The notes beneath the pieces were generated by a model. That model made no database searches, was not told the origin of the DNA, and was given only the letters and a program-made list of their open reading frames with translations. From the sequence record OR437326.1: a stretch of DNA of 64,000 nucleotides. The stretch is one strand, 5' to 3'. Every line of letters begins with the position of its first letter. Positions within the stretch are counted from its first letter, which is position 1. Source of the stretch: Escherichia phage iGC_PHA_EC001. Below, in pieces: positions 1 to 64,000 of the stretch. The translations under genes and the position numbers were made by a program.

Positions 1-37
1 AATGTGCAAGGTAGTAATCACGGATTTCTTCAGTCAT
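1..37 (-). CDS. partial CDS, 5' end only (gene continues beyond window start)
   Basis: ATG at 35-37 on minus strand preceded by AGGAGA RBS (plus 39-50); only about 12 codons inside window. Confidence 0.3.
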   Translation of the reverse strand, partial: MTEEIRDYYLAH

Positions 38-57
38 TTTATTCTCCTAATAAGAAA

Positions 58-71
58 GGGGCCGAAGCCCC
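58..71 (-). terminator. GC-rich hairpin GGGGCCGAAGCCCC flanked by A/T runs; putative intrinsic terminator downstream of Sir2-like gene
   Basis: perfect palindromic stem with 4-nt loop followed on minus strand by T-rich tract; same hairpin recurs at 12143 and 16428. Confidence 0.5.
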
Positions 72-80
72 TTGAGTGGT

Positions 81-881
81 TTATTTGTTTAAGTGGTCTT
101 CGACCATTTTAATAAAACCTTCATTGCTGAAGGCTGTTGCAGCTTTTTCTCGGTAAACAAAAACTCCACGATCTTCATAGAGAAGTGTTTCTTCGTAATT
201 AACTCCAGGGTTAACTACAACCATTTTTGTCCCGATGTTAAGAGCAGGAAAAAGCTCCCAGTTAAAATTGATAACTTGATTAGAGCAACCCACTACAATC
301 ACCATATCTTGAGCCGTCAAGCCGTCTAAGATGTGGTACATATCGTTATACAATGGGGCAGTTTCCCCAAAGAACACTACATTAGGCTTCACATACTTGT
401 AATCATCTACATCGATAGCAGCATAGCCAACATCTTTGATGATTCTATTGTCTACGATCACTTCAGGCAGGAAGCCGTGAACATGTAGAACATCTTCATG
501 AACAACACCCGCTTGTTCCAGAAGATCATCTACGTTTGTCGTGATGTTGATAACACGATCACAGCCGTACTCTTGAAACCATTCCGCGATCTGGTAATGC
601 GCAGCGTTAGGAGTTACACTATCCATCTCTACGCGACGTTTATTGTAGAAGTCATGAGTTTTACGGTAGAGGTTGTATCCCTCTGCATCTAATCCGCCAA
701 CAGCCCCAGGAACACACTGTTCTTGTTGGTATCCAGCACGGAAGTTGAAAATGTCACACACTTCAGAAAGGTCGTATTCATCCCACAAAGCTTTGCCACT
801 TTCTGTGTCAGTGCGGAAAGTACGAACACCGCTATCGGCGCTTAAGCCAGCGCCGCTGATCACTATTAATCGTCTTGGCAT
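81..881 (-). CDS. Sir2-family NAD-dependent deacetylase/ADP-ribosyltransferase-like protein
   Basis: N-terminal GAGLSADSGVRTFR resembles Sir2 NAD-binding motif (GAGIS..SGIP.FR); RBS GAGGAGG before ATG. Confidence 0.65.
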   Translation of the reverse strand: MPRRLIVISGAGLSADSGVRTFRTDTESGKALWDEYDLSEVCDIFNFRAGYQQEQCVPGAVGGLDAEGYNLYRKTHDFYNKRRVEMDSVTPNAAHYQIAEWFQEYGCDRVINITTNVDDLLEQAGVVHEDVLHVHGFLPEVIVDNRIIKDVGYAAIDVDDYKYVKPNVVFFGETAPLYNDMYHILDGLTAQDMVIVVGCSNQVINFNWELFPALNIGTKMVVVNPGVNYEETLLYEDRGVFVYREKAATAFSNEGFIKMVEDHLNK

Positions 882-1357
882 TCTTCCTCCTCATAATCTT
901 CATCATCCAAATCGTACACTTCGTCTTGAGAATAACTCACTTCAAAGTAAATATCAAACTCTGCAAACAAACGTAGAATGTTGGACATGCTGTAATAGTT
1001 ATCATAAGCTTCCTCTGCTTCATAGTAGAGGCGTAGCAAACGTTCAGCTTCTTCGTCTTCTACCCATTTATGATCAACATAAACAGAAGCGGCATAAATA
1101 TTGTAGGCTTGTTCTCGACTATCAGCAAGATTTCGGCTTAACAGTTCAGGGAAGTCTTTACCATTTACATTTAGTCTTCCGCATAACCACAAAGCAATAT
1201 CATGCCAATCTGCATCCTCTCCGCTGAAGCAGCTTGCGACTTCGCCAAACTTGGCATCGCCTAAGTCTCCGCTAATAGTGATCATGGTTGAACTATTGTA
1301 ACCACAAGTTTCGCAATTTGAACAACTGTTGTGCACATGAATTTCTACTTGAAACAT
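866..1357 (-). CDS. hypothetical acidic Cys-containing protein
   Basis: ORF track 866-1369; start moved to internal ATG (MFQVEIHV) because first ATG lies inside the GGGAGGAAAT RBS; very acidic C-terminus (DLDDEDYEEEECQDD), CxxC pair. Confidence 0.5.
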   Translation of the reverse strand: MFQVEIHVHNSCSNCETCGYNSSTMITISGDLGDAKFGEVASCFSGEDADWHDIALWLCGRLNVNGKDFPELLSRNLADSREQAYNIYAASVYVDHKWVEDEEAERLLRLYYEAEEAYDNYYSMSNILRLFAEFDIYFEVSYSQDEVYDLDDEDYEEEECQDD

Positions 1358-1377
1358 ATTTCCTCCCATAAAAGAAA

Positions 1378-1400
1378 AGCCCCCTGAAACAGGAGGCTTT
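1378..1400 (-). terminator. putative intrinsic terminator
   Basis: minus strand GCCTCCTGTTTCAGGGGGC hairpin followed by TTTTCTTTTAT, located between convergent-ordered genes 1416-2069 and 866-1357. Confidence 0.5.
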
Positions 1401-1415
1401 GTTCAGATTCTGGCA

Positions 1416-2069
1416 CTATACCAGACTTTGTAGGTATTTGTCAAGGGCTTCTTGATCACCTTGACAAACATAGCAACGGAAGTCTTGAGCCGAAGGTTGT
1501 TTATTTTCATCCCAGTCCCAATAAACATTACCCTTATAACGTGAACCAGGAAACTCAAAAGAGGCTATATGTGTAATGTATCCTGGGCCACCAGTGAAAT
1601 CACAGAATGAGAATTGGGGGTATGCCGCCTTTACTGCCTCAATAAACCAAGCTTTACGATCTAAGGCTTCATTGATGCTATACGCATGTCTCTCCATTTC
1701 TTCCCAAGTCTTCCAGACACTTCTCTCATCAGGAGAAAAGACAAGCCATTCTGGAAGGTAGAGAGTGTCATAGTAATCATCATATTCGATCTCGGAGGCG
1801 CACGAAGCTGACTCCTCCAGTTTTGAGTAATCAAAAGCAGAATATACCCACCAACCATCTTCCAGTAAGGCTTTGATAGGGACGAAGCCTTTATCAGCAT
1901 ATTGATCGAATTGTTTGACACGGTGGCTTGTGCAGTCTTCAAACTCACATTCTAAACGATATGCACCTTTTCGACGAGCCTCAAGACCGTGTGTACTGAA
2001 AATAACAACACTTCCTTCACCATCATTACGATCTACTTGATAAGCAACTACTGGTTTTGAATTTGACAT
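1416..2069 (-). CDS. hypothetical protein
   Basis: 217-aa ORF with AAGGAGAAATA RBS. Confidence 0.55.
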   Translation of the reverse strand: MSNSKPVVAYQVDRNDGEGSVVIFSTHGLEARRKGAYRLECEFEDCTSHRVKQFDQYADKGFVPIKALLEDGWWVYSAFDYSKLEESASCASEIEYDDYYDTLYLPEWLVFSPDERSVWKTWEEMERHAYSINEALDRKAWFIEAVKAAYPQFSFCDFTGGPGYITHIASFEFPGSRYKGNVYWDWDENKQPSAQDFRCYVCQGDQEALDKYLQSLV

Positions 2070-2752
2070 TATTTCTCCTTATCTAGAAGATTGTTAGACA
2101 AAAACACGGCACGAGCAAAACCACGTGCGGTTAGGGATCTAAGTTGTTTTGTTTTTGCACTAGCTCCACCTAAGCTTTTCCAACCCCAGAAGCAGCCTAT
2201 ATGATCTACTGGTTTCTTCACTGGTTGAACAAAACCATTGCCGTGCCAAATACAAGTTTTCTTTGTATACCCATCACGGGTAGGCATTTTAGGATGAAAG
2301 CTTCCTTCCTCTTCAAACAAATACCCACCATACTCATAAGGATCAAAGTAAAAATCGGGTTTACGCCATAAGGTTGAAAGTTTACCTACTGGGTTCTCAA
2401 TCATCCAAGGAACATTATATTTGTTACCCAAAGCTTCCACTACACGAATATTAGCTAAAGCTTCATCTAATTCCTCTGTGCTACGTTCGTGTTTGCTACC
2501 ACTACCCGCTAACATAGTGCAAGGTGGAAATCCAAAAATAATATCGGGTTTAGGTATCCCATGATCTTCAGGGTTGAATGTAGAATCTATCCAGGCATTC
2601 ACATAGGTTATGTTTGGGTGCTCCATCCTAACCTCGTATTTACCGTGATCCCCTTCATCAGCGTTTACACAAAAACACTTGTGACCTGCTTCGGCATAAC
2701 GTAACACCATGATCCCAGATCCGTCAAACATAGACAAAACTGTTTTACTCAT
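2069..2752 (-). CDS. C5-cytosine methyltransferase-like protein (short, no obvious target-recognition domain)
   Basis: motif I-like FDGSG, motif IV-like GFPPC (Pro-Cys catalytic dipeptide), motif VI-like ENPVGKL; start set at MSKTVLS after GGAGGGGTA RBS (track ORF starts earlier). Confidence 0.5.
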   Translation of the reverse strand: MSKTVLSMFDGSGIMVLRYAEAGHKCFCVNADEGDHGKYEVRMEHPNITYVNAWIDSTFNPEDHGIPKPDIIFGFPPCTMLAGSGSKHERSTEELDEALANIRVVEALGNKYNVPWMIENPVGKLSTLWRKPDFYFDPYEYGGYLFEEEGSFHPKMPTRDGYTKKTCIWHGNGFVQPVKKPVDHIGCFWGWKSLGGASAKTKQLRSLTARGFARAVFLSNNLLDKEK

Positions 2753-3140
2753 TACCCCTCCATTCAAGACAAGCCATAACTTTACGCCAATCACTTTCTG
2801 TAAGAAAAATCTCGTTTGCTTTCTTCCACAAATCTAAATCGTGAAGGGTTGGAATACGATATGTTAGTTCACAGAATCTATGCTCTTCTTCTGTAATATA
2901 ACCAAAATGCAGAGCCACATCGTGAAACCAACACCAACCATGCATCTCTCGAACAACATGGTCATGCTGAGACATTGTTTTATGCCGTAAACCTAACCAA
3001 CAAGGAACAGATACTTTAGTAGTCTTTAATCTGTGATCAACAGTATTAGAGTATTCAATAATAGCTGTCAGTTTCAATCGTGCTTTTTCTAAATCCTCAT
3101 GGGTCACTTTGAAATAACTTTCTGAAAGATATCCACACAT
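2745..3140 (-). CDS. hypothetical protein
   Basis: ORF with GAAGGAGG RBS before ATG (MCGYLSES); track ORF begins at upstream TTG. Confidence 0.5.
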   Translation of the reverse strand: MCGYLSESYFKVTHEDLEKARLKLTAIIEYSNTVDHRLKTTKVSVPCWLGLRHKTMSQHDHVVREMHGWCWFHDVALHFGYITEEEHRFCELTYRIPTLHDLDLWKKANEIFLTESDWRKVMACLEWRGNE

Positions 3141-3141
3141 A

Positions 3142-4083
3142 TTAATAACCTCCTTCAAAAGGCTTAACTACATGTTGATTAGCTTTAAAACGTTCAACAT
3201 AGTCGTTTTCGCCCATGTTTTCATATAGCTTAGTAACAACATAAAAGTTTTCCCAAGCATATTCCCTAAACCAACCACTAGTGATGGATGTGCAGACTTT
3301 AGATAAAGCCATTATAAAACTTTGCTTAGGGGTTGGACCTCCGATCTCTTCACCGAAAGGAATTTGTGAACGTTCCAAAGCCAAAACACACGCTTCTTCA
3401 TAAACACCTAACAGGCGCACATGTTTTGGTTGAGCAAAAAACTTTTCTTTGCTGGTCATAACTTCACTTCCATCTTTCATATAAGATTTATATGCTGGAG
3501 CATCCATTACCGCGATTGCTTCATGGATAGAATCATGATCATAAACATACGGAACCTCATCCCCTTTAAAGAAGTCTTTACTTTTTACGTTTAAGTTCGG
3601 ATGAGAGTAAGTGTATGTTTCTTTCTCACGCAACTCATAAATACTCTTAAGATTTTCTGGGATCTTTGCACCCAGTGACCGCATGAAATGAATATCTTTC
3701 ATAGTTTTAAAGAAGTGAGGACTATCCTTTTTAAAACGATGACTCATTTTAAGAAGGTAGAGCACATCTAAAGGAGCAACAACATGTCCAGCGTAAGTTC
3801 GACGAACATCATCAGAATCTTCACAATAGCTAATCAAAGCTTCTGTGCTATCTCCTTGAGAAGCAATATCGTATTCCAAATGTGCACCAGCTATCATTTT
3901 GACATGGCCTTTGTTTCCTTTACGTTCTACAAGTTCAACAAACTCCTCTTGAGAGAACATTTTTGATAATTCTTCCCACTCTTGTTCTGTACACAGGTAA
4001 TCTAAATCTACACAAGGGCGATACAAGTCTTTTCCCATGTCCATAGCATGAATTTGCAATGCACGGCTACCAATTAACACCAT
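3142..4083 (-). CDS. hypothetical protein with possible Pol-beta-type nucleotidyltransferase fold
   Basis: N-terminal LIGSRALQIH...CVDLDYL fits hG[GS]...DxD minimal nucleotidyltransferase signature; 313 aa; GAGGAG RBS. Confidence 0.45.
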   Translation of the reverse strand: MVLIGSRALQIHAMDMGKDLYRPCVDLDYLCTEQEWEELSKMFSQEEFVELVERKGNKGHVKMIAGAHLEYDIASQGDSTEALISYCEDSDDVRRTYAGHVVAPLDVLYLLKMSHRFKKDSPHFFKTMKDIHFMRSLGAKIPENLKSIYELREKETYTYSHPNLNVKSKDFFKGDEVPYVYDHDSIHEAIAVMDAPAYKSYMKDGSEVMTSKEKFFAQPKHVRLLGVYEEACVLALERSQIPFGEEIGGPTPKQSFIMALSKVCTSITSGWFREYAWENFYVVTKLYENMGENDYVERFKANQHVVKPFEGGY

Positions 4084-4107
4084 AATATTTCTCCTCTATT
4101 GGTTGAT

Positions 4108-4142
4108 AGGTTAAGTTTATCAAGCTTCCAGATTCCTGTCAA
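4108..4142 (-). promoter_or_regulatory. putative sigma70-like promoter for leftward transcription
   Basis: minus strand TTGACA - 17 nt - TAAACT upstream of RBS of gene 3142-4083. Confidence 0.4.
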
Positions 4143-4149
4143 TAAAAAA

Positions 4150-4163
4150 CCCGCCGAAGCGGG
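4150..4163 (-). terminator. GC hairpin CCCGCCGAAGCGGG with flanking A/T runs, putative (possibly bidirectional) terminator
   Basis: palindromic stem, T-run on minus strand, A-run on plus strand. Confidence 0.5.
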
Positions 4164-4173
4164 TTATTATTTA

Positions 4174-4446
4174 CTAACACATTGAGGAAGAAGAGATCCA
4201 AACACCTCTTGTGGTTAAACCATTTTCATCCAACTCTACACCATAATCTTCACAAATGAAATCAATATAGTGATCTGCGGCTGGCGTTCCTGTAGGGTAA
4301 TAAGTTTCTCCGTTACCGTAGTCACCTATCCAAGCTTGTTCCTGAAACTGTTCACAAAGTTCTTCAATTTCCTTACGAAACTTTCTTTGTGCTTGTTCCA
4401 TCTCTTTAACTTTCTTTTTTATCAGCAGTTCGCCTTCAGACTCCAC
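4174..4446 (-). CDS. small acidic protein, paralog family member A (C-terminal W-I-SSSS-M-C)
   Basis: GTG start with AAGGAGAG RBS; C-terminus GVWISSSSMC shared with two neighbouring ORFs. Confidence 0.5.
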   Translation of the reverse strand: MESEGELLIKKKVKEMEQAQRKFRKEIEELCEQFQEQAWIGDYGNGETYYPTGTPAADHYIDFICEDYGVELDENGLTTRGVWISSSSMC

Positions 4447-4455
4447 AATCTCTCC

Positions 4456-4674
4456 TTAACAGCTACTACTGTGCCAAACGCCTTGAGAATTAACGACGAA
4501 ACCATCATCACCTTCACCATAACAAGAAGAGGATTGCCAATCTTCAAAACAGATTGCGTCATCTTCTAAACTAAGACCAAAACCAGCATCTTCAGCTTCT
4601 TTTGTAAGTTCGTCCACTAAAGCCATAATAGCTTGGGCTTTTTCAGTTAATTCTTCAACATTACGATAACTCAT
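4456..4674 (-). CDS. small acidic protein, paralog family member B (two W-x-SSS-C motifs)
   Basis: start at MSYRNVEEL after GAGGAGAAATACTA RBS; internal WQSSSC and C-terminal WHSSSC. Confidence 0.5.
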   Translation of the reverse strand: MSYRNVEELTEKAQAIMALVDELTKEAEDAGFGLSLEDDAICFEDWQSSSCYGEGDDGFVVNSQGVWHSSSC

Positions 4675-4943
4675 TAGTATTTCTCCTCTGGTTGGAAAAC
4701 GGAACGACAGGCCCACATAGAAGCTTCTTTCAACTTAGTCTTTGCTATTGAAATTTGGTCAAGGCGGGTGGATATATTGGTAGACTCTTCCAAATCTTCA
4801 CAATCATCCAGTTCAGTCCACAATTCAGACATTAGAGCATCAAAGATTAAGCCTAATCGAACTTCAGCATCTTTAATAGCATTCACTTTACCAATTTTGT
4901 CATCGGTATGCGGTTTATAACCTTTGATATCTTCGATTCCCAC
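4674..4943 (-). CDS. hypothetical protein
   Basis: ORF track 4674-4982; preferred start GTG after AGGAGGTAAA RBS, which avoids overlap with upstream gene. Confidence 0.4.
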   Translation of the reverse strand: MGIEDIKGYKPHTDDKIGKVNAIKDAEVRLGLIFDALMSELWTELDDCEDLEESTNISTRLDQISIAKTKLKEASMWACRSVFQPEEKY

Positions 4944-4954
4944 TTTACCTCCTA

Positions 4955-5152
4955 TTAACAACTTAAAGAAGATGGATGCCAATTTGTTCCAGTATTCTCA
5001 TTTTCATCTTCTGGATCATAATAACCACCCATCCCATATTCAGGGGAGAAACTGAAACCTTCACCAGTCTCGTCTGCTAACTGCTCTGCTTCCGCTAAAG
5101 CCTCATAAGCTGCTTTTACGGCTTCTTCTACTGTTTTAAACTTGGTCGTCAT
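4955..5152 (-). CDS. small acidic protein, paralog family member C (C-terminal W-H-PSSLS-C)
   Basis: RBS GGAGAGGAGAAATTTT before ATG; C-terminus NWHPSSLSC. Confidence 0.5.
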   Translation of the reverse strand: MTTKFKTVEEAVKAAYEALAEAEQLADETGEGFSFSPEYGMGGYYDPEDENENTGTNWHPSSLSC

Positions 5153-5426
5153 AAAATTTCTCCTCTCCTAAAGACATGTTGACATGAAATGCGCGGTATG
5201 TAAATTCGTTGTCCGTTGTGTTAGAATAAAACTCAAATTGAACAACACCATCTTGAGAAGACAGATACATGCCAATTTGAACTGTTCCTTCTGGTACCAG
5301 GTAAGCATACTCTGGGCGTAGTGTTACATTGTAAAAATAAAGTTCCCCAACACCCATTTCATCCCAAGCTTCCCAAGCGGTAACGAAGTTACTTTCAAAA
5401 CTTGTTACTGATCCGAACTCTGCCAT
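5136..5426 (-). CDS. hypothetical protein
   Basis: RBS GAGGAGG; 96 aa. Confidence 0.5.
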   Translation of the reverse strand: MAEFGSVTSFESNFVTAWEAWDEMGVGELYFYNVTLRPEYAYLVPEGTVQIGMYLSSQDGVVQFEFYSNTTDNEFTYRAFHVNMSLGEEKFYDDQV

Positions 5427-5917
5427 AAAACCTCCTCAATCTTGTAGTTTGACTCCATCTCCAACACATTTCCACGAACGTCTCTCCGAAGAAAGGCATA
5501 AGCTTTATTAGGTATTGTAGACTCATATTTAACCATATCTGGCACAGCAAAAGATACTACTACTCCTGCTGGGCTTCTGTCAAGAGCCTTATTAATATTT
5601 CTAAGGATATCGTTAGCCAAGATTTCTGCCAATTCTCCAAGAACGGTTTCGGTTATATCTTTATATCCCATTAAGTATTTGTTGATATCTTTCATCTCTG
5701 TATTGTTCAGAGTATAATCCAAAGGATAGAAATTCAAAGCGGAGTCACTTTTATGTGTCCACATGAAATGCACCCGATCCGAGCAGAATCGTAACCCTCT
5801 TTGAAGAATATCTTCTACAACAGGCAGAATTTCTTTTGTCACATCATTAACCATGTTGTAATCTAAGATTTCTGCCAAGTTTGTTCTTTGTTCACCACGT
5901 TTACGTTTAGGAATCAC
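5405..5917 (-). CDS. hypothetical protein
   Basis: GTG start with GAGGG RBS; 170 aa. Confidence 0.45.
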   Translation of the reverse strand: MIPKRKRGEQRTNLAEILDYNMVNDVTKEILPVVEDILQRGLRFCSDRVHFMWTHKSDSALNFYPLDYTLNNTEMKDINKYLMGYKDITETVLGELAEILANDILRNINKALDRSPAGVVVSFAVPDMVKYESTIPNKAYAFLRRDVRGNVLEMESNYKIEEVLWQSSDQ

Positions 5918-6488
5918 TTGTTATTGCCCTCATTACCAAAGGTCGTAGAAAATCGTAAATCTCTTGTTTTGTTTTCCCACGAATGTTTAAACAAGGAACA
6001 TTATTGGCTTTAGCTATCTTCCAAGCCGTAGCTGTTCCACCTTTTGCATCTCCATGTTTATCAGTATTAGCACAAGCCAACAAGAAACATGATGGAGCAG
6101 GATTCTCCAAATCTCTACCTAACACTTGATGCACATTACGTTGGTGCAATTTTCTAGCACCCTGCTTAAGCTTTTCATAGGCTGGGTGAACATCTTTGAT
6201 CCATTGCACAGAGATAGCATAGTTCATTGTATCTGGTTTTGCAAGAACAATAACATCCCCTGGAATCTGATTACCTTTGAAATTTTCCCAAGGAACATAA
6301 ATCTCCTTGTTAGTAGGATTTTCAGACTCTTGGACACCTGTTTCAAAAGCAGAATCACTACCCTCTGCCTTCCCAGACCTTAATTTAAACCCAAGGTTTG
6401 AAAGCCATTTCCCTATGCCTACCATCAAAGCCCACTCTTCTTCGGATATGTCTCTACTTCCAACTCCCGTATAGAACAGTTCTGCCAT
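5907..6488 (-). CDS. DprA/SLOG-like Rossmann-fold protein (putative nucleotide-binding)
   Basis: TGVGSRD ... SGKAEGSDSA resembles DprA/Smf motif (GSR ... SGxAxGID); start at MAELFY after GAGGTG RBS. Confidence 0.4.
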   Translation of the reverse strand: MAELFYTGVGSRDISEEEWALMVGIGKWLSNLGFKLRSGKAEGSDSAFETGVQESENPTNKEIYVPWENFKGNQIPGDVIVLAKPDTMNYAISVQWIKDVHPAYEKLKQGARKLHQRNVHQVLGRDLENPAPSCFLLACANTDKHGDAKGGTATAWKIAKANNVPCLNIRGKTKQEIYDFLRPLVMRAITSDS

Positions 6489-6495
6489 AATCACC

Positions 6496-6804
6496 TCAAC
6501 AAGTAATTTCAAAAGGTGTATACGGTTCCGTATTTCTCATGATCCAAGGACTGCTAGGATTGCTCGGATCATAAGGACCAAAAGGTTTTATGGTCGGTTG
6601 TGTTTCTTTCTTCTGAATCTCTTCAAAAATACGACGAAGTTCAGAATATTCTTGATCCACCATAAGATTCGGTGCATCTGATTCTACAGCTTGCAGGTTA
6701 TCTTCCTTAAGAACAATCTCACGAACAAGATTAACATCTTCTGTTTCTAAGATAACTTCTTTACGGATATTACCTACACTTTGAATAATTGTAATCTTAT
6801 ACAT
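6496..6804 (-). CDS. hypothetical protein
   Basis: RBS GAGGAGG; 102 aa. Confidence 0.5.
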   Translation of the reverse strand: MYKITIIQSVGNIRKEVILETEDVNLVREIVLKEDNLQAVESDAPNLMVDQEYSELRRIFEEIQKKETQPTIKPFGPYDPSNPSSPWIMRNTEPYTPFEITC

Positions 6805-7547
6805 TAATCCTCCTCAAGAGTTGAATAAAATTGAAGACCACCGTCCATATCGAAATAAGCAAATGTTAAGTTATTGTTGAACACAGATCCAGTATCCATA
6901 TAAACACGATTCGCATTGATAATAGGTGTTTTTACATAAGAGTGTCCATGAAACACATAATCCACACCCATCACAACAGGAAGTTTCATTCCCTCTTTAG
7001 CACAGTCTACCATATCTCTGTCCCACATAAGTGCTTCAGCAAAACGGTTTTCCTGTGTTTTTGTCATCTTCGAAATGTATTCTGGAATATCTGTTACAGG
7101 GAGATATTCCAAAGAAGATGGATACCCACCATGAATAAACGCAAGTTTCATGCCTCTGTAGTTAACAATGAGAACAACAGGTAAATCTTCTGTCATCATT
7201 GCTAAGGCTGTAGCTCCTTCTTCACCACATTCTTCAAAGACCGTATATCCTCCATTTTGATACCAACACTCGTAGTAGCTACGATCTCCTTCCAGCATAC
7301 CTTTAATCATCATGTCTTCATGATTACCACGAATAGCGTAGCGATTGTGTTTACGAGTAAATTCTAAAACACAACGAAAGTTTTGCTTTCCACGGTCAGT
7401 AAGATCTCCTAGAGATACAACCACATCTGTATCTCGGATACCTAACTTTGCCTTTCCTTTTTCATACAAATTATAACAACCGTGTAGATCTCCAATTATA
7501 AAAAGATCTTGATCGCTTTTAACAGTAATTTCTCTGTGTATGATCAC
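6804..7547 (-). CDS. Ser/Thr protein phosphatase (calcineurin-like metallophosphoesterase, PP-lambda type)
   Basis: motifs GDLHG, GDLTDRG, GNHE in canonical order; GTG start after GAGGAGG RBS. Confidence 0.75.
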   Translation of the reverse strand: MIIHREITVKSDQDLFIIGDLHGCYNLYEKGKAKLGIRDTDVVVSLGDLTDRGKQNFRCVLEFTRKHNRYAIRGNHEDMMIKGMLEGDRSYYECWYQNGGYTVFEECGEEGATALAMMTEDLPVVLIVNYRGMKLAFIHGGYPSSLEYLPVTDIPEYISKMTKTQENRFAEALMWDRDMVDCAKEGMKLPVVMGVDYVFHGHSYVKTPIINANRVYMDTGSVFNNNLTFAYFDMDGGLQFYSTLEED

Positions 7548-7873
7548 TTATCCTCCTCAAAATCTAAGAAAATAAAAATATTCACCTTTCCTTCAATCTC
7601 TTGTTCTAAAACAAGATCGGCAAATTCTGCATAAGCTTTCTCTTCAACTTTTTCAATATGTTCTGCGGCATCTTTAAAAGGCGTATCCCCATCCACCTTT
7701 ACTAATAAGAAAAGAGATCGCATTTCGACGTTTTTACTGTTACGAGGAAGGAAATCTACAGCTTCAACAATTCTCCAACCCAAATAGCCAGGGGTTTTAT
7801 GAATCTCCCCTAAATACTTTTCTAAGATTTTACGACCCTCGTCGATAAGGGCTTGTTCTGTAGTAATTTCCAT
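7544..7873 (-). CDS. hypothetical protein
   Basis: RBS GAGGAGGAAGGA; 109 aa. Confidence 0.5.
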   Translation of the reverse strand: MEITTEQALIDEGRKILEKYLGEIHKTPGYLGWRIVEAVDFLPRNSKNVEMRSLFLLVKVDGDTPFKDAAEHIEKVEEKAYAEFADLVLEQEIEGKVNIFIFLDFEEDK

Positions 7874-7883
7874 TCCTTCCTCC

Positions 7884-8456
7884 TCAAATTATTAACGAAA
7901 CCGCATGACTAAATCTTGGTTCAGATATAACCTCTGCTACAGTCACATATGTATCGTGCAGCCAAAAAGATTCTACTCTACAAACACAAATACCGTTGAT
8001 AATGAAATCTACACAGGCTTTATTATTTTCGCACACTTGTTGACTATAAACAACCCCTAAAGAGTCATAAAGTGATCTCACTGTTGCTACCATTTCATCT
8101 GTTTCGTCTTCCTGTGAAACAAAGAAAACGAATACAGACAAGTTATTAGCGAAAGTATTGCTATTCTCTACTTCAACCGACTTACAAGGTAAAAAGGAGT
8201 AATATTTACCGTTAGGTATCAATTTCGCCTCAACCTGGTTAAGTATGCTTTGAGATGGTTTTGTTACATAAAAAAGATTTTCTGTTGGGTTTTCAACATT
8301 GCTCCTTACTATGCAACGAGTGGGGTTCGAAGGATCAAAAACATGATCGAAATCGACACACACAGGTAAGTTAACAACTTTAAACTTTTTGCTAAGAATG
8401 CTTACTGCTGTAAAAATCAAACCAGCATTTATTTTGCCAGTGAAAGTTGAACGCAT
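7884..8456 (-). CDS. hypothetical protein
   Basis: start set at MRSTFTGK after CGAGGAG RBS; track ORF 7884-8474. Confidence 0.5.
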   Translation of the reverse strand: MRSTFTGKINAGLIFTAVSILSKKFKVVNLPVCVDFDHVFDPSNPTRCIVRSNVENPTENLFYVTKPSQSILNQVEAKLIPNGKYYSFLPCKSVEVENSNTFANNLSVFVFFVSQEDETDEMVATVRSLYDSLGVVYSQQVCENNKACVDFIINGICVCRVESFWLHDTYVTVAEVISEPRFSHAVSLII

Positions 8457-8470
8457 AACTACTCCTCGGA

Positions 8471-8665
8471 TCATTCTACCAAAGAGAATTCCGCCTCTTC
8501 CAGGTAGATTACAGACCTTGTTGCATGATATTTAACGCTCCAGAAATTACCTTCGCGCCGTAAAAGTATCTCATTCACATCAAGATTGCTTAGAAAAACC
8601 ATATAACTTAAAGCTTGTTGACGCGTTGAGAATTGTTTCTCTAAAAGTTCTTCTCCGCTCTGCAT
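8471..8665 (-). CDS. hypothetical small protein
   Basis: RBS AAGGAGGG; 64 aa. Confidence 0.4.
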   Translation of the reverse strand: MQSGEELLEKQFSTRQQALSYMVFLSNLDVNEILLRREGNFWSVKYHATRSVIYLEEAEFSLVE

Positions 8666-8682
8666 AATCCCTCCTTAAAATA

Positions 8683-8704
8683 CTCCCTCCGAAAAGGGAG
8701 TATA
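8683..8704 (-). terminator. putative intrinsic terminator/stem-loop
   Basis: inverted repeat TACTCCC ... GGGAGTA with T-run on minus strand immediately before RBS of next gene. Confidence 0.45.
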
Positions 8705-8710
8705 AGTATA

Positions 8711-8890
8711 TCACGTAGTTGTTATGTTGTCTTCTTGGATACTAGAATCCACTTCTGCAAACATATCTTCTGCACTGTAATTATTTCCAGTCCAGCGTGA
8801 TAAAAGGATAGCACCAATCTCTTTTGCATGAGATTCGGACTCCGCATAAACGTTAGTCCCAGTGTCACCTTTTTTTCTTTTCATGTGCAT
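8711..8890 (-). CDS. hypothetical small protein (59 aa, below ORF-track cutoff)
   Basis: open frame MHMKRKKGDTGTNVYAESE... found by manual translation of minus strand; no clear RBS. Confidence 0.3.
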   Translation of the reverse strand: MHMKRKKGDTGTNVYAESESHAKEIGAILLSRWTGNNYSAEDMFAEVDSSIQEDNITTT

Positions 8891-8914
8891 AAATGCAGTA
8901 ATAATTGTAAGCCA

Positions 8915-9151
8915 TTAATCTTCCCAGTCATTGCCCTCGGTAGAGTGAACTAAAGCTCGCACGATACCACCGTAATCTACTGCCTGATTTGCAGCATGTT
9001 CGGCATAAACTTCAATGGCTTTTTTGAAGAAAAGAGCAGTAGCTGCTTCAATATTATCCATTTCGCCATCTACGTCAGTAGAAAGTGAAAGGTTGAGGCT
9101 TTCATCTACTTCATCAAAATCAATAGCCACCGTCATAATTAGTTTACCCAT
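8915..9151 (-). CDS. hypothetical protein
   Basis: RBS AAGGAG; 78 aa, acidic. Confidence 0.45.
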   Translation of the reverse strand: MGKLIMTVAIDFDEVDESLNLSLSTDVDGEMDNIEAATALFFKKAIEVYAEHAANQAVDYGGIVRALVHSTEGNDWED

Positions 9152-9163
9152 AGTTCACACTCC

Positions 9164-9673
9164 TTAAACAAAATAAAATGGTTGAGAGAGGCCCAAACGA
9201 TTCTTTGGGTCGTATACATACCAAGCGTATGCTGTCTTATCTGTTCCACCTGCAACAAACGAAGGCCGTTCTGAAAGGACTATAAGGTTTGTTGGTGGAC
9301 TCTTTTGATGGAACTCTCGTCGTTTCTTTGACTCCAAGAAGCCCAACCTAAGAAGATAAATACAAACATCCGCCTCTTTTAAGCTCTTTTCCAAGAACTC
9401 CATTGCCAACTTAAATGGAGGATTTGTGATTATAATGTCGGGACGATTTTCCCATTCATGACTAAAATAATCTTTACCTTCTTCAAGTTCGCAATATTCT
9501 GAACCTTCAGGAAAATGGCGATAAATCGCTTCAGCTTCACCTCTGCAAGGTTCTGCAAAAACCCAACCTTCTTCCTTTAAATTTTTGAAATCTATAACAC
9601 TAAACAAACTATTGATTGCTTTTTGCGGTGTCGGATAATAATCGCTCGTTGGGCGATCATAATCTAATGCCAT
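9164..9673 (-). CDS. small DNA N6-adenine methyltransferase-like protein
   Basis: DYYPTP motif plus IIITNPPF (motif IV NPPF); GAGGAG RBS. Confidence 0.5.
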   Translation of the reverse strand: MALDYDRPTSDYYPTPQKAINSLFSVIDFKNLKEEGWVFAEPCRGEAEAIYRHFPEGSEYCELEEGKDYFSHEWENRPDIIITNPPFKLAMEFLEKSLKEADVCIYLLRLGFLESKKRREFHQKSPPTNLIVLSERPSFVAGGTDKTAYAWYVYDPKNRLGLSQPFYFV

Positions 9674-10091
9674 CTAAAATCTCCTCTTTTGTAATATTAT
9701 CCAACTCTTTAAAGGATGAAATCTCGTTTAATAATCCTATTTGATCAGCTTCTAGAGGATAAGTGTTTTTATCTGTTTTTCTAGACAGAATATCTTCAAC
9801 AAACTTATCAATAGCCAAAGAAGAATCATAAAATTTTAAAAGTTGGTAATCCATAGGAGATATTTTGTCATCTCTTAGAAATATTTCTAACATGTTTTCA
9901 GGAGTATCGTGGTTTAGTTTATGTTCACCAAAAATATTAACTTCGTAAACATCTTTGCCAAACCAACGTTTCTTCTTTTCAACAGTATAGGTTTTTGCCA
10001 CCAGACCATCTAAACAGTTTCTTGCCCTCTTACATGTTTGACGGTAAGAGTGGATAGCGCCTTCAACAAACTTAGCAGGAACTTGTAACAT
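9657..10091 (-). CDS. hypothetical protein
   Basis: RBS TAGGAG; 144 aa. Confidence 0.5.
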   Translation of the reverse strand: MLQVPAKFVEGAIHSYRQTCKRARNCLDGLVAKTYTVEKKKRWFGKDVYEVNIFGEHKLNHDTPENMLEIFLRDDKISPMDYQLLKFYDSSLAIDKFVEDILSRKTDKNTYPLEADQIGLLNEISSFKELDNITKEEILDGIRL

Positions 10092-10136
10092 TATTAATCT
10101 CCTATGTTTAAGAAATGCCCCCGAAGGGGCAGTTTG

Positions 10137-10829
10137 TTAAATAGCGGTTCCTTCGAAATCCGCCACATTTACGAGATTAATATTTTCAGATTTAGAAGTC
10201 AAGTTGTTTTCTGCAACAGATTTTTCTTCAGTATCCGCCTCGTTACCTGCCACGTTACGAGGTTCTTCTTCACCGTAGGGATTACCGAATTTCAAAAGAT
10301 TGATCAATTCTTCTTTGGAGAAGTTTTCTAAATCATCATCTGTTAATTCAATAATCTCGTCTTGTTCTTCAATAAATGTTTCACCACCAGAAAAAGCATC
10401 TCGCTTTTTAGCTACTTCCATAGCTTGTTCTGGTGTTGCCCCTGCATCAAGAGCAGCTAAAGCAAAATCTGACCCACTCCCTACTGCATAATATTCTTCA
10501 TCAATCGGATATGCACGTGTTGGGTTGTTACCCTCGTGCAGGAAAATACGTCCGTCTGGATGAACAACAAGTGCAATAAACTCTTCATCTTCTTTGTCTG
10601 GATCAGAGTGAATCATCAAACCAGGGACAGCATCACGTGCTGCTTCGCACTGTAGATTTTGTTCAAACCATTGAAAGAAAGAAAGCACGGAGGTCAGACG
10701 ACCAGCACCACCTACAAGGTAATCTCCAATTTTTCGGACCTTTTTGAAATTAATAGAATCTACACGTCCACCAAAAGTTACCTTACCGTCACTCAAAATC
10801 TTATTTTTGGTTGCAATAATTGTCGTCAC
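10137..10829 (-). CDS. HslV-like Ntn-hydrolase peptidase with long acidic C-terminal extension
   Basis: GTG start giving N-terminal TTIIATKNK (catalytic Thr after Met removal); FKKVRKIGDYLVGGAGRLTSVLSFFQWFEQ aligns by eye with E. coli HslV [38 protein letters not shown] RBS. Confidence 0.6.
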   Translation of the reverse strand: MTTIIATKNKILSDGKVTFGGRVDSINFKKVRKIGDYLVGGAGRLTSVLSFFQWFEQNLQCEAARDAVPGLMIHSDPDKEDEEFIALVVHPDGRIFLHEGNNPTRAYPIDEEYYAVGSGSDFALAALDAGATPEQAMEVAKKRDAFSGGETFIEEQDEIIELTDDDLENFSKEELINLLKFGNPYGEEEPRNVAGNEADTEEKSVAENNLTSKSENINLVNVADFEGTAI

Positions 10830-11329
10830 TATTCTTCCTCCTCTGTTAATGTTTTAAGAACCGCTTTCCCGCCATTCACATATTTGCAGATGTATTCTAT
10901 CGCACGTAGTGTTTCTTTGTCAACAAAAATTTGATCAGACGTTGCGAGCGGGTTATTAAGAAGATCACTGCAATCACGAACAAGCAGTGCTTTCTTATTA
11001 AACAAATTACTTAAGAACAGTAACTTCGCCTCTTCTTCTGTTATGTGCAGAAGGCTAGGATCGGAGCCAGCTATTCCTATTATACAATCAAACAAGCTTT
11101 CTTTACTATCAGAAAGTTCTTGAAAATGGTTTAAAAGCCAATCTTCTCCTAGACACCAACATTTAAACATTTCCAGTTTATCTCGGAGGGTCATATTCTC
11201 TAAAGTAAGAGCAATCTCTTTTTCAATATGGTTTACACAAATTTGACGAAATTCGTTAGGTTTTACGAGTCCCGTTTGATAGCACTCATCTATACCGCTT
11301 CTTCCGATAGCTATTGTTGCTACACCCAT
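10829..11329 (-). CDS. hypothetical protein
   Basis: RBS AAGGAGG; 166 aa. Confidence 0.5.
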   Translation of the reverse strand: MGVATIAIGRSGIDECYQTGLVKPNEFRQICVNHIEKEIALTLENMTLRDKLEMFKCWCLGEDWLLNHFQELSDSKESLFDCIIGIAGSDPSLLHITEEEAKLLFLSNLFNKKALLVRDCSDLLNNPLATSDQIFVDKETLRAIEYICKYVNGGKAVLKTLTEEEE

Positions 11330-11364
11330 CAATCCTCCTTATAAATGGCTTCCCTGCCACATTA

Positions 11365-12123
11365 TTAAATAAACACTTCAGTAATCAGTTTAGACAAACG
11401 TCCACGTTTATTATCGTCCGTTGTCAGTTCAACATATCCAATAAAATCTACAATTGGCTCACGAACACCTTCTTCATTTTCTGGATATAAAAGTTCCAGA
11501 ATTTGATGCAGACCATTGCTACGTTTTTTAATTGCATATGTCTGGCGAACATCGCCTAATACAATAACATGCGTATTAATACCTGCACGTTCAATAAGAA
11601 GTTTAAGTGTTTCTGTTGACATAAGTTGTGCTTCGTCAATAATGACGATTGTATTATCCAGGGTAGCCCCCAACAAATAGTTAGGAATATTCAATTCGAT
11701 CTTACCTGATCCAATATCGTTTTCCAATTTGTTGGCTGTCATGAATTGCTGGAAAATACGTTTTGTAGATTCATAGTGTGCTGCTAGTTTATCTGTTTTA
11801 TCCCCAGACAAGAAACCAATCTGGTCATCTCCGACTTCAGTAGGGTTCTTGATAAAAAGTAGTTTACGGAAGTCTCCTGAACGAAGCATCTGCAAAGCTT
11901 TCCATAAAGCAACAGAGGTTTTACCAGTCCCTGCCGGAGCATTTACAACAGTTAGATCATTCCAGATCATGCTTTGAACAATCTTATTTTGGTCCCCTTC
12001 AGGCATAAATTCATCTAAACGGTAATCGTCATTACCTACCGCTTTTGCTGCATAACGGCTTTCAATCTTTGCTGAATTAGCCAGTTTCTGCCGTTGTGTT
12101 TTAGCTGCGGTTTTATTTCCCAT
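11365..12123 (-). CDS. phoH: PhoH-like ATPase
   Basis: Walker A APAGTGKTSVAL and PhoH-like downstream motifs; start at MGNKTAAKT after AAAAGGAG RBS, which follows the terminator hairpin (track ORF begins earlier). Confidence 0.8.
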   Translation of the reverse strand: MGNKTAAKTQRQKLANSAKIESRYAAKAVGNDDYRLDEFMPEGDQNKIVQSMIWNDLTVVNAPAGTGKTSVALWKALQMLRSGDFRKLLFIKNPTEVGDDQIGFLSGDKTDKLAAHYESTKRIFQQFMTANKLENDIGSGKIELNIPNYLLGATLDNTIVIIDEAQLMSTETLKLLIERAGINTHVIVLGDVRQTYAIKKRSNGLHQILELLYPENEEGVREPIVDFIGYVELTTDDNKRGRLSKLITEVFI

Positions 12124-12142
12124 AGTAGCACTCCTTTTAGAA

Positions 12143-12156
12143 GGGGCCGAAGCCCC
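12143..12156 (-). terminator. GGGGCCGAAGCCCC hairpin terminator (second copy)
   Basis: identical to hairpins at 58-71 and 16428-16442; flanked by A/T runs; sits between lysozyme stop and phoH RBS. Confidence 0.5.
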
Positions 12157-12160
12157 TTTA

Positions 12161-12661
12161 TTATTTGTAAGCATCTAAAGTTCCAGAAGTCAGAACTTTA
12201 ATTACTCGTTCAGCACGGTTTGGCGTCTGGCTATACCATCGGCTTTTACGCATGTTTTTACCTGCTTGAGTATAATATGCATTGCTGATTAAAGTCAAGC
12301 TATTTTGAAACCCTTCAGCACCTTTTAACCCCAACTGGAAAACCATGTTAATTATTCCCAATTTACGAGTATCACTAACCTTATCATAGATTGGTGATAA
12401 GATAGTACTGTTTTTTATGTCTCTCTTCACTTTTGCAACATCGTCAGCAAAGATTTGACGGGCTTCTTTTTCTGTGATAACTCCATTAGTCTTACGACCA
12501 AGAAGATTATCTAAGATTTGAATAGCCTTTGCTTTATCTTTTATTTTAGTCAGAAGGTGTCCTATGCCGACTGTCCAATAACCAAGATGGTCTTGATAAA
12601 CAGTAAGCTTCAGTCCTTCATCGACTCGTAGCATATCAAACTCATCTACTACTTTAGCCAT
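12161..12661 (-). CDS. T4-type lysozyme (endolysin, glycoside hydrolase family 24)
   Basis: near-colinear similarity to T4 lysozyme: MLRVDEGLKLTVYQDHLGYWTVGIGHLLTK and C-terminal KSRWYSQTPNRAERVIKVLTSGTLDAYK. Confidence 0.85.
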   Translation of the reverse strand: MAKVVDEFDMLRVDEGLKLTVYQDHLGYWTVGIGHLLTKIKDKAKAIQILDNLLGRKTNGVITEKEARQIFADDVAKVKRDIKNSTILSPIYDKVSDTRKLGIINMVFQLGLKGAEGFQNSLTLISNAYYTQAGKNMRKSRWYSQTPNRAERVIKVLTSGTLDAYK

Positions 12662-12668
12662 TTACTTC

Positions 12669-12818
12669 CTATTCGTCGTCTCCTACTCCGTGATCCAACT
12701 CGTTAAACAACAGATGTTCTGGAGAAGTTTCACGTTTTGGTTTCGTTTTCTTTATGTTGGACTTCAGCTCATTTGCCAAAGCACGAGAAAAGATCTTACG
12801 TTTCTGTTTACTTTTCAT
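12669..12818 (-). CDS. hypothetical small basic protein (49 aa, below ORF-track cutoff)
   Basis: manual translation MKSKQKRKIFSRALANELKS...; RBS GGAGTAACAATT. Confidence 0.35.
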   Translation of the reverse strand: MKSKQKRKIFSRALANELKSNIKKTKPKRETSPEHLLFNELDHGVGDDE

Positions 12819-12823
12819 AATTG

Positions 12824-13084
12824 TTACTCCGCAATTTGAGCCATGAGATCACGCAGTTCGGTAAAACCGCCTACGTATGTTACCTCCCCGTTCACTTCAG
12901 ACAGAATTTGTGGAAATGTGCGTGGAGGAACTCCGGTAAGATCAACAACTGTTTTAGTCATTGATTCTAAATCATAGTCTTGATCAAGACTTAAATATTC
13001 AAACTGTTTATTGCGCATGGTTAATAGTTGTTTTGACATTTCGCAAAATTGACAGTTAGGTTTACCAAAAATTACAAATTCCAT
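12824..13084 (-). CDS. glutaredoxin/NrdH-like thiol-disulfide oxidoreductase
   Basis: N-terminal FGKPNCQFC CxxC active-site motif in an 86-aa protein; RBS AAGGAGAGG; start overlaps rmlD stop. Confidence 0.6.
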   Translation of the reverse strand: MEFVIFGKPNCQFCEMSKQLLTMRNKQFEYLSLDQDYDLESMTKTVVDLTGVPPRTFPQILSEVNGEVTYVGGFTELRDLMAQIAE

Positions 13085-13926
13085 TACCTCTCCTTATTAA
13101 GTAATACTGCTAAAGACTGTTCAATACCTTTATTTAAATCTGATTTTGTAAGATAGTGACTGGTTACTAGTTGTGACTTCACCGGACGTGCTGCTGGAGC
13201 ATTATAGGTTGAAGCTGATACCGCCGATATCTTAACAGGTTCTGGCATCTGTGTCAAGATCTTTTCCGCAAACTCCGCCCAAGAAATAAGATGGCTTCCT
13301 GCAAAATGGTAAGTCTTAACAGACCTTGACCAACCTGTTTTTAATACTTCAAAAATAGCTTCTGCTAAATCTGGAGCATATGTTGGACAAGAGAACTGAT
13401 CAGCAACAATAATAAAATCACGTTGTCCATCATTATAGCGAGACAACATGGTTTTTAGAAAGTTATTTCCAAATTCGCTATATACCGAGGCTGTTCGAAT
13501 AATATATGTATTTGGGTTAACTCCTCGCACCATTTTTTCACCAAGTTCTTTCGTATACCCATAATTGTTTATTGGGTTAGGTGTAGTATCTTCAAAAATA
13601 GGATGAGAATAATTAAAAATATAATCTGTAGAAATATGCACAAAATCAATTTTAAGTTTGCTGCACACTGCCGCAATATTTGCAGGTCCATACGCATTAA
13701 CAGCCAAAGCAGTAGCAAAATCATGTTCTGCTTTATCTACAGCCGTATAAGCGGCGCAATTAATAACCCCATCTACATAATCTTCAAGAATAGCGTTTCG
13801 CACAGCTTCAAAATTTGTAATATCTACACGTTCTTTAGGATAAGTTAAAGATACATTTGAAGGAGCCACTTTACGTAAAGCTTGTCCCAGTTGTCCATTA
13901 CCGCCCAATACCAGATATGTTAGCAT
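13084..13926 (-). CDS. rmlD: dTDP-4-dehydrorhamnose reductase (RmlD-like)
   Basis: Rossmann LGGNGQLG; INCAAYTAVDKAE and HISTDYIF match RmlD signature blocks; 280 aa. Confidence 0.8.
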   Translation of the reverse strand: MLTYLVLGGNGQLGQALRKVAPSNVSLTYPKERVDITNFEAVRNAILEDYVDGVINCAAYTAVDKAEHDFATALAVNAYGPANIAAVCSKLKIDFVHISTDYIFNYSHPIFEDTTPNPINNYGYTKELGEKMVRGVNPNTYIIRTASVYSEFGNNFLKTMLSRYNDGQRDFIIVADQFSCPTYAPDLAEAIFEVLKTGWSRSVKTYHFAGSHLISWAEFAEKILTQMPEPVKISAVSASTYNAPAARPVKSQLVTSHYLTKSDLNKGIEQSLAVLLNKER

Positions 13927-14486
13927 ACACCCTCGCTACGTAACTGTTGAAAAGATTTAGCCATTGCATCTTTTGTTGATAAGATAGGTTTAAAACCTTC
14001 GTCAAAAATCATATCGAAGCCCCAATCGATCCCTATGTCAGGATCATCCCAACGTAAACTTTGTTCACTAGAAGGGTCGTATGGAGTTGTGCATTTGTAT
14101 TCAAAGATCGCATCCATACTCAAAACTATAAAACCATGTGCCAAACCAGGAGGAAGCCAAAACTGCGTATGGTGTCGTGCACGAAGAACAACACCGTCCC
14201 AAGCACCGTAAGTTGGACTATCTTTACGTAAATCTACAGCGAAATCCAATACTTCCCCACTTACACAACGAACAAGCTTACCTTGCGGATTATTTGTTTG
14301 AAAGTGCATTCCTCGCAAAACACCGAAGTTTGATTTAGACATATTATCTTGAACGAAAGTTTGTTTACCAATGATATCTTCGTATTTTTGTTCATTGTAT
14401 GTTTCTAAAAAGAAACCACGATCATCTTTATAAACGTCTGGTTTGATAATTACCGCACCTTCAATTTTTGTTTTTTCTACTTTCAT
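13920..14486 (-). CDS. rmlC: dTDP-4-dehydrorhamnose 3,5-epimerase (RmlC-like)
   Basis: DDRGFFLETYN, GVLRGMHFQ, KLVRCVSGEVLDFAVDLRKDSPTYG, PPGLAHGFIVLS align by eye with RmlC/RfbC along whole length. Confidence 0.85.
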   Translation of the reverse strand: MKVEKTKIEGAVIIKPDVYKDDRGFFLETYNEQKYEDIIGKQTFVQDNMSKSNFGVLRGMHFQTNNPQGKLVRCVSGEVLDFAVDLRKDSPTYGAWDGVVLRARHHTQFWLPPGLAHGFIVLSMDAIFEYKCTTPYDPSSEQSLRWDDPDIGIDWGFDMIFDEGFKPILSTKDAMAKSFQQLRSEGVC

Positions 14487-14495
14487 TTTCTCTCC

Positions 14496-14822
14496 TTACC
14501 AGACATGTTGAGAAATAATAGTTTCCGTTTTAATGTTATATTTTTCAAGTAGCTCTGCATAGGCTTCTTTTGCATTCTCATTTACTTGCTCAAGATCTAC
14601 AGCTACGCTTCCTTCTCCGCCTTCTAAATAAATACCATATATGCAATAAGACTCATCAGCATCGTAGAAAGGAGAGATGCGACTTAAGTCAAGACCTTCT
14701 TGTAAGAACCAGTTAAAATCTCCGTCAAATTCTTCTTCAATTCTAGGGTCTTCTCCTACAGCCTCTTCCCATTTATTAAAAGGTGCACCCTGTAACATAC
14801 GCCATTCGATATCAATACCCAT
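14496..14822 (-). CDS. hypothetical protein
   Basis: 108-aa ORF in operon-like arrangement. Confidence 0.5.
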   Translation of the reverse strand: MGIDIEWRMLQGAPFNKWEEAVGEDPRIEEEFDGDFNWFLQEGLDLSRISPFYDADESYCIYGIYLEGGEGSVAVDLEQVNENAKEAYAELLEKYNIKTETIISQHVW

Positions 14823-14976
14823 TTTTCATCTCCTCCTCTTCTTGAACAGCTTTAATAATTGCTTCATAAATATCGTAAGCAATGCCTCCACAGCATCTAG
14901 CTTCGAAAGCTATTGCTTCTGCAATGTGATCTGTTAATTCTCGTGGAATACGGACATACTCTTTTTCATTCTCCAT
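14812..14976 (-). CDS. hypothetical small protein
   Basis: start at ATG (MENEKEY) after GAGGTGG RBS; track ORF uses upstream TTG. Confidence 0.35.
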   Translation of the reverse strand: MENEKEYVRIPRELTDHIAEAIAFEARCCGGIAYDIYEAIIKAVQEEEEMKNGY

Positions 14977-15112
14977 CTTCCACCTCTTCTTTTTCAAAGA
15001 CTACTACTCGTCCCTCACCATGACAATTCAGGCAAGGAAATGTTACCATAATTTCCACTTCCATCTGTCCAGTCCCACCGCACACAGGACAAAAAATAAG
15101 TTTTTCAGCCAT
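14966..15112 (-). CDS. small zinc-ribbon protein (48 aa)
   Basis: manual translation MAEKLIFCPVCGGTGQ...CLNCHGEG with two CxxC pairs; RBS GGAGGAATAAT. Confidence 0.35.
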   Translation of the reverse strand: MAEKLIFCPVCGGTGQMEVEIMVTFPCLNCHGEGRVVVFEKEEVEDGE

Positions 15113-15321
15113 TATTCCTCCTTAATTATTTCAAACTTGGCAACACCATTTACAATAATATGACCACAAGACATAACTCCTAGCCAAGGATCGCCGTTTT
15201 TCTTCAGGCGTTTACCGAATACATCACAAAAACCATTCTTCATTTCGGAGGCTTCATAAGAAGCCCCTTTGTCAAAAACGTCTTTGAATGTGTCGATTAT
15301 ACCAACACATCTCAAAATCAT
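15112..15321 (-). CDS. hypothetical protein
   Basis: 69-aa ORF immediately downstream of nrdB. Confidence 0.4.
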   Translation of the reverse strand: MILRCVGIIDTFKDVFDKGASYEASEMKNGFCDVFGKRLKKNGDPWLGVMSCGHIIVNGVAKFEIIKEE

Positions 15322-16406
15322 TAGAAGTCAAGCTCCTCATCATCAGAGAGATCTTTGTTAGCTGAATTCAATTTGTAATTAGTTAACTGAATCTCTTGGG
15401 CTGCTGACTGAATCAAATCAGGATTCAACCATTTTTCCATCCAAGCTAAAGGACTATGTTTAGGTGCTTTAAACTTGGCTTTCATTTTCAATCGACGATA
15501 AATAGGAGCAGCATTGAAATAAACCCACTGTTTAGACAATTCGGCGTTAAGACCTACAATAAAACGACCTTCACTAAACAGGTAGTCACACCACTGTTCC
15601 TCTTGTTCAACAACAGTGTCGAGGATCAAAGTCAACTCTTCAATATTATCTTCGTAAATTTTACGCCAAATTGGGTCATGCATCAATGCATCAATTACAG
15701 CATAATCCATCTTAACATGCAAGATTTCATCTAGCATAATTTTCTGGATCAGTTTACAAGCCCCAACAAACAGTTGTTGTTCTGCCATAGCAAAAGTAGC
15801 AGAGAAGGAAGATATAAACTGAATACCTTCTAATCCAATCAGGGCTACCATCCCTTTAAGAATCAGCAATCGAAGTTCATCGTTAGCTTCAATCAATCCT
15901 AGAGCATACTTATGACCAGCTTCTTCCAACTGACCCATGATATCAGCAATGATACCCATACGATTGAAAATTTTATCATTAATCATAATCTGATTGATGA
16001 CTTCAATTGGATCTGGAGTACATTGACGGATTATTTCAGAATACGTTAACGCATGGAGAACTTCCATTTCACTCTGCTTCATCATCATAGCACAGGCTTC
16101 ATTGTTACTCAAGAATGGAGAGAACAAAGTGATGATTGATTTTGCAAGAGAATCATTTTCCCATTGGAACGATAAGTTTTTAATCATAACATCATAGTTG
16201 TTTTTAGAACAAGCTACGAAATCTTTACGTGTCTGATCCAGATTAACTTCGTTTTCATCCCAATCTTGTGCTTTTTGAAGTTTGTAGAGTTTGTGCATTT
16301 CTGGATAAGTTACGTTAACAGAATCAAAGATCCCTAATTGCTCCCCCAAAAATACTGGATATTTTCCTGTTTTGTAAACTTCATTGTGTAAATTAATTGC
16401 TGCCAT
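15321..16406 (-). CDS. nrdB: ribonucleotide reductase class Ia small (beta) subunit
   Basis: 361 aa with ferritin-like RNR small-subunit architecture; adjacent to nrdA; RBS GAGGAGAA. Confidence 0.8.
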   Translation of the reverse strand: MAAINLHNEVYKTGKYPVFLGEQLGIFDSVNVTYPEMHKLYKLQKAQDWDENEVNLDQTRKDFVACSKNNYDVMIKNLSFQWENDSLAKSIITLFSPFLSNNEACAMMMKQSEMEVLHALTYSEIIRQCTPDPIEVINQIMINDKIFNRMGIIADIMGQLEEAGHKYALGLIEANDELRLLILKGMVALIGLEGIQFISSFSATFAMAEQQLFVGACKLIQKIMLDEILHVKMDYAVIDALMHDPIWRKIYEDNIEELTLILDTVVEQEEQWCDYLFSEGRFIVGLNAELSKQWVYFNAAPIYRRLKMKAKFKAPKHSPLAWMEKWLNPDLIQSAAQEIQLTNYKLNSANKDLSDDEELDF

Positions 16407-16427
16407 TTAAAATTCTCCTCAATAAAA

Positions 16428-16442
16428 GGGGGCCGAAGCCCC
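16428..16442 (-). terminator. GGGGGCCGAAGCCCC hairpin terminator (third copy)
   Basis: same palindrome as at 58 and 12143, followed on minus strand by TTTTATT and the nrdB RBS. Confidence 0.5.
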
Positions 16443-16449
16443 TTTATAT

Positions 16450-17106
16450 TTAGCCTCGAAATACTGTTTTTGTTTCCGCCAGGTGCCAATAGAAATCAGC
16501 TTTGTTTACAAGAGTGTTGTACACCTCTGGATAAAAATGTTCTTCCTCTTTGTAACGATCTGCTGTTTCCCTGATTGACTTAGCTTTATCCTTTAGCCAA
16601 GCGAAGTGTGCCTCTTCCTCTGTAGAGAAGTAGCCTAAATGCTTTCCTTTACTCCCAGAAGCTTTGGCATAAATCTTACCATCTTTCCTAACATGTGCTC
16701 CTAGTAAGTATTTTCTTTCATACCTCTTAGCATAACTTAAGAGTGTATTTATATAAGGAGGAACAAACCTACAATATTCAGGACAATAAACAGTATTTCC
16801 TTCAAGAACAAGATCTTTATCTAAAACAAAGCCTTCCACATTGTGTTCTTGATACCAGTTATCAAAGTTTGAAAAGGTGAACCAAGCATCACACACAGTA
16901 ACATCTTTATAACCTGGTCTAATGTTTTCCATACGATATGCACGATTAAACATGCCTTTCCAAGCTGCATAGGAAGGGTCTATGAATGTATTAACCCTTT
17001 TCCCATTGATAACACCACCTTCCCACAATCTACGTTCAACATCCACAATCAAGGGGATTTCTCCCCTCTCTGTGAGAACGGTAACTTTACGTTTACCCTT
17101 CTTCAT
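16450..17106 (-). CDS. putative free-standing homing endonuclease (AP2-like DNA-binding domain)
   Basis: sits between nrdA and nrdB, a classic homing-endonuclease site in phages; C-terminal GKHLGYFSTEEEAHFAW resembles AP2 domains of phage HNH/AP2 endonucleases; catalytic motif not confidently seen. Confidence 0.45.
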   Translation of the reverse strand: MKKGKRKVTVLTERGEIPLIVDVERRLWEGGVINGKRVNTFIDPSYAAWKGMFNRAYRMENIRPGYKDVTVCDAWFTFSNFDNWYQEHNVEGFVLDKDLVLEGNTVYCPEYCRFVPPYINTLLSYAKRYERKYLLGAHVRKDGKIYAKASGSKGKHLGYFSTEEEAHFAWLKDKAKSIRETADRYKEEEHFYPEVYNTLVNKADFYWHLAETKTVFRG

Positions 17107-17117
17107 CTGTTCTCCTA

Positions 17118-19361
17118 CTACATTTTACAGGCACTACACCCTTCGTCTTCAGAATCTTCTTGTGCTAAAGAATCTGCTGATTTTGTTCTACTGTTAAGGT
17201 AATACAATGACTTACCACCCAGTCTAGCAAAGTTCAAAATAAATTTCATCTCTTCTTTAACTGATAAACGTCCCCCTACCAATTTAGAATAATCTAGCCA
17301 AGAATCACAAGAAATTCCTTGGTCCGTAAACTTGGTAAAGATACCATACATTTCTGCAAGATCTTTAGCCGGAGTATCCCAGGCAGACTGGTAAAACATT
17401 TTCAGTTTTTCGTAGTCTGGAACAATAAATAATACACTACCTTTCTGACTTTGTTTATACATAATAGTATCACGAACAGGATACAGAGAGTTAGTAGTAT
17501 TGCTTACCAAACTGCTGGACTCATTAGGTGCAATAGCAGCCAAGACACTGTTACGGATACCACCTTGTTCAATGATTTCAGCACGTAAGCCTTCCCAGTC
17601 CATTTTAAGATCAAAATTACCGATACTATCTACTGTTTTAGCATAAGTGTCAATTGGTAGCCAACCTTGAGGCCATTTGGTCTTATCGATCCATTCTGCA
17701 TTACCTTTTTCCTTAGCCAGACGCAGAGAGGCTTTTGCCAACCAAAAGTAATGACGTTCTGCAAGTTCATGCATTAATTTTTTAGCATAAGCATCTGAAT
17801 AATTTACAAAATTACTTGCCAAGTAATGCGCTAAGTTTGTAATGCCTACACCAATAGATCTACGTGCTTTAGCAGTTATTTCGTTATGTTTAAATGGATA
17901 ATCCATTGTTTCAATAACGTTGTCAATTGTCAATACAGTGTAATATGCAACATCCTCATATTCTTCAGGTAAGACACGACCAGCAACAATAGAAGATAAG
18001 AAGCATAAAGCCAATTCTTGATCTTCTGTATTCTCACCAGTAAAGAGATCCGGCATACTGTGGAAAGCTTTAGTTGGTAAGAAGATCTCTTGACACAGGT
18101 TTGATTGATACACCGTATCCAGGAAAGGTGTATGGTTGTTAACGTTGTCAGCAAAGAACATGTAAATACGTCCTGTTTCTGCACGTTGAACAATAATCTC
18201 TGTCAGAAGATCACGAGCCTTAACAAATTTTTTCTTAATGCGACGACGGCTTACTTTGTCATAAACTGCATCAAACTCTTCTTCACTTTTATACAAAGCT
18301 TCATAAAGTTCAGGAGCATCATCACAACTAACTAACATCCAATCTTCGTTTTTTGCTGCTCGACGCAAGAACGAACGGTTAACAACAATAGAATAATCTA
18401 GTTTGTCTACTCGTTTATCTATAGGTGTTGTTGGATTCTTCAGTCGAATTAGATCGTCGAAGTCTGGTTCAAGTATGGTAAAGGTAACTGTAGCACTACC
18501 TCCACGACTTGCTTGCTTCGAAGCTCCAACACTATCTTCCATCCATTTCAGATACGGAAGAAGACCACCATGAATAATACGATTATTCTTAACACCTTGA
18601 CCTGTGGCACGAGTTTGAAGATTAACACCAATACCTGCGTTATTCAACGTATACTCATGAGCTAAGTAATTAGCAATGGCTAAAGATTCTGCCGTATCGT
18701 CTGCACGGAATAAGCAACAAGACGCACTTCCTTTGATTGGAGTTCGTAGAGTTGTCAGATACGGCGATGGCAGATTAATCTTAAGATCGCTAACATAAGT
18801 ATAAAGTTTTTTAATATCTTCTATACGGCGTTCTTTTGGTTGGATCTCCATAACCTTCATTGCGATACCAATGAAAAGAAACTGTGGAGACTCATGCACC
18901 ACATCGTTTACTGCATCTCGAATAAGATATTTATCTACCATCTGACGTAAAACAGAATAACCATAAGTTAGATTTTTATTATGCTTTACAATCTTACCGA
19001 TTTCTTTGATCTCTTCATCAGTATAATCCATTTTATCCCAATGTCCACGTTCTACCATATCATGATAAAAGGTATTCAGTGAAGGGATACTGTGGTATCC
19101 CCCATGAGCCTGTTTGTAAATCATACCCAGAAGAAGTCTTCCTGCCATATCACTGTAAGCTTGTGTTTTCTTGTCAATACACGCTGCAATCATTGCTTTA
19201 TGCAGATCACGTGTAGACACACCGTCATAACACCGCTTCACAGCTTCTAATTCAATTTCAGACCAGTTTAGTTTACCTGCTGCAAATTCAGACCACTTGC
19301 GAAGTTTTTCTGGATTAAACTCCTCTGTCTTACCGTTAGATTTAGTTACAAAACGAATCAA
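17118..19361 (-). CDS. nrdA: ribonucleotide reductase class Ia large (alpha) subunit
   Basis: 747 aa; N-terminal ATP-cone-like region, conserved Cys-containing blocks and C-terminal Cys pair (CSACKM); TTG start after GGGAGGAG RBS. Confidence 0.9.
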   Translation of the reverse strand: MIRFVTKSNGKTEEFNPEKLRKWSEFAAGKLNWSEIELEAVKRCYDGVSTRDLHKAMIAACIDKKTQAYSDMAGRLLLGMIYKQAHGGYHSIPSLNTFYHDMVERGHWDKMDYTDEEIKEIGKIVKHNKNLTYGYSVLRQMVDKYLIRDAVNDVVHESPQFLFIGIAMKVMEIQPKERRIEDIKKLYTYVSDLKINLPSPYLTTLRTPIKGSASCCLFRADDTAESLAIANYLAHEYTLNNAGIGVNLQTRATGQGVKNNRIIHGGLLPYLKWMEDSVGASKQASRGGSATVTFTILEPDFDDLIRLKNPTTPIDKRVDKLDYSIVVNRSFLRRAAKNEDWMLVSCDDAPELYEALYKSEEEFDAVYDKVSRRRIKKKFVKARDLLTEIIVQRAETGRIYMFFADNVNNHTPFLDTVYQSNLCQEIFLPTKAFHSMPDLFTGENTEDQELALCFLSSIVAGRVLPEEYEDVAYYTVLTIDNVIETMDYPFKHNEITAKARRSIGVGITNLAHYLASNFVNYSDAYAKKLMHELAERHYFWLAKASLRLAKEKGNAEWIDKTKWPQGWLPIDTYAKTVDSIGNFDLKMDWEGLRAEIIEQGGIRNSVLAAIAPNESSSLVSNTTNSLYPVRDTIMYKQSQKGSVLFIVPDYEKLKMFYQSAWDTPAKDLAEMYGIFTKFTDQGISCDSWLDYSKLVGGRLSVKEEMKFILNFARLGGKSLYYLNSRTKSADSLAQEDSEDEGCSACKM

Positions 19362-19377
19362 CTTCTCCTCCCTATTA

Positions 19378-19632
19378 TTAATGCATATTCAAAACATCTA
19401 CATCATAACCGAACTTCATTTCATTAAAAAGTCCATTAGCATATAGAAAACCTTCAAAATGAGTTATGTCATCAAACCCTTTTGCTTTTGCTCGACGGTC
19501 TGCTTCTTGTCTTTTAGGAGATAAACGTTTTGAAGTGTCTAGAATTACAGTTACATTACAACCAACAGTTTCATCAAAATAGACTTCGATTTCACAGCCT
19601 TCATATTTATTATCAGTCATTGTCCCTCTCAT
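19378..19632 (-). CDS. hypothetical protein
   Basis: 84-aa ORF. Confidence 0.45.
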   Translation of the reverse strand: MRGTMTDNKYEGCEIEVYFDETVGCNVTVILDTSKRLSPKRQEADRRAKAKGFDDITHFEGFLYANGLFNEMKFGYDVDVLNMH

Positions 19633-20040
19633 TGATTAGTATCATCTGCTTTCGCAGGATCATAAGAGTTACCGAAATCATCCATCTTAATATGTGACGC
19701 ACCCCAACCTGTAAATTCTTCATCACCAAAATGAAAAATATCATTTTCTTGATAGATTCGTTTAAAACCACAATTAGGTGAAACAGGGAAAGTGAAAAGC
19801 GTTGTATTTGCAAACACTACCCGCTTATCGTTATTGCTTCGGATATTCACATTACGCTCAACAGAATAATGTGAATCTTCAGCCATACCCAGCATTACAA
19901 GCGACGCTCTAATAACAGCATTTTGTTTCTCGTGTGGGATATTGCCATTGTGTTTATTTGATTCTAGTTTCCAGATAGGGGTAGACATTACAGTAGACAT
20001 GCTTACGGTAGCCCAAGTTGTAGTATTTACTAATGACATA
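19629..20040 (-). CDS. hypothetical protein
   Basis: start set at MSLVN after GAAGGAGAAAAT RBS; the track's upstream ATG would translate through a GC hairpin. Confidence 0.45.
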
Positions 20041-20056
20041 TTTTCTCCTTCGTTTT

Positions 20057-20080
20057 GAATGGGAGGACTCACCTCCTCCC
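20057..20080 (-). other. perfect inverted repeat GGGAGGA(GG/..)TCCTCCC, stem-loop between ThyX-like gene and next gene
   Basis: plus 20057-20080 gggaggactcacctcctccc; no strong T-run, so regulatory or processing hairpin rather than canonical terminator. Confidence 0.4.
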
Positions 20081-20137
20081 AGTATTGTGCTATATTATAC
20101 TAAAACTAATACTAAAGTCAATAACTATTTAAACAGA

Positions 20138-21136
20138 TCACCATTTAGTATGATTTGTTAAAAGTTGACGATGTTGAATCCAGCCTTTGAAATTGCCAGA
20201 CCAAAACTTACCATTACGATCTACATGGGTAATACCTGGTTCCCAAGAGTTAAAATCCCAAGGAGCATTGATAAACAAATCTTCAAAACAGTTCTCTCCA
20301 TATTGTTCGCATGTTTCTTGCATTGGAGTGGCTTGATGTTCAAACGGAGAAGCATGAACCTTGCGCCCAGTCAGCAAGCGACCATAGATATCTAAAGCTT
20401 TATCTTTAGTTGCATTTAAACGACGATAGCTAACCTGTGCACAACACGAAGCTGAAATAGCTTTGGCTTCTTCCAAAGTAAGCACAACGACTTCTCCAGA
20501 TTCATCTTGAACGTAGTATCCACCAAAAACAAAATGATCGTCACCTTCTGTGCCAATAGTATCATAGAAATGGTCTACATAAGGTGTGTGCCATTGCCCT
20601 GGTTTCAGCACTTCTGGTGTAGATCCTTCATACTCTTTGTGCATCTCTTTAGCCAAAGCTTCGATAGTAGGATCGGCTTCTTTGTCATCACGTAGCCACC
20701 AGAAATTTTCATATTCTGTTGCTGTCAGAACTGTTTTAATTCGTTGGAAAGGTTCCAGAAGACGGTTTGCAACTTGTTTATGGTACCCTGCCAAAGAGAA
20801 TTCTTCTGCAAAACGTGCTGCACTAAGCGCGGCAAGATCCCACCACTCTTGAGCAGTATAACCTGCATCAATAAGAGCGTCATGATCAACACCTTTATCC
20901 TGCATACCAGGCTGGTTAGCCCCAAAACGATAAGGACGAGCAGGTTGATTTCGCACCATTTCAATCAGTGTTTTAACAGGTATAGCACGGCTAGAAGCAG
21001 CATTACGACTGAACAGGCGGTGAGTCATCAATTCTGAATGAATAATACGTGGATATTCTAGTTCAAAAGTTACAATCTCTTTTCCGTCTTCAGTGATGGA
21101 ATGCGCAATAATACTAGCCGAAATCTGTTTTGTCAT
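20138..21136 (-). CDS. thyX: flavin-dependent thymidylate synthase-like protein (ThyX family, variant motif)
   Basis: THRLFSRNAASSR resembles ThyX RHR-x7-S-x-R motif (first Arg replaced by Thr); HASPFEHQ resembles HAQWE block; 332 aa, longer than typical ThyX. Confidence 0.6.
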   Translation of the reverse strand: MTKQISASIIAHSITEDGKEIVTFELEYPRIIHSELMTHRLFSRNAASSRAIPVKTLIEMVRNQPARPYRFGANQPGMQDKGVDHDALIDAGYTAQEWWDLAALSAARFAEEFSLAGYHKQVANRLLEPFQRIKTVLTATEYENFWWLRDDKEADPTIEALAKEMHKEYEGSTPEVLKPGQWHTPYVDHFYDTIGTEGDDHFVFGGYYVQDESGEVVVLTLEEAKAISASCCAQVSYRRLNATKDKALDIYGRLLTGRKVHASPFEHQATPMQETCEQYGENCFEDLFINAPWDFNSWEPGITHVDRNGKFWSGNFKGWIQHRQLLTNHTKW

Positions 21137-21145
21137 TTTTTATCC

Positions 21146-21754
21146 TTAGTTTTTAAAATTGTTCAAAGTGTTAAAAACATCCAAACATGTTAGCCACTGA
21201 TCTTCTAAACCTGTGATCACAACATTTGGTTTTTTCTTTAGTTCTTCTAGATGGTTATCTTTATAAGGCGTATTAAAATATATTTTAACCACTTCATCTG
21301 GAAAATATAGTAGGTTATCAGCCCTGTCATCTATTGCTATATCACAAGGCAATAAGTATTTTTCTTTCGTAGCAAAAAAGCCGTTACCAGATCCTTTGCT
21401 AAAATCAATCGTATCTAATGTTCTTAAAACATGCTTATGTTTAGAACTTAAGTGACCACCTTTTGTCACACTTGCGATCAAAAGATTGCTACCTTTCCTT
21501 GAAACATACTTTAAGAAATCTGGCATACCTGGAACAAAACCCATTGTATCATAGAGATGAGGATTATCCAGAAATCCGTAAGGATCTATATTGAACTCCT
21601 CCCTGAAACCAGGAAAGTAGTTGGTAAGATCATAGTCTGCATTTTTTGTGAATGTGTCTATCTTAACACCAAGTCCACTAATCTTATTCAACCATTCTAA
21701 CCAAGCAACATCTAATGGAGCCACAACTAAATCCCAATCACATACTATCTGCAT
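21146..21754 (-). CDS. HAD-superfamily 5'(3')-deoxyribonucleotidase-like protein
   Basis: N-terminal MQIVCDWDLVV fits HAD motif I DxDxV; size and context with nucleotide metabolism genes. Confidence 0.55.
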   Translation of the reverse strand: MQIVCDWDLVVAPLDVAWLEWLNKISGLGVKIDTFTKNADYDLTNYFPGFREEFNIDPYGFLDNPHLYDTMGFVPGMPDFLKYVSRKGSNLLIASVTKGGHLSSKHKHVLRTLDTIDFSKGSGNGFFATKEKYLLPCDIAIDDRADNLLYFPDEVVKIYFNTPYKDNHLEELKKKPNVVITGLEDQWLTCLDVFNTLNNFKN

Positions 21755-21790
21755 AAAACCTCCTCTCTCTTTTAGTATAGTTATCTTATA

Positions 21791-22366
21791 CTAACTTTCA
21801 ATTTCCTGCAATAGGATTTTGACTATTTGTTTACGGCGTTTTGCTACTGTGCTTTCAGGTTCTATTTTACGCTTCTTCAGCCACGCTTTATCTTTCTTAG
21901 CTCTACACAAAGCTATCGCTTCTTTTTCAGCTTTTGCTTCTTCAAAAGATATGCCTTGCTTGTCTGCATAAGCAAGAATAGAGTTGCACAATTTACAAAC
22001 CATTCGCAAATCTTCTTCTTTCACATAGATCAAACGGAAAACAAAAAGGGGAATATCCTCAAAACATTGAAGTTGTTTTGCTGCGTGAATATGATCCACT
22101 TGGAAGTCTTTCATTCCTCCTCTGTGTCCACATATTTCGCACTCACAATTCCAAACTTGTTTTGGTTTTCCAGTTTTCTTGTCTATCATCACATTGCCGT
22201 CTTTATCTACACGATCAACTTTAAAACGCCTTGCATTGATAACCTTAATTTTATTAGGGTGTCTCATCCATGCTTTTCTAAAACATCCCCTAAGATAAGT
22301 ATAAAATTCAGCTTGTGTTTTCCAGGGTGTTCCTTCACCCCACATTATTTTTGGTTCACCTGCCAA
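21791..22366 (-). CDS. HNH homing endonuclease
   Basis: CECEICGHRG ... FQVDHIH ... CKLCNS HNH/zinc motif; probable TTG start after GGTGAG RBS. Confidence 0.7.
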   Translation of the reverse strand: MAGEPKIMWGEGTPWKTQAEFYTYLRGCFRKAWMRHPNKIKVINARRFKVDRVDKDGNVMIDKKTGKPKQVWNCECEICGHRGGMKDFQVDHIHAAKQLQCFEDIPLFVFRLIYVKEEDLRMVCKLCNSILAYADKQGISFEEAKAEKEAIALCRAKKDKAWLKKRKIEPESTVAKRRKQIVKILLQEIES

Positions 22367-22410
22367 TATTGCTCACCTTTTTAGCTGTATATTCCCCTGG
22401 TGGGATATTG

Positions 22411-22443
22411 TGTTTAAAAAACAAAAGGCGGTCTAACCCCGCC
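22411..22443 (-). terminator. intrinsic terminator
   Basis: minus strand GGCGGGGTTAGACCGCC hairpin followed by TTTTGTTTTTT. Confidence 0.6.
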
Positions 22444-22533
22444 TTGCACATTGTTTCTGGAATAGTCAAAGTTAGTAAAAGTTTATCACCTTTTCGGTTG
22501 AATATTTTATAAACTTCTCCTGCTCCATATTGT

Positions 22534-22935
22534 TTAGTATTGCTCGCCACTAATACGTTCCTTAAGTTGTTTAATAGCTTCGATTGCATCTACATAAGAA
22601 GAGTTATACATGTGTTTCAGTGCTACTCGTATTAAAGGATCTTTTGTGAAGAAATCAATAAGAAGCATAGCTTGATCATGTTTAGCTGCATTTGTCATAG
22701 ATGGATAATTTTCACGAACCATATACGTGTTATTTTGCATAAGGGTTCTTTCTAGTTCAATACAATGAATAGCTTTATCTAGGTTAATCTGACGTTCACC
22801 TTTAATACGTGTTGCATATTTTGCCAATTTGCAAAAACAAGGTGTGCCACCAACCAAATAAGCTAGTTCAATAGGTTGCATTGCCATTTTTGTGTAGTGA
22901 TCACCGTCAACCTGATTATCAAAAGCATTAGACAT
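22534..22935 (-). CDS. hypothetical protein
   Basis: 133-aa ORF containing GDHYTKMAMQPIELAYL; family assignment not attempted. Confidence 0.45.
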   Translation of the reverse strand: MSNAFDNQVDGDHYTKMAMQPIELAYLVGGTPCFCKLAKYATRIKGERQINLDKAIHCIELERTLMQNNTYMVRENYPSMTNAAKHDQAMLLIDFFTKDPLIRVALKHMYNSSYVDAIEAIKQLKERISGEQY

Positions 22936-23191
22936 AATTTTCCTCCTGAATTCCTACTGCGCCTTCTTCTGGGTAGTCTGTATAATAAGCTACCCTACCT
23001 TGATAGATAACATCACCATCATCATTGTAGATTGCTGTATCTTCTTGAATTGTTATTTCAACATCAAGTAAATCTGGGTCTTTCTCGATGGTATAGTTCA
23101 AACCTAACATTTCAAACAGTTCGAAAATTTCGTTACCTGTTAATGTAATGCTCATATTTCCTCCTTTTATTGTGGTTAGCAGAGTATACAC
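22928..23191 (-). CDS. hypothetical protein
   Basis: 87-aa ORF, acidic. Confidence 0.45.
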   Translation of the reverse strand: MYTLLTTIKGGNMSITLTGNEIFELFEMLGLNYTIEKDPDLLDVEITIQEDTAIYNDDGDVIYQGRVAYYTDYPEEGAVGIQEENYV

Positions 23192-23241
23192 TAATATAAA
23201 ATTTTTGTCAATAAAAAAGGGAGCAATAAGCTCCCTGATTA

Positions 23242-24201
23242 TTAGATTCCAATAATAGTTGCTGCTCGTTTATCTTTGGATCTGGTGTTTGCTCTACTAC
23301 GTGACAAACCTCCACAAGATTCACAACGAATGATATCGAAAGAACTTACCGCAGTGTGGTATTGCTTACCAGTAACAACGTGAACATGATCACTGCCGCA
23401 ACGAGAACAACGGACTTTCTCATCTGGGTAATAAGCGGATAAGTTAGGATGCTGTGGAATCCACGGAAGGATTTTCATATACAAATCACGGAGTGAAACA
23501 ACATCGCCATCATTGTAAATCTGCATACGTTCAAAAGCATCACGATCACCTTCACAACATGCTTTCCATAAAGGGAACCCCTCGTTATCCAGTTTTTCAC
23601 TTTCTGTTTCGAAATATGCTCCCATTTCTTTAAGGGAGTTGGAAGGAAGTGCAAATTGTTTCTTAGCTGCCTTCAATGTATCAACAACTACATAATTAGA
23701 AGGAGGAGCCATATCGTGATATGCAAATCGTTGGTTAATGTATGCACGGTCAAACTTATACCCGTTGTGTGCCACAACTACATCTGCCTCGTTCAGAAGG
23801 TTCCAAAGATCTTGGCAAAGCTCCCAATCATCTGTATGATCAATATCAAAAAGAGGATAAGAAGACAAGTTCTTACCTTCTACTTCACCTGTATACAAAT
23901 CAGCAGAAGAGTAAGATAACAAATAACCCCTACGAATTACCTGGTCTGGAGAAATGAAGGCTTTGAATCGACGGAAAGTATATGCAATCTCTGGTGCAGT
24001 TTCAACATCAATAATTTTAATAACTGGTTGTTTCTTTTTAACTGGCTCTTGTTTACTTGCACCGAAACGTGCAAGGAAATCATTTACTGTGCTTTTTCTT
24101 GTTGGACTACCTAAAACAATTGCTGCAATATTACGAGAAGACATACCCTCTGCACTCATACTAAGGATATCTGCTTTCTGCTCTTCTGTTAATCTGCTCA
24201 C
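23242..24201 (-). CDS. DnaQ-like (DEDD) 3'-5' exonuclease with N-terminal HTH and C-terminal Cys-rich zinc-binding region
   Basis: Exo I IIDVETAP, Exo II HNGYKFD, Exo III YNDGD; C-terminal CSRCGS...CESCGG; GTG start after AGGAGG RBS. Confidence 0.55.
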   Translation of the reverse strand: MSRLTEEQKADILSMSAEGMSSRNIAAIVLGSPTRKSTVNDFLARFGASKQEPVKKKQPVIKIIDVETAPEIAYTFRRFKAFISPDQVIRRGYLLSYSSADLYTGEVEGKNLSSYPLFDIDHTDDWELCQDLWNLLNEADVVVAHNGYKFDRAYINQRFAYHDMAPPSNYVVVDTLKAAKKQFALPSNSLKEMGAYFETESEKLDNEGFPLWKACCEGDRDAFERMQIYNDGDVVSLRDLYMKILPWIPQHPNLSAYYPDEKVRCSRCGSDHVHVVTGKQYHTAVSSFDIIRCESCGGLSRSRANTRSKDKRAATIIGI

Positions 24202-25316
24202 TCTGCCTCCTGTTGTGAGATGTATGACTGAAGCATACTCTCAAATGTTGTATCGTCATTATCCCAGCGTTTCATGTATACCAACTGGAAAATTGTTTCT
24301 ATCCATTCATCTGTTGTCATATGGACTTCTTCTCCATCCCAAGAAGTAAAATTAACACCATCTGGGAACCATGAGTAGTAAGTATCTTTAACTGTTTGGA
24401 AAAGTTCTGCTTGAGTTTTACAAGCTGAAAGAAGATTAAAACAAGTAATATCTCCGAACTTAATATCAAAATCTTGATAAGGTCGGATACTATCTGTTTT
24501 ATCCCCCATTAGCATCTGATATGCTAACCAGTAACTGCCCCAACCTTTAACTTCTTTCTTTTTACCTTTATCTACGATCCATATATCGCCAATAGACTCG
24601 TCAATAAGAATTATATCTGGATTTTTAAATACTCCATCCTCTTTGTAGAAATTAAAAAGGATACTAGGAGTATGTAAACTATCTTTATCTATAGACACTA
24701 CGATATAAGAAAATTTACCCGTCCTTTTATAATCTTTATAACCTTGGAAACCATACTTCTCTAACTCATCATCAGCTTCTATTACAGTAACAACATCACC
24801 ATTGTGGAACTCCACAAGATAATCTTTGGTTTCTGAAAGCTGAAGTGGTTTGATATCTAATCGTTCAGATTTATATTCTACAGGCATTTTGAAGGCGTGT
24901 CTGAAAGTTTTTCCTACGCCAATAACTCCGCAATATTTTTCTAAACGTAGATGTTTTAGAATACCTAAGACTTTTGTTTTAGCTGCTTGGAAGGTGTGTC
25001 CGATATCTTCTGGCGGGTATTGCTTATCAATGATTTCGAACTCTTCCTTTGTGAAGGGACGTTTGTTTTTGGAGGCTCTTTCTGCATTTGTATCTCCTAG
25101 CCAACCTCCAATTTTAGTCTTGCTTTTACCCCAAAACTCTGTCTTATTTTTAAATTCCTTTTGAGCACCTGAAGGGATGTGCTTCGCAATGATTGTTCTT
25201 TTCTCTAACGCAGATGCTGCTTGGAAAGCGATCTGATCATAATCAATTGCAGCTATTGTTTCTTCGTTGACATATAAATGAAGATCTTCAGGTTTAATTA
25301 AAATATAACCGCTAAT
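24198..25316 (-). CDS. FEN-family 5'-3' exonuclease / flap endonuclease (T4 RNase H, T5 D15-like); start codon unresolved
   Basis: EADD, DESIGD and LMGDKTDSIRPY blocks match FEN signature; reading frame is open for 147 codons upstream of first ATG (24887) with no ATG/GTG/TTG; candidate ATT start at 25314-25316 after GGGGGA. Confidence 0.5.
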   Translation of the reverse strand: MSGYILIKPEDLHLYVNEETIAAIDYDQIAFQAASALEKRTIIAKHIPSGAQKEFKNKTEFWGKSKTKIGGWLGDTNAERASKNKRPFTKEEFEIIDKQYPPEDIGHTFQAAKTKVLGILKHLRLEKYCGVIGVGKTFRHAFKMPVEYKSERLDIKPLQLSETKDYLVEFHNGDVVTVIEADDELEKYGFQGYKDYKRTGKFSYIVVSIDKDSLHTPSILFNFYKEDGVFKNPDIILIDESIGDIWIVDKGKKKEVKGWGSYWLAYQMLMGDKTDSIRPYQDFDIKFGDITCFNLLSACKTQAELFQTVKDTYYSWFPDGVNFTSWDGEEVHMTTDEWIETIFQLVYMKRWDNDDTTFESMLQSYISQQEAE

Positions 25317-25328
25317 ATTTCCCCCTAA

Positions 25329-25538
25329 TTATTCATCGTCATCCTCTGTTGAGAATGTTTTAGTATACGGACATTGACGACTTTTCGGGATTGCTATAAC
25401 TTCATCTTGGTTAGCGTTAGAATAGTAGCAATATTTTGTGTTGCCATTAACTTCAGAATCAGACAAGATTAAAGTAATTTGACCTGCTGCTACTGTGAAA
25501 CTAAAAGCTAAAAGAACGACTGTCAGAATCTTTTTCAT
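25329..25538 (-). CDS. small secreted/periplasmic protein with N-terminal signal peptide
   Basis: MKKILTVVLLAFSFTVAAGQ signal-like N-terminus, acidic C-terminus; RBS AGGAGGCG. Confidence 0.5.
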   Translation of the reverse strand: MKKILTVVLLAFSFTVAAGQITLILSDSEVNGNTKYCYYSNANQDEVIAIPKSRQCPYTKTFSTEDDDE

Positions 25539-25548
25539 AACGCCTCCT

Positions 25549-25577
25549 AAAAAGCCTACCTCATTAAGTAGGTAGGC
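25549..25577 (-). terminator. intrinsic terminator
   Basis: inverted repeat GCCTACC ... GGTAGGC followed on minus strand by TTTTT directly before RBS of 25329-25538. Confidence 0.55.
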
Positions 25578-25610
25578 ATAATATCATAACTAATCCCGCA
25601 AGTCAAGAAC

Positions 25611-26489
25611 TTATTTAAGGATTGTTGCTTTGGTTAAATCTTCCATCAGACCTCGAATCTCATTGAAGCACAGAAGGACCGAAGCTTCAATACTACCTTC
25701 TTCGTCTGCAAAATATTTCGGAAAACGTAGTTTAGAAAGTTTAAACTCTTTATCCACTACAAAATCTACAACACCGTCATATTCAAGACCGATTGCAACA
25801 ACATCTTTACCATCTTCTTTTAGTTCGACAGCTTTAGACTCGTATAGGGATTCTTTACTCCAAACAACAACGCCCTCGCTATCCTCCATTTTGATATAAT
25901 TTCCGAGAGTAATACGATCTGCTTCGTGATTCTCCAGCAATTCACCAAAACCTTTTACAATAGCTTCTTCATGCACACTAAAACCTACCGAAGGGAAAGT
26001 CCCCAGAACGGAACGGAGGAAAGAAGTAATCTCTTCTGCAACCTTTTTACTTCCATTAAGAACATAAAGAAGATTCGTAGTTTTATCCAAGACAACATAG
26101 TTAAAGAAATCTTCAGGTTCTGTTTCAGGCAATAGTGCAAATTCAATATCTTCCTTCATTGCTTTGACTACTTCTTTATCGACATAAAACTCTTTACCTT
26201 CGCTCTCCATGTCCTGACGCATTTCTTCTAGCCGTTCATTCAGAATACGTTTAACTTTCTTTTTATCTACCTTCTTCACAGATTGACCTACATTAAGCAG
26301 TTCAAGATCTGAGAACTCTTTTACAAATTTAGAGTCATCTTCGAAACGAACAAGACCGATAGTGTGTGACTGGGAGCCTTCTGCTGTTACAAATTCCAGA
26401 GGAATATCTGTAATGCTGTTAAGGGATGCTACAGAAGCATTGTCACCAACAACCATAGGCAGAGCGGATTTAAAAGATTTTACAAACAT
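25611..26489 (-). CDS. RdgC-like recombination-associated protein
   Basis: YVLNGSKKVAEEITSFLRSVLGTFPSVGFSV resembles RdgC block [37 protein letters not shown]; about 290 aa as RdgC. Confidence 0.5.
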   Translation of the reverse strand: MFVKSFKSALPMVVGDNASVASLNSITDIPLEFVTAEGSQSHTIGLVRFEDDSKFVKEFSDLELLNVGQSVKKVDKKKVKRILNERLEEMRQDMESEGKEFYVDKEVVKAMKEDIEFALLPETEPEDFFNYVVLDKTTNLLYVLNGSKKVAEEITSFLRSVLGTFPSVGFSVHEEAIVKGFGELLENHEADRITLGNYIKMEDSEGVVVWSKESLYESKAVELKEDGKDVVAIGLEYDGVVDFVVDKEFKLSKLRFPKYFADEEGSIEASVLLCFNEIRGLMEDLTKATILK

Positions 26490-26545
26490 GTTTCCTCCTA
26501 TTTAATACATCTCACATTACCGCCCGTAAAGGGCGGCTTACAACA

Positions 26546-27271
26546 TTACTTGTTAATAATACCTGCAATATTAGGTTTGACAAAGGTCGATGGTTTCATG
26601 ATCTTACCTTTATCATCAAAGAACACATACACTTTCTGTTTTTCATTATAAACAGCATGAACACCAGTGTATGCCCCTTCTGGACGATTGGCATTTCGTT
26701 CTTCAATTGCAGCGCATTCTTGTGCAATGGCTGAATCGATATCAGAAGTTTTCCAAGTTTTCAGCAACTGTTGTTTAGTTGGATACTTAGAATCATTACT
26801 TTTCAATACCTCTTTAATAACTTTCTTTTCTGGATATTTTGAACGGATTAGAGTGTCACGAGACATACGCATAATACCAGCAGCCATTAGTGCCATTTGA
26901 ACTGGCTCTGTAAATGTTTGTTCCAAAGCATCAAAATCAGTATACACAGTTGGAGTAAAAACATCGCCTACAGCATAGTCCAAGAAATTCATCGTATGTT
27001 CTTCACCAAAGAACATGTAAGTCAGATAACTGGATACTACAAAAATATCCGCCGCTGCATCCAAGAGTTCTACATGATCGTTTACTTTCGCGGCTGTTTC
27101 ATACTCTTTAAGCTCTTCACGAACGAACCCGATTTGGGACATAAATAACTCTTGAGTGAATTCAGGTTGTTCACCACCTCGTGCTTTGGCATTCCAATCA
27201 ATTACGTGCTTTGCTGCATTTTTGAAAAATTCAGTATCGAATTTAATATCTTTAAAAAAATTCTCGATCAT
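26546..27271 (-). CDS. hypothetical protein, possible MazG-like all-alpha NTP pyrophosphohydrolase domain
   Basis: REELKEYETAAKVNDHVELLDAAADIFVV has MazG-like E..E...E/D spacing; weak. Confidence 0.4.
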   Translation of the reverse strand: MIENFFKDIKFDTEFFKNAAKHVIDWNAKARGGEQPEFTQELFMSQIGFVREELKEYETAAKVNDHVELLDAAADIFVVSSYLTYMFFGEEHTMNFLDYAVGDVFTPTVYTDFDALEQTFTEPVQMALMAAGIMRMSRDTLIRSKYPEKKVIKEVLKSNDSKYPTKQQLLKTWKTSDIDSAIAQECAAIEERNANRPEGAYTGVHAVYNEKQKVYVFFDDKGKIMKPSTFVKPNIAGIINK

Positions 27272-27280
27272 TATAACTCC

Positions 27281-27463
27281 TTATTTAAAATAGCTTTCTA
27301 GAAAGTTGCTAATATTTACTACAGTCTCACCCATGTAAATTCCTGCGAAACCGAAAACAAGCATACGTGGAATATTGAAATACCATTTATCTGCCGGAAA
27401 AGATGCCAGAATTACAATAGCAATTGCTATCAACATCATAAGAATTGTTGCTAAAATTATCAT
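27281..27463 (-). CDS. small membrane protein
   Basis: start at MIILATILMMLIAIAIVILASF (hydrophobic helix) after CTGGAGG RBS. Confidence 0.4.
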   Translation of the reverse strand: MIILATILMMLIAIAIVILASFPADKWYFNIPRMLVFGFAGIYMGETVVNISNFLESYFK

Positions 27464-27516
27464 AAAAATGCCTCCAGGTATTTTGCACAATGATAAGCTA
27501 AGAACATTTTTCCTCC

Positions 27517-28632
27517 TTATTCTGCTGGTTCCCAAGTGTCTGGGATCATTTCTCGAATACGAACACCAACAGGTTTTGTTGGAATACCTTCATCTGAAAA
27601 TTCTTCATACTCTATTTCAACGAACTGATTAATCAAGGTAGAAGCATTCTCTGCTTTACGATAATTGATAGTCTCATGAGCATCTTTACGCATTAAGAAT
27701 TCGACTACTTTACCATTTTCCATCTCACCTGTCAACACTCCATCGCCATTTTTATCACTTTTTGAATTTGTTACTTTAACTTCAAGGGTGTGGCGAGGCT
27801 TACGTTTAATAACGTCATAAGAACGTTTATCAAATTCGTAAACTCCGTGAGCATTACGATATACTACACCTTCAGCTTTCTCAAGTAAAGCTTTTTCATA
27901 GAAAGCATCAAACTGTTCTTGGTTTTCAATATACTCTGTATGAACTACGCAAATAAGCTCGTCAAGACCATAATCTTCAACTACTGCCTTAAGAGCAGCA
28001 AGAACATCAACACGTTTTTCAAACGGTAGATCTGGAACTGGAATATCATATACGTAATAATTCAGCAAAGGTGTATTTGCATTATGCTTCTTCCAGGCAC
28101 TGTTAATTTGTTGCAGACTAAGGACACCTAACCCAGCAAACACTTCACCATCAAGAGGATGACCAACAACTTCACTAATAAAGTTTGGAATACCTTTCCA
28201 ATGAGGTGGCAGGTTATACACTTCCCCAGCTTTTGATAAACACTCCCCTTTCATATTAATCATAGAACGTAACCCGTTCAGTTTGTATTGTGCATAACCA
28301 GGGAACACAACCCTTTCAGGATAATCTTTATAATCCTGGCATTTCATTGGTGTAGAAGGAACATGGTTTTCAGCTTCTTCTTTTGTTTTATAATAGCCAT
28401 TCTTTAACTGTTTTGTCCATTTTGCAAAAGCTTCAAGTTCAGCTTGCTCTTCCGGTGTTGTTTCATTGGAACGACCAATGTTTTTTGCTTCTGCTGTATA
28501 AGATTTTTCTGTGATTTTTCCACCTACCCTTCCATGAGCTACAGTAACAACTGCACCATCTGTATACACTGTCCACTGTTTAAGTTTTCCTTTTGAATCT
28601 TTACCATACAGCGTTTGATTTGTTTGTTGCAT
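27517..28632 (-). CDS. ATP-dependent polynucleotide ligase (DNA ligase-like, nucleotidyltransferase superfamily)
   Basis: motif I variant YKLNGLR (KxDG with Asn), motif V-like EGVVYRN and KRKP; start at MQQTNQ after GGGAGGA RBS. Confidence 0.6.
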   Translation of the reverse strand: MQQTNQTLYGKDSKGKLKQWTVYTDGAVVTVAHGRVGGKITEKSYTAEAKNIGRSNETTPEEQAELEAFAKWTKQLKNGYYKTKEEAENHVPSTPMKCQDYKDYPERVVFPGYAQYKLNGLRSMINMKGECLSKAGEVYNLPPHWKGIPNFISEVVGHPLDGEVFAGLGVLSLQQINSAWKKHNANTPLLNYYVYDIPVPDLPFEKRVDVLAALKAVVEDYGLDELICVVHTEYIENQEQFDAFYEKALLEKAEGVVYRNAHGVYEFDKRSYDVIKRKPRHTLEVKVTNSKSDKNGDGVLTGEMENGKVVEFLMRKDAHETINYRKAENASTLINQFVEIEYEEFSDEGIPTKPVGVRIREMIPDTWEPAE

Positions 28633-28853
28633 TAGTCCTCCCATTTAAAAACTGAAATTTTCAATCTGTTACACACTTCATCCAAATCTGCGTCGAGTAA
28701 CGTTGTAGATGTTGCCAACATATAATCAATGCTTGTGAAACCTTGCCCTTTGGCATAGTCAAGCATATCTTCATACATATCTTCAAGATCACCGTCATCA
28801 AAAGTAGCTAGAAAATCCTCGTCCCCGCTACGAACATAAAATGCAGTACTCAT
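28632..28853 (-). CDS. hypothetical protein
   Basis: 73-aa acidic ORF; stop overlaps ligase start (TAATG). Confidence 0.4.
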   Translation of the reverse strand: MSTAFYVRSGDEDFLATFDDGDLEDMYEDMLDYAKGQGFTSIDYMLATSTTLLDADLDEVCNRLKISVFKWED

Positions 28854-29041
28854 TCATCTTCATCCCAAGATTCAAAAGCACAACAATCATCGGTTTCTAT
28901 AATACCGACACGTCCACAGGTATTGCAAGTGATTTTATCCCCGTAGAATAAATAATTTTTATCACCCTCTGTGTTTACAGTTATGTCATTACTACCACAA
29001 GGGCAAGTCAGCCAACCAACAACAACGATATCTTTTTTCAT
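28850..29041 (-). CDS. small Cys-rich zinc-ribbon-like protein
   Basis: CPCGS...CNTCGR...CC; RBS AAGGAGGG. Confidence 0.4.
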   Translation of the reverse strand: MKKDIVVVGWLTCPCGSNDITVNTEGDKNYLFYGDKITCNTCGRVGIIETDDCCAFESWDEDE

Positions 29042-29050
29042 AATCCCTCC

Positions 29051-29377
29051 TTAAGCATTCAGTTCGTTGTTGAGTTCGTAAATCTCTTCTTGAAGAGAAT
29101 CGATCTCTTCCTCCAAACGGGAGATCTCTTCTTTTAGATATACCATTTCAGATTCTTTCTCTTCTAACTCATTTTCAAATTTTACTTTATTCGCCTCATT
29201 TTCATAATGGAGTTCAGCATAATCATCGCGCATTTGTTCAATAAGATGAATCAGAGACAAGATGTAATTATCTCCCGTTTCATCACGCCACTCTTCACCG
29301 TGGCGGAGAATGGTAATTCGTCCAGTATCTTCATCTAAAATTGTCTCATATTTACGATCATCTGTATAAATCTGCAT
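29051..29377 (-). CDS. hypothetical coiled-coil protein
   Basis: heptad-like EISRLEEEIDSLQEEIYELNNEL; RBS AAGGAGAAATA. Confidence 0.45.
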   Translation of the reverse strand: MQIYTDDRKYETILDEDTGRITILRHGEEWRDETGDNYILSLIHLIEQMRDDYAELHYENEANKVKFENELEEKESEMVYLKEEISRLEEEIDSLQEEIYELNNELNA

Positions 29378-29386
29378 TATTTCTCC

Positions 29387-29791
29387 TTATTGAAGTTTAA
29401 GTGAACCACGAAGACGCTTCTCTTGCTGATCACGAATATATTGTGGAACCTCGTGAATTGAATCATTACAGTGCCTATTTTCAACAACTAAAGAGATAAC
29501 TTGATAACCAAACTCTTCAGCAAGAGCTAGATAAGGTTTAAGTTCTTTCTCTGTGGTTGAAGTGTTAGAAACAATAATCTTGTTAAGATTAGATGCCATA
29601 GCATCACGAACAATACTCTGACACCATGCGTGTGCTTTACCTACATTTTCTGGCTTCCAATCGTAAACACCACTTTCTGTGTAATGATATTGATCTGCCT
29701 CACAGATAGGCCAATAACCTTCAGAAATAATTTCTGCTACCGTAGATTTACCAGCACCTGAAACGCCACGTAAAATGATAAGTTGTTTCAT
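29387..29791 (-). CDS. P-loop polynucleotide 5'-kinase-like protein (T4 Pnk kinase-domain-like)
   Basis: Walker A LRGVSGAGKST; overall resemblance to N-terminal kinase domain of T4 Pnk; directly downstream of RNA ligase gene. Confidence 0.55.
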   Translation of the reverse strand: MKQLIILRGVSGAGKSTVAEIISEGYWPICEADQYHYTESGVYDWKPENVGKAHAWCQSIVRDAMASNLNKIIVSNTSTTEKELKPYLALAEEFGYQVISLVVENRHCNDSIHEVPQYIRDQQEKRLRGSLKLQ

Positions 29792-30724
29792 TTATCCTCC
29801 AAAGAAGTTTTCGATTTTTTCACGTCGCTCTTGCTGATTTAAAGCAGCCCATTGAGTCTTCGTAAAATTATTTCGAATCCATTCTAACAAAGCGTAATAT
29901 TCTTCGTCAACAATTTGTTTGGCATTTTTTGGATTATCCCAAATCAGATCCCACTTTTTATCTCCACCGCGCATAAGAAACTTCTTAGTAAGATAGTATG
30001 GTGACTTAATCTTTAAGAGTAAGTTAAACGGATAGTTTGTTTCACGAACTACAAACCCTTCGTGTTTACAATGTTTAGACATTTCAACAACATCTGAAAA
30101 CTTAACCATTGGATGAACTTCAGGACGCTTAAATTTGGTGACAGAAGCAATTCCATCAAGAGCACCTTCAGGTAACATAAAACTTGTCCCATCAGGGTTT
30201 TGAATTCTGGCACCAATTAAGTATGCACCTGGTTCTTCTTCGACAATATGCGGATCAGAAGGATCACAGATTTCAAAAAGGAAAGTTGCTTTTGCACTCT
30301 CTGTCCATTTGATGAAGTGTTCTATGTCATCACACTCTGAAACAATACGATTCTTTGCAATACTTGCAAAATCTGATTCAAGGCTTCCTGTTGTCGATAC
30401 AATAAGTTGACCTTTATATACACCTACAGAGGCCATAAAACCATTTACTTTACGAACCACATCTACAAATTCATCCGCTGGTAGATCTGTGCCATTCTCA
30501 AAACGATTAAAAATCTTAGTGAAAGGCCAAATAACAACATTGTCATCAGCATCAACAACGATTCCGCGACATTCTAGAAGACGAGAATCAATGTTCCATA
30601 GGTTATCCCAGAAAACTTTGTTCTTATACTTAAGAACAGATAGACCAGAATATTCTCCTTCTTTATATGTTTTCTTATGAACTAAACCTTTTTCAACCAA
30701 ATCGTCGCAATTAAATTTAGTCAC
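29792..30724 (-). CDS. RNA ligase (T4 Rnl1/RnlA-like)
   Basis: LLECRGIVVD (T4 Rnl1 LPDALECRGIMFE), nucleotidyl-lysine motif RKVNGFM (T4 KEDGSL), STTGS (T4 SKGS); GTG start after AAAGGAGAG RBS. Confidence 0.65.
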   Translation of the reverse strand: MTKFNCDDLVEKGLVHKKTYKEGEYSGLSVLKYKNKVFWDNLWNIDSRLLECRGIVVDADDNVVIWPFTKIFNRFENGTDLPADEFVDVVRKVNGFMASVGVYKGQLIVSTTGSLESDFASIAKNRIVSECDDIEHFIKWTESAKATFLFEICDPSDPHIVEEEPGAYLIGARIQNPDGTSFMLPEGALDGIASVTKFKRPEVHPMVKFSDVVEMSKHCKHEGFVVRETNYPFNLLLKIKSPYYLTKKFLMRGGDKKWDLIWDNPKNAKQIVDEEYYALLEWIRNNFTKTQWAALNQQERREKIENFFGG

Positions 30725-30725
30725 A

Positions 30726-31277
30726 TTACTCTCCTTTGATTATTTTGTGATGGTCTACAGTTACGATATCTCGTTTACTCATCATAGAAATTATCTCATC
30801 AAAATGTAAGATTTTTCCGTGTGCATCCCAACCCACATCTAACATTTTACCATAAGCTTCATCAGGGAAAGATCCGTGGGAATGCCCGTGTAGCATGATT
30901 GATCCACGACCTTGTTTATTCCAGGAGGCTATAGGGTAATGGCTTAAGACGAAGAACAGCTTCTGATATTTCACTTCGTCATAATACACCACTTCTCCAT
31001 ACTCTGCAAGCACTTCTCGGTGTTTGCTGTAATCATGGTTCCCAACACAATAAGTGATATCCCCTTGGAGGCGGGAAGCAATCTTACGGGTATCTTCTTC
31101 AGTCCCGAAACAGAAGTCACCCAAATGCCACATCTTGACACCTGGACTCGTAGCGCATTTATTCCATGCTTCGATCAGTGCTTCTGTCATGTGGTCCATA
31201 TCTTCCCACGGTCGATATTCAGGAGCAAACTCTCGTATACGTTTGTGCATAAAATGCAAATCACTTGTAATAAACAT
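30726..31277 (-). CDS. calcineurin-like metallophosphoesterase (putative RNA-end phosphatase/phosphodiesterase)
   Basis: motifs SDLHF, GDF, GNHD, HGHSH in order; operon-like with RNA ligase and kinase. Confidence 0.65.
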   Translation of the reverse strand: MFITSDLHFMHKRIREFAPEYRPWEDMDHMTEALIEAWNKCATSPGVKMWHLGDFCFGTEEDTRKIASRLQGDITYCVGNHDYSKHREVLAEYGEVVYYDEVKYQKLFFVLSHYPIASWNKQGRGSIMLHGHSHGSFPDEAYGKMLDVGWDAHGKILHFDEIISMMSKRDIVTVDHHKIIKGE

Positions 31278-31633
31278 TAGTATAATCCCTCGCTAAATAG
31301 GTCACGATCATGACCATTACGTTCGTAGTCAATCTGGTCTGCGTGTTTTGCAATAATGTATGCATCTTCACGACTCCACCAATTGTAGTATTGATCAATA
31401 AAACCTTGATTGTTTGGAAGACAATGCACTTTATCAAGCACACCTGCTTCTTTCAATACATTCAATTGTGCAGATAATACAGGATTTGCATGTCGAACAC
31501 AAGGAATAATTAACTCTTCACCATTATTCAAAATATACTTATTTGCAGCACAGACGATAACACGTTGCGCATAATGACCCTCACCCATCCAGGTAAGAGG
31601 TTGGTAACAAATGTTGTTTTCAATACCACTCAT
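31277..31633 (-). CDS. hypothetical protein
   Basis: 118-aa ORF, RBS GAGAGGAGG. Confidence 0.5.
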   Translation of the reverse strand: MSGIENNICYQPLTWMGEGHYAQRVIVCAANKYILNNGEELIIPCVRHANPVLSAQLNVLKEAGVLDKVHCLPNNQGFIDQYYNWWSREDAYIIAKHADQIDYERNGHDRDLFSEGLY

Positions 31634-31639
31634 TGTTTC

Positions 31640-31783
31640 CTAATCCTCCTCTCTTAAGTTATCCTCGAAAAAACTAGTATCTGGAAGTAAAAGATCATTA
31701 CTTGTGTCGGGCCAATCCTCTTCTTCTCGGTAGATAAAGTAACCTTCGTCCTCTTCTTGTTCCGACCAAACCGAATGATGCAT
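31640..31783 (-). CDS. hypothetical small acidic protein (47 aa, below ORF-track cutoff)
   Basis: manual translation MHHSVWSEQEEDEGYFIYREEEDWPD...; RBS TAAGGAGAGAAC. Confidence 0.35.
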   Translation of the reverse strand: MHHSVWSEQEEDEGYFIYREEEDWPDTSNDLLLPDTSFFEDNLREED

Positions 31784-31792
31784 GTTCTCTCC

Positions 31793-32149
31793 TTAATAGT
31801 GCACACGAATCATTTTAATACCATAACGCAGCATGGATTCTTTTGCAAGCATGAATTTATCCCCAGCAGCGGGATTAGAAGTATGCACGAAAATGGTAGG
31901 TGAACCAAAGCAAGGTTTACCAAACGCCAGAAGTTCTTCCAGGCACAGGAAAACATCATACCCATCTTGGTCAGAATCTTCACCCAAATCGTTGTCAAAA
32001 TGCCACTCGTCTACAAAACGATAACCCTTCTGCACATCATTCATGTAGCGAGAGGCAAGAAGTTCCTGTGATGTTTTAAACCAGATTGCATCTGGACAAC
32101 CATAATCTTTTGGATCACGTAAATCATCAAGCCAAATAATAGTACCCAT
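31793..32149 (-). CDS. hypothetical protein
   Basis: 118-aa ORF. Confidence 0.5.
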   Translation of the reverse strand: MGTIIWLDDLRDPKDYGCPDAIWFKTSQELLASRYMNDVQKGYRFVDEWHFDNDLGEDSDQDGYDVFLCLEELLAFGKPCFGSPTIFVHTSNPAAGDKFMLAKESMLRYGIKMIRVHY

Positions 32150-32159
32150 ATAACCTCCT

Positions 32160-32630
32160 CTAAGCTGGCATGATTAAAAAAGAACTCTCCACTTCAAAAT
32201 GCCAATCATCTACAAGCCCTGATTCCCAATCCTTCTCTTCATGGAAAGAGCAAATCCAACGGTACATACCTGGCGGTGTATTCTCAACATCTTCTGGCAA
32301 CCCGTAATCTAAAGCTGTCAAACCGTTCTCTGTAAAACTAGGATGGAGATTAGGAGCTTTCAATACAGAAACCCTGCCTCCAACATCTACAGCCACAATC
32401 CACTCTGTCATGTATGGGCTGTCATATTGAGGTTCATCAGAACCTACCTCAACAGCCTCTGTGCGTAAGATGATAATAGCCTGCTCTGTGATTGGGGCTT
32501 TGACAATATACCCGTGATCCTCAAAAAGATCGATAACCTCGAACTCATCGCCGTTTTCGACACCATAACTCTTATTCAAAGAGATAAACTTCGGGTTATC
32601 ATCGTAAGCTTTAGTTACTTTAATTCTCAT
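32160..32630 (-). CDS. hypothetical protein
   Basis: 156-aa ORF. Confidence 0.5.
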   Translation of the reverse strand: MRIKVTKAYDDNPKFISLNKSYGVENGDEFEVIDLFEDHGYIVKAPITEQAIIILRTEAVEVGSDEPQYDSPYMTEWIVAVDVGGRVSVLKAPNLHPSFTENGLTALDYGLPEDVENTPPGMYRWICSFHEEKDWESGLVDDWHFEVESSFLIMPA

Positions 32631-32851
32631 TTTTCCTCCTTCACTTTAACCTCAAATTCTACAGGCTTACCCTCAATGTAAAAACACTGATACTCTGCCT
32701 TATCATCCTCATCACGAGGCCAAGTTACCAAGGAGTTATAGCAATCTTCTGGTGCTTTGAAGATGGTTTTAGTCTCCACAGTAACATTCCCATTAAGTGT
32801 TGCCAATACCACCCACCCAGCTACAGGGATCATAGTGCCTCCACTTTCCAC
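32627..32851 (-). CDS. hypothetical protein
   Basis: 74-aa ORF with overlapping start/stop. Confidence 0.4.
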   Translation of the reverse strand: MESGGTMIPVAGWVVLATLNGNVTVETKTIFKAPEDCYNSLVTWPRDEDDKAEYQCFYIEGKPVEFEVKVKEEK

Positions 32852-33012
32852 GTTTTACCCTTATCAACCAAGGTCTTTGCTACAGCATACTCCTTCCCAT
32901 TAACAAGGAAATAATAAACGATAAAAGATTTCCCGATTGTTACTGTCTTAGTAACCTCTACACGTTTAACACCTTGCATGTATTTTGCCTTACCGGAATA
33001 GAGTAAAATCAT
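32830..33012 (-). CDS. hypothetical protein
   Basis: 60-aa ORF. Confidence 0.35.
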   Translation of the reverse strand: MILLYSGKAKYMQGVKRVEVTKTVTIGKSFIVYYFLVNGKEYAVAKTLVDKGKTWKVEAL

Positions 33013-33290
33013 TTTGCATTCCTCTTGTTGTTGATAACATCCATAGCAGTATATGGTTTATTAGTGCCATGATACTCCAGAATCATTGGAGAGCCTTCTT
33101 GCACTACTTCAAAGATACCATAAACAGAACTTTCAGCAAATACCATTTGCTTCGTGCCTTCATCGTTTACAACGAGAGAAAACTTCTTGCCTGTCCCGTT
33201 GAGGATCTCGTATTTCTTGCCAGCAGTGAATAATCCAGAGTACCACTCATTATCTGTTGCTTTTACACACTTCAGGAAAGTCTTGATCAT
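33009..33290 (-). CDS. hypothetical protein
   Basis: 93-aa ORF. Confidence 0.45.
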   Translation of the reverse strand: MIKTFLKCVKATDNEWYSGLFTAGKKYEILNGTGKKFSLVVNDEGTKQMVFAESSVYGIFEVVQEGSPMILEYHGTNKPYTAMDVINNKRNAK

Positions 33291-33640
33291 TTCTTTTTGC
33301 TCCTCTTTTTAGATTTCTCATACAAACCTAACACAGCCGCTTCTTTTGCACAAGTAGGAACTGAAGTCATCCCTCTTCTTTTTGCTTCTGGTAGTTGCAA
33401 AGTCCATATTCCCCACCAATAAATTTGGTCTGCCGTGAGTGGTTCAGCCATTGGATCTGCCTCCTGCTCCTCAAGACGTTGCAACGCTTCTTCAATCTTC
33501 TCGATTGGTGTGTCAAAGACGAATGCCTCCGTATCAAATTTATCTTTCTTAGGAACTGATTTGGCTACTTTGAGAACCTCGTTTTTCGGTTTCTTAGTAA
33601 CGTTCTTTGGCTTTGATAACTTCTTCGGTGTTTTCGCCAC
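33287..33640 (-). CDS. lysine-rich basic protein (possible nucleic-acid-binding)
   Basis: N-terminal AKTPKKLSKPKNVTKKPKNEVLKVAKSVPKK and C-terminal KSKKRSKKK. Confidence 0.45.
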   Translation of the reverse strand: MAKTPKKLSKPKNVTKKPKNEVLKVAKSVPKKDKFDTEAFVFDTPIEKIEEALQRLEEQEADPMAEPLTADQIYWWGIWTLQLPEAKRRGMTSVPTCAKEAAVLGLYEKSKKRSKKK

Positions 33641-33833
33641 TTACTACCTCCATACGATCTAAAAAGTCATTCACAAATCTCCAGTAACGTTGACCTGTTC
33701 TAAGATCTTCATAGATAACCACAGGATCAAACACTTTAGATATTCCGGCAGGTTTTGGAAATTCCACTACCGTATATAAACCACCTTTTGCTACACAAGA
33801 ATAGGTTACGCCTGTAATTGGATAGTTGCTCAT
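33594..33833 (-). CDS. hypothetical protein
   Basis: 79-aa ORF. Confidence 0.4.
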   Translation of the reverse strand: MSNYPITGVTYSCVAKGGLYTVVEFPKPAGISKVFDPVVIYEDLRTGQRYWRFVNDFLDRMEVVSGENTEEVIKAKERY

Positions 33834-34024
33834 TTCTTTACGTACTCCATGATTGGGGTATGGTCGCCAGTAAGCGTAACACGGCTGTAGGACACATCTT
33901 GTGTCCTCAGTGTATCAATCCACTCTAAGAAGTGTTCTTTCGCTTCTGTGTAGTTCTGTGTGCCTTTAACAACGTGTATACCATCTAGAGTTACACGGAA
34001 TACCATTTGAATAACGTCTTTCAT
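33830..34024 (-). CDS. hypothetical protein
   Basis: 64-aa ORF. Confidence 0.4.
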   Translation of the reverse strand: MKDVIQMVFRVTLDGIHVVKGTQNYTEAKEHFLEWIDTLRTQDVSYSRVTLTGDHTPIMEYVKK

Positions 34025-34137
34025 TTCTTACCTCCTTTGTTGTCAAAATAACTTACCAGAACATCGTGAACCACACACATGGCAAAAATCAGAACAATTG
34101 TTGTCAGGACCGGATTCTCACTAATTAGTGCTATCAT
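34021..34137 (-). CDS. small hydrophobic (membrane) protein
   Basis: start at MIALISENPVLTTIVLIFAMCVV after GGAGGTGG RBS; track ORF begins earlier. Confidence 0.35.
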   Translation of the reverse strand: MIALISENPVLTTIVLIFAMCVVHDVLVSYFDNKGGKK

Positions 34138-34444
34138 CTTTAACCACCTCCAATTGCCTTTCGAGTTTGACTTTGTTTGAGAACTGATAATGACACAACT
34201 TACATTGCATGTCAACAATCTGATCGTGATTTAACCCTACAATTTTAACTTCCTTTGCACCATCCCATTCCAAATACTCAAAGCCATCCAAATGAGTACT
34301 CTTGTCCAACAAAAATGCTATCTGCTGCCATTCGATCTGAATGTCATTTAAATGATATGCTGCACAGAAGATATCCTCGTAGTAAAAGACGATCATTGTC
34401 ATTGCTTCGTCCAGCACAACTACCTCTTGTCTTGTAAATCTCAT
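34121..34444 (-). CDS. hypothetical protein (first gene of leftward block)
   Basis: RBS TAGGAGG; 107 aa. Confidence 0.5.
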   Translation of the reverse strand: MRFTRQEVVVLDEAMTMIVFYYEDIFCAAYHLNDIQIEWQQIAFLLDKSTHLDGFEYLEWDGAKEVKIVGLNHDQIVDMQCKLCHYQFSNKVKLERQLEVVKDDSTN

Positions 34445-34687
34445 TCTAGCCTCCTAAACGCGTCTCTGACGCACTTTTTATATATAAGATGATAAATCAC
34501 CTTACCTAGTAAGTGAACTTGCTCTACGAGCCTCTTATGAAGCTTATGTTATAGGCTATACTATTGCTACCTGTTTAAGCAAGGTTTTTGCACACAGAAA
34601 ATAATTTTAATAAAACTCTTGACTTTTGTGTTCGAAGTATGCTACCCTAGAAATCTATTAACGAGCGCAGCGAGTTAAGGTTTTAGG

Positions 34688-34905
34688 TTGTTGATGTAGT
34701 ACTCTGTACTCAAGTACTGTACTCCGTACTAGATTAATAATTATTAAATATTAATAATAAATAATTATTAGATCTAACAAACAGGTACAGTGTATCAGAA
34801 CTGGTACGTACAGATCAACTTCTATCAATTAAAAATAAAATAATAAATTATTATAAATAATACTTGATCTATAGATCAGTATGAAGTACAGTACGGAACA
34901 TCTTA
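34688..34905. repeat. strand-switch region with clustered GTAC(T) repeats, AT-rich palindromes (TAATAATTATTA x2) and GATCTATAGATC palindrome
   Basis: five GTACT within 34697-34730 (gtagtactctgtactcaagtactgtactccgtact), further GTAC copies at about 34784-34815 and 34884-34895; no ORFs; lies between divergent gene blocks. Confidence 0.6.
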
Positions 34906-34923
34906 ACAAGATGGAGGTGTGCA

Positions 34924-35109
34924 ATGATTAGCGAGAATCCGTGCAAATGGCATCATGTACCTATTAAAGATTGTATGTCTTGTAATCCACGTTCTATTTA
35001 TAACATTGCATCTTATGACGATGACATTGTGTTAGACGATGATGAAGGCTGGGAGGATTTAGATTGGACTGGTTATGAAACCAAAAAGGATAAAATTATT
35101 CCTAGTTGA
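34924..35109 (+). CDS. hypothetical small Cys-containing protein
   Basis: RBS GGAGGTGTGCA; 61 aa. Confidence 0.4.
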   Translation: MISENPCKWHHVPIKDCMSCNPRSIYNIASYDDDIVLDDDEGWEDLDWTGYETKKDKIIPS

Positions 35110-35146
35110 CTTAAGATATCCTTCGTGCTAAACTAGAAGTGAGGAG

Positions 35147-35398
35147 ATGCCGATCACTCCCCATTTGGGGTTCGAAGGATATATGCAAAATAGTTTTTAT
35201 TTTAGGTGCCGTGCTTGTAATAGGCATTTGACAAACCACTCCAGACGTGATAAAAATGGAGTCATCAAGGAATCAGACCTCTGTTCTATTTGCACAGGTT
35301 TGGCTTTTGATGATAGTCTCGAAAGGGTTTATCAGCATCAATGTATAACAGACGTTCTCGTGTCAAACTTGGTAGAGGACGAACAACTAACAGATTAG
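35147..35398 (+). CDS. hypothetical small zinc-finger-like protein
   Basis: CRACNRH ... CSICTG Cys pairs; RBS GAGGAG. Confidence 0.4.
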   Translation: MPITPHLGFEGYMQNSFYFRCRACNRHLTNHSRRDKNGVIKESDLCSICTGLAFDDSLERVYQHQCITDVLVSNLVEDEQLTD

Positions 35399-35406
35399 GA
35401 GGAACA

Positions 35407-35655
35407 ATGTCTCTATTAGAAAAACACGTGTTTGAAGATGGTAACGGCAATGCAGTTTTTCTTTTCCATCCAGAAAAATACACATCTGAAAACAATGGTA
35501 CAACTTCTATTGTAATCACTAAAGATGTTAAAGTTATTGATTTCTTGGCTCTGATGCGAGAGATGGATCTTGAAATTAACACTTTTAACGCAGAAGCTTT
35601 GGTTGTTGCTCTTCTGGAAAAGAAAGATAGTGAAGAAGTAGCAGAATATGCTTAA
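35407..35655 (+). CDS. hypothetical protein
   Basis: start at MSLLEKHVF after AGGAGGAACA RBS (track ORF 35341-35655). Confidence 0.4.
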   Translation: MSLLEKHVFEDGNGNAVFLFHPEKYTSENNGTTSIVITKDVKVIDFLALMREMDLEINTFNAEALVVALLEKKDSEEVAEYA

Positions 35656-35662
35656 ATAACTA

Positions 35663-35693
35663 TTGACAAACGTATCCTTCATATGTTAGGATA
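35663..35693 (+). promoter_or_regulatory. sigma70-like promoter (AACTATTGACAA family, copy 1)
   Basis: TTGACA at 35663-35668, TAGGAT 18 nt downstream; same -35 context repeated at 36250 and 37212. Confidence 0.45.
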
Positions 35694-35901
35694 CGTTCAT
35701 CAAGTGTGGTAACAGGGTCGTTGACTTTTGTTAAGAGGGGCTTGCACTGCGGTAGTGTTAGAGACTACTTCTTCAGAGGTTAGCTACCAAAGAGGAAAAG
35801 GAATAGTCTCGGCTCAAGAACTTTTACGCTGAAAGTTGGGCTTGGTCTTAGAGAATGTAGCGGTTCTCTACAATCGTCAGCGTCTCTGTTACCACATTTA
35901 T

Positions 35902-35976
35902 GGCCCTGTAGCTCAATGGGAGAGCTGTCGGCTCATAACCGATAGGTAGCTGGATCGAAACCAGCCAGGGCCACCA
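35902..35976 (+). tRNA. tRNA-Met (anticodon CAT; could alternatively be Ile2/lysidine)
   Basis: acceptor GGCCCTG/CAGGGCC, D-arm TAGCTCAATGGGAGAGC, anticodon loop CTCATAA, T-arm GCTGGATCGAAACCAGC, encoded CCA. Confidence 0.7.
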
Positions 35977-35978
35977 AA

Positions 35979-36053
35979 GTCTTTATGGTGTAATGGATAG
36001 CACAGGAGTCTTCTAAACTCTTAGTCAAGGTTCGATTCCTTGTAAAGACACCA
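35979..36053 (+). tRNA. tRNA-Arg (anticodon TCT)
   Basis: acceptor GTCTTTA/TAAAGAC, anticodon loop CTTCTAA, T-arm CAAGGTTCGATTCCTTG, CCA encoded. Confidence 0.7.
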
Positions 36054-36249
36054 GAACATTTTAACATGAATTAGCTCAAGTGATTTGAACCCACTACTGA
36101 TCATGGTGGCAGAGAATGAGGCAAGTATGTCAGACATTATAAACAAAGGCCACGGTTATATTAGAAGACATAAATGCTCGAAGAGCACCGTTCGTGGAGA
36201 ACGGGGGTTGGTGGAGTCACCATTCATGGTAAAATGTTTTAAAAAACTA

Positions 36250-36280
36250 TTGACAACAAACATTATTTTATGTTAGATTA
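36250..36280 (+). promoter_or_regulatory. sigma70-like promoter (AACTATTGACAA family, copy 2)
   Basis: TTGACA at 36250-36255, TAGATT 18 nt downstream, immediately upstream of tRNA-Ser. Confidence 0.45.
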
Positions 36281-36287
36281 TAAGTAT

Positions 36288-36378
36288 GGAAGGGCAAATC
36301 GATGTGGCGACGAAAACGGTCTTGAAAACCGCCGAGCTTGAAAGAGCCTTGGGAGTTCGACTCTCCCTCCTTCCGCCA
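36288..36378 (+). tRNA. tRNA-Ser (anticodon TGA), type II with long variable arm
   Basis: acceptor GGAAGGG/TCCTTCC, anticodon arm CGGTCTTGAAAACCG, T-arm GGGAGTTCGACTCTCCC, CCA. Confidence 0.65.
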
Positions 36379-36383
36379 GATTA

Positions 36384-36469
36384 GGTAGATTGGTGAAATG
36401 GTAGCCACGACAGTTTGCTAAACTGTAGTCGGAAACGGCGTGTAGGTTCGAGTCCTACATCTACCGCCA
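36384..36469 (+). tRNA. tRNA-Ser (anticodon GCT), type II
   Basis: acceptor GGTAGAT/ATCTACC, anticodon arm ACAGTTTGCTAAACTGT, T-arm GTAGGTTCGAGTCCTAC, CCA. Confidence 0.65.
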
Positions 36470-36599
36470 AGTTCTTTTTAATGTAGCTTACTTTAGCAGA
36501 GTAAATCTTCGGCAAGTGGCGGTAACCACTTTACCGATACCTCATAGTTAGTGGTCTGAACACTGGCTATTTTAAAAAGAATTTAAATATTAGTATTTA

Positions 36600-36687
36600 G
36601 GTGAGTTAATTCCGTAGGGGTAGCGGGGCAGACTGTAAATCTGTTATCATTGCGATTCGGGTGGTTCGACTCCATCACTCACCACCA
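36600..36687 (+). tRNA. tRNA-Tyr (anticodon GTA), type II
   Basis: acceptor GGTGAGT/ACTCACC, anticodon arm GCAGACTGTAAATCTGT (near identical to E. coli tRNA-Tyr), T-arm GGTGGTTCGACTCCATC, CCA. Confidence 0.65.
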
Positions 36688-36693
36688 AATTAA

Positions 36694-36779
36694 GATGAGT
36701 TGGCTGAATGGTTTAAGCGGCGGACTGTTAATCCGTGTTCGAAAGAACAATATAGGTTCGAATCCTATACTCATCGCCA
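36694..36779 (+). tRNA. tRNA with anticodon GTT (Asn by anticodon) but atypical long variable arm
   Basis: acceptor GATGAGT/ACTCATC, anticodon stem-loop GCGGA-CTGTTAA-TCCGT at positions 27-43, extra hairpin GTTCGAAAGAAC, T-arm ATAGGTTCGAATCCTAT, CCA. Confidence 0.45.
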
Positions 36780-36786
36780 GAATTAT

Positions 36787-36862
36787 GGACTTGTAGAGTT
36801 AAGGTAAACCCCAGTAGCCAAGAGGCTTCTGGAATTGCAGGTATCGAATCCTGCCGAGTCCC
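36787..36862 (+). ncRNA. tRNA-like element without canonical anticodon arm (possible pseudo-tRNA or small RNA)
   Basis: acceptor pairing GGACTTG/CGAGTCC and T-arm-like GCAGGTATCGAATCCTGC, but central region folds as CCAG-T-AGCC-AAGA-GGCT-T-CTGG hairpin. Confidence 0.3.
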
Positions 36863-36868
36863 AGCTTT

Positions 36869-36943
36869 GCTCCTATAGTATAATGGCTATTACAACGGTT
36901 TTGTAATCCGTGGATCTCTGTTCGATTCAGAGTGGGAGCACCA
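36869..36943 (+). tRNA. tRNA-Thr (anticodon TGT)
   Basis: acceptor GCTCCTA/TGGGAGC, anticodon loop TTTGTAA, T-arm CTCTGTTCGATTCAGAG, CCA. Confidence 0.7.
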
Positions 36944-37211
36944 ACACAACATTAAGGGCACTGTGATTGATCGTCGTATCCTGTGCACAAGGTCTGTTCG
37001 AAAGACAGTGTTCTTAGTATTGTGTTGATCACAAAAAGAGTCACCTGAAACTTGACCGGAGTAGGGTTGGATGGGGTAAAGAAGAAGCGGATTCTCCCAT
37101 CGACGTGATAGTTTTCCAGTGTTGCAAGCGACACCCAGGAGGTTAATCACAACCGAACGTAGGGCTAGTCACCCAAAGGGATACTCGTCACTGTCCCACT
37201 CAATAAAACTA

Positions 37212-37242
37212 TTGACAACCAATAGTAAAATGTAGTATAGTA
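37212..37242 (+). promoter_or_regulatory. sigma70-like promoter (AACTATTGACAA family, copy 3)
   Basis: TTGACA at 37212-37217, TATAGT 18 nt downstream, upstream of tRNA-Gly. Confidence 0.45.
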
Positions 37243-37252
37243 AATATGTAGG

Positions 37253-37326
37253 GCGTTCTTGGTGTAGCGGTAGCATTCCGTCCTTCCAAGTCGGCGGCAC
37301 GAGTTCGATCCTCGTAGAACGCTCCA
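37253..37326 (+). tRNA. tRNA-Gly (anticodon TCC)
   Basis: acceptor GCGTTCT/AGAACGC, anticodon loop CTTCCAA, T-arm ACGAGTTCGATCCTCGT, CCA. Confidence 0.65.
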
Positions 37327-37424
37327 AATTATTTAATAAAGGGTTGCCAGAAAACTTTCTCTTTTACTCATGGTTTTCTCCTTCTCTCACACTTCTTCTG
37401 GTTGCCCTTCATTAAATGATTTAT

Positions 37425-37500
37425 TGGTTTGTAGTGTAGTCAGGTAGCACACGACACTTTGACTGTCGTAGGTTTGGTTCAAATCCAGACAGACCAGCCA
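37425..37500 (+). tRNA. tRNA-Gln (anticodon TTG)
   Basis: acceptor TGGTTTG/CAGACCA, anticodon arm CGACACTTTGACTGTCG, T-arm TTTGGTTCAAATCCAGA, CCA. Confidence 0.7.
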
Positions 37501-37505
37501 TATAA

Positions 37506-37582
37506 CGGAATTTAGCTCAGTTTGGTAGAGCATACGCTTTGGGAGCGTAGGGTCGCAGGTTCGAATCCTGCAATTCCGACCA
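37506..37582 (+). tRNA. tRNA-Pro (anticodon TGG)
   Basis: acceptor CGGAATT/AATTCCG, D-arm GCTCAGTTTGGTAGAGC, anticodon arm TACGCTTTGGGAGCGTA, T-arm GCAGGTTCGAATCCTGC, CCA. Confidence 0.75.
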
Positions 37583-37588
37583 ATTTAA

Positions 37589-37662
37589 TGTTTCGTAGTT
37601 CAATGGTAGAACCCACGACTGATAATCGTGAGATACAAGTTCGATTCTTGTCGAAACAACCA
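37589..37662 (+). tRNA. tRNA-Ile (anticodon GAT)
   Basis: acceptor TGTTTCG/CGAAACA, anticodon arm CACGACTGATAATCGTG, T-arm ACAAGTTCGATTCTTGT, CCA. Confidence 0.75.
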
Positions 37663-37664
37663 GT

Positions 37665-37734
37665 TTCCCGTTAGACTTACAGGATAAGAGTTCCACAACT
37701 TATTGTGATGCTGGTTCGAATCCAGCACGGGATA
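37665..37734 (+). ncRNA. tRNA-like element, anticodon not assignable
   Basis: acceptor TTCCCGT/ACGGGAT (1:72 mismatch) and canonical T-arm GCTGGTTCGAATCCAGC, but no 5-bp/7-nt anticodon stem-loop could be folded (CACAA-CTTA-TTGTG tetraloop hairpin instead); no encoded CCA. Confidence 0.3.
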
Positions 37735-37740
37735 CCTAAT

Positions 37741-37819
37741 AGCGGGATAGAGGAGTCTGGTCGTCCTCGCCAGTTTCATATGCTGGAGATCATCGGTTCA
37801 AATCCGATTCCCGCCTCCA
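37741..37819 (+). tRNA. tRNA-Met-like (anticodon CAT) with unpaired 1:72 and TTCAAAT T-loop (possible initiator-type)
   Basis: acceptor AGCGGGA/TCCCGCC (A1 x C72), anticodon arm CCAGT-TTCATAT-GCTGG, T-arm ATCGGTTCAAATCCGAT, CCA. Confidence 0.5.
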
Positions 37820-37934
37820 AATATCGCTTGCCAGCGGTATCTTTGAAGACCTTGCCTGGTTCCTTCTAAGATGGAGGGGTGCGACTCCTTAACGCACAAT
37901 TATAATAAAGCATTTCAAATTAACAGTGTTTATT

Positions 37935-37957
37935 AGCCTCCTTATTGGAGGCTTTTT
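37935..37957 (+). terminator. rho-independent terminator at end of tRNA cluster
   Basis: AGCCTCC TTATT GGAGGCT hairpin followed by TTTTT. Confidence 0.7.
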
Positions 37958-37976
37958 GCTATCTATTGAATAAAAC

Positions 37977-38005
37977 TTGACTTATTATTTTTTATATGTT
38001 AAGAT
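37977..38005 (+). promoter_or_regulatory. sigma70-like promoter
   Basis: TTGACT - 17 nt - TAAGAT, upstream of RBS AGGAGG of gene 38027. Confidence 0.45.
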
Positions 38006-38026
38006 AAAGTTTAGGAGGATTTTATT

Positions 38027-38323
38027 ATGCCTAAACTAAAACGTGGTCGTGGAAGACCAACAGCCGAAATGCAACAGATTTACGCAATGGATGCGGCGCA
38101 AGCAAGTGTAAAAGAATTATTTGCAGAGCATTATTTAGAAGCTATGCGGTATATTGTTGAACTTGTTAATGATAAGGATGCAGCAAAACCTCTCCGCTTC
38201 CAAGCAGCTAAAGCTATTAAAGAGCAAGTAGAAGAATGGTTAGAAGAACATTATGAAGCTATGGAAGAAGAAACCCCTGCCGTGCAGAATACAGATGACG
38301 TTCCTAAAAAGATCGTAATCTAA
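38027..38323 (+). CDS. hypothetical protein (possible DNA-binding protein / small terminase subunit candidate)
   Basis: 98 aa, basic N-terminus MPKLKRGRGRPT, acidic C-terminus; first gene of rightward module; function is inference. Confidence 0.45.
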   Translation: MPKLKRGRGRPTAEMQQIYAMDAAQASVKELFAEHYLEAMRYIVELVNDKDAAKPLRFQAAKAIKEQVEEWLEEHYEAMEEETPAVQNTDDVPKKIVI

Positions 38324-38338
38324 TCCCTCTCCTCTCTT

Positions 38339-38405
38339 GGGGCTTTGCCCCTCCTCCTTGTTATTTTTAACACCCCTCTCCGAAAGGTTAGGGGCTTTTT
38401 TATTT
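38339..38405 (+). terminator. tandem GC hairpins with T-runs (terminator region)
   Basis: GGGGCTTTGCCCC at 38339-38351 and CCCCTCTCCGAAAGGTTAGGGG followed by CTTTTTTATTTTT. Confidence 0.6.
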
Positions 38406-38412
38406 TTAATGC

Positions 38413-38442
38413 TTGCAATTATATATCATTTTGTGATAAGAT
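38413..38442 (+). promoter_or_regulatory. sigma70-like promoter
   Basis: TTGCAA - 18 nt - TAAGAT. Confidence 0.4.
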
Positions 38443-38463
38443 CAGATATGAGGAGGATAAAAT

Positions 38464-38619
38464 ATGCGCAATTTTGTAGTTAAAAATGATTTTAACCGTT
38501 CTTCTTATCATAAAGATAAAAAGAATGATTACACACGGGCTTGGAACTTGGAGGAAGAACTTTATGATGACAGAGAAGACTTGGGAAGAGATCCTAGCGG
38601 AGGCTCAACCAATGGAAGT
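38464..38619 (+). CDS. hypothetical small protein (51 aa)
   Basis: strong RBS GAGGAGGATAAAAT before ATG; overlapping alternative small ORFs (38486-38701 in track; 38564-38701 with RBS GGAGGAAG) make this region ambiguous. Confidence 0.35.
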
Positions 38620-38684
38620 GAAGAAGATAGTTAACAACACCCCTTCTCTTCCTAAAATAAAATTTTATGAGGAAGTAGAAGATA

Positions 38685-39077
38685 ATGAATCTAAAGACTA
38701 AAACTGTATTGAGTTTTGTTTTAATTGTTGTTCTTATTCTTGCCGGAATGTTTGCTTATAACAAGATACGTGAGTCTGGCTACAAAGATGGTGTTGCCTA
38801 TCAAACGCAAGTATATCAAACAGCCCAAGCAAAAGCAAAACAAGATTTTGATGTTCTTCAAAAAAGAGCAGATGAAGAAAGAGCATTATTAAATACTCAA
38901 ATAAACAACTTGTCTAAAAACAATGCACAATTAAAAGCAGATTTAGAGAAGAAGAAACAAACGATCAATGAGGATACAACGAATTATGCAAAAACTAATT
39001 CTGGCAGTATGTCTTGCTTTGCCCCTAATGATGACGGGTTGTTCATCATCAACAAAAGTTTCCCCAGTTCTTATTGA
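38685..39077 (+). CDS. i-spanin (Rz-like inner-membrane spanin)
   Basis: N-terminal TM helix VLSFVLIVVLILAGMFAY, then coiled-coil-rich periplasmic domain; o-spanin gene is embedded in its 3' end in another frame. Confidence 0.55.
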   Translation: MNLKTKTVLSFVLIVVLILAGMFAYNKIRESGYKDGVAYQTQVYQTAQAKAKQDFDVLQKRADEERALLNTQINNLSKNNAQLKADLEKKKQTINEDTTNYAKTNSGSMSCFAPNDDGLFIINKSFPSSY

Positions 39078-39312
39078 TGAGTGTAAGGCTGTAGCCATAG
39101 AAAAGGTTAAAGGTCCAGATTCGGACTTGATGGATAAAGTATCGACACCTGTGCCATACACTAAAAATCAAATTGCAAAAGGGGTTAGTAGATCTGAAGT
39201 TGTTAACAACCAAACTCAAAACAATGCTCTTTGGGAGCAAGATAGACGAAAGGTTCTAGGTTTACAAACATATATTAAAACACTGCAAGAAAAAGGTATT
39301 ATTGCTGAATAA
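38986..39312 (+). CDS. o-spanin (Rz1-like outer-membrane lipoprotein), overlapping i-spanin
   Basis: start set at MQKLILAVCLALPLMMTGCSSS (signal peptide plus lipobox-like MTGC); track ORF 38968-39312; classic overlapping spanin architecture. Confidence 0.55.
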   Translation: MQKLILAVCLALPLMMTGCSSSTKVSPVLIDECKAVAIEKVKGPDSDLMDKVSTPVPYTKNQIAKGVSRSEVVNNQTQNNALWEQDRRKVLGLQTYIKTLQEKGIIAE

Positions 39313-39321
39313 GGAGGGAAT

Positions 39322-41397
39322 GTGGCAAAGAAAAAGGCAGCAGGTAGTTTAGCTGGAGTAGATATTGAAGTAAAGGCTCAACCAGGTAAACAGACTCTTG
39401 CAATGGATTTAATGCCAGAAGTTATGATTTATGGTGGTGCCGCTGGATGTGTTTCTGCTGAAACGGAATATCTTACAAAAGATGGTTGGAGGCAGATTAG
39501 TGAATATTCGGGAGAGGATATTTACCAATACAATCCTAAGAATAAGCGTTTAGAATTGGTAACACCTTATTTTGTAGAATACGATTTAAATGGAGATAAC
39601 CTATACAGAATAACAAATGGTGTAGGATTATTCCAAGAACTTAGTATGGAACACCGTTTTGTATTCTATAAGAAAAAGAAATCAAAGAAACATTTCGAGA
39701 TTCTTGTAGGAGATCTTATTGCATTACAGCAAATAGGAAAACCCCTGCAAGGTTATGTAGAAAATCCATTCGGTAAACGTGTTCCTTTTAACATACCTGG
39801 TAAAAAGAGCACTTACTTAAAAATACACGAGGTTATTTCAACAGATGATAAGAAATATTGTTTTGAGACTCCAAGCAGCTATATTGTCTTTAGACGTGGC
39901 GATCACTGCTTCGTTACTGGGAATAGCGGCAAGTCTCGTCTGCTATTGCTGAAAGCTTTAAAATACGCCTACAAAGACCCTTTGTTTGGTGGAATACTTT
40001 TCCGTAAGAACACCACTGCTCACCGTAAACCAGGTGGTCTGTTTACAGAAGCAAAACGTTTGTATCTTCCTTTACAACCACACGTAAAAGAAAGTACAAT
40101 GGATATCATTTTTGAAGCCACTGGTGGTGGAACCCTCAAATTTGACCATTTGGAAAATGATAACGTAACAGCAGAAACAAACCATCAGGGTACACAGTAT
40201 TCAATGGTAGGTTTTGACGAGTTAACCCACTTCACACAATATGAAATGCTCTATCTTCTGGGACGTATGCGTTCAGAGTCAGAAACAAGTTTCATGTTGT
40301 GCACATGTAACCCTGACGCAGATAGTTGGGTTTTGAATTGGGTGTTACCTTATCTTGATGAGGGTGGTTATCCTAGAGAAGATATGTGTGGTAAACAAAA
40401 ATATTTCATCATTGTTAACGATGAACCTGTTTTTGCTGACACACCTGAAGAACTGAAAGAAAAATATCCAGAAAACTGTTTCATGGAAAACCCTAATACA
40501 GGGGAGACAGTTGTTATTGAACCACAAACTTTCGTATTTATTGGTGGGACAATATTTGATAACCCAGAACTCATTAGGCTTAACCCTAATTACTTAGCAC
40601 AGCTTAAATCACAAACAGCTATCAAAAGAGCACAGCTTCTGGACGGTTGTTGGTTTGCACGTATCCAGAAAGAATCTTTCTTTCAACGTGAATGGTTACA
40701 TAAAATATCTTATAAAGATGTTCCTAACAATCTTAAACTAATGCGAGCATGGGATAAAGCTGTTTCAGTTCCTACAGAAACTTACCGTTATCCAGACTAT
40801 ACAACATCTGTCAAAATGGGTAAAGATCAAGATGGTAATATCTACATCTTTGGCGACTATGATTATGATGCTGTGGATGAGAAAAGTAAAATTTTCGGAA
40901 GGTTTCGAAGACTACCTGGGGAAAGGGATAACCTGATTCTAAATCAATGTAAGATTGATGGACCAGAAGTTACAGTAGTGCTTCCTAAAGACCCATCTGG
41001 TGCTGGGACAATAGAATACACAGAGTCTGCAAAGAAACTTATTCTAGAAGGTTTTGTTGTTAAACCAGATGCTATGCCAGGTAACAAGAAAAAGCTTCAG
41101 CGTTTTATGCCTTTTAGTAGTGCGTGTCAAAACGGTTTTGTTTATATTGTTGAAGATTCTTTCCCTAATGTGGAAACTTTAACCCACTTTTATAAAGAAT
41201 TGGAATCTTTCAATGGTGAAAGATCTACAGCCACTATTAAAGATGACATTCCCGATGCTGCTGCCTCTTGTTTTAATACTCTGTCAAAAGAGAATACTTT
41301 CAAAGCAGTAGCTATCCCTACAACAACAAATGCTCCTACAGGATACAGTAGAATGAACAGCGGATTTCACCAACCGTATAGTGTCCGTAAAAGATAA
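39322..41397 (+). CDS. terL: terminase large subunit, interrupted by a mini-intein in the Walker A motif
   Basis: Walker A GGAAG/SGKS split by the insertion; Walker B MVGFDELTHF; C-terminal nuclease-type acidic motifs LPKDPSGAG and IKDDIPDAAA; 691 aa. Confidence 0.8.
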   Translation: MAKKKAAGSLAGVDIEVKAQPGKQTLAMDLMPEVMIYGGAAGCVSAETEYLTKDGWRQISEYSGEDIYQYNPKNKRLELVTPYFVEYDLNGDNLYRITNGVGLFQELSMEHRFVFYKKKKSKKHFEILVGDLIALQQIGKPLQGYVENPFGKRVPFNIPGKKSTYLKIHEVISTDDKKYCFETPSSYIVFRRGDHCFVTGNSGKSRLLLLKALKYAYKDPLFGGILFRKNTTAHRKPGGLFTEAKRLYLPLQPHVKESTMDIIFEATGGGTLKFDHLENDNVTAETNHQGTQYSMVGFDELTHFTQYEMLYLLGRMRSESETSFMLCTCNPDADSWVLNWVLPYLDEGGYPREDMCGKQKYFIIVNDEPVFADTPEELKEKYPENCFMENPNTGETVVIEPQTFVFIGGTIFDNPELIRLNPNYLAQLKSQTAIKRAQLLDGCWFARIQKESFFQREWLHKISYKDVPNNLKLMRAWDKAVSVPTETYRYPDYTTSVKMGKDQDGNIYIFGDYDYDAVDEKSKIFGRFRRLPGERDNLILNQCKIDGPEVTVVLPKDPSGAGTIEYTESAKKLILEGFVVKPDAMPGNKKKLQRFMPFSSACQNGFVYIVEDSFPNVETLTHFYKELESFNGERSTATIKDDIPDAAASCFNTLSKENTFKAVAIPTTTNAPTGYSRMNSGFHQPYSVRKR
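39448..39924 (+). mobile_element. mini-intein (about 159 aa, Hint domain only) inserted in terL P-loop
   Basis: begins with Cys (CVSAETEY) right after GGAAG; ends ...HCFVTGN followed by +1 Ser (SGKS); excision reconstitutes GGAAGSGKS; TxxH-like block SMEHRF; no endonuclease-sized insert. Confidence 0.65.
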
Positions 41398-41400
41398 TTG

Positions 41401-41429
41401 TTGACAAAAGTCACTTTAAAGTGTATTAT
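41401..41429 (+). promoter_or_regulatory. sigma70-like promoter
   Basis: TTGACA - 17 nt - TATTAT upstream of portal gene. Confidence 0.5.
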
Positions 41430-41498
41430 AACTAGATAGGTGAGGTTGTATATAATACAGCCTTGCCTTAACGATTTTATACCTGACTGGAGGAACAA

Positions 41499-43064
41499 GT
41501 GTCAACAGGAAAAAGAACGTACACTAAAAAGTCAGAATACTGGGACAAAGGTGCTGCAAATAAAGCTGCTCTCTCTCCAACAAAAGAGGCAGAGAAAGAG
41601 AAAACGTTACTCCTGTCACCTGAAATAGGAACGATCGGATTAAACTCAATCAAAGCATTTACGAATTTCATGCAACCTTATGAGACTCGTTTCCCAGAAT
41701 GTATTCGCACTTTTAAAGAGATGGGTGAAGACCCTGATGTAGCTACTGCTCTTGACGCTACATATATCTTTGTAGATAGAGCATTCTTTGATTTCAAGAT
41801 AAAATACAATGTAAACTCGGCAAAGTCAAGAAAAGCTGCTAAGTTTATTGATTACATGTTACGCAATATGCAAGCCCCTCTACGTCAATATGTTAGATCA
41901 CTTTTGACATATAAGCAATATGGTTTTGCATTTGCAGAGAAAGTTTATGAGTTGGATGAAGATCCTAAAAGTCCTTACTTTGGGTATTGGCGATTAACCA
42001 AACTGGCTTTTAGACCACAAGACACTCTTCACATGGCTCAACCTTTTACATATTCGGCAGACGGACGTTCTATTCTATCTGTTAACCAGAATATCACCAA
42101 TACGATGTTAGCTCCAGGCAATACAACTTTAGAAACTGGTATTAAAGAAATTCCTTTCAGTAAAGTTTTATTTGTTGGTAGCAACATTACAGAGAATAAC
42201 CCACTAGGAGTTAGTCCGCTTTTAGCTGTATATCGTAGCTGGCGTGAAAAATCTCTTATTCAGGAATTTGAGGTTATTGGGGTATCTAAAGATTTAGGTG
42301 GTATGCCAGTTCTTAAGGTTCCAAGTGACATTCTAAACAGGGCATCTTTAGATCCTGCTGGGGATGAAGCACAATCTCTTCGAGTTCTCCAAGCCAACAT
42401 CGCTAACCTGCACTCTGGTGAGCAAGCCTACATGGTATTGCCTTCAGACGTTTATGAAGGCACAGTGATGCGTCAATACGATCTTGTATTCCAAGGTGTT
42501 GATGGCACGGGTAAACAGTTTGACACTCAAGCACTAATCAAACAACGCAAGCTAGATATTTATAACCGCTTTGGTGCGGGTGTGTTGATTATGGGTGATG
42601 GTGATGCAGGAAGTTTTGCGCTTTCTGACAACAAACAAACACTATTGTCTCATTTTATTGAGCGAGATGTAGATATTGTTGTAGAAGCTATAAACTCTCA
42701 ACTGATCCCTCAAACACTACGACTAAACAATATCTTCCTTTCTGATGAAGATATGCCTAAGTTTGTCAGTGGTGAAATGGGTGATCCTGATATTGAAGTA
42801 AATGCTAAAGCTATTCAGCAGTTGGTAGCCTCTGGTGCAATACCTTTAACCCCAGAAGTTATTAACGAGTTCCTTGAAAAAATTGGTTTTGAATATCGCA
42901 TCCCTGACGATATTGTTGCCAATAAAGAGAAATTCTTTGAATTCATGGATAACTATATGCCTGACAAAACTTCACGATCAGGAGATGGTTTAGCTACAGC
43001 GGGAACTGGAACATCTGATACTGTTTCTGCTTTAGATCCTTCAGCACAAAACCTGTCGAATTAA
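41499..43064 (+). CDS. portal protein
   Basis: 521 aa directly downstream of terL; GTG start after GGAGGAACAA RBS; size and position typical of portal. Confidence 0.7.
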   Translation: MSTGKRTYTKKSEYWDKGAANKAALSPTKEAEKEKTLLLSPEIGTIGLNSIKAFTNFMQPYETRFPECIRTFKEMGEDPDVATALDATYIFVDRAFFDFKIKYNVNSAKSRKAAKFIDYMLRNMQAPLRQYVRSLLTYKQYGFAFAEKVYELDEDPKSPYFGYWRLTKLAFRPQDTLHMAQPFTYSADGRSILSVNQNITNTMLAPGNTTLETGIKEIPFSKVLFVGSNITENNPLGVSPLLAVYRSWREKSLIQEFEVIGVSKDLGGMPVLKVPSDILNRASLDPAGDEAQSLRVLQANIANLHSGEQAYMVLPSDVYEGTVMRQYDLVFQGVDGTGKQFDTQALIKQRKLDIYNRFGAGVLIMGDGDAGSFALSDNKQTLLSHFIERDVDIVVEAINSQLIPQTLRLNNIFLSDEDMPKFVSGEMGDPDIEVNAKAIQQLVASGAIPLTPEVINEFLEKIGFEYRIPDDIVANKEKFFEFMDNYMPDKTSRSGDGLATAGTGTSDTVSALDPSAQNLSN

Positions 43065-43091
43065 AAATATTTAATATTTTTTAATTTTTCT

Positions 43092-43120
43092 ATTGACAAA
43101 ACAACAAATATCCTGTAGAC
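43092..43120 (+). promoter_or_regulatory. sigma70-like promoter
   Basis: TTGACA - 17 nt - TAGACT. Confidence 0.5.
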
Positions 43121-43157
43121 TAAGATTTATGGGATATCTGTTTTTAAGAGGTTTCAA

Positions 43158-43637
43158 ATGGAACTCAATAAAGATACACTGTGGGAACTCTTCAAAACCT
43201 TCGCTGGTTTTAAAGAGAATTCTGAATCCCAACAAGATTCTATACCATCTCAAAAACCTGAAACTCTAGTCAAACAAAATAAATTTGATGAAGAAAAGAT
43301 GCAGGTTATTGAGGTCTTGTATTGTCCACCTGAAGAAGACGATCTCCACGGAGAGCGCATGTCTGATTTGGAAATCAGGAAGATGGTTGACAACTTCAAT
43401 GAGAATATTACCAACATTAGTGGTAATCTTGGTCACATGAAGAACACCGATAAGTTTTCTCCAATTAAAGCTTGGGTAAATGAAGTCGATTGTTACATTG
43501 GTGACGAACTCGTTGTGGAAGGAACTCCCCTCGTTAAAATCCAATTCAACGACCCTGAATTATATCAAGCTCGTAAAGACGGCGTTCTTAAAGGTTTGAG
43601 TATAGGCGCAATGGGCGTTAAAGTCAAGAAGGACTAA
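43158..43637 (+). CDS. head morphogenesis protein (function uncertain; possible prohead protease/processing factor)
   Basis: 159 aa between portal and scaffold genes; RBS AAGAGG. Confidence 0.4.
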   Translation: MELNKDTLWELFKTFAGFKENSESQQDSIPSQKPETLVKQNKFDEEKMQVIEVLYCPPEEDDLHGERMSDLEIRKMVDNFNENITNISGNLGHMKNTDKFSPIKAWVNEVDCYIGDELVVEGTPLVKIQFNDPELYQARKDGVLKGLSIGAMGVKVKKD

Positions 43638-43639
43638 TC

Positions 43640-44755
43640 GTGGCAAATACATATTTAACTAATGTAGACTTTTCTGGAAAAGCTACGGAAGAGTCACTAG
43701 GTGCTCATATTGCTTACACTTTTGATTTTCAAGGTGGAGCGGCATCTGGTTATAATACCCCCCTTTTATTTAAGTCAGACGGATCTCCAGACATAACTTT
43801 TGAAAAGTTAGAAGCTCTCACTAAAATGGGAGAAGATGTTACAGAGTTACGTAAAAGCTATATTCAACAAGTGATGGATCGCATTTCTGAAAAAGTGCGT
43901 GAAAAATTTGAAGCTGGTTGGGATTGGGTTTACGTTATTGATGCTGACTTCGATGCGAACGTTGCAATTTTCTGTTCAGATAACGGTATGTTCTCTGTTG
44001 GCTTTAAAGTTGACGGACTGAATGTTGAAGTTGAAGAGGTTGCTAAACCTGTTGTTCGTGTTACTGATTATCAAGTTGTTGATGGTGATGTAATGATCTC
44101 CATTGATTTCTTTGAGGACGTTTTAGACGATGCTTTGAGTAATCTCGTTAAGAGTTCCTTGAAACAAAGTCAAGTTAAAGATTATTTAGTGAAAGCTCAC
44201 GCTAAAGCTAATACAAACTCTGTGGATGCAGAGGCTAACCCCGCAGGTGATAAATCTGCAAACACAACTGGAATCAATAAAGGAGAAACCCCTTTGGAAA
44301 ATATCAACAAAGAAGAATTCCTGAAATCTGCTGAATTCCAAGAACTGATGAAAGCACAGATCGCTGAAGCTGTAGAAAAAGCAGCCGCAGATGCACGTGC
44401 AGCCGCAGAACTTGAAGCACAGGAAAAAATCGCTAAGGCAGAACAGGAAGCAGAAGAACTTCGTAAAGCTGAACAAGCTCGTATCGAAGAAGAATATACA
44501 ACTGTTGTTAAATCCTATTCTTTCGTAGAAGAAGACAAAGTTGAAGCTCTCGTTAAATATCTGGTAGACAATAAAGATATCGCTGAAACTATCGTCAAAG
44601 CATTCGAAAAAGCACGTGCAGAAGTGGACGCAGTTAAGAAAGAATTTGGAACAGAACGTGGTGTTGACGTGATCAATACTCAACCTGTAGCTAAATCTTC
44701 TTCTGAACTGATTAGTCAGAAAGCTGCTGAACTTAAAAAAGCCCAGAAACAATAA
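43640..44755 (+). CDS. scaffolding protein
   Basis: position before decoration and capsid genes; C-terminal Ala/Glu/Lys-rich coiled coil (AAELEAQEKIAKAEQEAEELRKAEQ); GTG start. Confidence 0.55.
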   Translation: MANTYLTNVDFSGKATEESLGAHIAYTFDFQGGAASGYNTPLLFKSDGSPDITFEKLEALTKMGEDVTELRKSYIQQVMDRISEKVREKFEAGWDWVYVIDADFDANVAIFCSDNGMFSVGFKVDGLNVEVEEVAKPVVRVTDYQVVDGDVMISIDFFEDVLDDALSNLVKSSLKQSQVKDYLVKAHAKANTNSVDAEANPAGDKSANTTGINKGETPLENINKEEFLKSAEFQELMKAQIAEAVEKAAADARAAAELEAQEKIAKAEQEAEELRKAEQARIEEEYTTVVKSYSFVEEDKVEALVKYLVDNKDIAETIVKAFEKARAEVDAVKKEFGTERGVDVINTQPVAKSSSELISQKAAELKKAQKQ

Positions 44756-44774
44756 TCTTAGGAGATTAAATTAA

Positions 44775-45173
44775 ATGGCTAAAGGAATTACTTTATCTAA
44801 CTCTCGCCAGGAATTCGGACACCTGGTTCTGGGTGGAGTGTTTAGCTCTGACCTTGGACACTGTGTACGTGAAGTTAACCTGGTTAAAACAGCAACCATG
44901 AAAATTGGTTCTATCCTGAAAGCTGACAACACTGAAGCTGCTAAAGCTGAAGCTGCCGATGCTGCTAAAGTTCTGATTTGGACTGATGCTCTGTTCGGTA
45001 TTGACGATGTAGCAGTAGGTGATACTTTCACCGCAGTTGTTGGCGTACGTGATCTTACTCTGAACCGCTTTGCAGTATACTACAAAGATGGCTCCCTGGT
45101 AGATGACGCTGGCGTAGCAGCACTGGAAACACATGATCTGAAACTGACCGAAAAAGTCGTTTTCACTTCTTAA
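44775..45173 (+). CDS. head decoration protein (lambda gpD-like position)
   Basis: 132 aa immediately upstream of major capsid gene; strong RBS TAGGAGATTAAA. Confidence 0.5.
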   Translation: MAKGITLSNSRQEFGHLVLGGVFSSDLGHCVREVNLVKTATMKIGSILKADNTEAAKAEAADAAKVLIWTDALFGIDDVAVGDTFTAVVGVRDLTLNRFAVYYKDGSLVDDAGVAALETHDLKLTEKVVFTS

Positions 45174-45194
45174 TTTTAATAGGAGATTAATATA

Positions 45195-46196
45195 ATGCCA
45201 GCAGTAATTTTAGATCAGGTTGTAGATTTCAGCCCTATGATCGAACTTCAGGATTCCCCTGATACACTGATTGCCAGCCTGAATCTGTTCAGTGTTGACT
45301 ATCATTCAACTACCGCTATTGAAATCGGTAAAGAAAAAGCTGAAGATGCTCTGATCTCCGCTCGTGAGCGTGGTGGTGAGCGTAACTTCCTGACCATGAA
45401 AAATACAGAACTGAAAGCGTTCCGCATTCCGTTCTTCCCTCTGGATAAAAACATCAAAGCTCAAGATATTCAATCTTTCCGTAGCTTTGCAATGGCAGGA
45501 ATCAATGACTCTCTGCGCACAGACGCTGAAGTTGTTAACCGCTATATGTCCCAGATTCTGCGTGACGTAGCAAAAACCAAAGAGAAAATCTTTGCAGAAG
45601 CAGTTATGGGTCGTGCCTATAACGGCGTAGGTGGTGCAGCTAACTCTGCATACAACTGGTATACCGAATGGGGTGCTACCCAGAAATCTGTTGCTGTAGA
45701 CTTTGCTTCTACCACTGTTTCTCCAGCAGCCACTATCGAACAAGAAGCTCGTGCTTACATCATCGATACTAAACAAGATGGCTCTACCGCTACCCGTATC
45801 GTAGCTCTGTGTTCTCGTGAGTTTTTCGCATCTCTGGTTAACTCTCCATTTGTTCGCCAGGCATATCAGTATTTCCAGGGAACTCCTAACCTTCTGCGTG
45901 ACCGCCTTAGCGGTAACATGGATGTTCAGGTGTTCGAATGGAACGGTGTAACTTACATTGAAGATATCCACGGTAACATCCCTGCTGGTGAAGCATATGT
46001 TCTGCCTATGGGTATCGAAGGTATGTTCCAGGCGCACTACGCTCCTGCGGATACTCCAGAACTGGCTAACACCCAGGCTCGTGAACTGTATACCTTCATG
46101 ATCAGCCAGCACCGCACTATTCAGCTTCAGTCTGAATTCTCGCTGCTCGCAGTTAACACCCGTCCAGAACTGGTAGTTAAACTGACTACGGCTTAA
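45195..46196 (+). CDS. major capsid protein (lambda gpE-like family)
   Basis: 333 aa; LANTQARELYTFMISQH resembles lambda E LGNTQARGLRTYGCIQD; strong RBS; followed by terminator. Confidence 0.75.
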   Translation: MPAVILDQVVDFSPMIELQDSPDTLIASLNLFSVDYHSTTAIEIGKEKAEDALISARERGGERNFLTMKNTELKAFRIPFFPLDKNIKAQDIQSFRSFAMAGINDSLRTDAEVVNRYMSQILRDVAKTKEKIFAEAVMGRAYNGVGGAANSAYNWYTEWGATQKSVAVDFASTTVSPAATIEQEARAYIIDTKQDGSTATRIVALCSREFFASLVNSPFVRQAYQYFQGTPNLLRDRLSGNMDVQVFEWNGVTYIEDIHGNIPAGEAYVLPMGIEGMFQAHYAPADTPELANTQARELYTFMISQHRTIQLQSEFSLLAVNTRPELVVKLTTA

Positions 46197-46216
46197 TAGA
46201 ACTCTGTTAATATTAG

Positions 46217-46248
46217 AGGCTCGTCCGTGATGGGCGAGCCTTTTCTGT
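46217..46248 (+). terminator. rho-independent terminator after capsid gene
   Basis: AGGCTCGTCC GTGATG GGCGAGCC hairpin followed by TTTTCTGTTT. Confidence 0.65.
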
Positions 46249-46280
46249 TTACAATAAGAGTTTACAACGAGGAGATTGAT

Positions 46281-46625
46281 ATGTCAAACCCAGAATTGAA
46301 ACGTTACTTTAGTTATCACGAAATGATTCGTGATTTCGAATCGCTTTCACCACTGATCGATGCTGATAAAACATTAGTATCTGCGCCACCAATGTCTTTC
46401 TATCTGAAAGATGGTCGTATTGCATTAGGTGGAAACTTCATTCACTTCCTCACGCGTTTGAGAGAAGAAACAGGTATTCTTGTGCATCCTTTTGCAAGTG
46501 AAGAACACATGGGTTACTATCTTGTAAGTTACGAAGACTATTCACCTGTAAAAATCAAAGAAGAAGTTTTAAAAGTAGAAGCGGTAGACACTCCAGCTAA
46601 AAAACGTTCCCTTCGTAAAAAATAA
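46281..46625 (+). CDS. hypothetical protein
   Basis: start at MSNPELKRYF after GAGGAG RBS (track ORF starts inside terminator). Confidence 0.45.
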   Translation: MSNPELKRYFSYHEMIRDFESLSPLIDADKTLVSAPPMSFYLKDGRIALGGNFIHFLTRLREETGILVHPFASEEHMGYYLVSYEDYSPVKIKEEVLKVEAVDTPAKKRSLRKK

Positions 46626-46634
46626 GGTGGGCTT

Positions 46635-47183
46635 ATGCTGAATGCGGTAGAGTTGGCACCACTGATCCGAATTCTTGTTTATAACCCTTCTCAAGAAGTA
46701 TTGCCAGATGCAATGCTGATTCAGATCATCCAAACTTGGATTGATATTATAGGGAATGAAGATAAGGATAAGTGTGCAGTATTGTGGAACAGCTTGATTT
46801 CTGTTTTAGAGTATCTATGGAACAACGATGTTCTTAACAACAGTACTCAAACAGGAGGAGCTATGTCCCGCAGAGAAAAGATGGGTGAAGTCGAAGTTGA
46901 AGTTAAATTTAACAACGGTCAAGTAACTTATAAGTCTCCGTGGGAAGATATTTATCATAACTATTTAAATGGTCTTATGGTCATTCCTGGGTGCACGGCA
47001 GGACGAGGAGCAACCAGTAAAGTTCTTATTGGCGGTGTGGATGCTCGTGAGATTGATCGAGTAAACAGCGATCCTAACTCTGTGAATGGTCTTGGTAATG
47101 TTGCAAGTGTTGATCGTAATACACGCAACGTTAATTATTTGCGAAATTACGGACCTGTTTCTTTTTATCGTAGGGACAAATAA
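46635..47183 (+). CDS. putative head-tail joining/completion protein
   Basis: position between capsid and tail genes; 182 aa; function by synteny only. Confidence 0.4.
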   Translation: MLNAVELAPLIRILVYNPSQEVLPDAMLIQIIQTWIDIIGNEDKDKCAVLWNSLISVLEYLWNNDVLNNSTQTGGAMSRREKMGEVEVEVKFNNGQVTYKSPWEDIYHNYLNGLMVIPGCTAGRGATSKVLIGGVDAREIDRVNSDPNSVNGLGNVASVDRNTRNVNYLRNYGPVSFYRRDK

Positions 47184-47671
47184 TGGAAAGTGAGATCTTA
47201 CCAGGTGATGATACAGATTGGGAAACCATTATCAAAAAGATGATGGACCTTGAACAAGTTCAAATCGAAGCTGGTTTTTTAACAAACAAAAGGCATCCTG
47301 AATCAGATCTCACTATTCCTGCAATAGCAGCTATTCAACAATATGGTAATGAAACAAATAACATACCTGCTCGCCCTTTTATAACAGATGGTGCTGTTAT
47401 CTCACAGAACAATATCGCTAAAAAGATGAAGCAGGTGTTTGCAAATTACTTACTGAATAATGTCGGGTTAGCTGTTTTTGAGCCTATAGCGAGAGCCTCT
47501 AGAGAAGGAATAGCTCAAGCGATTGCAATGCAACGTTATCGTCCTTTATCTCCTGTGACAATTAAGATACGACAAGATAAAGGCAACTATTCTAATCATA
47601 TCTTAATAGATACGGCACACATGATAAATGCAATCGAAACAAAAATCACAAAAAGCAAGTCTAAAAAATAA
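47183..47671 (+). CDS. putative head-tail joining/tail completion protein
   Basis: 162 aa; synteny only. Confidence 0.4.
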   Translation: MESEILPGDDTDWETIIKKMMDLEQVQIEAGFLTNKRHPESDLTIPAIAAIQQYGNETNNIPARPFITDGAVISQNNIAKKMKQVFANYLLNNVGLAVFEPIARASREGIAQAIAMQRYRPLSPVTIKIRQDKGNYSNHILIDTAHMINAIETKITKSKSKK

Positions 47672-47672
47672 C

Positions 47673-47701
47673 TTGCATAAACTTTGTTTTTGATGTATAC
47701 T
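47673..47701 (+). promoter_or_regulatory. sigma70-like promoter
   Basis: TTGCAT - 17 nt - TATACT followed by AAGGAG RBS. Confidence 0.45.
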
Positions 47702-47726
47702 AAAAAGGAGATACAAGTGTTACTAG

Positions 47727-48133
47727 ATCAATTTACTCTCCTTGATCTAACTGAATACCAAGGTCGTAGACGAGTCTACAAAGAGGCCGTTGGTTCAGTT
47801 ATTGCTAACTTAGAAAGTAGTGTAGAATATGAACCATTTACTATTGAAGCGGCAAGCTTACAACCGATATCTGGTAAAACACTGAATGCACTACCCGAAG
47901 GTTACAGATCTAAGGCTCAATATAGTTTCTGGACTAAAACAGAAATGAAGGGGTTACAACAAGGAACAGAACAGTTATCAGATCAAATATTGATAGATGG
48001 TAAATGGTATTCTGTTTATTCCCTTAAAGATTGGACCAGAACATCTTTCTTAGTCCATCATCACTGTGTTGCAATATTAGACGATCAAAACAACTCCTGG
48101 TCTTATGGAACAGAAGGAGGAAACTTTGGCTAA
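47727..48133 (+). CDS. hypothetical structural protein
   Basis: GTG start after AAAAGGAGATACAA; track ORF 47684-48133 would begin inside the promoter -10. Confidence 0.45.
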
Positions 48134-48764
48134 TATTTACCAACAAATAGAAGCATACGAAAATGCCATCTACTTAAATATAGGTGGCTTCCTTCAAGAA
48201 TTAGTGGGGTTGCCAGTCTATGTTATGGATAAGCCATTCATTAAACCGGATACTCCTTACCTAGCACTACGTATTATCACTTCCAGCGATTCTGGAGGTT
48301 GGTCTTACCGAAGCTCTATTCAAAATGATATGTATTCCTACGAGATGGATAATACCTACGAGATTGAACTTGTAGCCTATCGTGGAAGACCTACCACTTT
48401 GATGAGCTATGTTCTGGCTGCTCTCCGTGGTGCAGAGGAATTAAAATACAAACATCTCTATTCTAAAGGTCTTGGTTTTTTAGGAGCCTCCAATATAGCT
48501 CAAGCCAATACAATTGTAGACGGAGATAAGACTGAATTAAGAGCGCGTATGGTTATGACGTTCAACACTCGTATGAGTATTGAAGATATTGCTACTACAC
48601 CAATAGAAGCAATCAACATGCACATCCGTTCATTCAGAGATAGTTACAATGATCCTATCCCTTTAGATTTAATTCTAAACAGGGTTTATGCAATTACTTT
48701 GGTTCCAGGCGAATACTCGTCAGTCAATCAAAATGGATCATTATTTAACAACCCTACCGAATAA
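48105..48764 (+). CDS. hypothetical structural protein (start ambiguous: ATG 48105 or TTG 48126 after AAGGAGG)
   Basis: 219-aa ORF overlapping upstream gene. Confidence 0.45.
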   Translation: MEQKEETLANIYQQIEAYENAIYLNIGGFLQELVGLPVYVMDKPFIKPDTPYLALRIITSSDSGGWSYRSSIQNDMYSYEMDNTYEIELVAYRGRPTTLMSYVLAALRGAEELKYKHLYSKGLGFLGASNIAQANTIVDGDKTELRARMVMTFNTRMSIEDIATTPIEAINMHIRSFRDSYNDPIPLDLILNRVYAITLVPGEYSSVNQNGSLFNNPTE

Positions 48765-48798
48765 ACTCATTGGAATTAAGTTTCTAACAGGAGCATAA

Positions 48799-50172
48799 AT
48801 GGCAACTTTTCGTGAAAAGGTAGCAACCGTAACTTTACTGTATGGTGCTACATCAATTCGTGAAACCCAGTTCGATATTCCCCTGATCCTTACAGGTCAG
48901 AACGTAACTGGCGAAGCGATTCAATATTACTCTTCTTCCGATGCACTTTTGGAAGCAGGTTATGGATTAAATGATCCAGCGTATATTATGGCAGTCAAAC
49001 TGTTTAACGGTTTGTTCCCACCAGATCAAGTCATGGTTGGTAAGCGTGAAGTTACAAACTTTACTCTAACTCCAATCGTAGAAGATAGTGCAACTTACAC
49101 AATTACCATCAAAAATGGTACCAAGAAAAAAGAATTTAAATTCATTGCTGATGACACTGCAACTGCACAAGAGATTGTAGTTGGTCTGACTGAAATGATC
49201 AATGCAGATCTTGTTTATGGCCCACTGTTTACAGTAGCTAACAACGGCGCTGCAATGACTTTCACTCCAGTAGAAGGTAAGTTTGGTTCTATTGACAGCA
49301 CAGGTTTCACTCAAGAAACTGTCTATGCTAATGCTATTACGGAAGATATCGCTGCTCTGCATGATATTGATAGTAGCTGGTTCTGGACCCTTTCAGATTC
49401 CCATGAAACAGAAGATGTTCTAGCTTTGGCTGCATGGGTAGAAGAGAATGATAAAGTTTACTTCTTCTCTAGCTCTGAACCTGGAATTAAAACGAAAGCA
49501 GAAGATAACGTTCTGGAACGACTGAATGACCTCGGTTATAATAACACTTGCTTTGCTTTGTGGATGACCGATGCAGATTCTGTATTCCCAGAAGCGGCAG
49601 TTGTTGGTGCAATCTGTTCTCGTCAACCTGGTTTAACTACTCTTCACGGTAAAACACTGGTAGGTGTAGAGATCGAGAAACTGGATCAGACTTCGGAAAA
49701 CAATATTGTTCAACAGAACGGTAACATCTATCGTAAAGAGCATGGAACTCTGTTCTATCGTGATGGATTGATGGTTAGCGGTTTCTTTGTTGACTATGTT
49801 GTTCATGCTTTGTGGTTTAAAGCTCGCACAGAAGAATCACTGTTTACACTGTTTAAACAACAGTCTATGCTGGGTGGCGGTGTTCGTGCTACTTCAAACG
49901 GTCTGGCTTTGATTCGACAAGCTGTTCTGGCTAACCCGATCCAAGTAGGTATCCTCAACGGTTCCATCGCTAATGAAGTTGTTACTTCTGAAGAGACTGG
50001 TTTGCGTGTCGATCTGAAACCTATTGTTTATATTCCTTCTCGTGCCGATATGACTGATGCGCAAATCAATGCTCGTCTGGTAGATGGGATGAAGATTGAA
50101 TATGTTTACGCTGGCTTCTTCCATTACGTTAAAGTTCAGGTCAACGTCCTGACTAACCGTACTGCAAACTAA
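48799..50172 (+). CDS. tail sheath protein
   Basis: 457 aa immediately followed by a 159-aa tube-like gene, each with its own terminator; typical sheath size and order for contractile tails. Confidence 0.7.
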   Translation: MATFREKVATVTLLYGATSIRETQFDIPLILTGQNVTGEAIQYYSSSDALLEAGYGLNDPAYIMAVKLFNGLFPPDQVMVGKREVTNFTLTPIVEDSATYTITIKNGTKKKEFKFIADDTATAQEIVVGLTEMINADLVYGPLFTVANNGAAMTFTPVEGKFGSIDSTGFTQETVYANAITEDIAALHDIDSSWFWTLSDSHETEDVLALAAWVEENDKVYFFSSSEPGIKTKAEDNVLERLNDLGYNNTCFALWMTDADSVFPEAAVVGAICSRQPGLTTLHGKTLVGVEIEKLDQTSENNIVQQNGNIYRKEHGTLFYRDGLMVSGFFVDYVVHALWFKARTEESLFTLFKQQSMLGGGVRATSNGLALIRQAVLANPIQVGILNGSIANEVVTSEETGLRVDLKPIVYIPSRADMTDAQINARLVDGMKIEYVYAGFFHYVKVQVNVLTNRTAN

Positions 50173-50173
50173 T

Positions 50174-50195
50174 ACGGCGGGGGTTAAGCCCCCGT
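50174..50195 (+). terminator. stem-loop/terminator after sheath gene
   Basis: CGGCGGGGG TTAAG CCCCCG hairpin; weak T tract. Confidence 0.45.
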
Positions 50196-50218
50196 TATCA
50201 AAATAAAGAGGATCTATA

Positions 50219-50698
50219 ATGGATAAAATGCTTACTGGCGTAATGGCCTACGACCCATCTCAAGTTATCCTTTCATTAGGTGGTTGGGAACCGTGGGGTT
50301 TTGCGGCTGATACTAAAATCGTTATTGCTAAATCTAACGATATTATCAACCCTTATGCAGGGACTGATGGCGACGTTTCACTAGCTTTGAGTCGTAACCG
50401 TTTGGGAACACTCACAATGTCTTTGCAACGCACATCTCCAGCTAACGAAGTACTTGCAACATATGCACAAACAATGTATTCTACTCGTCAAGTAGCATTC
50501 AGCGTTTACTTGGAAGACCCACGTGGCTATTACATTAGCACGATTGGATGGATTCAAAGTCAGCCTGAAGATACTATTGGCGAAATGATTACAGAGAACC
50601 AATGGGTTATTGGTCTTAAAGATGCAAGCCTTCTGCGTAATGAAGTTGGTGTAGGTTTGAGCACCCTTAACTCAATCTCTGCTCTGACAATTCAATAA
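50219..50698 (+). CDS. tail tube protein
   Basis: 159 aa, follows sheath gene; strong terminator downstream. Confidence 0.65.
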   Translation: MDKMLTGVMAYDPSQVILSLGGWEPWGFAADTKIVIAKSNDIINPYAGTDGDVSLALSRNRLGTLTMSLQRTSPANEVLATYAQTMYSTRQVAFSVYLEDPRGYYISTIGWIQSQPEDTIGEMITENQWVIGLKDASLLRNEVGVGLSTLNSISALTIQ

Positions 50699-50705
50699 TA
50701 AATAA

Positions 50706-50725
50706 AGGGCAGAAATGCCCTTTTT
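50706..50725 (+). terminator. rho-independent terminator after tube gene
   Basis: GGGCA GAAA TGCCC hairpin followed by TTTTT. Confidence 0.7.
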
Positions 50726-50743
50726 ATCATTAGAGAGGAAAAT

Positions 50744-51226
50744 ATGTCACAAGAACAAGATAACACAATTCAAAAATATGCTCGACCAGAAGAAGTAGTT
50801 GAGATTCCGTTAGATGGAAACAGATCTGTTACTTTCCGTATTATGAAGTGGAGTCCATCTAAAGTGTTTGACAGGATTCCAGAATTAGGTAGTGTTCTGG
50901 TTGTTCCTATGACTATGTATAGCACAGCAACAATGTCCGCAGACGAAGACCTTGAGTCGCGTATTGCTATGGCACTGATCCAACTTTTTGCAGGTTTGGA
51001 AGAAAAGAATTTAACTGTCTTTTTGCGTAAAATTTTAGATGAGGTTTATACTCAAGACGGTTATAACGTTGCAGAAAATTTTGATGAATTATTTATGGCT
51101 CACCCAGAACTAGTGTTAGATCTTACTGCTAAAGTTCTGGAGGTAAACTACGGCCCTTTTTTCAAACGAGGTTTCGGAAAACTGTTCACACAGCTTCAGG
51201 CGATGACGAGTTTAGCAGCAAATTAA
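50744..51226 (+). CDS. tail assembly chaperone (gpG-like, unshifted product)
   Basis: 160 aa between tube and tape-measure genes; contains slippery site near 3' end. Confidence 0.55.
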   Translation: MSQEQDNTIQKYARPEEVVEIPLDGNRSVTFRIMKWSPSKVFDRIPELGSVLVVPMTMYSTATMSADEDLESRIAMALIQLFAGLEEKNLTVFLRKILDEVYTQDGYNVAENFDELFMAHPELVLDLTAKVLEVNYGPFFKRGFGKLFTQLQAMTSLAAN

Positions 51227-51492
51227 CACCTGCGATTGAACATGCTATCGACATAGCAACGAAAACCCTTACTTTGAAGTGGTATGAGGTTATTCTTTGC
51301 AAAGTCGTTAAAGATACCTCGGAAACACTGAAAACATTGGATAACTACGGTGTAGATTATCTTTTAAAACTATATGAGTATTTAACATACGAAGAGTATG
51401 TTGAAGCCATGTATGTTAAAGACACTTCAATAAAGAGAAAACATCAAAACCAGACAAATAAAATGTCAGATTTGTTTAAGAAACTTGTTTAA
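50744..51492 (+). CDS. tail assembly chaperone frameshift fusion product (gpGT-like), via -1 shift at 51157-51163
   Basis: inference from frame continuity and conserved G/GT architecture upstream of tape-measure genes. Confidence 0.45.
51157..51163 (+). promoter_or_regulatory. candidate -1 programmed ribosomal frameshift slippery heptamer T TTT TTC
   Basis: heptamer in zero frame of 50744-51226 (cct ttt ttc); -1 frame is open from 51133 to 51492 and contains the track ORF 51274-51492. Confidence 0.5.
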
Positions 51493-51512
51493 TCCAACAC
51501 GAGGAACATACT

Positions 51513-53501
51513 TTGTTAGAAATTAACGCCTCCAGAATTAGTAACGTGGTTACGTTTAAGGTGGACAAGAACAGTCTCAAGGAAGCAAAAGATGCCGTGT
51601 TGAGTGTTCAGAAGTTTGCAAATAAAATGCAACCCACTATGAACATGACCAAGTTTAGACAACAAATGAAAGAGATTGAGCGTGAACTTAAGAAAGCTCA
51701 AACTCAAAGTCAAAAACCTATGCGAGCACCTACTCCCGCTGGAGCGGGTGCTCCTGTAGGCGGATCTGGTAGACCTAGAACTCCTAAAACCCCGCAAGGA
51801 AGAGAAGAAGAAAAAGCTCGTAAAGCTGCTGAACGCGAAGCTAAAGCAGCAGCACGTAGGGAAGATTTAGGTAATCTTCGTTTGCAGAACTTTAACTATC
51901 GAGCAAGAGCATTTAGTAAAGCTAGTCCTGGCGCTATGCAAGAAGCTAGAGACGTTATGGGTAAAGCTGTAGAGCAATACAAAAAGGGTGAAATAACTCT
52001 TCAACGTATGAACCAAGCTCTTGCTCACCAGTTGGATGCTTTACGCAGATCTCATCGTGAAAAGAATGCTGAAATAGAAGACGAGGTTCGCGGTCGTCGC
52101 CGTATTCGTAGAGAGCTAGAAGCAGAAGCTAAAATGCGTATACGTATGCGAAATCGTGAACTTAGAGATATAGAACGCAACCGTAAGCGTGAATTAGCTC
52201 AACAAAAACGTGATCGTGATCGTCGATATGGACAATTAAAAGAAGGTGCAGCAGGTCTTAATCCACGCATGATTGCATCCTCTTTGATCGGTGCTGGACT
52301 GTTTGCAGGTGGTTCTGTAGTTGGTAACACTTTGATGAATACTAACGAAAGAATTAAACTTGTAAGCCGTGGCGCTGAAAACGTTCAGACAAACGCCAAC
52401 TCTATTTTAACGATGACAGCTTGGGGTGAACAGAACGGTGTAGACTCTGCAAATATTATTAAGTCAATAGATAATATTAAAGACGTTCGTGAACGTCTTG
52501 GTAATACAGTTTTAGCCTCAAAATGGAATGAGAAAGAAGGGAAGTGGAAAGGCGGTGATAATGGCATAAATGACATTATGAACTTGTTTGGATGGAATCC
52601 AGAACAGCTTAAACCTTTACAGAACGATCCTTTAGCTTTTATTCAGGCTACTGTTAATGAGGGTGAGCGTCGAGGTATGAACTCTGCTCAAATCGGGCGA
52701 CTTCTTGAAAACCTTGGTGACGACCTTATGCACTACCAACGAATGTTTAGTAAAAACGGCGAAGGATACAATGAAACATTGAAAATGCTTCAAAGAACAG
52801 GTGCAACATTAACTCAAGAACAAATAGACGCTTCTAAAGAGTTTACTCGTTTTGCTGCAACAGTTCAACTTGTAGGTCAAGGTATGCAGAACCATTTCTT
52901 AGAAGGTTTTGTAAAAGCTTTACCTAAAGATGATTCTTGGTTGGATAACGTTAAAGTGCTAGATCAGTTTGCCAAAGATTTAGGTGAAGAACTCGGTAAG
53001 ACAACAGTTCAATTAGGAGGTTTTGCTAAAGAATTGGGAGATGGTTTCGGATCTTTTACCAATTGGCTTAAAGAAACATTCCCAGATACATTCGGAGACA
53101 ACACAGATCCTAATAAATCCCTGGCCCAAAAAGCATACGAGGCAACGCAAAGTGGAGACAGCAATCCTGTAGCAGATTGGTTGTACAATTTAACAGGTAT
53201 TGATACACAAGATATTGGTCGTATGTGGAGAGGAGAACAAACAAGGACACGTGCTTTTGGATTTGGTAATCCTCTTGAAGATTTACGTGAATCAGCCTAT
53301 ACACCTAACGTAAGTTTGGCTCGTAATCAACCTGTTGTTGAGAATACGGTAGCAATACCAAGTGATCTTATCAAAGTTACGATCAGCCCTTCTTCAGAGT
53401 TTGGAAATATTCTTGATGCAAGAATTCAAAATAGCGGAAATAGCATTTTCCAACGTTTATCTCTTTCAACTCTAAGTGGACAATCTAACACTGGTGGTTA
53501 A
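51513..53501 (+). CDS. tail tape measure protein
   Basis: 662 aa; long Arg/Glu/Lys-rich coiled-coil segment, Gly-rich hydrophobic segment (LIGAGLFAGGSVVG); position after chaperones; probable TTG start. Confidence 0.7.
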   Translation: MLEINASRISNVVTFKVDKNSLKEAKDAVLSVQKFANKMQPTMNMTKFRQQMKEIERELKKAQTQSQKPMRAPTPAGAGAPVGGSGRPRTPKTPQGREEEKARKAAEREAKAAARREDLGNLRLQNFNYRARAFSKASPGAMQEARDVMGKAVEQYKKGEITLQRMNQALAHQLDALRRSHREKNAEIEDEVRGRRRIRRELEAEAKMRIRMRNRELRDIERNRKRELAQQKRDRDRRYGQLKEGAAGLNPRMIASSLIGAGLFAGGSVVGNTLMNTNERIKLVSRGAENVQTNANSILTMTAWGEQNGVDSANIIKSIDNIKDVRERLGNTVLASKWNEKEGKWKGGDNGINDIMNLFGWNPEQLKPLQNDPLAFIQATVNEGERRGMNSAQIGRLLENLGDDLMHYQRMFSKNGEGYNETLKMLQRTGATLTQEQIDASKEFTRFAATVQLVGQGMQNHFLEGFVKALPKDDSWLDNVKVLDQFAKDLGEELGKTTVQLGGFAKELGDGFGSFTNWLKETFPDTFGDNTDPNKSLAQKAYEATQSGDSNPVADWLYNLTGIDTQDIGRMWRGEQTRTRAFGFGNPLEDLRESAYTPNVSLARNQPVVENTVAIPSDLIKVTISPSSEFGNILDARIQNSGNSIFQRLSLSTLSGQSNTGG

Positions 53502-53509
53502 TAAAATAC

Positions 53510-53530
53510 CTCGCTTCGGCGGGGTTTTTT
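53510..53530 (+). terminator. rho-independent terminator after tape-measure gene
   Basis: CTCGC TTCG GCGGG hairpin followed by GTTTTTT. Confidence 0.6.
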
Positions 53531-53558
53531 CGTTTCCCTTGACACGAAGTTTCTATAT
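53529..53558 (+). promoter_or_regulatory. sigma70-like promoter for baseplate operon
   Basis: TTGACA - 18 nt - TACAAT. Confidence 0.5.
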
Positions 53559-53568
53559 GTGTTACAAT

Positions 53569-53593
53569 AATCAATATGGGAAGATCTTGCATC
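53569..53593 (+). other. leader stem-loop between promoter and first baseplate gene
   Basis: GGAAGAT CTTGC ATCTTCC inverted repeat followed by TTTT, located in 5' UTR. Confidence 0.4.
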
Positions 53594-53627
53594 TTCCTTT
53601 TGGCATTATCATTACTACGAGGTTATC

Positions 53628-54329
53628 ATGGCAGCAATGACTCCACAACAGTCGGTGAGAGCCGTCTATAAGGCAGAACAGGAAATCAACTCTACCGAGA
53701 ATAAAAATACCTCGGCATCTACTGTAAAGGGTGATAATGGTTTCTGCATTTTAGCAAGTGTTTATAATAGTTCAAGTGATCAATACATTCAAAACTTTAA
53801 AGCAATTACTTTCGATTCAGTCCCTGAAATAGGTGTAACTCGTGAGGCAGATGTTACAAGTTTTCCAGTAGAATCAGGATCGGATGTAAGTGACCACGTT
53901 CAAATAAAAAACAACAGATTTAAACTTTCAGGTATAATTACCGAAACACCAATTCGGCTTATGCGAGATCAATTATACAGTGCAGGTGTAAATGGTGCAA
54001 GGATTTCTCAAGCAATAGAATATCTAGATCAAATATTTGAGTCAAGACAACCAATAGTTCTTTTGACAGAACACAGAACTTTTGAAAATGTTATCCTCAA
54101 AGGTTATTCGTATGATTATAAATCTGAATTTGCTATGCAATTTGATTTAGAGTTTGAACAAATCCGCCTCGTTTCTAAGGCCACTACTAACGCTATTGCT
54201 GTAAAAACAGCACCAAATAAGTCAACTGGTGGTGATGTGAAAGGTCAAGTTTCTTCGGATGGTCCTAAGTCAGATATTACAGTAAGAACTGGCAAAGCTA
54301 CTAATACCCCAACAAACAACGGAGGTTAA
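53628..54329 (+). CDS. putative baseplate/tail protein
   Basis: 233 aa, first gene after tape measure; synteny only. Confidence 0.45.
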   Translation: MAAMTPQQSVRAVYKAEQEINSTENKNTSASTVKGDNGFCILASVYNSSSDQYIQNFKAITFDSVPEIGVTREADVTSFPVESGSDVSDHVQIKNNRFKLSGIITETPIRLMRDQLYSAGVNGARISQAIEYLDQIFESRQPIVLLTEHRTFENVILKGYSYDYKSEFAMQFDLEFEQIRLVSKATTNAIAVKTAPNKSTGGDVKGQVSSDGPKSDITVRTGKATNTPTNNGG

Positions 54330-54331
54330 TA

Positions 54332-54745
54332 GTGACAACTTATTCTAAAACAACAAGGTCTACAAGTAACACTGGCTACAGTGCAGTTTATCTGGAGGAC
54401 CATTCTACTTATTTTGCATGGTACCTGAAAACTGAAGAGTATCCTGATCAAACATATACAGTTACATTGGATGGAGTTGATTATGACATTCGTTTAAGGT
54501 GGAACACTAGGGACGAGTCTTGGCAATGTCAGATTGGATTATCTGGAGATGATCCAAGTATAAGTTTCAAAGTTACAAATGGTTTAGATCTTCTTAAACC
54601 TTATAAATATCTTGAAAGTGTGCCAGATGGTCAATTGTATATAGTAGATACAGTCAAGATTAATGGTCGTCCTGGGTATACAACTACAGGTCGAGATAAA
54701 CGTTTTGTATTGGTTTATATTGATAACAAACCTAATCAGGCGTAA
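54332..54745 (+). CDS. putative baseplate/tail protein
   Basis: GTG start after GGAGGTTAATA; 137 aa. Confidence 0.45.
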   Translation: MTTYSKTTRSTSNTGYSAVYLEDHSTYFAWYLKTEEYPDQTYTVTLDGVDYDIRLRWNTRDESWQCQIGLSGDDPSISFKVTNGLDLLKPYKYLESVPDGQLYIVDTVKINGRPGYTTTGRDKRFVLVYIDNKPNQA

Positions 54746-54754
54746 GGAGATAAT

Positions 54755-55765
54755 ATGGCAGAAAGAGAGTATACAAAAGCTCCTGCCCCTAATTTAAACA
54801 GGGCATACAAATTATTAATTGGTTCTGCCACAAACACAATACAGAAGAGAACTAAGAACTCGGCATTTAAATCTACAGTAGATTTGGATACCAAGTTAGG
54901 GACAACAGAAAAATCCTCTTCTAATTTGTATTTGTTGCAAGACCATCAAATAACCTTCAGTATTAAGAAAGATAATAACAAAGATCCTAACCAAGCAGAG
55001 ATTGTAGTTTATAACCTTTCGGATGATACTGTTAACTATATAAACCGTGGTATCCGAAATAACTTGGCTGTTGCTTTAGCGGTAGGATACGAAGGTGAAG
55101 AGTTGGTTATGATCTTCAAAGGAACTATCCAGTGGGTTAGTGATACTTTTGACTCGGTAGACAGGAAAACCACTTTACACTGTTTGGATGGCGGTATTAA
55201 CATTGCAGAAGCAAGAACAAGCCGCAGTTATCCAAAAGGAACTAAAATCAAACGTGTTGTGACAGATTTGGTAAAGGATTTAGGAACTACAGAAGGTAAT
55301 ATACACGTAGATAATGATCAAACCTTATCTTCAGCAACAGCTATGTGTGGAAACACTTCACATTACCTAGAACATATTTGTAAAAGTATTGATCACAATG
55401 TGTCAATACAAGATGGGTCTGTTTATGTCACTCCTCGTTCACAAATGTCTAGTGCACGTAGCGCCTATATTAGCCCTGAAACTGGTCTGATAGGAAGTCC
55501 AGAACCATTCCACAACGATATAAAACCTACTAAAAAAGTTACCAAATCCTCTAAGAAGGCAAAGAAACCTACAGATGGTGTTAAATTCAAATGCCAAATG
55601 AATGGTGCAATATTACCAGAAAAAACAATCTGGTTAAAAAGCCGAGATTATGATGGTCCATTTAAAGTAGTTTCTGTTTCTCACAACGGAGATAAAGAAG
55701 GTAAAGAGTGGGTTACTGAAGTGGAATGTGTATCCGTGTCTGAAATAATGACTAAGGAGAAATAA
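54755..55765 (+). CDS. putative baseplate hub protein
   Basis: 336 aa upstream of spike-like gene; synteny only. Confidence 0.45.
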   Translation: MAEREYTKAPAPNLNRAYKLLIGSATNTIQKRTKNSAFKSTVDLDTKLGTTEKSSSNLYLLQDHQITFSIKKDNNKDPNQAEIVVYNLSDDTVNYINRGIRNNLAVALAVGYEGEELVMIFKGTIQWVSDTFDSVDRKTTLHCLDGGINIAEARTSRSYPKGTKIKRVVTDLVKDLGTTEGNIHVDNDQTLSSATAMCGNTSHYLEHICKSIDHNVSIQDGSVYVTPRSQMSSARSAYISPETGLIGSPEPFHNDIKPTKKVTKSSKKAKKPTDGVKFKCQMNGAILPEKTIWLKSRDYDGPFKVVSVSHNGDKEGKEWVTEVECVSVSEIMTKEK

Positions 55766-56499
55766 TGGATGCATTGAATTTTGTCACAGCAATGCGTGGC
55801 TTAATGACAGAACAATTAGCAGAAGTCCATACAGCCTTGCCAGTCCGTGTGACTGGCGTTAATTATGGTGCTAAAACTGTCACCTTAGAATCTATTGTTA
55901 AAAACACACGATCTAGTGAAGATGAAATAGATTATCCTACTTTTGAAGATGTTCCTTTTATGGTTAATGGTGGTGGGACAGGAAGAATCTCATTCCCTAT
56001 TAAAGCTGGCGATTTAGGAACTGTTATATTTTCTGAAAGAGATCCTTCTAATGCACTGCAAACTAGTGGAGAAACCTCTTCATCATCCACTTTTATGCAG
56101 CCTTGTGGATTATACCCTATTTGTTTTATTCCCAAAATAGCTACAGGAACAGATTCAACAGAAGCTGTAGATTCTGAAAAGGTAGTTATTTCTAATAACA
56201 AAAACACGTACGCTTCTTTCGACCCTACAGGTAATATTTCAATATGGAATAGTCAAGGGATGAAAATAGATATTACTACCTCTGGTATTACTATTACAGA
56301 TGGCACAGGGACTTTGGATCTAAAAGGTGGTAATTTAACTTTCAAAGGCGGCGTGGCAGATATCAATGGTCTTAAAATAGATCAGAACGGTTTGATGACA
56401 GATGGTAATGGCATCGGATTCCATACTCACACGCACACGGTTCGTAACATTCAGAGCGGTAGCTCAAGTGCCGAGTCCTTAAAACCAACAGGAGCCTAA
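55765..56499 (+). CDS. putative baseplate spike (gpV/gp5-like) with C-terminal HTHTHT motif
   Basis: C-terminal GIGFHTHTHTV resembles metal-binding HxH repeats at spike tips; precedes gpW/gp25-like gene. Confidence 0.5.
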   Translation: MDALNFVTAMRGLMTEQLAEVHTALPVRVTGVNYGAKTVTLESIVKNTRSSEDEIDYPTFEDVPFMVNGGGTGRISFPIKAGDLGTVIFSERDPSNALQTSGETSSSSTFMQPCGLYPICFIPKIATGTDSTEAVDSEKVVISNNKNTYASFDPTGNISIWNSQGMKIDITTSGITITDGTGTLDLKGGNLTFKGGVADINGLKIDQNGLMTDGNGIGFHTHTHTVRNIQSGSSSAESLKPTGA

Positions 56500-56500
56500 C

Positions 56501-57127
56501 ATGGGAATCCCTTTTGACTTAAAACTTGGACCAAACAACGACCTCATCATGGATGATGGGGATTTGGTCCTCACTACAACCAGAACAGAAATTGCAGCAC
56601 AAACTCTTGGGATAACTCTGAACACGTATCGTGGGGAGTGGTTTTTAAATACTAACTTCGGTGTTCCTTACTTACAAGAGATTATTGGTGTTGCCAGAAA
56701 GAAAGATATTGTAGACAGAATATTTTTAGCAGAGATTGCCAAAAACGTTTACATAGATACAATAAACAGTTATAAATCTGCTTATGACATGGACCAACGT
56801 TATTATTCAATGACAGTTATGGTCACAGTTGGAGCAGATACAGTAACATCTATATTCAATACTCAACCTTCTGAAGAGTTTATTTACCCTGAAGCTGGTG
56901 AAGACAATGCAGCGATCATTTGTGAAGCTTACAGTATTGTTGAGAATTCGAATAGACTTTATCGCTTTATCAACTTTGTTGGTTTGCCACGTGATACCTA
57001 CTCTACTTGGTGGAATGAATGGTCTACAGAGTCAGCAGTGGAAAGAATCATGGTTAACGAAAAAGGTGATGCATTAGCTACAAACAATGACTTCGGTATA
57101 ACAGCTATGACAGGAGTAGAAGAGTAA
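56501..57127 (+). CDS. baseplate wedge protein (GPW/gp25-like)
   Basis: N-terminal MGIPFDLKLGPNNDLIMDDGDLVLTTTRTEIAAQTLGITLNTYRGEWFLNTNFGVPY matches GPW/gp25 pattern. Confidence 0.55.
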   Translation: MGIPFDLKLGPNNDLIMDDGDLVLTTTRTEIAAQTLGITLNTYRGEWFLNTNFGVPYLQEIIGVARKKDIVDRIFLAEIAKNVYIDTINSYKSAYDMDQRYYSMTVMVTVGADTVTSIFNTQPSEEFIYPEAGEDNAAIICEAYSIVENSNRLYRFINFVGLPRDTYSTWWNEWSTESAVERIMVNEKGDALATNNDFGITAMTGVEE

Positions 57128-57600
57128 TGGCAGATTTAACTACGATCAAAATTTCTGATCTTACACAAACAACCTCTGTGTCTGATACAGATTTCTTTGT
57201 AACAGATCAGGCTGGAATAACAAAGAAAACTTCTTTGAAAGTGCTGTTGAGTGGTGCAGGGGTAACTAGAAACCGTCTGAATGCACGGGGAACAGTAACT
57301 AGCACCTTGGCATTAGATATTAGTTCAGCAGAATATTTTTCTGCAACTTTATCTTCTGCAACGTGCACAATTAGTTTTACTAATATTCCAGTAGCAACAA
57401 ATGCAGTTTTAAACTTTACTTTAGCTTTGCGTCAAGGAAGTGGTGCAAATAAAGTCGTATGGCCTTCTTCTGTAAAATGGAGTTTTGGTCGTTCCCCAGT
57501 TTTGAGTTATCGTCAAGGTGCAACAGACACTTTTGAGTTTATCAGTTATGATAATGGAGCAACTTGGACAGGTAGCTTAGTTTTAGCAGGAGTTATTTAA
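57127..57600 (+). CDS. putative baseplate/tail protein
   Basis: 157 aa, ATGA start/stop overlaps with neighbours. Confidence 0.45.
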   Translation: MADLTTIKISDLTQTTSVSDTDFFVTDQAGITKKTSLKVLLSGAGVTRNRLNARGTVTSTLALDISSAEYFSATLSSATCTISFTNIPVATNAVLNFTLALRQGSGANKVVWPSSVKWSFGRSPVLSYRQGATDTFEFISYDNGATWTGSLVLAGVI

Positions 57601-60476
57601 TGTCAAGAGTTAAGCACAATATTGACAACACGTTTCAGTTGATTGAAGGGTTGGTTCAGTTTTTGGAAAGAAATACTGGGCTTACCATAGATCCTACGGT
57701 TCAGCATTACATTATCAACCCACAAAACGTATTGGCGAACAACAGACACTTTATTAACTGGACAGCGCAGGAAGGGCAACCAAACGGTGACGCTACTACC
57801 GAAGGTCAATCTGTGCTTATCACTGGTTTTGCTTATGCATATTTGGCTACAGGGGATAAAAAATATCTTGAATCTGCCGAGAAGTATTGGCAAGCCTATA
57901 TAGATCACTTCTTCGGGGGCCAACCTATTCCTGATCCTCCAGCTAAATATCGTCCCAACTGGATCATCAATGGTAAAGAACCACGTTTAGCACATTACCC
58001 TCTCACAGATGATGGGTATCCTACGCACGGCGGGTTCAAAGGTAGCATGATGACTTGGATTAACGGAAGGACTGTTATTCCTAAAGGTGCGCCACATTGG
58101 GGAGAATACTTAGATAAAGCTTGGTTTGCTTTCAATGGTAATCTTGGTTGGAACTCTGTTAACGCAACAGTGTATGCAACTAACCCAGATGGTTCAACCA
58201 ACTGGAAAGAATATGGAGATCAGTGGGACGTTGAATGGATTATAGATCGTCTAGGACGTAAAGTTGATTGGGATGGTAATATTTTATCCACTGGGCATAG
58301 CTTTGCAGAATATGGAACAGTGCAACTTAAAAACGCTTCTGTGAACGGTGACTATAAATTCAACTACGCTACATGCAACCCTGTAGAACACGGTGGATAT
58401 CTGCTTAAGCGTAATGAGATGTGGCATAACCGTCCTGTAAACGTTCCGGTAGAGTTAGGTTATCAAGACAATGCTTCCGATGCTGAAACGTGGTGGTGTG
58501 ATGCAAACTACTTGATGTATCAGATCACAGGAGAGAGAAAATACTGGCTTTGCTGGCAATCTTCTTTATTGTTGTGTCAAGACTACTCAAACATCGATAT
58601 GTTTGATAAATTCTTCCGTAGATCTACGACAGCAATAATTCCTTTTACAGATGGTATCTCGTATGATTACTCATACCCATCTACAGCAATACCTAAATAT
58701 TCTCGTGACGAATTAGGATACACAGTAATTCGCCAAGATGTTTCAGCACAAACAACTCTAGAACAACAGGCAGTTTGGTTCAGAGTAGATCAGAATTCAA
58801 AACTGCGTATTGAGTTTCAAGGTGTAGATGATGCAGGGGAAGGTGTTCTTTTCCGTCCAGAGCTAGAATTAAGCAAAACTAAGAGTGAAACAGACACAGT
58901 GACATATCGTTGTGGCTTACCTCTTGGTGCAGCTAATATGACTAAGATGGATATACCTTTATCTAGTTTTATGCGCACCGAACCTCCTGGAGGTGGTGTA
59001 TATATTATTGCTGAACCCAGAATTATTGTTGACTGGGGAAGCAATACTGTGATACAATATAAATATGCAACTGGTATTGCTGGGACAAATAGTGATCAGA
59101 TAGTTTCTGCTAATATGGATTCAGATGGTGGTTTTACTGTTGGGTTTTGGTTAACACCAACTAAAACAGCCAATTTAAAATCTATTACGTATCGTTCATA
59201 CGCAGATGATTTTAACATCACTATTACGGATTCCGCAGGTTGGAGATGGTGGGCCATGTTAGAAAAAACAAATTCTGCATGGGTTACTAAAGCTTTAAGT
59301 CCTGCCGATTTCAAATTAAGTACTTGGCAACCTAATCACGAAGACACAGAGGCAAAACCTTCGTCAATAAACCTGACTGCTGTTGATCAGATCAATATTG
59401 CATTGGATTCTGAACCTGCAAATGGCTTGACAGGGGCAATCGACTTTTATTGCGTTAACGATATCCCATCTTTGTATTCTTCAGCCGCTGGCGATGATTA
59501 CACAATGTATTTCAGGGTTACAGTTTCATCTGAAAATCCTTATACAGCAAAACTTGGAGATTGTACAATACTGGACTACAAACTTGACAGTTTGAATTAT
59601 ACTCCAGGAATCATTCCATTTTCCAATATTAGTGATCCTAACACAGCATTATATGACGGTTGGCGTGGTATTCCTTACCCAGGTTATCAATACCCATCCT
59701 TATATTGTTTTAAAGGGAGAGATATTGACTGGGTTCGTATGAACAACAGTATAGACTTTTTATATGATTCACAAATGTGGTTTTATAATAAGTTTGCCCC
59801 TGTAATGCCTGGGCCAATGGCACAAGCTTATGTTTGGGATCGTTGGGATGCTCATAAATATGGAAACAAAAATGAGTTCACAATGTATCATTGGAACGAT
59901 AAAGCTTGGGATGGTTATGAAGCACGAGCATTCTTCTGTGCGTGTCATACGGTATACGAACTAAAGCGACGAGGAGCCGAAGTTCCTGAAAAACTTTTAA
60001 CAGTTTGTAAAAACTGGATCAACTACCTGAAGTGGTTCCAAGATAACAACGAAGGAAGAACACCAACAATATTTTATCCCAACGGAGAAGTGGCTGCGCC
60101 TGTAGATGACTTTACAAGTCACATGTCTGCGCTCTTTATGGCGGGATGTGCTATAATGGGGATGGCTGGATATGATTCAGAAATTCCTAACATTAAAATA
60201 GTAGCAGACCGCTGTTTTGAACTTATTCAGGAAAACTATATTGTTCTTGGTCCTAATCACGTTATGAATGGTTGTTGGAGTGCTGCTCCTAGACCAGACA
60301 GTGATAACGGAGTCTTCTTTGGCTTCCACGCTGGAGAGTTGTTACGTGGTTTTGGGTTGTATGCTTTATACAAAAAACTTAATCCCCAAAATGCATTACC
60401 TGTTTTGGATTCGAGCAATATTCCTGCACTTACTGTTTTGACAATGGCAAACATTAGTGTGGACGTTACCGAGTAA
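57600..60476 (+). CDS. large tail/baseplate structural protein (958 aa)
   Basis: long ORF in baseplate-fibre region; Trp/Tyr-rich, no motif assigned. Confidence 0.5.
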   Translation: MSRVKHNIDNTFQLIEGLVQFLERNTGLTIDPTVQHYIINPQNVLANNRHFINWTAQEGQPNGDATTEGQSVLITGFAYAYLATGDKKYLESAEKYWQAYIDHFFGGQPIPDPPAKYRPNWIINGKEPRLAHYPLTDDGYPTHGGFKGSMMTWINGRTVIPKGAPHWGEYLDKAWFAFNGNLGWNSVNATVYATNPDGSTNWKEYGDQWDVEWIIDRLGRKVDWDGNILSTGHSFAEYGTVQLKNASVNGDYKFNYATCNPVEHGGYLLKRNEMWHNRPVNVPVELGYQDNASDAETWWCDANYLMYQITGERKYWLCWQSSLLLCQDYSNIDMFDKFFRRSTTAIIPFTDGISYDYSYPSTAIPKYSRDELGYTVIRQDVSAQTTLEQQAVWFRVDQNSKLRIEFQGVDDAGEGVLFRPELELSKTKSETDTVTYRCGLPLGAANMTKMDIPLSSFMRTEPPGGGVYIIAEPRIIVDWGSNTVIQYKYATGIAGTNSDQIVSANMDSDGGFTVGFWLTPTKTANLKSITYRSYADDFNITITDSAGWRWWAMLEKTNSAWVTKALSPADFKLSTWQPNHEDTEAKPSSINLTAVDQINIALDSEPANGLTGAIDFYCVNDIPSLYSSAAGDDYTMYFRVTVSSENPYTAKLGDCTILDYKLDSLNYTPGIIPFSNISDPNTALYDGWRGIPYPGYQYPSLYCFKGRDIDWVRMNNSIDFLYDSQMWFYNKFAPVMPGPMAQAYVWDRWDAHKYGNKNEFTMYHWNDKAWDGYEARAFFCACHTVYELKRRGAEVPEKLLTVCKNWINYLKWFQDNNEGRTPTIFYPNGEVAAPVDDFTSHMSALFMAGCAIMGMAGYDSEIPNIKIVADRCFELIQENYIVLGPNHVMNGCWSAAPRPDSDNGVFFGFHAGELLRGFGLYALYKKLNPQNALPVLDSSNIPALTVLTMANISVDVTE

Positions 60477-60484
60477 GGGGTAAA

Positions 60485-62638
60485 ATGAAACAAGCTATAT
60501 TTACTGTCACGCGAGACAAGAGAGTAAATGCGAGTTCATTTAACTACACGACTGTTGACGGAACAGCAGTCGCTGGTAGAGATTATATTGCAAAATCGGG
60601 AACACTTGTGTTCCCTGATGATGCTGATTCTGCTACTATTGTGGTTGAAGTATTTGAACGACCAAAGAACTCAATAGATCTTAACTTCTCCCTCCAAGTT
60701 TCAGGGATTAGTCAAAATAACATGATGGTTGAAACAACCATCAATTGTATTATAACTACTATCCAAGAAAATACTACTCCAATAACTTGGACTACAAAAG
60801 ACGTTAAAATGTTCTCTCCTATGTATTGGACAATAGATTCTCAAGCAACGGAAAGTTGTTCTATTGTATCTCATGGAGGCTCTTTTACTGCAAGATTTGT
60901 AAACAGAACAACAGCAGGTTTGGCAGGGGTTATCTGGAGCACAGTTGACAAATATGACCATAAAGGTGTTGGGTATTTACCCCACACAGATTTAAGTTCA
61001 GAGAAACTTTGGTTTAAAATGGAAATTAGTCAAAACATGCCAGGTTTTAAAGAAGAACCTTTGGTGCCGACTTTGACTGTAACTCTCCTGGATAAAAGTG
61101 TTCATTATGTCAGTTTAGGATTCTATGCTTCAGATATTTCAGAAGATGGTAAAACAGCCACAATCAAGCTAGATTTTGGTAATATCTTTTCTGGCCCTAA
61201 TAATGATATTCCTTTGGATATGAGTGCCGTAGACAATATTTTCTTCTCTTTGATTACAGCAAGGTATGAAGAAATAGAGGAGATTGTACCTATTGATAGT
61301 CAAGAGGCTTGGTTTACTTTCACTCTTCTTGAACCTACTTCTGGTTACAGTATGATGAAAGTCAGCAACCTTGTCCAGCCTGAACATGATATTCGCATGT
61401 GCACATCTTATGATGATATGTATAACCTGACTCCAGAGAGAGTTATTTATAATACATATGCACTAGGTTATCGTGGGATGATTAACCATTATAACGGAAT
61501 GTCTCACTATTATGAGTTCTCATGGAATGGAACATCTTGGGCTTTAAATAAATCTGTTTTCCTGAATCCGGCTACAGAAGCTTGGCTTAACAGCTTCCAT
61601 TCTATAGCAAACGAGAAGGGCTACACAATAATGAACTCTTTAAGTTTTGAATTGATGAGCACAGTTTGTCCTGTAGAATGGGTCCAGCATGATTGGAACG
61701 ATGCTCTTGCAGCAACAGGGTATAAACCTCCTAGTTATGTGTTGTCTCCAACTATTGACGAAGGTATGGAATATTTGCAAAATGTTATTAATAAAATAGC
61801 ATCTATTTCGCAAGCTAATAATATTCCAGTTGTCATTCAAATTGGTGAGCCTTGGTGGTGGTATAATACAGCAAGTAAAATGCCTTGCATATATGATTAC
61901 ACTACCAAACTGGCATTCAACACAGAAACAGGTTTATTTGCACAAGATGCAGGAACAATAGATAATTATAAAACAGGAACGCCGTTTGACGAATACTATG
62001 CATTTTTGTCTCGTAAACTAGGATTAAGAGTTACAAAGTTTGCAACAGACACTAGAGCAACCTATCCAGGAGCTAAAGTAACATTGCTTCCGTTCTTACC
62101 GTCAATTATTGGCAACGGTTTGATGGAGAAAGTTAACTTTCCGTCTGATTACTACATTCCTGAAACTTTTGATTTTTACTGTTCAGAGTGTTACGACTGG
62201 CTTCTGGAAGGTAAAATGATGAAAGCATTCGATGCAATTACCATACCACATGAAAAATTAGGTTTTGAATATTCTGATATTCACTATCTTTCGGGTTTTG
62301 TTCCAGATGCTACTCTTGCACCTTTGTATGGCTTCGATCCTGAATCAAACTACCGCACGTATCTTTGGAAAATGATTATAGGTAATATAGTGTTGAACGC
62401 CAATAAGTTCAATGGGCTTACACAATATATATGGGCCTATCCTCAAATAATGCATGATTCCATCACGGTAGTTAATTCTCAATCCCAAGTTTTCTATATG
62501 GGTAATGTGCCTTTGAATTGTTATTTGCAAGATATCACTCTTAAACAAGCAAATGTTGAGATTGCTACCATAAGTGGAATTACATTAGCTACTAAATCTG
62601 GAGAAGATTTAGTAACAACACAAAAATTTTATATATAG
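60485..62638 (+). CDS. tail protein with N-terminal Calx-beta-like domain
   Basis: FNYTTVDGTAVAGRDYIAKSGTLVFPDDADSATIVVEVFE resembles Calx-beta consensus. Confidence 0.5.
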   Translation: MKQAIFTVTRDKRVNASSFNYTTVDGTAVAGRDYIAKSGTLVFPDDADSATIVVEVFERPKNSIDLNFSLQVSGISQNNMMVETTINCIITTIQENTTPITWTTKDVKMFSPMYWTIDSQATESCSIVSHGGSFTARFVNRTTAGLAGVIWSTVDKYDHKGVGYLPHTDLSSEKLWFKMEISQNMPGFKEEPLVPTLTVTLLDKSVHYVSLGFYASDISEDGKTATIKLDFGNIFSGPNNDIPLDMSAVDNIFFSLITARYEEIEEIVPIDSQEAWFTFTLLEPTSGYSMMKVSNLVQPEHDIRMCTSYDDMYNLTPERVIYNTYALGYRGMINHYNGMSHYYEFSWNGTSWALNKSVFLNPATEAWLNSFHSIANEKGYTIMNSLSFELMSTVCPVEWVQHDWNDALAATGYKPPSYVLSPTIDEGMEYLQNVINKIASISQANNIPVVIQIGEPWWWYNTASKMPCIYDYTTKLAFNTETGLFAQDAGTIDNYKTGTPFDEYYAFLSRKLGLRVTKFATDTRATYPGAKVTLLPFLPSIIGNGLMEKVNFPSDYYIPETFDFYCSECYDWLLEGKMMKAFDAITIPHEKLGFEYSDIHYLSGFVPDATLAPLYGFDPESNYRTYLWKMIIGNIVLNANKFNGLTQYIWAYPQIMHDSITVVNSQSQVFYMGNVPLNCYLQDITLKQANVEIATISGITLATKSGEDLVTTQKFYI

Positions 62639-62646
62639 GAGTAAAA

Positions 62647-64000
62647 ATGTCAACTACAATTACTAATTTACCCGAAACATCAAAAGTTAATGATTCTGAT
62701 TACCTGGTTTTAGACCAACCTGATAAGACTGTTAAAAGCACAGTTTCCAACTTTCTTACTGACACTGGGGTGGTTTTAGCCACCCAGTTGAAAGATACAG
62801 ATGGAGCAGATTTAATACAATCCTCAAATGGTAATACTGTTCAGGAAGAGTTGAATAACAATCTTCTTAATGATCGTGAACAGTGGCGTCGTAGTCTTGC
62901 CGAGGCTGGGTTAACTCTTGTTGATGGTAGTTTTGAAGAAGGGGCTACAGTGGGCAGTGTAACTGATGCTGTCTGGTACATAGCGGGTGCTCAGTGCTAC
63001 ACATGGGGGTCTGGTTTCCCTAAAGATGTACCACCTAAATCAACCCCGACATCAACCGGTGGAGTAGGTGTAGGGGCGTGGATATCAGTTGGGGATGCAT
63101 CGCTGCGCAGCCAGCTACACAGCCCATCGCTACCAGGAACATCGCTAATCAAACACTCTGACGGCAAGACTGTTCAGCAGGAACTCAACAGCATTCTTTC
63201 CGTCCATTCGCGCGTTTTCAGCGTTGATGACCCGCAGTTTGCTGGCGGTGCAAAAGGTGACAGCAACGGCACGGCAGGTAATGGTACAGACGATACGGCA
63301 GCTATTTATGCTTGCTTCCAGGCTGCAATTGCTGCTGGTGGTGGGAAGATTGTCTTCTCCCCTGGTAAGATATATCGGACGACATACACCGTCTTATACG
63401 GCAGCAACATGGTTATCGATATGCAGGGAGCGTCAATTTTCTTTGATGTCAAGCCGAATGACGGCTCTGTGTTCATGCCAGACTCCTTCCAGTCTTACAC
63501 CAAATTCACGACCGATGTGATTTTTATGAACGGCCAGATTAACGGCAGAACCGGTGCCGGTAACGGTATCGGTGCTAACCGTGCTCGCCGCCTCACATTG
63601 TTTAACATTGGTAGTAAATATCTACATTGGCACCTGTTTGACGGTGCTGGCGCACAGCAGGTTAAAATCATTAATTGCTGGTGTGAGGGGACTAACTCTA
63701 CTCCTTTCCAGGTTGATAACGCCACTTATGATAAGGCATCGTGGGGTATAGACGCATCGGGAAATGTACTTCCCATATCATTCGACGCAACAGGGGTCGG
63801 AGGATGGTCTAACTGTCGTGACGTGCTGATTATGGGATGCACTGTAAGGAATGCCCTTTATTCATGTGTGCATATTCATAATACCAATAACCAAAATATT
63901 CAGGTTATTAACTGTCATTTTGAAAATTCTAAGGCAGGTGTCTTTGCAGATAACAACGCAACATTTATAACCACTAATACATTAATTCAGGGGTGTACCT
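62647..64000 (+). CDS. tailspike/tail fibre protein with pectate-lyase-like beta-helix (partial, runs off window end)
   Basis: RBS ATAGGAGTAAAA; frame open from 62647 to window end; NGTAGNGTDDTAAIYACFQAAIAAGGGKIVF resembles pectin-lyase-fold tailspike motif. Confidence 0.6.
   Translation, partial: MSTTITNLPETSKVNDSDYLVLDQPDKTVKSTVSNFLTDTGVVLATQLKDTDGADLIQSSNGNTVQEELNNNLLNDREQWRRSLAEAGLTLVDGSFEEGATVGSVTDAVWYIAGAQCYTWGSGFPKDVPPKSTPTSTGGVGVGAWISVGDASLRSQLHSPSLPGTSLIKHSDGKTVQQELNSILSVHSRVFSVDDPQFAGGAKGDSNGTAGNGTDDTAAIYACFQAAIAAGGGKIVFSPGKIYRTTYTVLYGSNMVIDMQGASIFFDVKPNDGSVFMPDSFQSYTKFTTDVIFMNGQINGRTGAGNGIGANRARRLTLFNIGSKYLHWHLFDGAGAQQVKIINCWCEGTNSTPFQVDNATYDKASWGIDASGNVLPISFDATGVGGWSNCRDVLIMGCTVRNALYSCVHIHNTNNQNIQVINCHFENSKAGVFADNNATFITTNTLIQGCT

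Follow-up and report, generated by a model that had tools for sequence, protein, structure and literature searches.

Does the distal end of this phage's early region encode one counter-defence machine, or several systems that happen to be neighbours? The window analysed is 64,000 nt of Escherichia phage iGC_PHA_EC001, a phAPEC8-like coliphage, and a sequence-only reading of positions 81-4083 had combined a Sir2-family protein, an acidic protein, a truncated C5-cytosine methyltransferase-like protein and a nucleotidyltransferase (NTase) into one host-takeover or anti-defence module. The four genes are present where that reading placed them, on the minus strand, as are all features described below; each is an annotated CDS in phAPEC8, and all fall into PHROG families. 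The stretch also holds two additional genes, gp195 and gp193, that had been passed over. The flagged genes are probably accessory genes that phages inherit independently of one another, forming three units rather than one machine. What the sequences show are folds, conserved residues, distributions and gene linkage; every biochemical activity named below is a proposal. The counterpart of the region is phAPEC8 24049-30548 (98.8% identity); the description of a left-end island applies to the window but not to the genome, where the stretch lies at 24.1-28.1 kb of 147.7 kb (phAPEC8 coordinates), at the far end of an extended early-gene arm that runs leftward.

The layout of the stretch gives the first indication of how it is divided, as two terminator-like hairpins split it into separate blocks that are compact internally. 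All intergenic gaps but two measure 11 nt or less, and both exceptions carry a hairpin of this kind: the 46-nt gp195/gp196 gap (hairpin 1376..1400, with an 11-bp stem and a T-run) and the 90-nt gp191/gp192 gap (4114..4165), in which a hairpin at 4165-4148, also annotated as a terminator in phAPEC8, is followed by a sigma-70-like promoter match at 4142-4114. Another terminator-like hairpin (56..73) lies 8 nt past the sirtuin stop codon. The first unit would be gp196-Sir2, a putatively translationally coupled pair flanked by two hairpins; the second would be the tightly packed gp192-gp193-gp194-gp195 block, and the third would join gp192 to the tail proteins gp188, gp190 and gp191.

The idea of one functional module is contradicted not only by these hairpins but also by gene distribution. 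Sir2 (978 phage records), the MTase-like protein (1487) and gp192 (734) are widespread and mostly occur without each other; gp196 (139), gp195 (158) and gp193 (128) are narrowly distributed. Among 80 diverse gp192 loci, Sir2 is found in seven and the MTase in eight; the 65 Sir2 loci examined have an MTase/NTase context in 8-11 cases and RNA-repair neighbours in 42. The sister genus (phi92-like) keeps Sir2, gp196 and gp195, has a different methylase and lacks both gp192 and the tail ORFs. Moreover, alleles are reshuffled among near-identical phages: the gp196 proteins of the window and phAPEC8 are 77% identical, whereas neighbouring genes are 99-100% and every other gene at least 99% identical, and in tuntematon gp192 is 100% but Sir2 70% identical. 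The complete arrangement is confined to Stephanstirmvirinae-type phages; given that another related lineage (L006, L140-L147) has kept a gp192-gp195-Sir2 block at ~50% identity, it may have some selective value.

The gp192 homolog (3142..4083; 313 aa) is a Pol-beta-type NTase that consists of DUF7277, the NTase core (residues 1-~100; Pfam, 1.1e-13), and the helical DUF7275 (1.2e-75). The predicted nucleotidyltransferase fold and signature (G5-S6, D26-x-D28) are borne out, and alignment of the family reveals G5, S6, D26, D28 and E70 as invariant. The nearest relatives of gp192, which gave an AF2 model (pLDDT 91.3, pTM 0.85), are MenT/AbiEii toxins. The family, with 1600 clusters at 50% identity, is essentially viral: 185,579 bacterial and archaeal genomes yielded 5 loci only, all in MAGs. 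A literature search for DUF7275, DUF7277 and PHROG 899, the family of the tail proteins, found nothing.

Three small acidic PHROG-899 proteins are encoded upstream of gp192, outside the coordinates of the sequence-only reading: gp191 (4174..4446), which ends in ...GVWISSSSMC, gp190 (4456..4674), which ends in ...GVWHSSSC and carries a second, internal WQSSSC, and gp188 (4955..5152), which ends in ...NWHPSSLSC. In 75 of 80 viral loci, one to five small acidic proteins with a W-x-S-S-S-(x-x)-C-COOH terminus are encoded within 3 kb upstream of gp192 on the same strand; tail ORFs also accompany gp192 at all five MAG loci and in 29 of 32 gp192 clusters at 60% identity. Of 959 ORFs in the upstream position, 200 carry the motif, vs 0.2-0.4% of those elsewhere in the same loci, and unbiased clustering returned the tail proteins as the only gp192 neighbour family conserved across loci. 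Their bodies vary, as does the long amphipathic N-terminal helix, whereas the last residues, G-W-x-S-S-S-(x-x)-C-COOH, are invariant; among the 147 distinct tails, the terminal residue is Cys in 142. In one case, P0331, a tail protein and the NTase are fused in frame. The array was previously undescribed, and its pairing with gp192, which is kept across very different phages, is a new result. gp192 thus appears to be functionally tied to the tail genes upstream rather than to the genes downstream, although a terminator and a promoter-like site stand between it and the tail-protein genes.

NTases that modify a partner protein are known, an example being MntA, which acts on HepT. Our leading proposal is that gp192, as a MenT-like NTase, nucleotidylylates a Ser hydroxyl in the tail, after which the terminal Cys may take part in additional chemistry. 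In MenT-family active sites, protein Thr/Ser can serve as acceptor (PMC11375011); however, the closest structural relatives of gp192 target tRNA 3' ends, not proteins. Accordingly, gp192 might instead be a MenT/AbiEii-like RNA nucleotidyltransferase working on tRNA 3' ends, for host tRNA shut-off or CCA mending, with the small proteins as MenA-like regulators or specificity factors and not substrates. The long helix with which PHROG-899 proteins open would suit such a role, repair of damaged RNA ends is known for RlaP-type NTases (PMC12776372), and in ~20 of 60 loci, non-T4-like contigs included, tRNA gene clusters occur at most 10 kb away, but synteny shared among T4-like phages confounds this proximity. 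Moreover, Pfam AbiEii/DUF1814 and RlaP (PF10127) were undetected in 36 of 36 gp192 family members, known antitoxins have neither arrays of up to five paralogs nor a strict C-terminal W-x-SSS-x-x-C, and in the small proteins it is the helix that varies and the tail that does not. We therefore hold an RNA-directed gp192 to be a tentative and rather unlikely alternative to modification of the tail.

The sirtuin (gp197 homolog, 81..881, 266 aa; PHROG 2162, 1.1e-101) belongs to the Sir2 family, as had been predicted (Pfam SIR2, 6.5e-20; CobB structure 1s5p, 2e-15). Residues 10-23 (GAGLSADSGVRTFR) cover part of what is retained: the GAGxSxxSGxxxFR, TTNVD, H135-G136 and GCS motifs, whose residues are invariant in seven phage sirtuins, and with them the catalytic His. 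The Zn-binding Cys module is absent, all seven lacking Cys between H135 and K165. By sequence, the protein belongs to a clade specific to phages, in which the zinc-binding peptide-clamp module has been lost and the NAD-binding and catalytic residues have been retained. A phage 'RNA-repair' sirtuin clade (T5.102, rV5 and Mydo type) has been predicted by Iyer, Burroughs, Anantharaman and Aravind in 2022 (PMC9503650), and in 42 of 65 loci RNA-repair genes (HAD_SAK or Rnl1/kinase/cREC/phosphoesterase) lie within 8 kb of Sir2. In the window, an RNA repair cluster (29387..32149), recognised by Pfam hits and by homology to Sir2-flanking Mydo and rV5-like genes, is found on the same strand 28 kb upstream of the sirtuin; it comprises cREC (31793-32149), a calcineurin-like phosphoesterase (30726-31277), a T4 Rnl1-type RNA ligase (29792-30724) and a P-loop kinase (29387-29791), and in other phages it is the clade's usual neighbourhood. 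Following Iyer et al., the sirtuin would most likely carry out NAD-dependent 2'-phosphate removal or a related ADP-ribosyl transfer during the repair of cleaved tRNA, alongside this cluster. In phAPEC8 the ligase and kinase genes are deleted, as is the greater part of the phosphoesterase gene, yet the sirtuin is kept; the sirtuin is therefore not strictly dependent on the ligase and kinase.

The adjacent gp196 homolog (866..1369, 167 aa) overlaps the start of the sirtuin gene by 16 nt (a start-stop overlap) and is very acidic (pI 4.05, net charge -30, six Cys, tail DLDDEDYEEEECQDD), as had been described. The reported CxxC pair stands in part: C19/C22 is conserved, but in the second, 'CSNC', the first Cys varies, and the alignment gives C19, C22, C47 and the C-terminal C164 as invariant. 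gp196, which had no match in Pfam or PDB, is found in Stephanstirmvirinae, with two N-domain matches in jumbo phages besides; a mid-gene patch (~1028-1193) is hypervariable among phages otherwise 99% identical. An alternative considered is that the sirtuin acts on proteins, reprogramming those of the host as a lysine deacylase or ADP-ribosyltransferase, with gp196 as its partner or regulator or as an independent DNA-mimic-type inhibitor. The nearest solved relatives, CobB and SIRT5, are indeed protein deacylases, the two overlapping genes have hairpins on either side, and the extreme acidity and fast diversification of gp196 would fit an inhibitor. However, the zinc module that aids formation of the acyl-peptide cleft is missing clade-wide, and the sirtuin scores under every NCBIfam CobB cut-off, far below equivalog levels. 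As to a partnership, T5-like and rV5-like members of the clade do without gp196, the alleles of gp196 and Sir2 do not vary together, and the sole gp196-like gene outside the lineage does not adjoin a sirtuin. Such a protein-directed role is thus unlikely, and RNA repair remains our preferred reading. Within this lineage, the sirtuin is accompanied most constantly by gp195 (1416..2069, 217 aa; PHROG 8514), which is present in 11 of 65 Sir2 loci and matched nothing in Pfam or PDB.

The gp194 homolog (2069..2752, 227 aa from ATG; PHROG 757, 6.7e-85) is a minimal C5-cytosine methyltransferase-fold protein located between gp195 and the lineage-specific gp193 (2745..3140, 131 aa; PHROG 16551). The motifs named in the sequence-only reading (FDGSG, GFPPC, ENPVGKL) are present, and those invariant among relatives are I (FDGSG), IV (FPxCT) and VI (ENP); near the C-terminus lies a motif IX-like RSLTPRGFARAV. 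Of 26 relatives, eight give a PF00145 match (best 3.1e-6); the window's protein scores a sub-threshold 11.6 bits and aligns with a canonical enzyme at the sequence level over motifs I-VI only. The fold is supported by an AF2 model (pLDDT 86.8) whose top 50 Foldseek hits are DNMT3A/B throughout; the best matches comprise DNMT3B/A, a prophage C5-MTase, M.HhaI and M.HaeIII. In phi92-like Nernie, the slot between gp193-like and gp195-like genes is filled by a 329-aa canonical C5 DNA methylase (PF00145, 4.1e-44), and because of this DNA is the most likely methylation substrate of gp194, with a target site that is short or degenerate. Action on RNA (Dnmt2-like, e.g., in tRNA protection) or free nucleotides, or transfer of a non-methyl group, appears improbable. 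It would suit the near absence of a target-recognition domain (none of any size is present), the many tRNA and RNA-repair functions of the genome, and the finding that phages of this group are highly restriction-sensitive despite methyltransferase-like genes (PMC8594841); against it stand the DNA enzymes among the fold matches, the methylase in the sister-genus slot and, by similarity only, the naming of relatives as DNA cytosine methyltransferases in the sources.

The anti-defence claim is half borne out, through a gene that the sequence-only reading had missed. gp189 (4674..4943; Pfam PF24729, 1.4e-19), located 600 nt upstream of gp192 and interleaved with the tail-protein genes, is an Acb2/Tad1-hairpin protein of the T4 Vs.4 type and, by sequence, a homolog of a known anti-CBASS cyclic-nucleotide sponge. 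The proposed link to NAD- and nucleotide-signalling immunity is not supported for the flagged genes themselves: the sirtuin is CobB-like rather than defence-type (a PADLOC search gave one 39-residue match, at chance level only), and the GS-x-AY[GAN]T-x4-SDxD motif that marks phage cyclic-dinucleotide synthases is absent from gp192. Although the genes are all non-structural, accessory and co-directional in the early arm, keep the order NTase-MTase-gp195-Sir2 in the related lineage, lie near the sponge homolog and show, in the Sir2/gp196 segment, allele swapping of a kind frequent in counter-defence genes, it is very improbable, in view of these two results and of the separate distributions, sister-genus gene content and hairpins described above, that Sir2, the acidic protein, the truncated MTase and the NTase form one host-takeover or anti-defence module directed at NAD or nucleotide immune signalling (Thoeris, CBASS, DSR).

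Compared with known systems, the sirtuin is closest to the phage RNA-repair clade: it is 50-61% identical to T5-like, Mydo and rV5-like proteins, shares their invariant NAD-binding and catalytic residues and the loss of the zinc module, and occurs in a genome with the cREC, phosphoesterase, Rnl1 and kinase set; in contrast to the clade, its gene is distant from that set and neighbours gp196 and gp195. The class III sirtuins CobB and SIRT5 are more distant relatives. gp194 resembles C5 DNA methyltransferases, above all the short-TRD catalytic domain of DNMT3A/3B but also the bacterial M.HhaI and M.HaeIII, in motifs I, IV (with the catalytic Cys) and VI (ENx) and in fold, with 180-191 of its 227 residues superposing; it differs in its length (227 vs ~280-330 aa), in having FPxCT rather than PCQ as motif IV, and in that motifs VIII and X were not found by sequence. 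gp189 shares the hairpin domain of the Acb2 (T4 Vs.4) cyclic-oligonucleotide sponge and is 67% identical to JS98 vs.4, but only in this lineage is it interleaved with tail genes, the distance in T4-like phages being ~6 kb. gp192, like MenT/AbiEii (DUF1814) toxins with their upstream MenA/AbiEi partners, has genes for small helical proteins directly upstream; unlike them, it lacks sequence-level membership, belongs to a phage-only family, and has partners that come in arrays with an invariant C-terminal W-x-SSS-x-x-C tail. An enzyme with multiple precursors is an arrangement known for ribosomally made, post-translationally modified peptides. The phage loci differ from it in placing the invariant stretch at the extreme C-terminus of bodies the size of folded proteins (median 84 aa), and in having no linked gene for a cyclase, lyase or decarboxylase; they resemble it in that paralogous small genes share one short invariant Ser/Cys-rich stretch and are followed by a hairpin and then by a single enzyme gene.

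The four-gene island that the sequence-only reading had placed at window 81-4083 is not supported as a single module, and the true partners of one of its members, the nucleotidyltransferase (NTase) gp192, apparently adjoin that stretch just outside it. Positions 1-6500 of the window are 98.8% identical to 24049-30548 of phage phAPEC8 (Phapecoctavirus, Stephanstirmvirinae), after whose genes the products are named here. Since the minus strand carries all genes to about 34 kb (GC skew, annotation), the stretch forms the distal 3' terminus of a long arm of leftward early/middle genes, which also encodes nucleotide metabolism and replication functions; it is not, as the label "left-end" had implied, a genome end. 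The four open reading frames and their motif strings were all found where they had been described: the sirtuin (Sir2) gene at 81-881, the gene of the acidic protein gp196 at 866-1369 (a 16-nt overlap with the sirtuin start), that of the methyltransferase-like gp194 (227 amino acids, ATG at 2752), and that of gp192 at 3142-4083, all on the minus strand. Two minus-strand genes between them, gp195 (1416-2069) and gp193 (2745-3140), had been omitted; gp192-gp196 and the sirtuin are each an annotated CDS in phAPEC8 and each fall into a PHROG family. In the window, intergenic gaps of more than 11 nt number only two: gp191 and gp192 are separated by 90 nt, gp195 and gp196 by 46 nt. Both contain a strong terminator-like hairpin, that of the gp191/gp192 gap being annotated in phAPEC8 as well, and a third hairpin lies 3' of the sirtuin gene. 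A promoter scan gave 18 matches versus 16.1 in shuffled sequence, that is, no excess, and the two intergenic sites alone were retained, as matches only. Farther along the arm, at ~14491-14495, the window lacks ~1.9 kb of a dTDP-sugar (rhamnose-type) cluster that is present in phAPEC8 (38543-40414) and covers a glucose-1-phosphate thymidylyltransferase gene and part of an epimerase gene.

The question of a module was addressed in 80 diverse viral loci retrieved with a gp192 alignment. A sirtuin is located near gp192 in 7 of these loci and a methyltransferase in 8, all of them from close relatives of iGC_PHA_EC001, and gp193, gp195, and gp196 are lineage-specific small genes. The sister genus (phi92-like phages, e.g., Nernie) has kept gp193-like, gp195-like, and gp196-like genes together with Sir2; gp192 is absent there and the methylase is a different one. 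Moreover, Sir2 and gp196 alleles differ between near-identical phages. Co-occurrence, allele exchange, and the positions of the hairpins thus speak against one uncharacterised anti-defence module. One related lineage (L006, L140-L147) has the gene order NTase-methyltransferase-gp195-Sir2 as well, with identities of about 50%; the genes have therefore long been neighbours in this phage group, but no functional link between them was found. The fold-level assignments of the sirtuin, the C5-methyltransferase, and the NTase were borne out by Pfam and PDB comparisons, conserved residues, and AF2 models. The components are thus a phage sirtuin of a clade with a predicted function, a minimal C5-methyltransferase of wide distribution, unassigned lineage-specific proteins, and a MenT-like NTase, and the island dissolves into ordinary accessory genes that are already annotated or predicted.

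The sirtuin passes the gathering threshold of Pfam SIR2 (PF02146; 72.3 bits, cut-off 24), and CobB and SIRT5 are its nearest relatives of solved structure. The Rossmann NAD-binding loop GAGLSADSGVRTFR is invariant across the clade (GAGxSxxSGxxxFR), H135 aligns with the catalytic His of CobB, and the ribose-binding motif retains invariant N116 and D118 in a clade-wide TTNVD, i.e., TQNxD with Q replaced by T. In an alignment of seven phage sirtuins (from the window phage, tuntematon, the phi92-like Nernie, a T5-like phage, Mydo, an rV5-like phage, and one IMG/VR contig), the loop, TTNVD, the catalytic His-Gly, and a GCS motif are common to all members, and none of the seven has the Cys4 zinc module, there being no Cys between H135 and K165. 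Over its full length, the window protein shares 50-61% identity with the sirtuins of T5-like phages, Mydo, and rV5-like phages, and it occurs in 978 phage records. It fails all NCBIfam CobB equivalogs (best 98 bits versus a cut-off of 243, the others lower). Among the PADLOC defence SIR2 models (ThsA, DSR, Sir2-HerA), its sole match, at chance level, was to PDC-S65 (E 3.2e-4 over 39 residues).

This clade has been predicted to act in a KptA/Tpt1-like manner, i.e., in NAD-dependent removal of RNA 2'-phosphates, on the grounds of neighbourhoods that contain RNA ligase, cREC, kinase, MazG, phosphoesterase, or HAD "Swiss-army-knife" phosphatase genes (Iyer et al. 2022, PMC9503650). Such RNA-repair-type neighbours were confirmed in single genomes, namely T5-like Salmonella phage 1-19 (HAD_SAK_2), Mydo, and an rV5-like phage. 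Among 65 viral Sir2 loci, at least one of these genes lies within 8 kb in 42, with HAD_SAK in 28 and Rnl1/kinase/phosphoesterase/cREC in 11-13. None of RNA ligase, kinase, cREC, phosphoesterase, or HAD_SAK is encoded within 8 kb of the window sirtuin. The window does have a complete RNA-repair gene set at 29387-32149, which was recognised by Pfam and homology and consists of cREC, a calcineurin-like phosphoesterase, a T4 Rnl1-type ligase, and a P-loop kinase; the sirtuin gene has moved out of this cluster, its position in Mydo being between the kinase and DNA ligase genes. In phAPEC8, which lacks the segment corresponding to window 28785-31090, the ligase and kinase genes are gone, the phosphoesterase gene is reduced to a 62-aa remnant, and the sirtuin is retained. 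A predicted, but not obligatory, role in RNA repair is the best available reading of the sirtuin. The window phage offers a natural experiment: members of the clade adjoin a HAD phosphatase gene, belong to an RNA ligase/kinase/cREC cluster, or, as in this phage, lie away from it. The phAPEC8 sirtuin, which persists without ligase and kinase, makes the RNA 2'-phosphate hypothesis directly testable.

The neighbouring gp196 (pI 4.05, net charge -30, six Cys) was found in 139 records, all from Stephanstirmvirinae, with additional matches to its N-terminal domain in two jumbo Klebsiella phages. Its invariant elements include C19-E-T-C22-G, G34-D-L-G37, A45-S-C47, and, in the penultimate region, C164 within an EECQDD tail; this Cys pattern would be compatible with a four-Cys metal site. 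DNA mimicry is a guess from amino acid composition, and homology searches of Pfam, PHROG, and PDB sequences gave no match to DNA-mimic anti-restriction proteins; against PDB sequences, gp195 and gp196 both gave chance-level matches only. No other gene of the region varies as much as gp196, which has 77% identity to its phAPEC8 counterpart versus 99-100% for the neighbours. In particular, a hypervariable patch at ~1028-1193 cannot be aligned with phAPEC8 by blastn, and its flanks are 96-99% identical. One IMG/VR contig (L002) shares the gp196 allele of the window but has just 56-94% identity to it in the other genes, a sign that alleles have been exchanged by recombination. A partnership with the sirtuin has as its sole arguments the gene overlap and the bracketing hairpins. 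The idea that gp196 supplies in trans the zinc module missing from the sirtuin was rejected because the module is missing clade-wide, also from T5-like and rV5-like members without gp196, because gp196 and Sir2 alleles do not co-vary, and because the only gp196-like gene outside the subfamily, that of the jumbo phages, does not adjoin any sirtuin.

gp194 belongs to a family of 870 proteins (index search) and 1487 phage records, found mainly in T1-like siphoviruses, where its annotation varies (e.g., cytosine methylase). Across 26 relatives, F9, D10, G11, S12, and G13 (motif I), F75, P76, C78, and T79 (motif IV), and E119, N120, and P121 (motif VI) are invariant, and these motifs (FDGSG, FPxCT, ENP) align with M.HaeIII and with the Nernie enzyme; in motif IV, most relatives have Pro at -2, and gp194 itself also has Pro at -1. 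Alignment with canonical enzymes by hhalign covers motifs I-VI only, and sequence similarity ends after motif VI. The match to PF00145 is below threshold (11.6 bits, cut-off 22), and 8 of the 26 relatives match weakly (best E 3.1e-6). Only ~85 residues separate motif VI from the stretch RSLTPRGFARAV, which was read as motif IX-like, and motif X was not identified. The AF2 model (pLDDT 86.8) has the catalytic domains of DNMT3A/3B as its first Foldseek matches. Motif conservation, the predicted structure, and the end of similarity after motif VI together bear out the description of gp194 as a C5-methyltransferase fold that apparently has no space for a normal target-recognition domain.

The earlier suggestion that such a protein might modify nucleotides or RNA was weighed against a role on DNA. 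The strongest pointer to the substrate is positional: Nernie has, flanked by its gp193-like and gp195-like genes, a canonical 329-aa C5 DNA methylase (PF00145, 4.1e-44; L087 2677-3666) that is only 25% identical to gp194 over motifs I-VI, and this displacement in situ favours a predicted DNA methylase role for gp194. Against such a role, exceptional sensitivity to restriction systems has been reported for phages of this group (PMC8594841), and gp194 may therefore act on RNA or another substrate. A literature search on small T1-type cytosine methyltransferases yielded nothing usable. If it is active on DNA, gp194, with 227 aa and ~1500 phage records, would be among the smallest C5-methyltransferases and would inform on the minimum needed for target recognition. 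Two other small phAPEC8 proteins are called "DNA methyltransferase" in RefSeq: gp177 (169 aa; window ~9160-9670) and gp117 (159 aa; window ~42440-42920), the latter encoded between portal and head genes. Several MG0656xx records labelled "Campylobacter phage" match E. coli Phapecoctavirus or T1-like genes at 99% identity, and their host labels look doubtful.

The gp192 family (PHROG 2141) comprises 2209 members in the index search, forming 1600 clusters at 50% identity with a uniform length near 300 aa, and its only Pfam content is DUF7277 plus DUF7275. The 734 phage records range from JS98/RB69-type T4-likes to phages of Acinetobacter, Aeromonas, Pseudomonas, Gordonia, and Streptomyces and to jumbo phages. 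Cellular genomes have virtually none apart from five loci, all in metagenome bins; one of these contigs (L092), binned as Thermosynechococcus, is probably a phage and carries a tmRNA-like gene (8820-9135) and 12 tRNA genes just downstream of its gp192 homolog. G5, S6, D26, D28, and E70 are invariant, and the hG[GS]...[DE]h[DE]h signature of the DNA polymerase beta-like superfamily is present, with the third carboxylate, on the beta1-alpha-beta2...beta core. In the confident AF2 model (pLDDT 91.3, pTM 0.85), a helical domain adjoins the C-terminal side of the NTase beta-alpha-beta core. Likeness to MenT/AbiEii is at the level of the fold only: 36 members gave no match to AbiEii/MenT (DUF1814, PF08843) at E<=1, and PDB sequences gave none in single-sequence or profile searches. 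An assignment to RlaP (PF10127) was likewise dropped, with no Pfam match in the 36 members and the RNA ligase gene lying 26 kb off rather than adjacent, and DUF7275 failed the fold test for an HD phosphohydrolase. Phage MNT-like cyclic-dinucleotide synthases carry GS-x-AY[GAN]T-x4-SDxD and NP-x-h2[DE] (Ho et al. 2022 preprint); this motif is absent from gp192, which has GSRAL, then 17 residues, then DLD. The best 150 matches of a profile search for remote relatives were all full-length and strong and provided no bridge to a named family, and literature searches on DUF7275, DUF7277, RB69 ORF134c, and the PHROG numbers found nothing.

A co-occurrence table identified gp188, gp190, and gp191, upstream of gp192, as the genes tied to it across phage groups. 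These proteins, encoded at window 4174-5152 on the minus strand, are acidic members of PHROG 899 with neither a Pfam family nor a source name, and they end in NWHPSSLSC, VWHSSSC, and VWISSSSMC, respectively. When a tail ORF was defined as one of 50-140 aa, lying <=3 kb upstream of gp192 on the same strand and ending W-x(1-4)-S...C, 1-5 such ORFs were present in 75 of 80 viral and in all 5 metagenome-bin loci (80/85; L002-L081, L090-L094). The motif occurs in 200 of 959 small ORFs directly upstream on the same strand, versus 7/1653 farther upstream, 5/2311 downstream, and 13/6332 on the opposite strand, an enrichment of ~50-100x over other small ORFs of the same loci. In the whole 64-kb window, it is confined to gp188, gp190, and gp191; it was absent from the compared loci of phages without gp192, and the sister genus lacks gp192 and tail proteins alike. 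The association is kept in 29 of 32 clusters when the enzymes are grouped at 60% identity, and unbiased clustering of same-strand neighbours returned the tail family alone as common to the loci, the next families reflecting only T4-like synteny. The link between gp192 and the tail proteins across unrelated phage groups is thus statistically very strong. It is apparently undescribed as far as the literature was searched, no publication having been found on the gp192 family, the PHROG-899 family, or Cys-terminated small phage proteins. A tblastn search with gp188 (65 aa) for genome-scale co-occurrence returned only close relatives (76 records) and is uninformative beyond the genus.

The tail has the form G-W-x-S-S-S-(x-x)-C-COOH. 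Cys is the last residue in 142 of 147 distinct tails; Trp precedes it by 7 residues in 104 and by 5 in 31, and positions -5 to -3 are mostly Ser. The proteins also share an N-terminal amphipathic helix, often have a YGMGGxYY stretch, and gave chance-level matches only to PDB sequences. gp190 (4456-4674) has a second, internal motif, DWQSSSCYGEGDD, ahead of its terminal VWHSSSC, and JS98 orf126 (L082 5706-5930) an internal DWLNSSCYG; such copies hint at tail duplication or two modification sites. In a single case, P0331 (377 aa), a PHROG-899-like sequence (...QWNSSGGPAC) is fused in frame to a gp192 homolog, which could be a gene-calling artefact.

An enzyme with an intact NTase active site is thus co-inherited with proteins whose one invariant feature is a Ser-rich, Cys-terminated tail. 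The tail would be the site of gp192 action, with nucleotidyl transfer onto the hydroxyl of a Ser as the simplest chemistry for this fold. The strictness of the terminal Cys suggests a second step, e.g., its attack on a Ser that has been activated or eliminated, or a reaction involving a metal or the carboxylate; Ser-O-nucleotidylylation might lead to dehydro-alanine and a Ser-Cys thioether ring. The small proteins would be host-directed effectors or decoys that the modification arms or tunes. That the tail proteins are substrates of gp192 is put forward tentatively, and it is somewhat doubtful that PHROG-899 and DUF7277/DUF7275 proteins constitute a phage-specific system in which a MenT-like NTase covalently modifies the W-x-S-S-S-(x-x)-C-COOH end of a variable acidic set. 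MenT toxins extend tRNA acceptor ends; small antitoxins encoded upstream keep these toxins in check and can cause a Thr/Ser of the active site to be phosphorylated (PMC7450476, PMC10435456, PMC11375011). The main alternative, which we regard as unlikely, makes tRNA 3' ends the target of gp192, as for MenT or RlaP, and the small proteins its regulators; the structural neighbours of gp192 and the N-terminal helix of the tail proteins would favour it. tRNA clusters, present within 10 kb of gp192 in roughly one third of the loci (about 20/60), would also count for it, but this proximity is confounded by T4-like synteny and was dropped as a functional clue. The tail modification, if true, would represent a new viral post-translational chemistry in >700 sequenced phages, from T4-like to jumbo. 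Through their link, PHROG 2141 and 899, both "hypothetical protein" families, become a testable enzyme-partner pair.

The gp192 and tail genes belong to the early regions that house the host-takeover and counter-defence genes of phages. Between gp188 and gp190, gp189 (4674-4943) is an Acb2/Tad1-hairpin protein of the T4 Vs.4 type, which belongs to Pfam Acb2_Tad1_hairpin (PF24729; 70.5 bits, cut-off 27, 1.4e-19) and is 67% identical to JS98 vs.4; it is annotated in phAPEC8 merely as hypothetical. The anti-defence setting envisaged for the island therefore holds in that a counter-defence-type gene is present nearby, but none is found among the four flagged genes. gp189 is homologous to Acb2, an experimentally known anti-CBASS cyclic-nucleotide sponge, and the gp192 locus itself is laid out like precursor-enzyme systems, with multi-copy partner genes, a hairpin, and then one enzyme gene.

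Follow-up and report, generated by a model that had tools for sequence, protein, structure and literature searches.

Small phage proteins ending in a near-invariant Trp-x-Ser-Ser-x-x-Cys tail probably act with an adjacent nucleotidyltransferase-like enzyme

Judged from their sequences, the three small proteins A, B and C encoded in the window (the whole 64,000-nt stretch of phage DNA that was analysed) belong to a large phage-only family whose members end almost invariably in Trp-x-Ser-Ser-x-x-Cys. Since the small genes are nearly always located beside a gene with DUF7277 and DUF7275 domains, their products probably work with the nucleotidyltransferase-like enzyme encoded by that gene, and not as free-standing effectors. 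They may be direct partners of the enzyme, either regulators resembling MenA1 or acceptor substrates.

The window corresponds to a phAPEC8-like Phapecoctavirus, and its region with the small genes is 99.6% identical to phage phAPEC8. The three leftward ORFs described in an earlier note on this DNA were found to coincide with annotated coding sequences (Table 1), and a Shine-Dalgarno-like sequence could be read upstream of each of them. All lie within 1 kb, in agreement with the close spacing described there, but they are not contiguous, a homolog of Acb2 (anti-CBASS cyclic-nucleotide sponge family; itself outside the small-protein family) being inserted between genes B and C. The enzyme gene is on the same strand, 90 bp downstream of small gene A. 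A terminator-like hairpin closes the transcription unit carrying the small genes, and a promoter-like site is found immediately upstream of the enzyme gene. The small genes are located in an early-type stretch of small ORFs, and Sir2-like and methyltransferase genes lie near the array.

Table 1. Features of the window around the small genes.
Feature	Position	Strand	Description
Partner enzyme gene	3142..4083	-	313 aa, gp192; DUF7277 + DUF7275, nucleotidyltransferase-like
Promoter-like site	4114..4142	-	TTGACA, 17 nt, TAAACT, with TG; consensus match only
Intrinsic terminator-like hairpin	4148..4165	-	AACCCGC-TTCG-GCGGGTT, then T-run; annotated terminator in phAPEC8 too
Small protein A	4174..4446	-	90 aa, phAPEC8 gp191, GTG start; ORF and annotated CDS
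Small protein B	4456..4674	-	72 aa, phAPEC8 gp190; ORF and annotated CDS
Acb2 / T4 Vs.4 homolog	4674..4943	-	gp189; Pfam Acb2_Tad1_hairpin 1.5e-19; PDB 7UQ2 E 1.9e-42
Small protein C	4955..5152	-	65 aa, phAPEC8 gp188; ORF and annotated CDS
DprA-like (SLOG-type) gene	5907..6488	-	PHROG 768 at 2.3e-62

The ORF translations reproduced the C-terminal endings reported previously, GVWISSSSMC in A, GVWHSSSC in B and NWHPSSLSC in C, as well as the second, internal copy of the motif in the middle protein (DWQSSSC), and the acidic character of the proteins was borne out by computed pI values of 4.40 (A), 4.05 (B) and 4.05 (C). Among the 786 six-frame ORFs of at least 35 aa in the window, only these three terminate in W-x-[SPA]-S-[SNL]-x(0-2)-C; the chance expectation was 0.0036 such ORFs, and three were reached in none of 2000 random draws. 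The terminal Cys is preceded by a Trp about seven residues and by a Ser-Ser pair 3–4 residues earlier in A and C and, with shorter spacing, in B, and in the small proteins an N-terminal helix and an F-x-F strand are followed by a Y-G-x-G-G/E loop. Protein C is of the canonical family type, consisting of an N-terminal helix, an F-x-F strand, a YGMGG loop, an acidic linker and the tail NWHPSSLSC. Protein A contains the loop GDYGNGETYYP (YGNGE), and homologs of its subtype 42–57% identical to it were found in T4-like phages (Entb_45, PEi20). Protein B is of a double-motif type, in which the internal DWQSSSC is fused straight onto the YGEG loop (YGEGD) and the tail is VWHSSSC, with the shorter Trp-Cys spacing (WHSSSC); the same subtype is present in JS10, 44RR2.8t and BUDD.

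All three proteins match PHROG 899 (A, 5e-14; B, 7e-6; C, 1.4e-13) and are true paralogs, as they had been taken to be. This is the sole catalogued family containing them, and it is listed there without function, motif description or context; its profile has 221 positions, of which A, B and C match only the C-terminal part (about 148–221, 70–75 positions). The corresponding scores with the A2 family profile were 3e-28, 3e-18 and 2e-31. A profile search at E ≤ 1e-3 gave a family of 551 clusters (50% identity), nearly all of them 60–150 aa long and aligned to the last residue. The chain ends exactly at Cys in 169 of 173 small representatives (98%); within these 169, Trp occupies position −7 in 162, Ser position −4 in 163 and Ser position −3 in 169, and the YG-x-G loop is found in 158. 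The common layout is an N-terminal helix, a Y-G-x-G-G beta-hairpin, a variable acidic insert and the near-invariant end G-W-x-S-S-x-x-Cys-COOH, with a median pI of 4.4. Conservation of the motif in related phages had been named beforehand as a check on which the proposal depended, and it turned out to be strong: in more than 500 clusters drawn from very different phages, no feature is better conserved than the tail. The family is spread over large lytic phages and jumbo phages that infect Enterobacteria, Acinetobacter, Aeromonas, Pseudomonas and Xanthomonas, and over many metagenomes. Long fusion proteins were rejected as hints of function, the long matches being coiled-coil or NB-ARC-like false positives and the motif occurring in no enzyme.

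The earlier remark that this is not a described family holds, as no Pfam, NCBIfam or PADLOC model covers it and every source name is "hypothetical"; scans of A, B and C against these three collections returned sub-threshold noise only. Searches of PDB sequences with single small proteins and with the profile gave designed helical bundles only, matches that are driven by the Ala/Glu-rich helix. Literature searches for the small-protein family and for the enzyme module, in which motif-string queries were confounded by acronyms, retrieved no description.

The AF2 model of protein C (pLDDT 87.6) showed helices at residues 8–29 and 61–64 and strands at 33–38, 41–45 and 58–60, arranged in a compact helix plus three-strand fold for which no relative was found among solved structures. 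The helical N-terminal segment noted previously is thereby recovered as helix 8–29, but it packs on the beta-sheet and forms no coiled coil. The tail (pLDDT about 70) is placed inside the fold as the third strand and the terminal helical turn, and not as a flexible tag.

A recognition or modification site common to the three proteins, as suggested earlier, is compatible with the strict Cys ending and with the tight linkage to a nucleotidyltransferase-like gene. The lipidation offered with it does not, at least in its CaaX form, because this requires Cys fourth from the end and in the family Cys is the final residue (169/173). Membership of the ubiquitin-like, ThiS and MoaD carriers was also rejected, the beta-grasp fold ending in Gly-Gly not being seen. 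A related proposal makes the small proteins RiPP precursors or sulfur/thiol carriers, with an N-terminal leader and a Ser-Ser...Cys end processed to a lanthionine/AviCys-like ring, a lactone or a persulfide carrier. Several tandem "precursors" beside one enzyme, the near-invariant Ser/Cys pattern with Cys terminal, and a weak, sub-threshold match of protein B to an NCBIfam class IV lanthipeptide model (E 0.05; 13.5 bits, the cutoff being 25) are in line with it. However, no LanB/C/M, radical SAM, YcaO, flavoprotein decarboxylase or cysteine desulfurase gene is among the conserved neighbours in the window and related loci, where a maturase would be expected next to a precursor gene, and no export or protease genes are linked. 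The conserved part would be the core, whereas known precursor families conserve the leader, and the predicted fold is compact with the tail inside; we regard this proposal as very improbable.

Loci were collected from both sides of the module. In those seeded with small proteins (the window/phAPEC8, Acj61 and seven independent metagenomic seeds), the enzyme gene is on the same strand and no more than about 1.7 kb downstream, often 1–66 bp, in every assessable locus. When the enzyme was used as seed, counting loci at ≥39% identity to the enzyme of the window, small genes were present in all five phage genomes (JS10, phiPsa381, 44RR2.8t, DLP1 and BUDD) and in eight of nine MAG contigs, the ninth containing a degenerate copy. 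The order is reversed in BUDD, where the small genes lie downstream of the enzyme, and the number of small-gene paralogs varies from 1 to 9 per phage. Such linkage was found in unrelated phages, namely Stephanstirmvirinae, several genera of Straboviridae, Otagovirus and a 369-kb jumbo phage. Among 185,579 genomes, the module was limited to 9 MAG contigs. Conserved adjacency of this extent shows a functional link, the nature of which it does not give.

Two further neighbours were rejected as core components. The DprA-like gene is adjacent in three loci only (the window, Acj61 and Xanthomonas phage BUDD) and absent from the other loci examined, and a Metallophos phosphatase gene accompanies the module in only two or three loci, directly upstream in L006 and L007 and 2.3 kb upstream in the window. 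NAD-salvage genes were observed near the related loci in Acj61 and K408.

The independent host-targeting or anti-defence effectors of the earlier note leave out the nearly constant DUF7277/DUF7275 neighbour. In a fuller form of that idea, the small proteins would act on their own, early in infection, as accessory or anti-defence proteins directed at host targets (acidic mimics of nucleic acids, for example, or sponges for ligands), and the enzyme would be adjacent only as part of a shared mobile accessory cassette. Small, acidic and diversified paralog arrays in an early-type region would suit such proteins, as would the Sir2-like and methyltransferase genes nearby and the NAD-salvage genes of Acj61 and K408; a Gly-rich loop with Ser and Cys could, moreover, make a small-ligand site. 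An anti-defence function is suggested only by the Acb2/Vs.4 sponge gene inside the array, and no defence or anti-defence model matches the small proteins themselves. The same enzyme stays beside the small genes in about 23 loci, which come from unrelated groups of phages, while the other neighbours change, and the strict C-terminal Cys is left without explanation. Independent action seems unlikely to us.

The partner enzyme gp192 was modelled with AF2 at a pLDDT of 89.7, and the model has a Pol-beta nucleotidyltransferase fold that is structurally closest to MenT1, of the MenT/AbiEii tRNA nucleotidyltransferase toxins. Catalytic-type residues are intact: the protein has G5-S6, D26-x-D28 and E70, together with a helix bearing the conserved K112 and H115 and the block KVC264TSITSGWFR. 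All or nearly all enzyme homologs, distant ones included, retain G-S, D-x-D, K112, H115, H183-D184 and E229-E230, and in nine of the 11 partner-bearing enzymes compared the third carboxylate (position E70) is supplied by E or D. The conserved G5-S6, D26-x-D28, E70 and K112 were likened to MenT motifs I–IV by pattern only. Pfam DUF1814 (AbiEii) gave no match at E ≤ 1 in 29 enzyme homologs, in which only DUF7277 and DUF7275 were matched, and no match was obtained for the enzyme sequence in the PDB. As the resemblance to MenT is at the level of fold and is not accompanied by a DUF1814 match, a tRNA target is a guess. Cys264 is present in 11/11 enzymes with Cys-tailed partners and is replaced by Ile in 4/5 distant enzymes without them; this covariation fits the functional site proposed below, but it is a single clade-level transition and could be a phylogenetic coincidence.

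The reading that we favour, tentatively and with somewhat less than even confidence, is that the small family is a protein partner that regulates the enzyme by docking, most likely through inhibition or timed gating in the manner of MenA1. The small protein would dock on the nucleic-acid-binding, active-site face of the enzyme and present there a composite site to which the carboxylate of the terminal Cys, the two Ser residues and the YGxGG loop all contribute. The enzyme would thereby be regulated, most likely inhibited or gated in time, as MenT1 is by MenA1, with fine adjustment coming from the number of paralogs (1–9 per phage) and from the variable acidic insert; such control may have a role during infection. 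We infer that the Ser-Ser...Cys-COOH tail and the YGxGG loop form the functional site. The fusion of an internal W-x-SS-x-C to the YG loop in B-type proteins argues that tail and loop lie together, and the ending exactly at Cys in 98% of the members suggests that a free C-terminus is important. Several points speak against this reading. An antitoxin-like regulator would not usually come in as many as nine diverged paralogs per enzyme; small gene A and the enzyme gene of the window are separated by a strong terminator and by a promoter-like site of the enzyme gene's own; the gene order is reversed in BUDD; and the small proteins resemble neither MenA1 nor AbiEi in sequence or fold.

The same gene linkage would be expected if the small proteins were substrates, the nucleotidyltransferase covalently modifying one of the near-invariant Ser residues, the conserved loop Tyr or the terminal Cys (for example by nucleotidylylation or phosphorylation) and so switching diversified effectors on or off. 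Protein modification by Pol-beta-fold enzymes has precedents in MntA, which AMPylates HepT, and in GlnE and GlnD, whose target residue is Tyr. MenT-family enzymes can phosphorylate an active-site Ser or Thr (PMC11375011). A tail with near-invariant Ser-Ser and a strictly terminal Cys would offer acceptors, a set of several paralogous acceptors per enzyme would suit substrates better than antitoxins, and a Metallophos phosphatase gene lies upstream in L006, L007 and the window. That phosphatase association is nevertheless confined to two or three loci, the tail is partly buried in the predicted fold as strand and helical turn (at a pLDDT of about 70), and the enzyme's closest relatives in structure have tRNA or small molecules, and not proteins, as their targets. 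On balance, a substrate role is somewhat unlikely. A related reading, a phage-specific protein-modification or thiol-relay system, is in our view doubtful: the enzyme, via its Cys264 block, would act covalently on the Ser-Ser...Cys-COOH ends by nucleotidylylation, phosphorylation or Cys-Cys transfer, giving switchable effectors or carriers for host takeover.

The family is widespread yet wholly unannotated, its C-terminal signature is among the sharpest in phage "hypothetical" proteins, and its nearly fixed enzymatic partner shares its fold class with toxins that modify tRNA. What had been an anonymous run of small ORFs becomes a directly testable two-component system, from which a role would follow for one PHROG and two Pfam DUFs. 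Should tRNA be the target of the enzyme, the module would be relevant to the control or protection of translation by phages with their own tRNA sets; if the tail is chemically modified, a new protein-tagging chemistry would be involved, and the thiol-relay reading, if true, would give large lytic phages a system of enzyme and tagged proteins of a new kind.

Among known systems, the Acb2/Vs.4 sponges are like the proteins described here in being small phage proteins in the same gene string, one of them embedded in the array. Membership of A, B and C in the Acb2/Tad1 sponges was rejected, since only the intervening gene matches the Acb2_Tad1_hairpin Pfam model and the predicted fold is a different one. 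In the type VII toxin-antitoxin system MntA-HepT, as with GlnE and GlnD, a Pol-beta-fold enzyme nucleotidylylates a protein, and the small target HepT is encoded adjacent to MntA. The arrangement of a Pol-beta-fold enzyme gene beside a small-protein gene is alike in the phages and serves as model for the substrate alternative, but HepT belongs to the HEPN RNases and receives its modification on a Tyr, and neither a HEPN fold nor R-x4-6-H was found among the phage small proteins.

The arrangement also resembles MenA1-MenT1 of M. tuberculosis and AbiEi-AbiEii/DUF1814, in which a small helix-bearing protein (in C, helix 8–29 of 65 aa) is encoded upstream of a Pol-beta-fold nucleotidyltransferase. 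MenA1 (68 aa, 7.4 kDa) has a long helix at its N-terminus, and its gene precedes that of MenT1; the protein obstructs the electropositive cavities at the active site and induces auto-phosphorylation (PMC10435456; PMC11375011). The phage enzyme has a G-S / D-x-D / acidic / Lys pattern that may correspond to that of MenT; it differs from the DUF1814/AbiEii enzymes in the lack of a DUF1814 match to gp192 and in a much larger, distinct C-terminal domain (DUF7275). The small proteins have no sequence or fold similarity to MenA1 (PDB 8AN5) or AbiEi, and MenA1 has no counterpart of their W-x-SS-x-x-Cys-COOH end. Unlike MenAT1, the phage module is carried by the genomes of lytic and jumbo phages rather than by bacterial chromosomes, and its small genes are organised in arrays of 1–9 paralogs.

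The small proteins A (gp191, 90 aa), B (gp190, 72 aa) and C (gp188, 65 aa) are encoded in a region with 99.6–99.7% identity to Escherichia phages tuntematon and phAPEC8 (Phapecoctavirus, Stephanstirmvirinae). Their deduced C-termini (...GVWISSSSMC, ...GVWHSSSC and ...NWHPSSLSC, respectively), the internal DWQSSSC copy in protein B and the acidity of all three (pI 4.40, 4.05 and 4.05) were as described in the earlier note. Among 786 six-frame ORFs of the window (≥35 aa), the ending W-x-[SPA]-S-[SNL]-x(0-2)-C is confined to these three, against a chance expectation of 0.0036, and three such endings were reached in 0 of 2000 random draws. The genes are non-contiguous, gp190 being separated from gp188 by gp189, an Acb2 homolog whose phAPEC8 annotation is simply 'hypothetical'. 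This embedded gene suggests an independent anti-defence or mimic role for the small proteins, a reading that appears unlikely and leaves their linkage to an enzyme gene, described below, unexplained.

Coordinates of the features in the window and in compared loci (L001, phAPEC8; L002, Acj61; L006, metagenomic; L018, DSS3_VP1; L023, Xanthomonas BUDD)
Feature	Position	Strand	Remarks
Protein A, phAPEC8 gp191	4174-4446	-	CDS annotated 'hypothetical protein'
Protein B, phAPEC8 gp190	4456-4674	-	CDS annotated 'hypothetical protein'
Protein C, phAPEC8 gp188	4955-5152	-	CDS annotated 'hypothetical protein'
gp189	4674-4943	-	Close homolog of T4 Vs.4/Acb2 (anti-CBASS cyclic-nucleotide sponge); Pfam 1.5e-19; PDB 7UQ2, E 1.9e-42
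gp192, partner enzyme	3142-4083	-	Pfam DUF7277 + DUF7275; immediately downstream of protein A
Strong terminator	4165-4148	-	Between protein A and enzyme genes
Promoter-like site	4142-4114	-	Between protein A and enzyme genes
gp186, 170 aa	5405-5917	-	PHROG 8569 (unknown function); two genes upstream of protein C
DprA-like gene	5907-6488; L002 2298-2894; L023 1905-2366	- (window)	
Calcineurin-like (Metallophos) phosphatase gene	6804-7547; L006 6152-6823; L018 265-825	- (window)	
'Histidyl tRNA synthetase', 190 aa	7884-8456	-	phAPEC8 RefSeq
Ten tRNA genes	35902-37819	+	Met, Arg, Ser, Asn, Thr, Gly, Gln, Pro, Ile, Met
Sir2-like and DNA methyltransferase genes	L001 82-882 and 2070-2753 (~window 1-2752)	-	phAPEC8 annotation
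Small acidic neighbours, GGGEGGxEY	L016 3582-4274; L019 3674-4039; L025 2570-2866		

Proteins A, B and C matched the C-terminal part of PHROG 899 (function unknown) and gave zero matches in Pfam, NCBIfam and PADLOC. A 16-member family profile searched against 1.84 billion cluster representatives matched 551 clusters at E ≤ 1e-3, nearly all of 60–150 aa and aligned through the last residue. Since the tail motif recurs in this way, the objection foreseen in the earlier note, that it might not be conserved in related phages, falls away. Cys was the final residue in 169 of 173 small representatives retrieved; in these 169 (median pI 4.4), position −3 is always Ser, −4 is Ser in 163 and −7 is Trp in 162, and the terminal Cys is the only one in 93. 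The consensus comprises an amphipathic N-terminal helix (..AYAAL.EAE.IADE.G), F-x-F and Y-G-M-G-G-x-Y-x-P, followed by a variable acidic insert of ~8–60 residues, often with additional W-x-S-S repeats, and G-W-x-[SPA]-S-S-x-x-C. Three subtypes matching A, B and C were found repeatedly across phages, all members being named 'hypothetical' or 'uncharacterized' in the source databases. The gp186 C-terminus (...EEVLWQSSDQ) is a W-x-S-S tail lacking the terminal Cys; this likeness may be coincidental, because the family profile did not match gp186.

The main new finding is the gene context of the family, which lies beside a gene for a DUF7277/DUF7275 enzyme. The same arrangement came to light in Acj61, a T4-like Acinetobacter phage, through a weak tblastn match to protein C: a DUF7275 homolog follows three small genes, whose products end in WYPSSESC, WYNSSESC and WSSSYE. 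Small proteins led to the loci of the window, of Acj61 and of eight metagenomic seeds; among these, the enzyme gene was found on the same strand and ≤1.7 kb downstream in all nine assessable cases, often with a gap of 1–66 bp; three contigs end early and show only the first 36–195 residues of the enzyme. Reciprocally, the five phage genomes found by the enzyme at 40–49% identity all carry small genes (JS10, five; 44RR2.8t, two; DLP1, three; Xanthomonas BUDD, three, downstream of the enzyme in reversed order; phiPsa381, present). Among bacteria and archaea (185,579 genomes), enzyme matches were limited to nine contigs, every one a MAG contig, with clear small genes just upstream in eight and a degenerate copy in the other. 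Nine tandem paralogs directly precede the enzyme in a 369-kb jumbo phage contig.

Neighbours other than the enzyme are not conserved among loci. In the loci examined, a DprA-like (SLOG-type) gene adjoins the module only in three unrelated phages (the window, Acj61 and BUDD), and a Metallophos phosphatase gene is near it only in the window, L006, L007, L008 and DSS3_VP1; in one T4-like metagenomic phage it lies immediately upstream of a small gene, and in DSS3_VP1 it is a close neighbour. RNA ligase genes also turn up repeatedly in the vicinity of DUF7275 genes (L006, L013, L016 and L018). The Metallophos and RNA ligase recurrences are weak trends. Along the direction of transcription, the enzyme gene is closely followed in the phAPEC8 annotation by Sir2-like and DNA methyltransferase genes, as would fit a region of accessory or host-interaction function. 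The 'histidyl tRNA synthetase' annotation looks doubtful, since its product had no Pfam match at E ≤ 0.01.

The AlphaFold2 model of the enzyme gp192 (313 aa) was confident (pLDDT 89.7, pTM 0.82). Its kinship with MenT/AbiEii is at the fold level only, as the Pfam DUF1814/AbiEii model was not matched. Invariant in 29 homologs are G5-S6, D26-x-D28, E70, K112, H115, H183-D184, H187, E229-E230 and E237-R238, and the block KVC264TSITSGWFR is also common to all. Residue 264 lies within the most conserved block, KVCTSITSGWFR. MenT toxins add nucleotides to tRNA 3′ ends, and the 68-aa MenA1, encoded upstream and with a long N-terminal helix, neutralises MenT1 by covering its electropositive active-site cavities and inducing auto-phosphorylation of an active-site Thr (PMC10435456, PMC11375011). 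The tRNA cluster of the window would be relevant only if the MenT-like enzyme targets tRNA.

The W-SS-C family is absent beside five distant enzyme homologs (<~37% identity) from Streptomyces, Gordonia, Roseobacter and two Vibrio phages. Cys264 is found in 11 of 11 enzymes with W-SS-C partners and is replaced by Ile (K-T-I-T-S) in four of the five distant enzymes, the exception being DSS3_VP1, which keeps Cys264 with no partner within 3 kb. This covariation is a weak hint of partnership, since it represents a single clade-level transition. Three of the five have a different small acidic neighbour (GGGEGGxEY...FK...YY(S/N)(S/Y)(W/Y/H)), encoded in Streptomyces phage Beuffert and Vibrio phages K408 and phi-Grn1, which suggests that having a small acidic partner is a general feature of DUF7275 enzymes.

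Protein C, modelled with AlphaFold2 from a 70-sequence alignment, gave a compact, confident structure (pLDDT 87.6, pTM 0.68) with a helix (8-29) and two strands (33-38 and 41-45) flanking the YG turn; W-H-P (58-60) makes up strand 3, and S-S-L-S (61-64) a helical turn at the end of the chain. From this the tail is predicted to belong to the fold itself, with the variable acidic segment inserted between the second and third strands. A RiPP or sulfur-carrier nature of the small proteins conflicts with this folded prediction and comes without any known maturase, and is highly improbable. In the B subtype (window B, JS10, 44RR2.8t and BUDD) an internal W-x-SS-x-C is fused directly before the YG loop, and in 98% of members Cys is the very last residue, a strictness that a purely structural role does not need. 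Both features favour a single putative functional site built from the YGxGG loop, the Ser pair and the terminal Cys.

The best-supported reading is that the small proteins are putative physical partners of the nucleotidyltransferase, favoured by a linkage that holds strictly in both directions and in unrelated phages, by the fold class of the enzyme, and by partners that are small and acidic with an N-terminal helix. That the two act together in some way is probable. A MenA1-like regulation of the enzyme is the favoured form, held tentatively; against it stand the up to nine paralogs accompanying one enzyme, the terminator and promoter-like site splitting protein A from the enzyme gene in this phage, and the reversed order in BUDD. 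Its main rival, in which the small proteins would serve the enzyme as acceptor substrates, carrying the modification at the loop Tyr or at the Ser-Ser or Cys end, explains the paralog arrays more naturally and is rated as rather unlikely.

No paper or entry describing the family, the motif or the DUF7277/DUF7275 linkage was found in the literature and databases, and there is a small but realistic chance that the module represents a new protein-modification system. In kind, a small partner with a nucleotidyltransferase, it resembles MenAT1 and AbiE, but differs from them in partner family, enzyme subfamily, phage location, the occurrence of paralogs in arrays and the invariant signature ending in Cys.

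Follow-up and report, generated by a model that had tools for sequence, protein, structure and literature searches.

The 64,000-nt stretch of Escherichia phage iGC_PHA_EC001 analyzed here (sequence record OR437326.1; referred to as the window) encodes a 169-residue protein that is likely an orphan, sequence-specific, SAM-dependent DNA N6-adenine methyltransferase consisting of the catalytic Rossmann-like domain alone. DNA N6-adenine methylation is the best-supported activity because the protein retains an intact amino-methyltransferase core, its family occurs in the replication modules of phages and prophages, and its family profile is homologous to that of a phage Dam family. Among the observations that count against this reading, the clade to which the protein belongs has lost the second glycine of motif I to a replacement, no Pfam or NCBIfam threshold is passed, and the matches to solved folds are only moderate. 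The gene had already been annotated and is a typical member of a known phage family, routine in phAPEC8-, phi92-, and rV5-type phages. For the window itself, the gene therefore matters little; the modest point of interest lies at the level of the abundant PHROG 799 family, whose members manage without a recognition domain.

The methyltransferase gene and its phage relatives

The open reading frame (ORF) list and translation place the ATG start codon at 9671-9673 and the TAA stop codon at 9164-9166 on the minus strand (Table 1). The start overlaps the stop of an upstream 144-aa ORF (9657-10091) by 17 nt, and an AGGAG ribosome-binding site is annotated in the phi92 record at the place equivalent to that of the Shine-Dalgarno sequence. 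Comparison with the orthologue in phi92, which is 76% identical in nucleotides and 85% in amino acids, gave a dN/dS of 0.06; synonymous sites are saturated in this pair. Intact and translatable, the gene is subject to strong purifying selection.

Over the 10 kb that surround the gene, the sequence shares 99% identity with Escherichia phage phAPEC8 and other members of the genus Phapecoctavirus. In the RefSeq record of phAPEC8, the gene is gp177, annotated "DNA methyltransferase," a name also carried by the identical protein in GenBank (WMI32597.1). BASEL phage PaulScherrer has an orthologue that belongs to the same cluster at 90% identity and is named "putative N6 adenine methyltransferase." Using tblastn, the protein was found in 543 phage records. 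The copies in phi92-like phages are 84-85% identical to it, those of rV5/FV3 and other Vequintavirinae 47-50%, and those of K139/kappa and PV94, which are P2-like Vibrio phages, 35%. Remoter copies were retrieved by the same search from phages of Aeromonas, Staphylococcus, Streptococcus, Clostridioides, and Bacillus.

Table 1. Positions of the methyltransferase features in the window
Feature	Position	Strand	Basis or remark
CDS, 169-aa methyltransferase (orthologue of phAPEC8 gp177 and phi92 gp056)	9164..9673, including stop codon	-	ORF, PHROG 799, RefSeq/GenBank, dN/dS
Shine-Dalgarno GAGGAG, 7 nt upstream of the methyltransferase ATG	9681..9686	-	Read from sequence
Motif X, D11-Y-Y-P-T15-P16	9626..9643	-	Translation, conservation, HsdM and PF05869 alignments
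Motif I, E41-P-C-R-G45, SAM-binding loop after strand beta1 (E39-41 in the model)	9539..9553	-	Conservation, 7vru alignment, model
Motif II acidic residue E62, end of beta2	9488..9490	-	At least 90% conserved (50 homologues); strand position from model
Motif III, D68-Y69	9467..9472	-	At least 90% conserved (50 homologues)
Motif IV, N84-P-P-F87, candidate catalytic loop directly after beta4 (I80-T83)	9413..9424	-	Conservation, alignments
Motif VIII-like, R136-P-S-F139	9257..9268	-	Conservation; aligns to R-I-P-F of the HP1 Dam family
227-aa compact C5-cytosine-methyltransferase-like protein, ATG at 2752	2069..2752	-	Outside the operon unit of the 169-aa gene
C5-like motif FDGSG	2714-2728	-	Place of C5-methyltransferase motif I
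C5-like motif FPPCT	2516-2530	-	Place of C5-methyltransferase motif IV
C5-like motif ENPVG	2384-2398	-	Place of C5-methyltransferase motif VI

A large family of small phage and prophage proteins

Over residues 4-163, the protein matches PHROG 799, named "DNA methyltransferase" (E 8.7e-59, 200.9 bits), as does the K139/kappa protein kp12 (1.3e-71). The name given to this PHROG is itself a prediction, and our search of the literature for biochemical or methylome data on any PHROG 799 member found none. When 1.84 billion representative proteins were searched exhaustively with a profile, 13,702 clusters (50% identity) passed E<=1e-3, and 7,191 passed E<=1e-10. PHROG 799 is thus a very large family, and it is almost exclusively confined to phages and prophages. 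Because nearly all relatives are 160-220 aa long, small size is the family norm rather than a sign of truncation. The earlier note on this DNA had described the protein as "miniature"; the small size is real, but as the description of an anomaly, the word does not hold for a protein with some 13,700 relative clusters of mostly this size.

PHROG 799 is without a Pfam model. No Pfam or NCBIfam threshold is passed by the 169-aa protein (NCBIfam gave no match), and a precomputed Pfam domain is listed for 0 of 120 relatives. Below threshold, the protein matches EcoRI_methylase (E 0.02; 14.7 bits against a cutoff of 26.4) and MTS (E 0.3). Sub-threshold matches across 50 family members are mainly to the DNA adenine methyltransferase families EcoRI_methylase (38 members), Dam (11), and Eco57I (7), besides MTS, a general small domain (7).

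Departures from the usual size are instructive. Some members carry a zinc-ribbon insertion between the RPSF motif and a GTD motif, or a zinc-ribbon tail at the C terminus. In one homologue of 560 aa, the domain occurs twice in tandem, the first copy carrying NPPH and the second NPPY, an arrangement which hints that the unit may act as a dimer.

Motifs, conservation, and the modified base

The linear order of motifs, X-I-II-III-IV-VIII, is that of gamma-class amino-methyltransferases, and all of these motifs are present. As read from the sequence, the motif signal of the protein is far beyond chance. The translation places the DYYPTP and NPPF motifs, on which the earlier note had based its assignment, at residues 11-16 and 84-87. 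Conservation was assessed in 50 homologues, down to 40% identity. Invariant positions in this set are T15, E41, P42, C43, T83, N84, P85, P86, F93, E100, L107, R118, R136, P137, and F139, and position 87 is either F or Y. Conservation of at least 90% was observed for Y13, P16, G45, E62, D68, and Y69, among others.

Several of the motifs align to those of other methyltransferases. In the family profile, DYYPTP corresponds to FYTPRTIV of the HsdM chain 7vru and, in profile-profile comparison, to DLWATP of PF05869; this motif X would contact SAM. Motif I has the family consensus EPCRGxG and aligns to DPACGTGG of 7vru; in the 169-aa protein and in phi92, the second glycine is replaced by alanine and one extra residue is present. 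By analogy with the general class I methyltransferase fold, E62 would bind the ribose hydroxyls of SAM, and D68-Y69, by analogy with gamma-class enzymes, would contact the SAM adenine. The NPPF of motif IV aligns to NPPFS of HsdM 7vru and to NPPYS of the HP1 Dam family. This type of loop is associated with methylation of an exocyclic amino group. Finally, RPSF and the loop that follows are candidates for the wall of the base pocket and for nucleic-acid contact. In residues 140-148 of this loop, the pLDDT of the structural model (described below) dips to about 75, and it is here that some homologues (e.g., P0052 and P0072) carry their zinc-ribbon insertions.

Amino-methyltransferase sequences do not allow N6-adenine and N4-cytosine enzymes to be told apart with certainty, and the departure of motif I from GxG in this clade could be taken as a sign of lost activity. 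Even so, we regard it as extremely improbable that the protein is a DNA N4-cytosine methyltransferase or a catalytically dead protein that binds SAM or DNA. NPPF and NPPY are the usual adenine-type forms of motif IV, whereas N4-cytosine enzymes usually have SPPY or SPPF. In addition, catalytic and SAM-binding positions are invariant or nearly so, and the low dN/dS is unlike that of a decayed enzyme.

Predicted structure and fold neighbors

An AlphaFold2 model built from the family alignment (pLDDT 91.5, pTM 0.88) has a compact alpha/beta core, and the predicted fold is that of a class I SAM-methyltransferase core. The earlier note had raised the question of whether a SAM-binding fold would be predicted at all; in light of this model and of the conservation of the SAM-binding and catalytic motifs, its description of the protein as N6-adenine-methyltransferase-like can be retained at the level of sequence and predicted structure. 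Within the model, motif X lies before the first helix, motif I after beta1, motif II after beta2, motif IV after beta4, and the motif VIII-like segment after beta6. The chain ends 30 residues past motif VIII, and a separate target-recognition domain is absent from both sequence and model.

Among PDB entries, the best folds retrieved by Foldseek were the type I M subunit 3ufb, M.TaqI, and CamA (E 1e-4 to 2e-4, TM about 0.5-0.6). All three are gamma-class DNA adenine methyltransferases. The RNA methyltransferases PH1948, Dim1/KsgA, Erm, TrmM, and METTL5 follow at E 3e-4 to 9e-3, no more than one to two orders of magnitude behind the DNA enzymes. PH1948 was matched at E 3e-4 with a TMq of 0.59, and its TM relative to target length (0.52) was the highest. 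Because RNA methyltransferases are nearly as close in fold, the fold alone does not fix the substrate. In a viral structure library, the neighbors beyond the protein's own family are models of phage "DNA N-6-adenine-methyltransferase" (E 1e-7 to 1e-5), and one neighbor is labeled COG2263 "predicted RNA methylase." No significant match came from searches of PDB sequences, whether the query was the single protein or a profile of 51 sequences, and PHROG 799 as a family is likewise without a relative of solved structure by sequence search. At weak scores, the profile search aligned the "YPTP ... EPCxG" block to the HsdM chains 7vru and 2okc, and Erm (1yub) scored similarly over the same span.

Profile homology to phage Dam

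Profile-profile comparison was carried out with hhalign and links the PHROG 799 family to PF05869 (probability 94.2%, E 1.2e-7, 123 aligned columns). Three motif pairs stand in register in this alignment: DxYPTP with DLWATP, NPPFS with NPPYS, and RPSF with RIPF. The link is also seen from the other side: HP1 orf13 (173 aa), the sole methyltransferase annotated in HP1, matches PF05869 at E 7e-75 (250.8 bits) and PHROG 799 at 1.3e-7. BLASTP of the 169-aa protein against HP1 Dam gave no alignment, so the relationship emerges at the profile level only. In keeping with this distance, the protein does not match PF05869 at its gathering threshold (28.1 bits), and the 11 sub-threshold Dam matches among the 50 family members reach E 0.0046 at best. 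PF05869 is itself without a solved structure by sequence search. The description "Dam-like" in the earlier note is therefore well founded with respect to the small HP1-type phage Dam family and is not supported with respect to PF05869 membership at threshold or to the E. coli/T4 Dam class.

A Dam methyltransferase gene has been cloned from HP1, as cited in two papers. Since HP1 orf13 is only 173 aa long and a phage Dam gene was cloned, a separate recognition domain is evidently not required for such an enzyme, and site-specific methylation of DNA is within reach of a domain this small. At this sequence distance, the GATC specificity of HP1-type Dam is not transferable to the 169-aa protein.

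Genomic context

From 1 to 16 kb of the window, all genes are on the minus strand. The methyltransferase gene is preceded by genes for PhoH, a small ORF, an HslV-like peptidase, and the 144-aa ORF. FV3, Ro1, an Avunavirus phage, and phi92 share the gene order PhoH-protease-methyltransferase. We considered the 144-aa ORF as a possible specificity partner and rejected it: it matches only PHROG 15078 (function unknown), with no Pfam or PADLOC match; it is limited to the phAPEC8/phi92 group and does not accompany the methyltransferase in FV3, Ro1, or the Avunavirus phage; and it is unrelated to the longer proteases of those three phages.

In K139/kappa, the homologue belongs to an early operon, where it adjoins the replication initiator; Dam has the same placement in HP1. 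At 63 bacterial loci that carry relatives, which lie in prophage modules for replication and lysogeny, the recurrent neighbors encode a P2-type Rep nickase, CI- and CII-like regulators, a DnaB helicase, a beta-clamp, and a C5 DNA methyltransferase. Clustering of the neighbors at these loci revealed no recurrent restriction endonuclease, nuclease, or partner gene near the homologues. Likewise, no cognate restriction endonuclease adjoins the gene in the window or in related phages, where PhoH, the HslV-like peptidase, and small hypothetical proteins are found instead. PADLOC gave only weak "MTase_II" matches (E 3.6e-4). Taken together, these surroundings are those of an orphan DNA methyltransferase of phages.

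An alternative substrate is RNA, with the enzyme placing m6A or m2G on tRNA or rRNA of the host or the phage. NPPF and NPPY loops also occur in TrmM/YfiC, METTL5/PH1948-type, and RsmD-like enzymes, and the closeness of RNA methyltransferases in the Foldseek ranking, the weak MTS matches, and the COG2263 neighbor all point in this direction. So does the tRNA complement of the phage (10 genes), together with a CCA tRNA nucleotidyltransferase gene that lies a few genes downstream of the methyltransferase in Ro1 and the Avunavirus phage. We nonetheless consider an RNA substrate unlikely. The tRNA cluster is 26 kb from the methyltransferase gene, the family is frequent within the replication modules of small P2-like prophages, and its profile homology is to a phage family acting on DNA. 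The alignment of the motif X and motif I block to HsdM also argues for DNA, although that to Erm is similarly weak.

Restriction sites and the question of specificity

Several palindromes are strongly avoided in the window, including GTAC (0.26 of expectation), CCGG (0.32), and GGCC (0.45), and no sites were found for CTGCAG, CAGCTG, CCATGG, and GCATGC. By k-mer statistics, TGCA, ATAT, and AGCT are not avoided. GATC is not avoided either (277 observed versus 288 expected), a result that is compatible with GATC methylation and says nothing specific. Inferring the recognition site of the enzyme from these k-mer statistics was attempted and rejected, as the pattern is too unspecific to assign a site.

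The missing recognition domain would also suit a DNA adenine methyltransferase with little or no specificity, which would hypermethylate DNA in the manner of the non-specific adenine methyltransferases Hia5 and M.EcoGII and provide broad protection against restriction. We judge such an activity very unlikely. Hia5 and M.EcoGII belong to other classes, and no Pfam match ties the 169-aa protein to them. The window holds 17 GAATTC and 30 GATATC sites, which blanket m6A is expected to protect against their enzymes, and the genome instead depends on avoiding many palindromes strongly. Adenine methyltransferases of phages and prophages whose specificity is extremely relaxed are on record, the OS31 enzyme being an example from the literature. 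In the BASEL study, however, Vequintavirinae and phi92-like phages were reported as exceptionally susceptible to the restriction-modification systems tested, and the orthologue-carrying phage PaulScherrer is among these. As phages that carry orthologues are restriction susceptible, the enzyme gives no broad protection.

Proposed mode of action

For a sequence-specific DNA N6-adenine methyltransferase of this size, we propose the following mode of action. SAM would be held by motifs X and I-III, and the target adenine would be flipped into a pocket formed by NPPF and F139, where its N6 would be methylated directly. Reading of the DNA would fall to loops within the catalytic domain itself. The basic helix S115-K-K-R-R119, which includes the invariant R118, is one candidate, and the loop R136-D145 is another, the latter because homologues insert zinc ribbons there. 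The enzyme is possibly dimeric. The recognized site is probably short, with GATC, the site of the distantly related HP1-type Dam, as one candidate. Expressed from the conserved PhoH-protease-methyltransferase block, the enzyme would modify phage DNA as it replicates and, incidentally, the DNA of the host, marking or protecting specific sites rather than providing blanket protection.

It is doubtful, in our estimation, that PHROG 799 represents a distinct, recognition-domain-free class of amino-methyltransferases with unconventional targeting, whether through loop reading in an obligate dimer, a preference for DNA that is single-stranded or replicating, or an RNA target in place of sites in duplex DNA. 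Once known, the target motif of PHROG 799 would be of use in reading phage methylomes and in accounting for the pairing of two small methyltransferases with strong avoidance of restriction sites in phages to which common restriction systems are still a threat.

A compact C5-methyltransferase-like companion

The second of these methyltransferases is encoded at 2069-2752 (Table 1). The 227-aa protein matches PHROG 757 "DNA methyltransferase" (E 1.8e-84), and its counterpart in phAPEC8, gp194, is annotated "DNA methyltransferase." Its AlphaFold model (pLDDT 84) finds its best PDB folds in the catalytic domains of DNMT3A/3B (E about 1e-6). These matches bear out the earlier note in recognizing a second methyltransferase-like gene at this place, but its description as "truncated" does not hold: relatives are all about 215-245 aa long (some are named "DNA cytosine methyltransferase" by NCBI), and the protein is a full-length member of a compact family. 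The same two methyltransferase assignments were made via InterPro and HHpred in the paper describing the related Pectobacterium phage CB7.

Comparison with known systems

Within PHROG 799 (phAPEC8 gp177, phi92 gp056, rV5/FV3 ORF115, and K139/kappa kp12), members share the same length and motifs, and nothing differs in the 169-aa protein; in relatives of the phage, the synteny is also the same as in the window.

The Dam enzymes of E. coli and T4 are likewise SAM-dependent adenine-N6 methyltransferases found in phages, and their function may be analogous. They are not of the same family: these alpha-class enzymes (Pfam MethyltransfD12) gave no sequence or profile match to the 169-aa protein, and their motifs follow another order, around a central recognition domain. 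A fused Mycoplasma methyltransferase from the literature was also considered and set aside as unrelated, since it combines beta and alpha classes.

The gamma class (M.TaqI, type I HsdM, CamA, and the Eco57I/N6_Mtase Pfam families) shares the motif order of the 169-aa protein and provides its best solved folds, and motifs X, I, and IV align to HsdM 7vru. Gamma-class enzymes differ in having a large C-terminal recognition domain or a separate S subunit, neither of which is present here. The similarity is also limited in degree, with a TM of only about 0.5-0.6 and with the N6_Mtase, Eco57I, and EcoRI_methylase Pfam thresholds not passed.

The HP1 Dam family, PF05869, to which we take the Dam proteins of T1 and VT-2 to belong, shares with the 169-aa protein its size class, its single-domain layout, an N-terminal D-x-aromatic-x-T-P, a central NPP[FY]S, and a C-terminal R-x-x-F. 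The two differ at motif I, which is a degenerate LDxCA in PF05869 and a canonical-looking EPCRGxG in the 169-aa protein. The early replication operons of P2-like phages are home to both, with a PF05869 Dam in HP1 and a PHROG 799 homologue in K139/kappa.

Restriction sites in the window

Many restriction-type palindromes are strongly under-represented in the window, as judged by k-mer statistics over positions 1-64000. GTAC was observed 49 times against 185 expected, and observed/expected ratios were 0.32 for CCGG, 0.45 for GGCC, and 0.60 for CTAG. Over the same positions, CTGCAG, CAGCTG, CCATGG, and GCATGC had 0 sites each (14.6, 9, 6.6, and 5.2 expected, respectively), and counts of GATC, TGCA, ATAT, and AGCT were close to expectation. 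Site avoidance, rather than methylation, appears to be the chief anti-restriction strategy of this phage.

Features annotated in the window
Feature	Position	Strand	Remarks
Second small methyltransferase (227 aa)	2069-2752	-	PHROG 757
144-aa ORF	9657-10091	-	PHROG 15078 match (unknown function)
GC-rich hairpin with T-rich tail	10116-10131	-	TGCCCCTTCGGGGGCA; separates the HslV-like peptidase gene from the 144-aa ORF
Near-consensus sigma-70-like promoter	10894-10923	-	TTGACA-18-TAGAAT; upstream of the HslV-like peptidase gene
RmlD-like gene (dTDP-rhamnose pathway)	13084-13926	-	Kept in window
RmlC-like gene (dTDP-rhamnose pathway)	13920-14486	-	Kept in window
tRNA cluster (n = 10)	35902-37819	+	Met, Arg, Ser, Asn, Thr, Gly, Gln, Pro, Ile, Met

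Context and homologues of the 169-residue methyltransferase

The start of the probable N6-adenine methyltransferase gene is overlapped by 17 nt by the 144-aa ORF, which is confined to the phAPEC8/phi92 group and has no match in Pfam or PADLOC. Homologues of this ORF (142 to 144 aa) share the methyltransferase's cluster in protein clustering at 90% identity, a grouping that probably stems from some fused or read-through gene call. Because a hairpin lies between the peptidase gene and the 144-aa ORF and a sigma-70-like promoter lies upstream of the peptidase gene, the methyltransferase may be read through the hairpin, which would act as an attenuator.

Among the metagenomic homologues, P0223 (560 aa) carries the small methyltransferase domain twice, in tandem on a single chain, with catalytic motifs NPPH in the first copy and NPPY in the second. 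A low-complexity, signal-peptide-like N-terminus precedes both copies. P0223 may represent a pseudo-dimer in which one of the halves is inactive.

Other candidate modification genes

Approximately 1.9 kb of phAPEC8, encoding glucose-1-phosphate thymidylyltransferase and one nucleotide-sugar epimerase/dehydratase, is missing from the window, as seen when window 12824-14822 (minus strand) is set against positions 12483-14362 of the phAPEC8 sequence L001. The dTDP-rhamnose pathway, whose role in DNA glycosylation is a speculation in published work, is thereby reduced to the RmlD-like and RmlC-like genes, the same two that are left in phage Mt1B1_P17.

The second small methyltransferase bears the C5-type motifs FDGSG, FPPCT, and ENPVG and is a full-length representative of a large family with members of about 215 to 245 aa. 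The nearest match to its predicted fold is provided by the catalytic domains of DNMT3A/3B, in which recognition domains are minimal.
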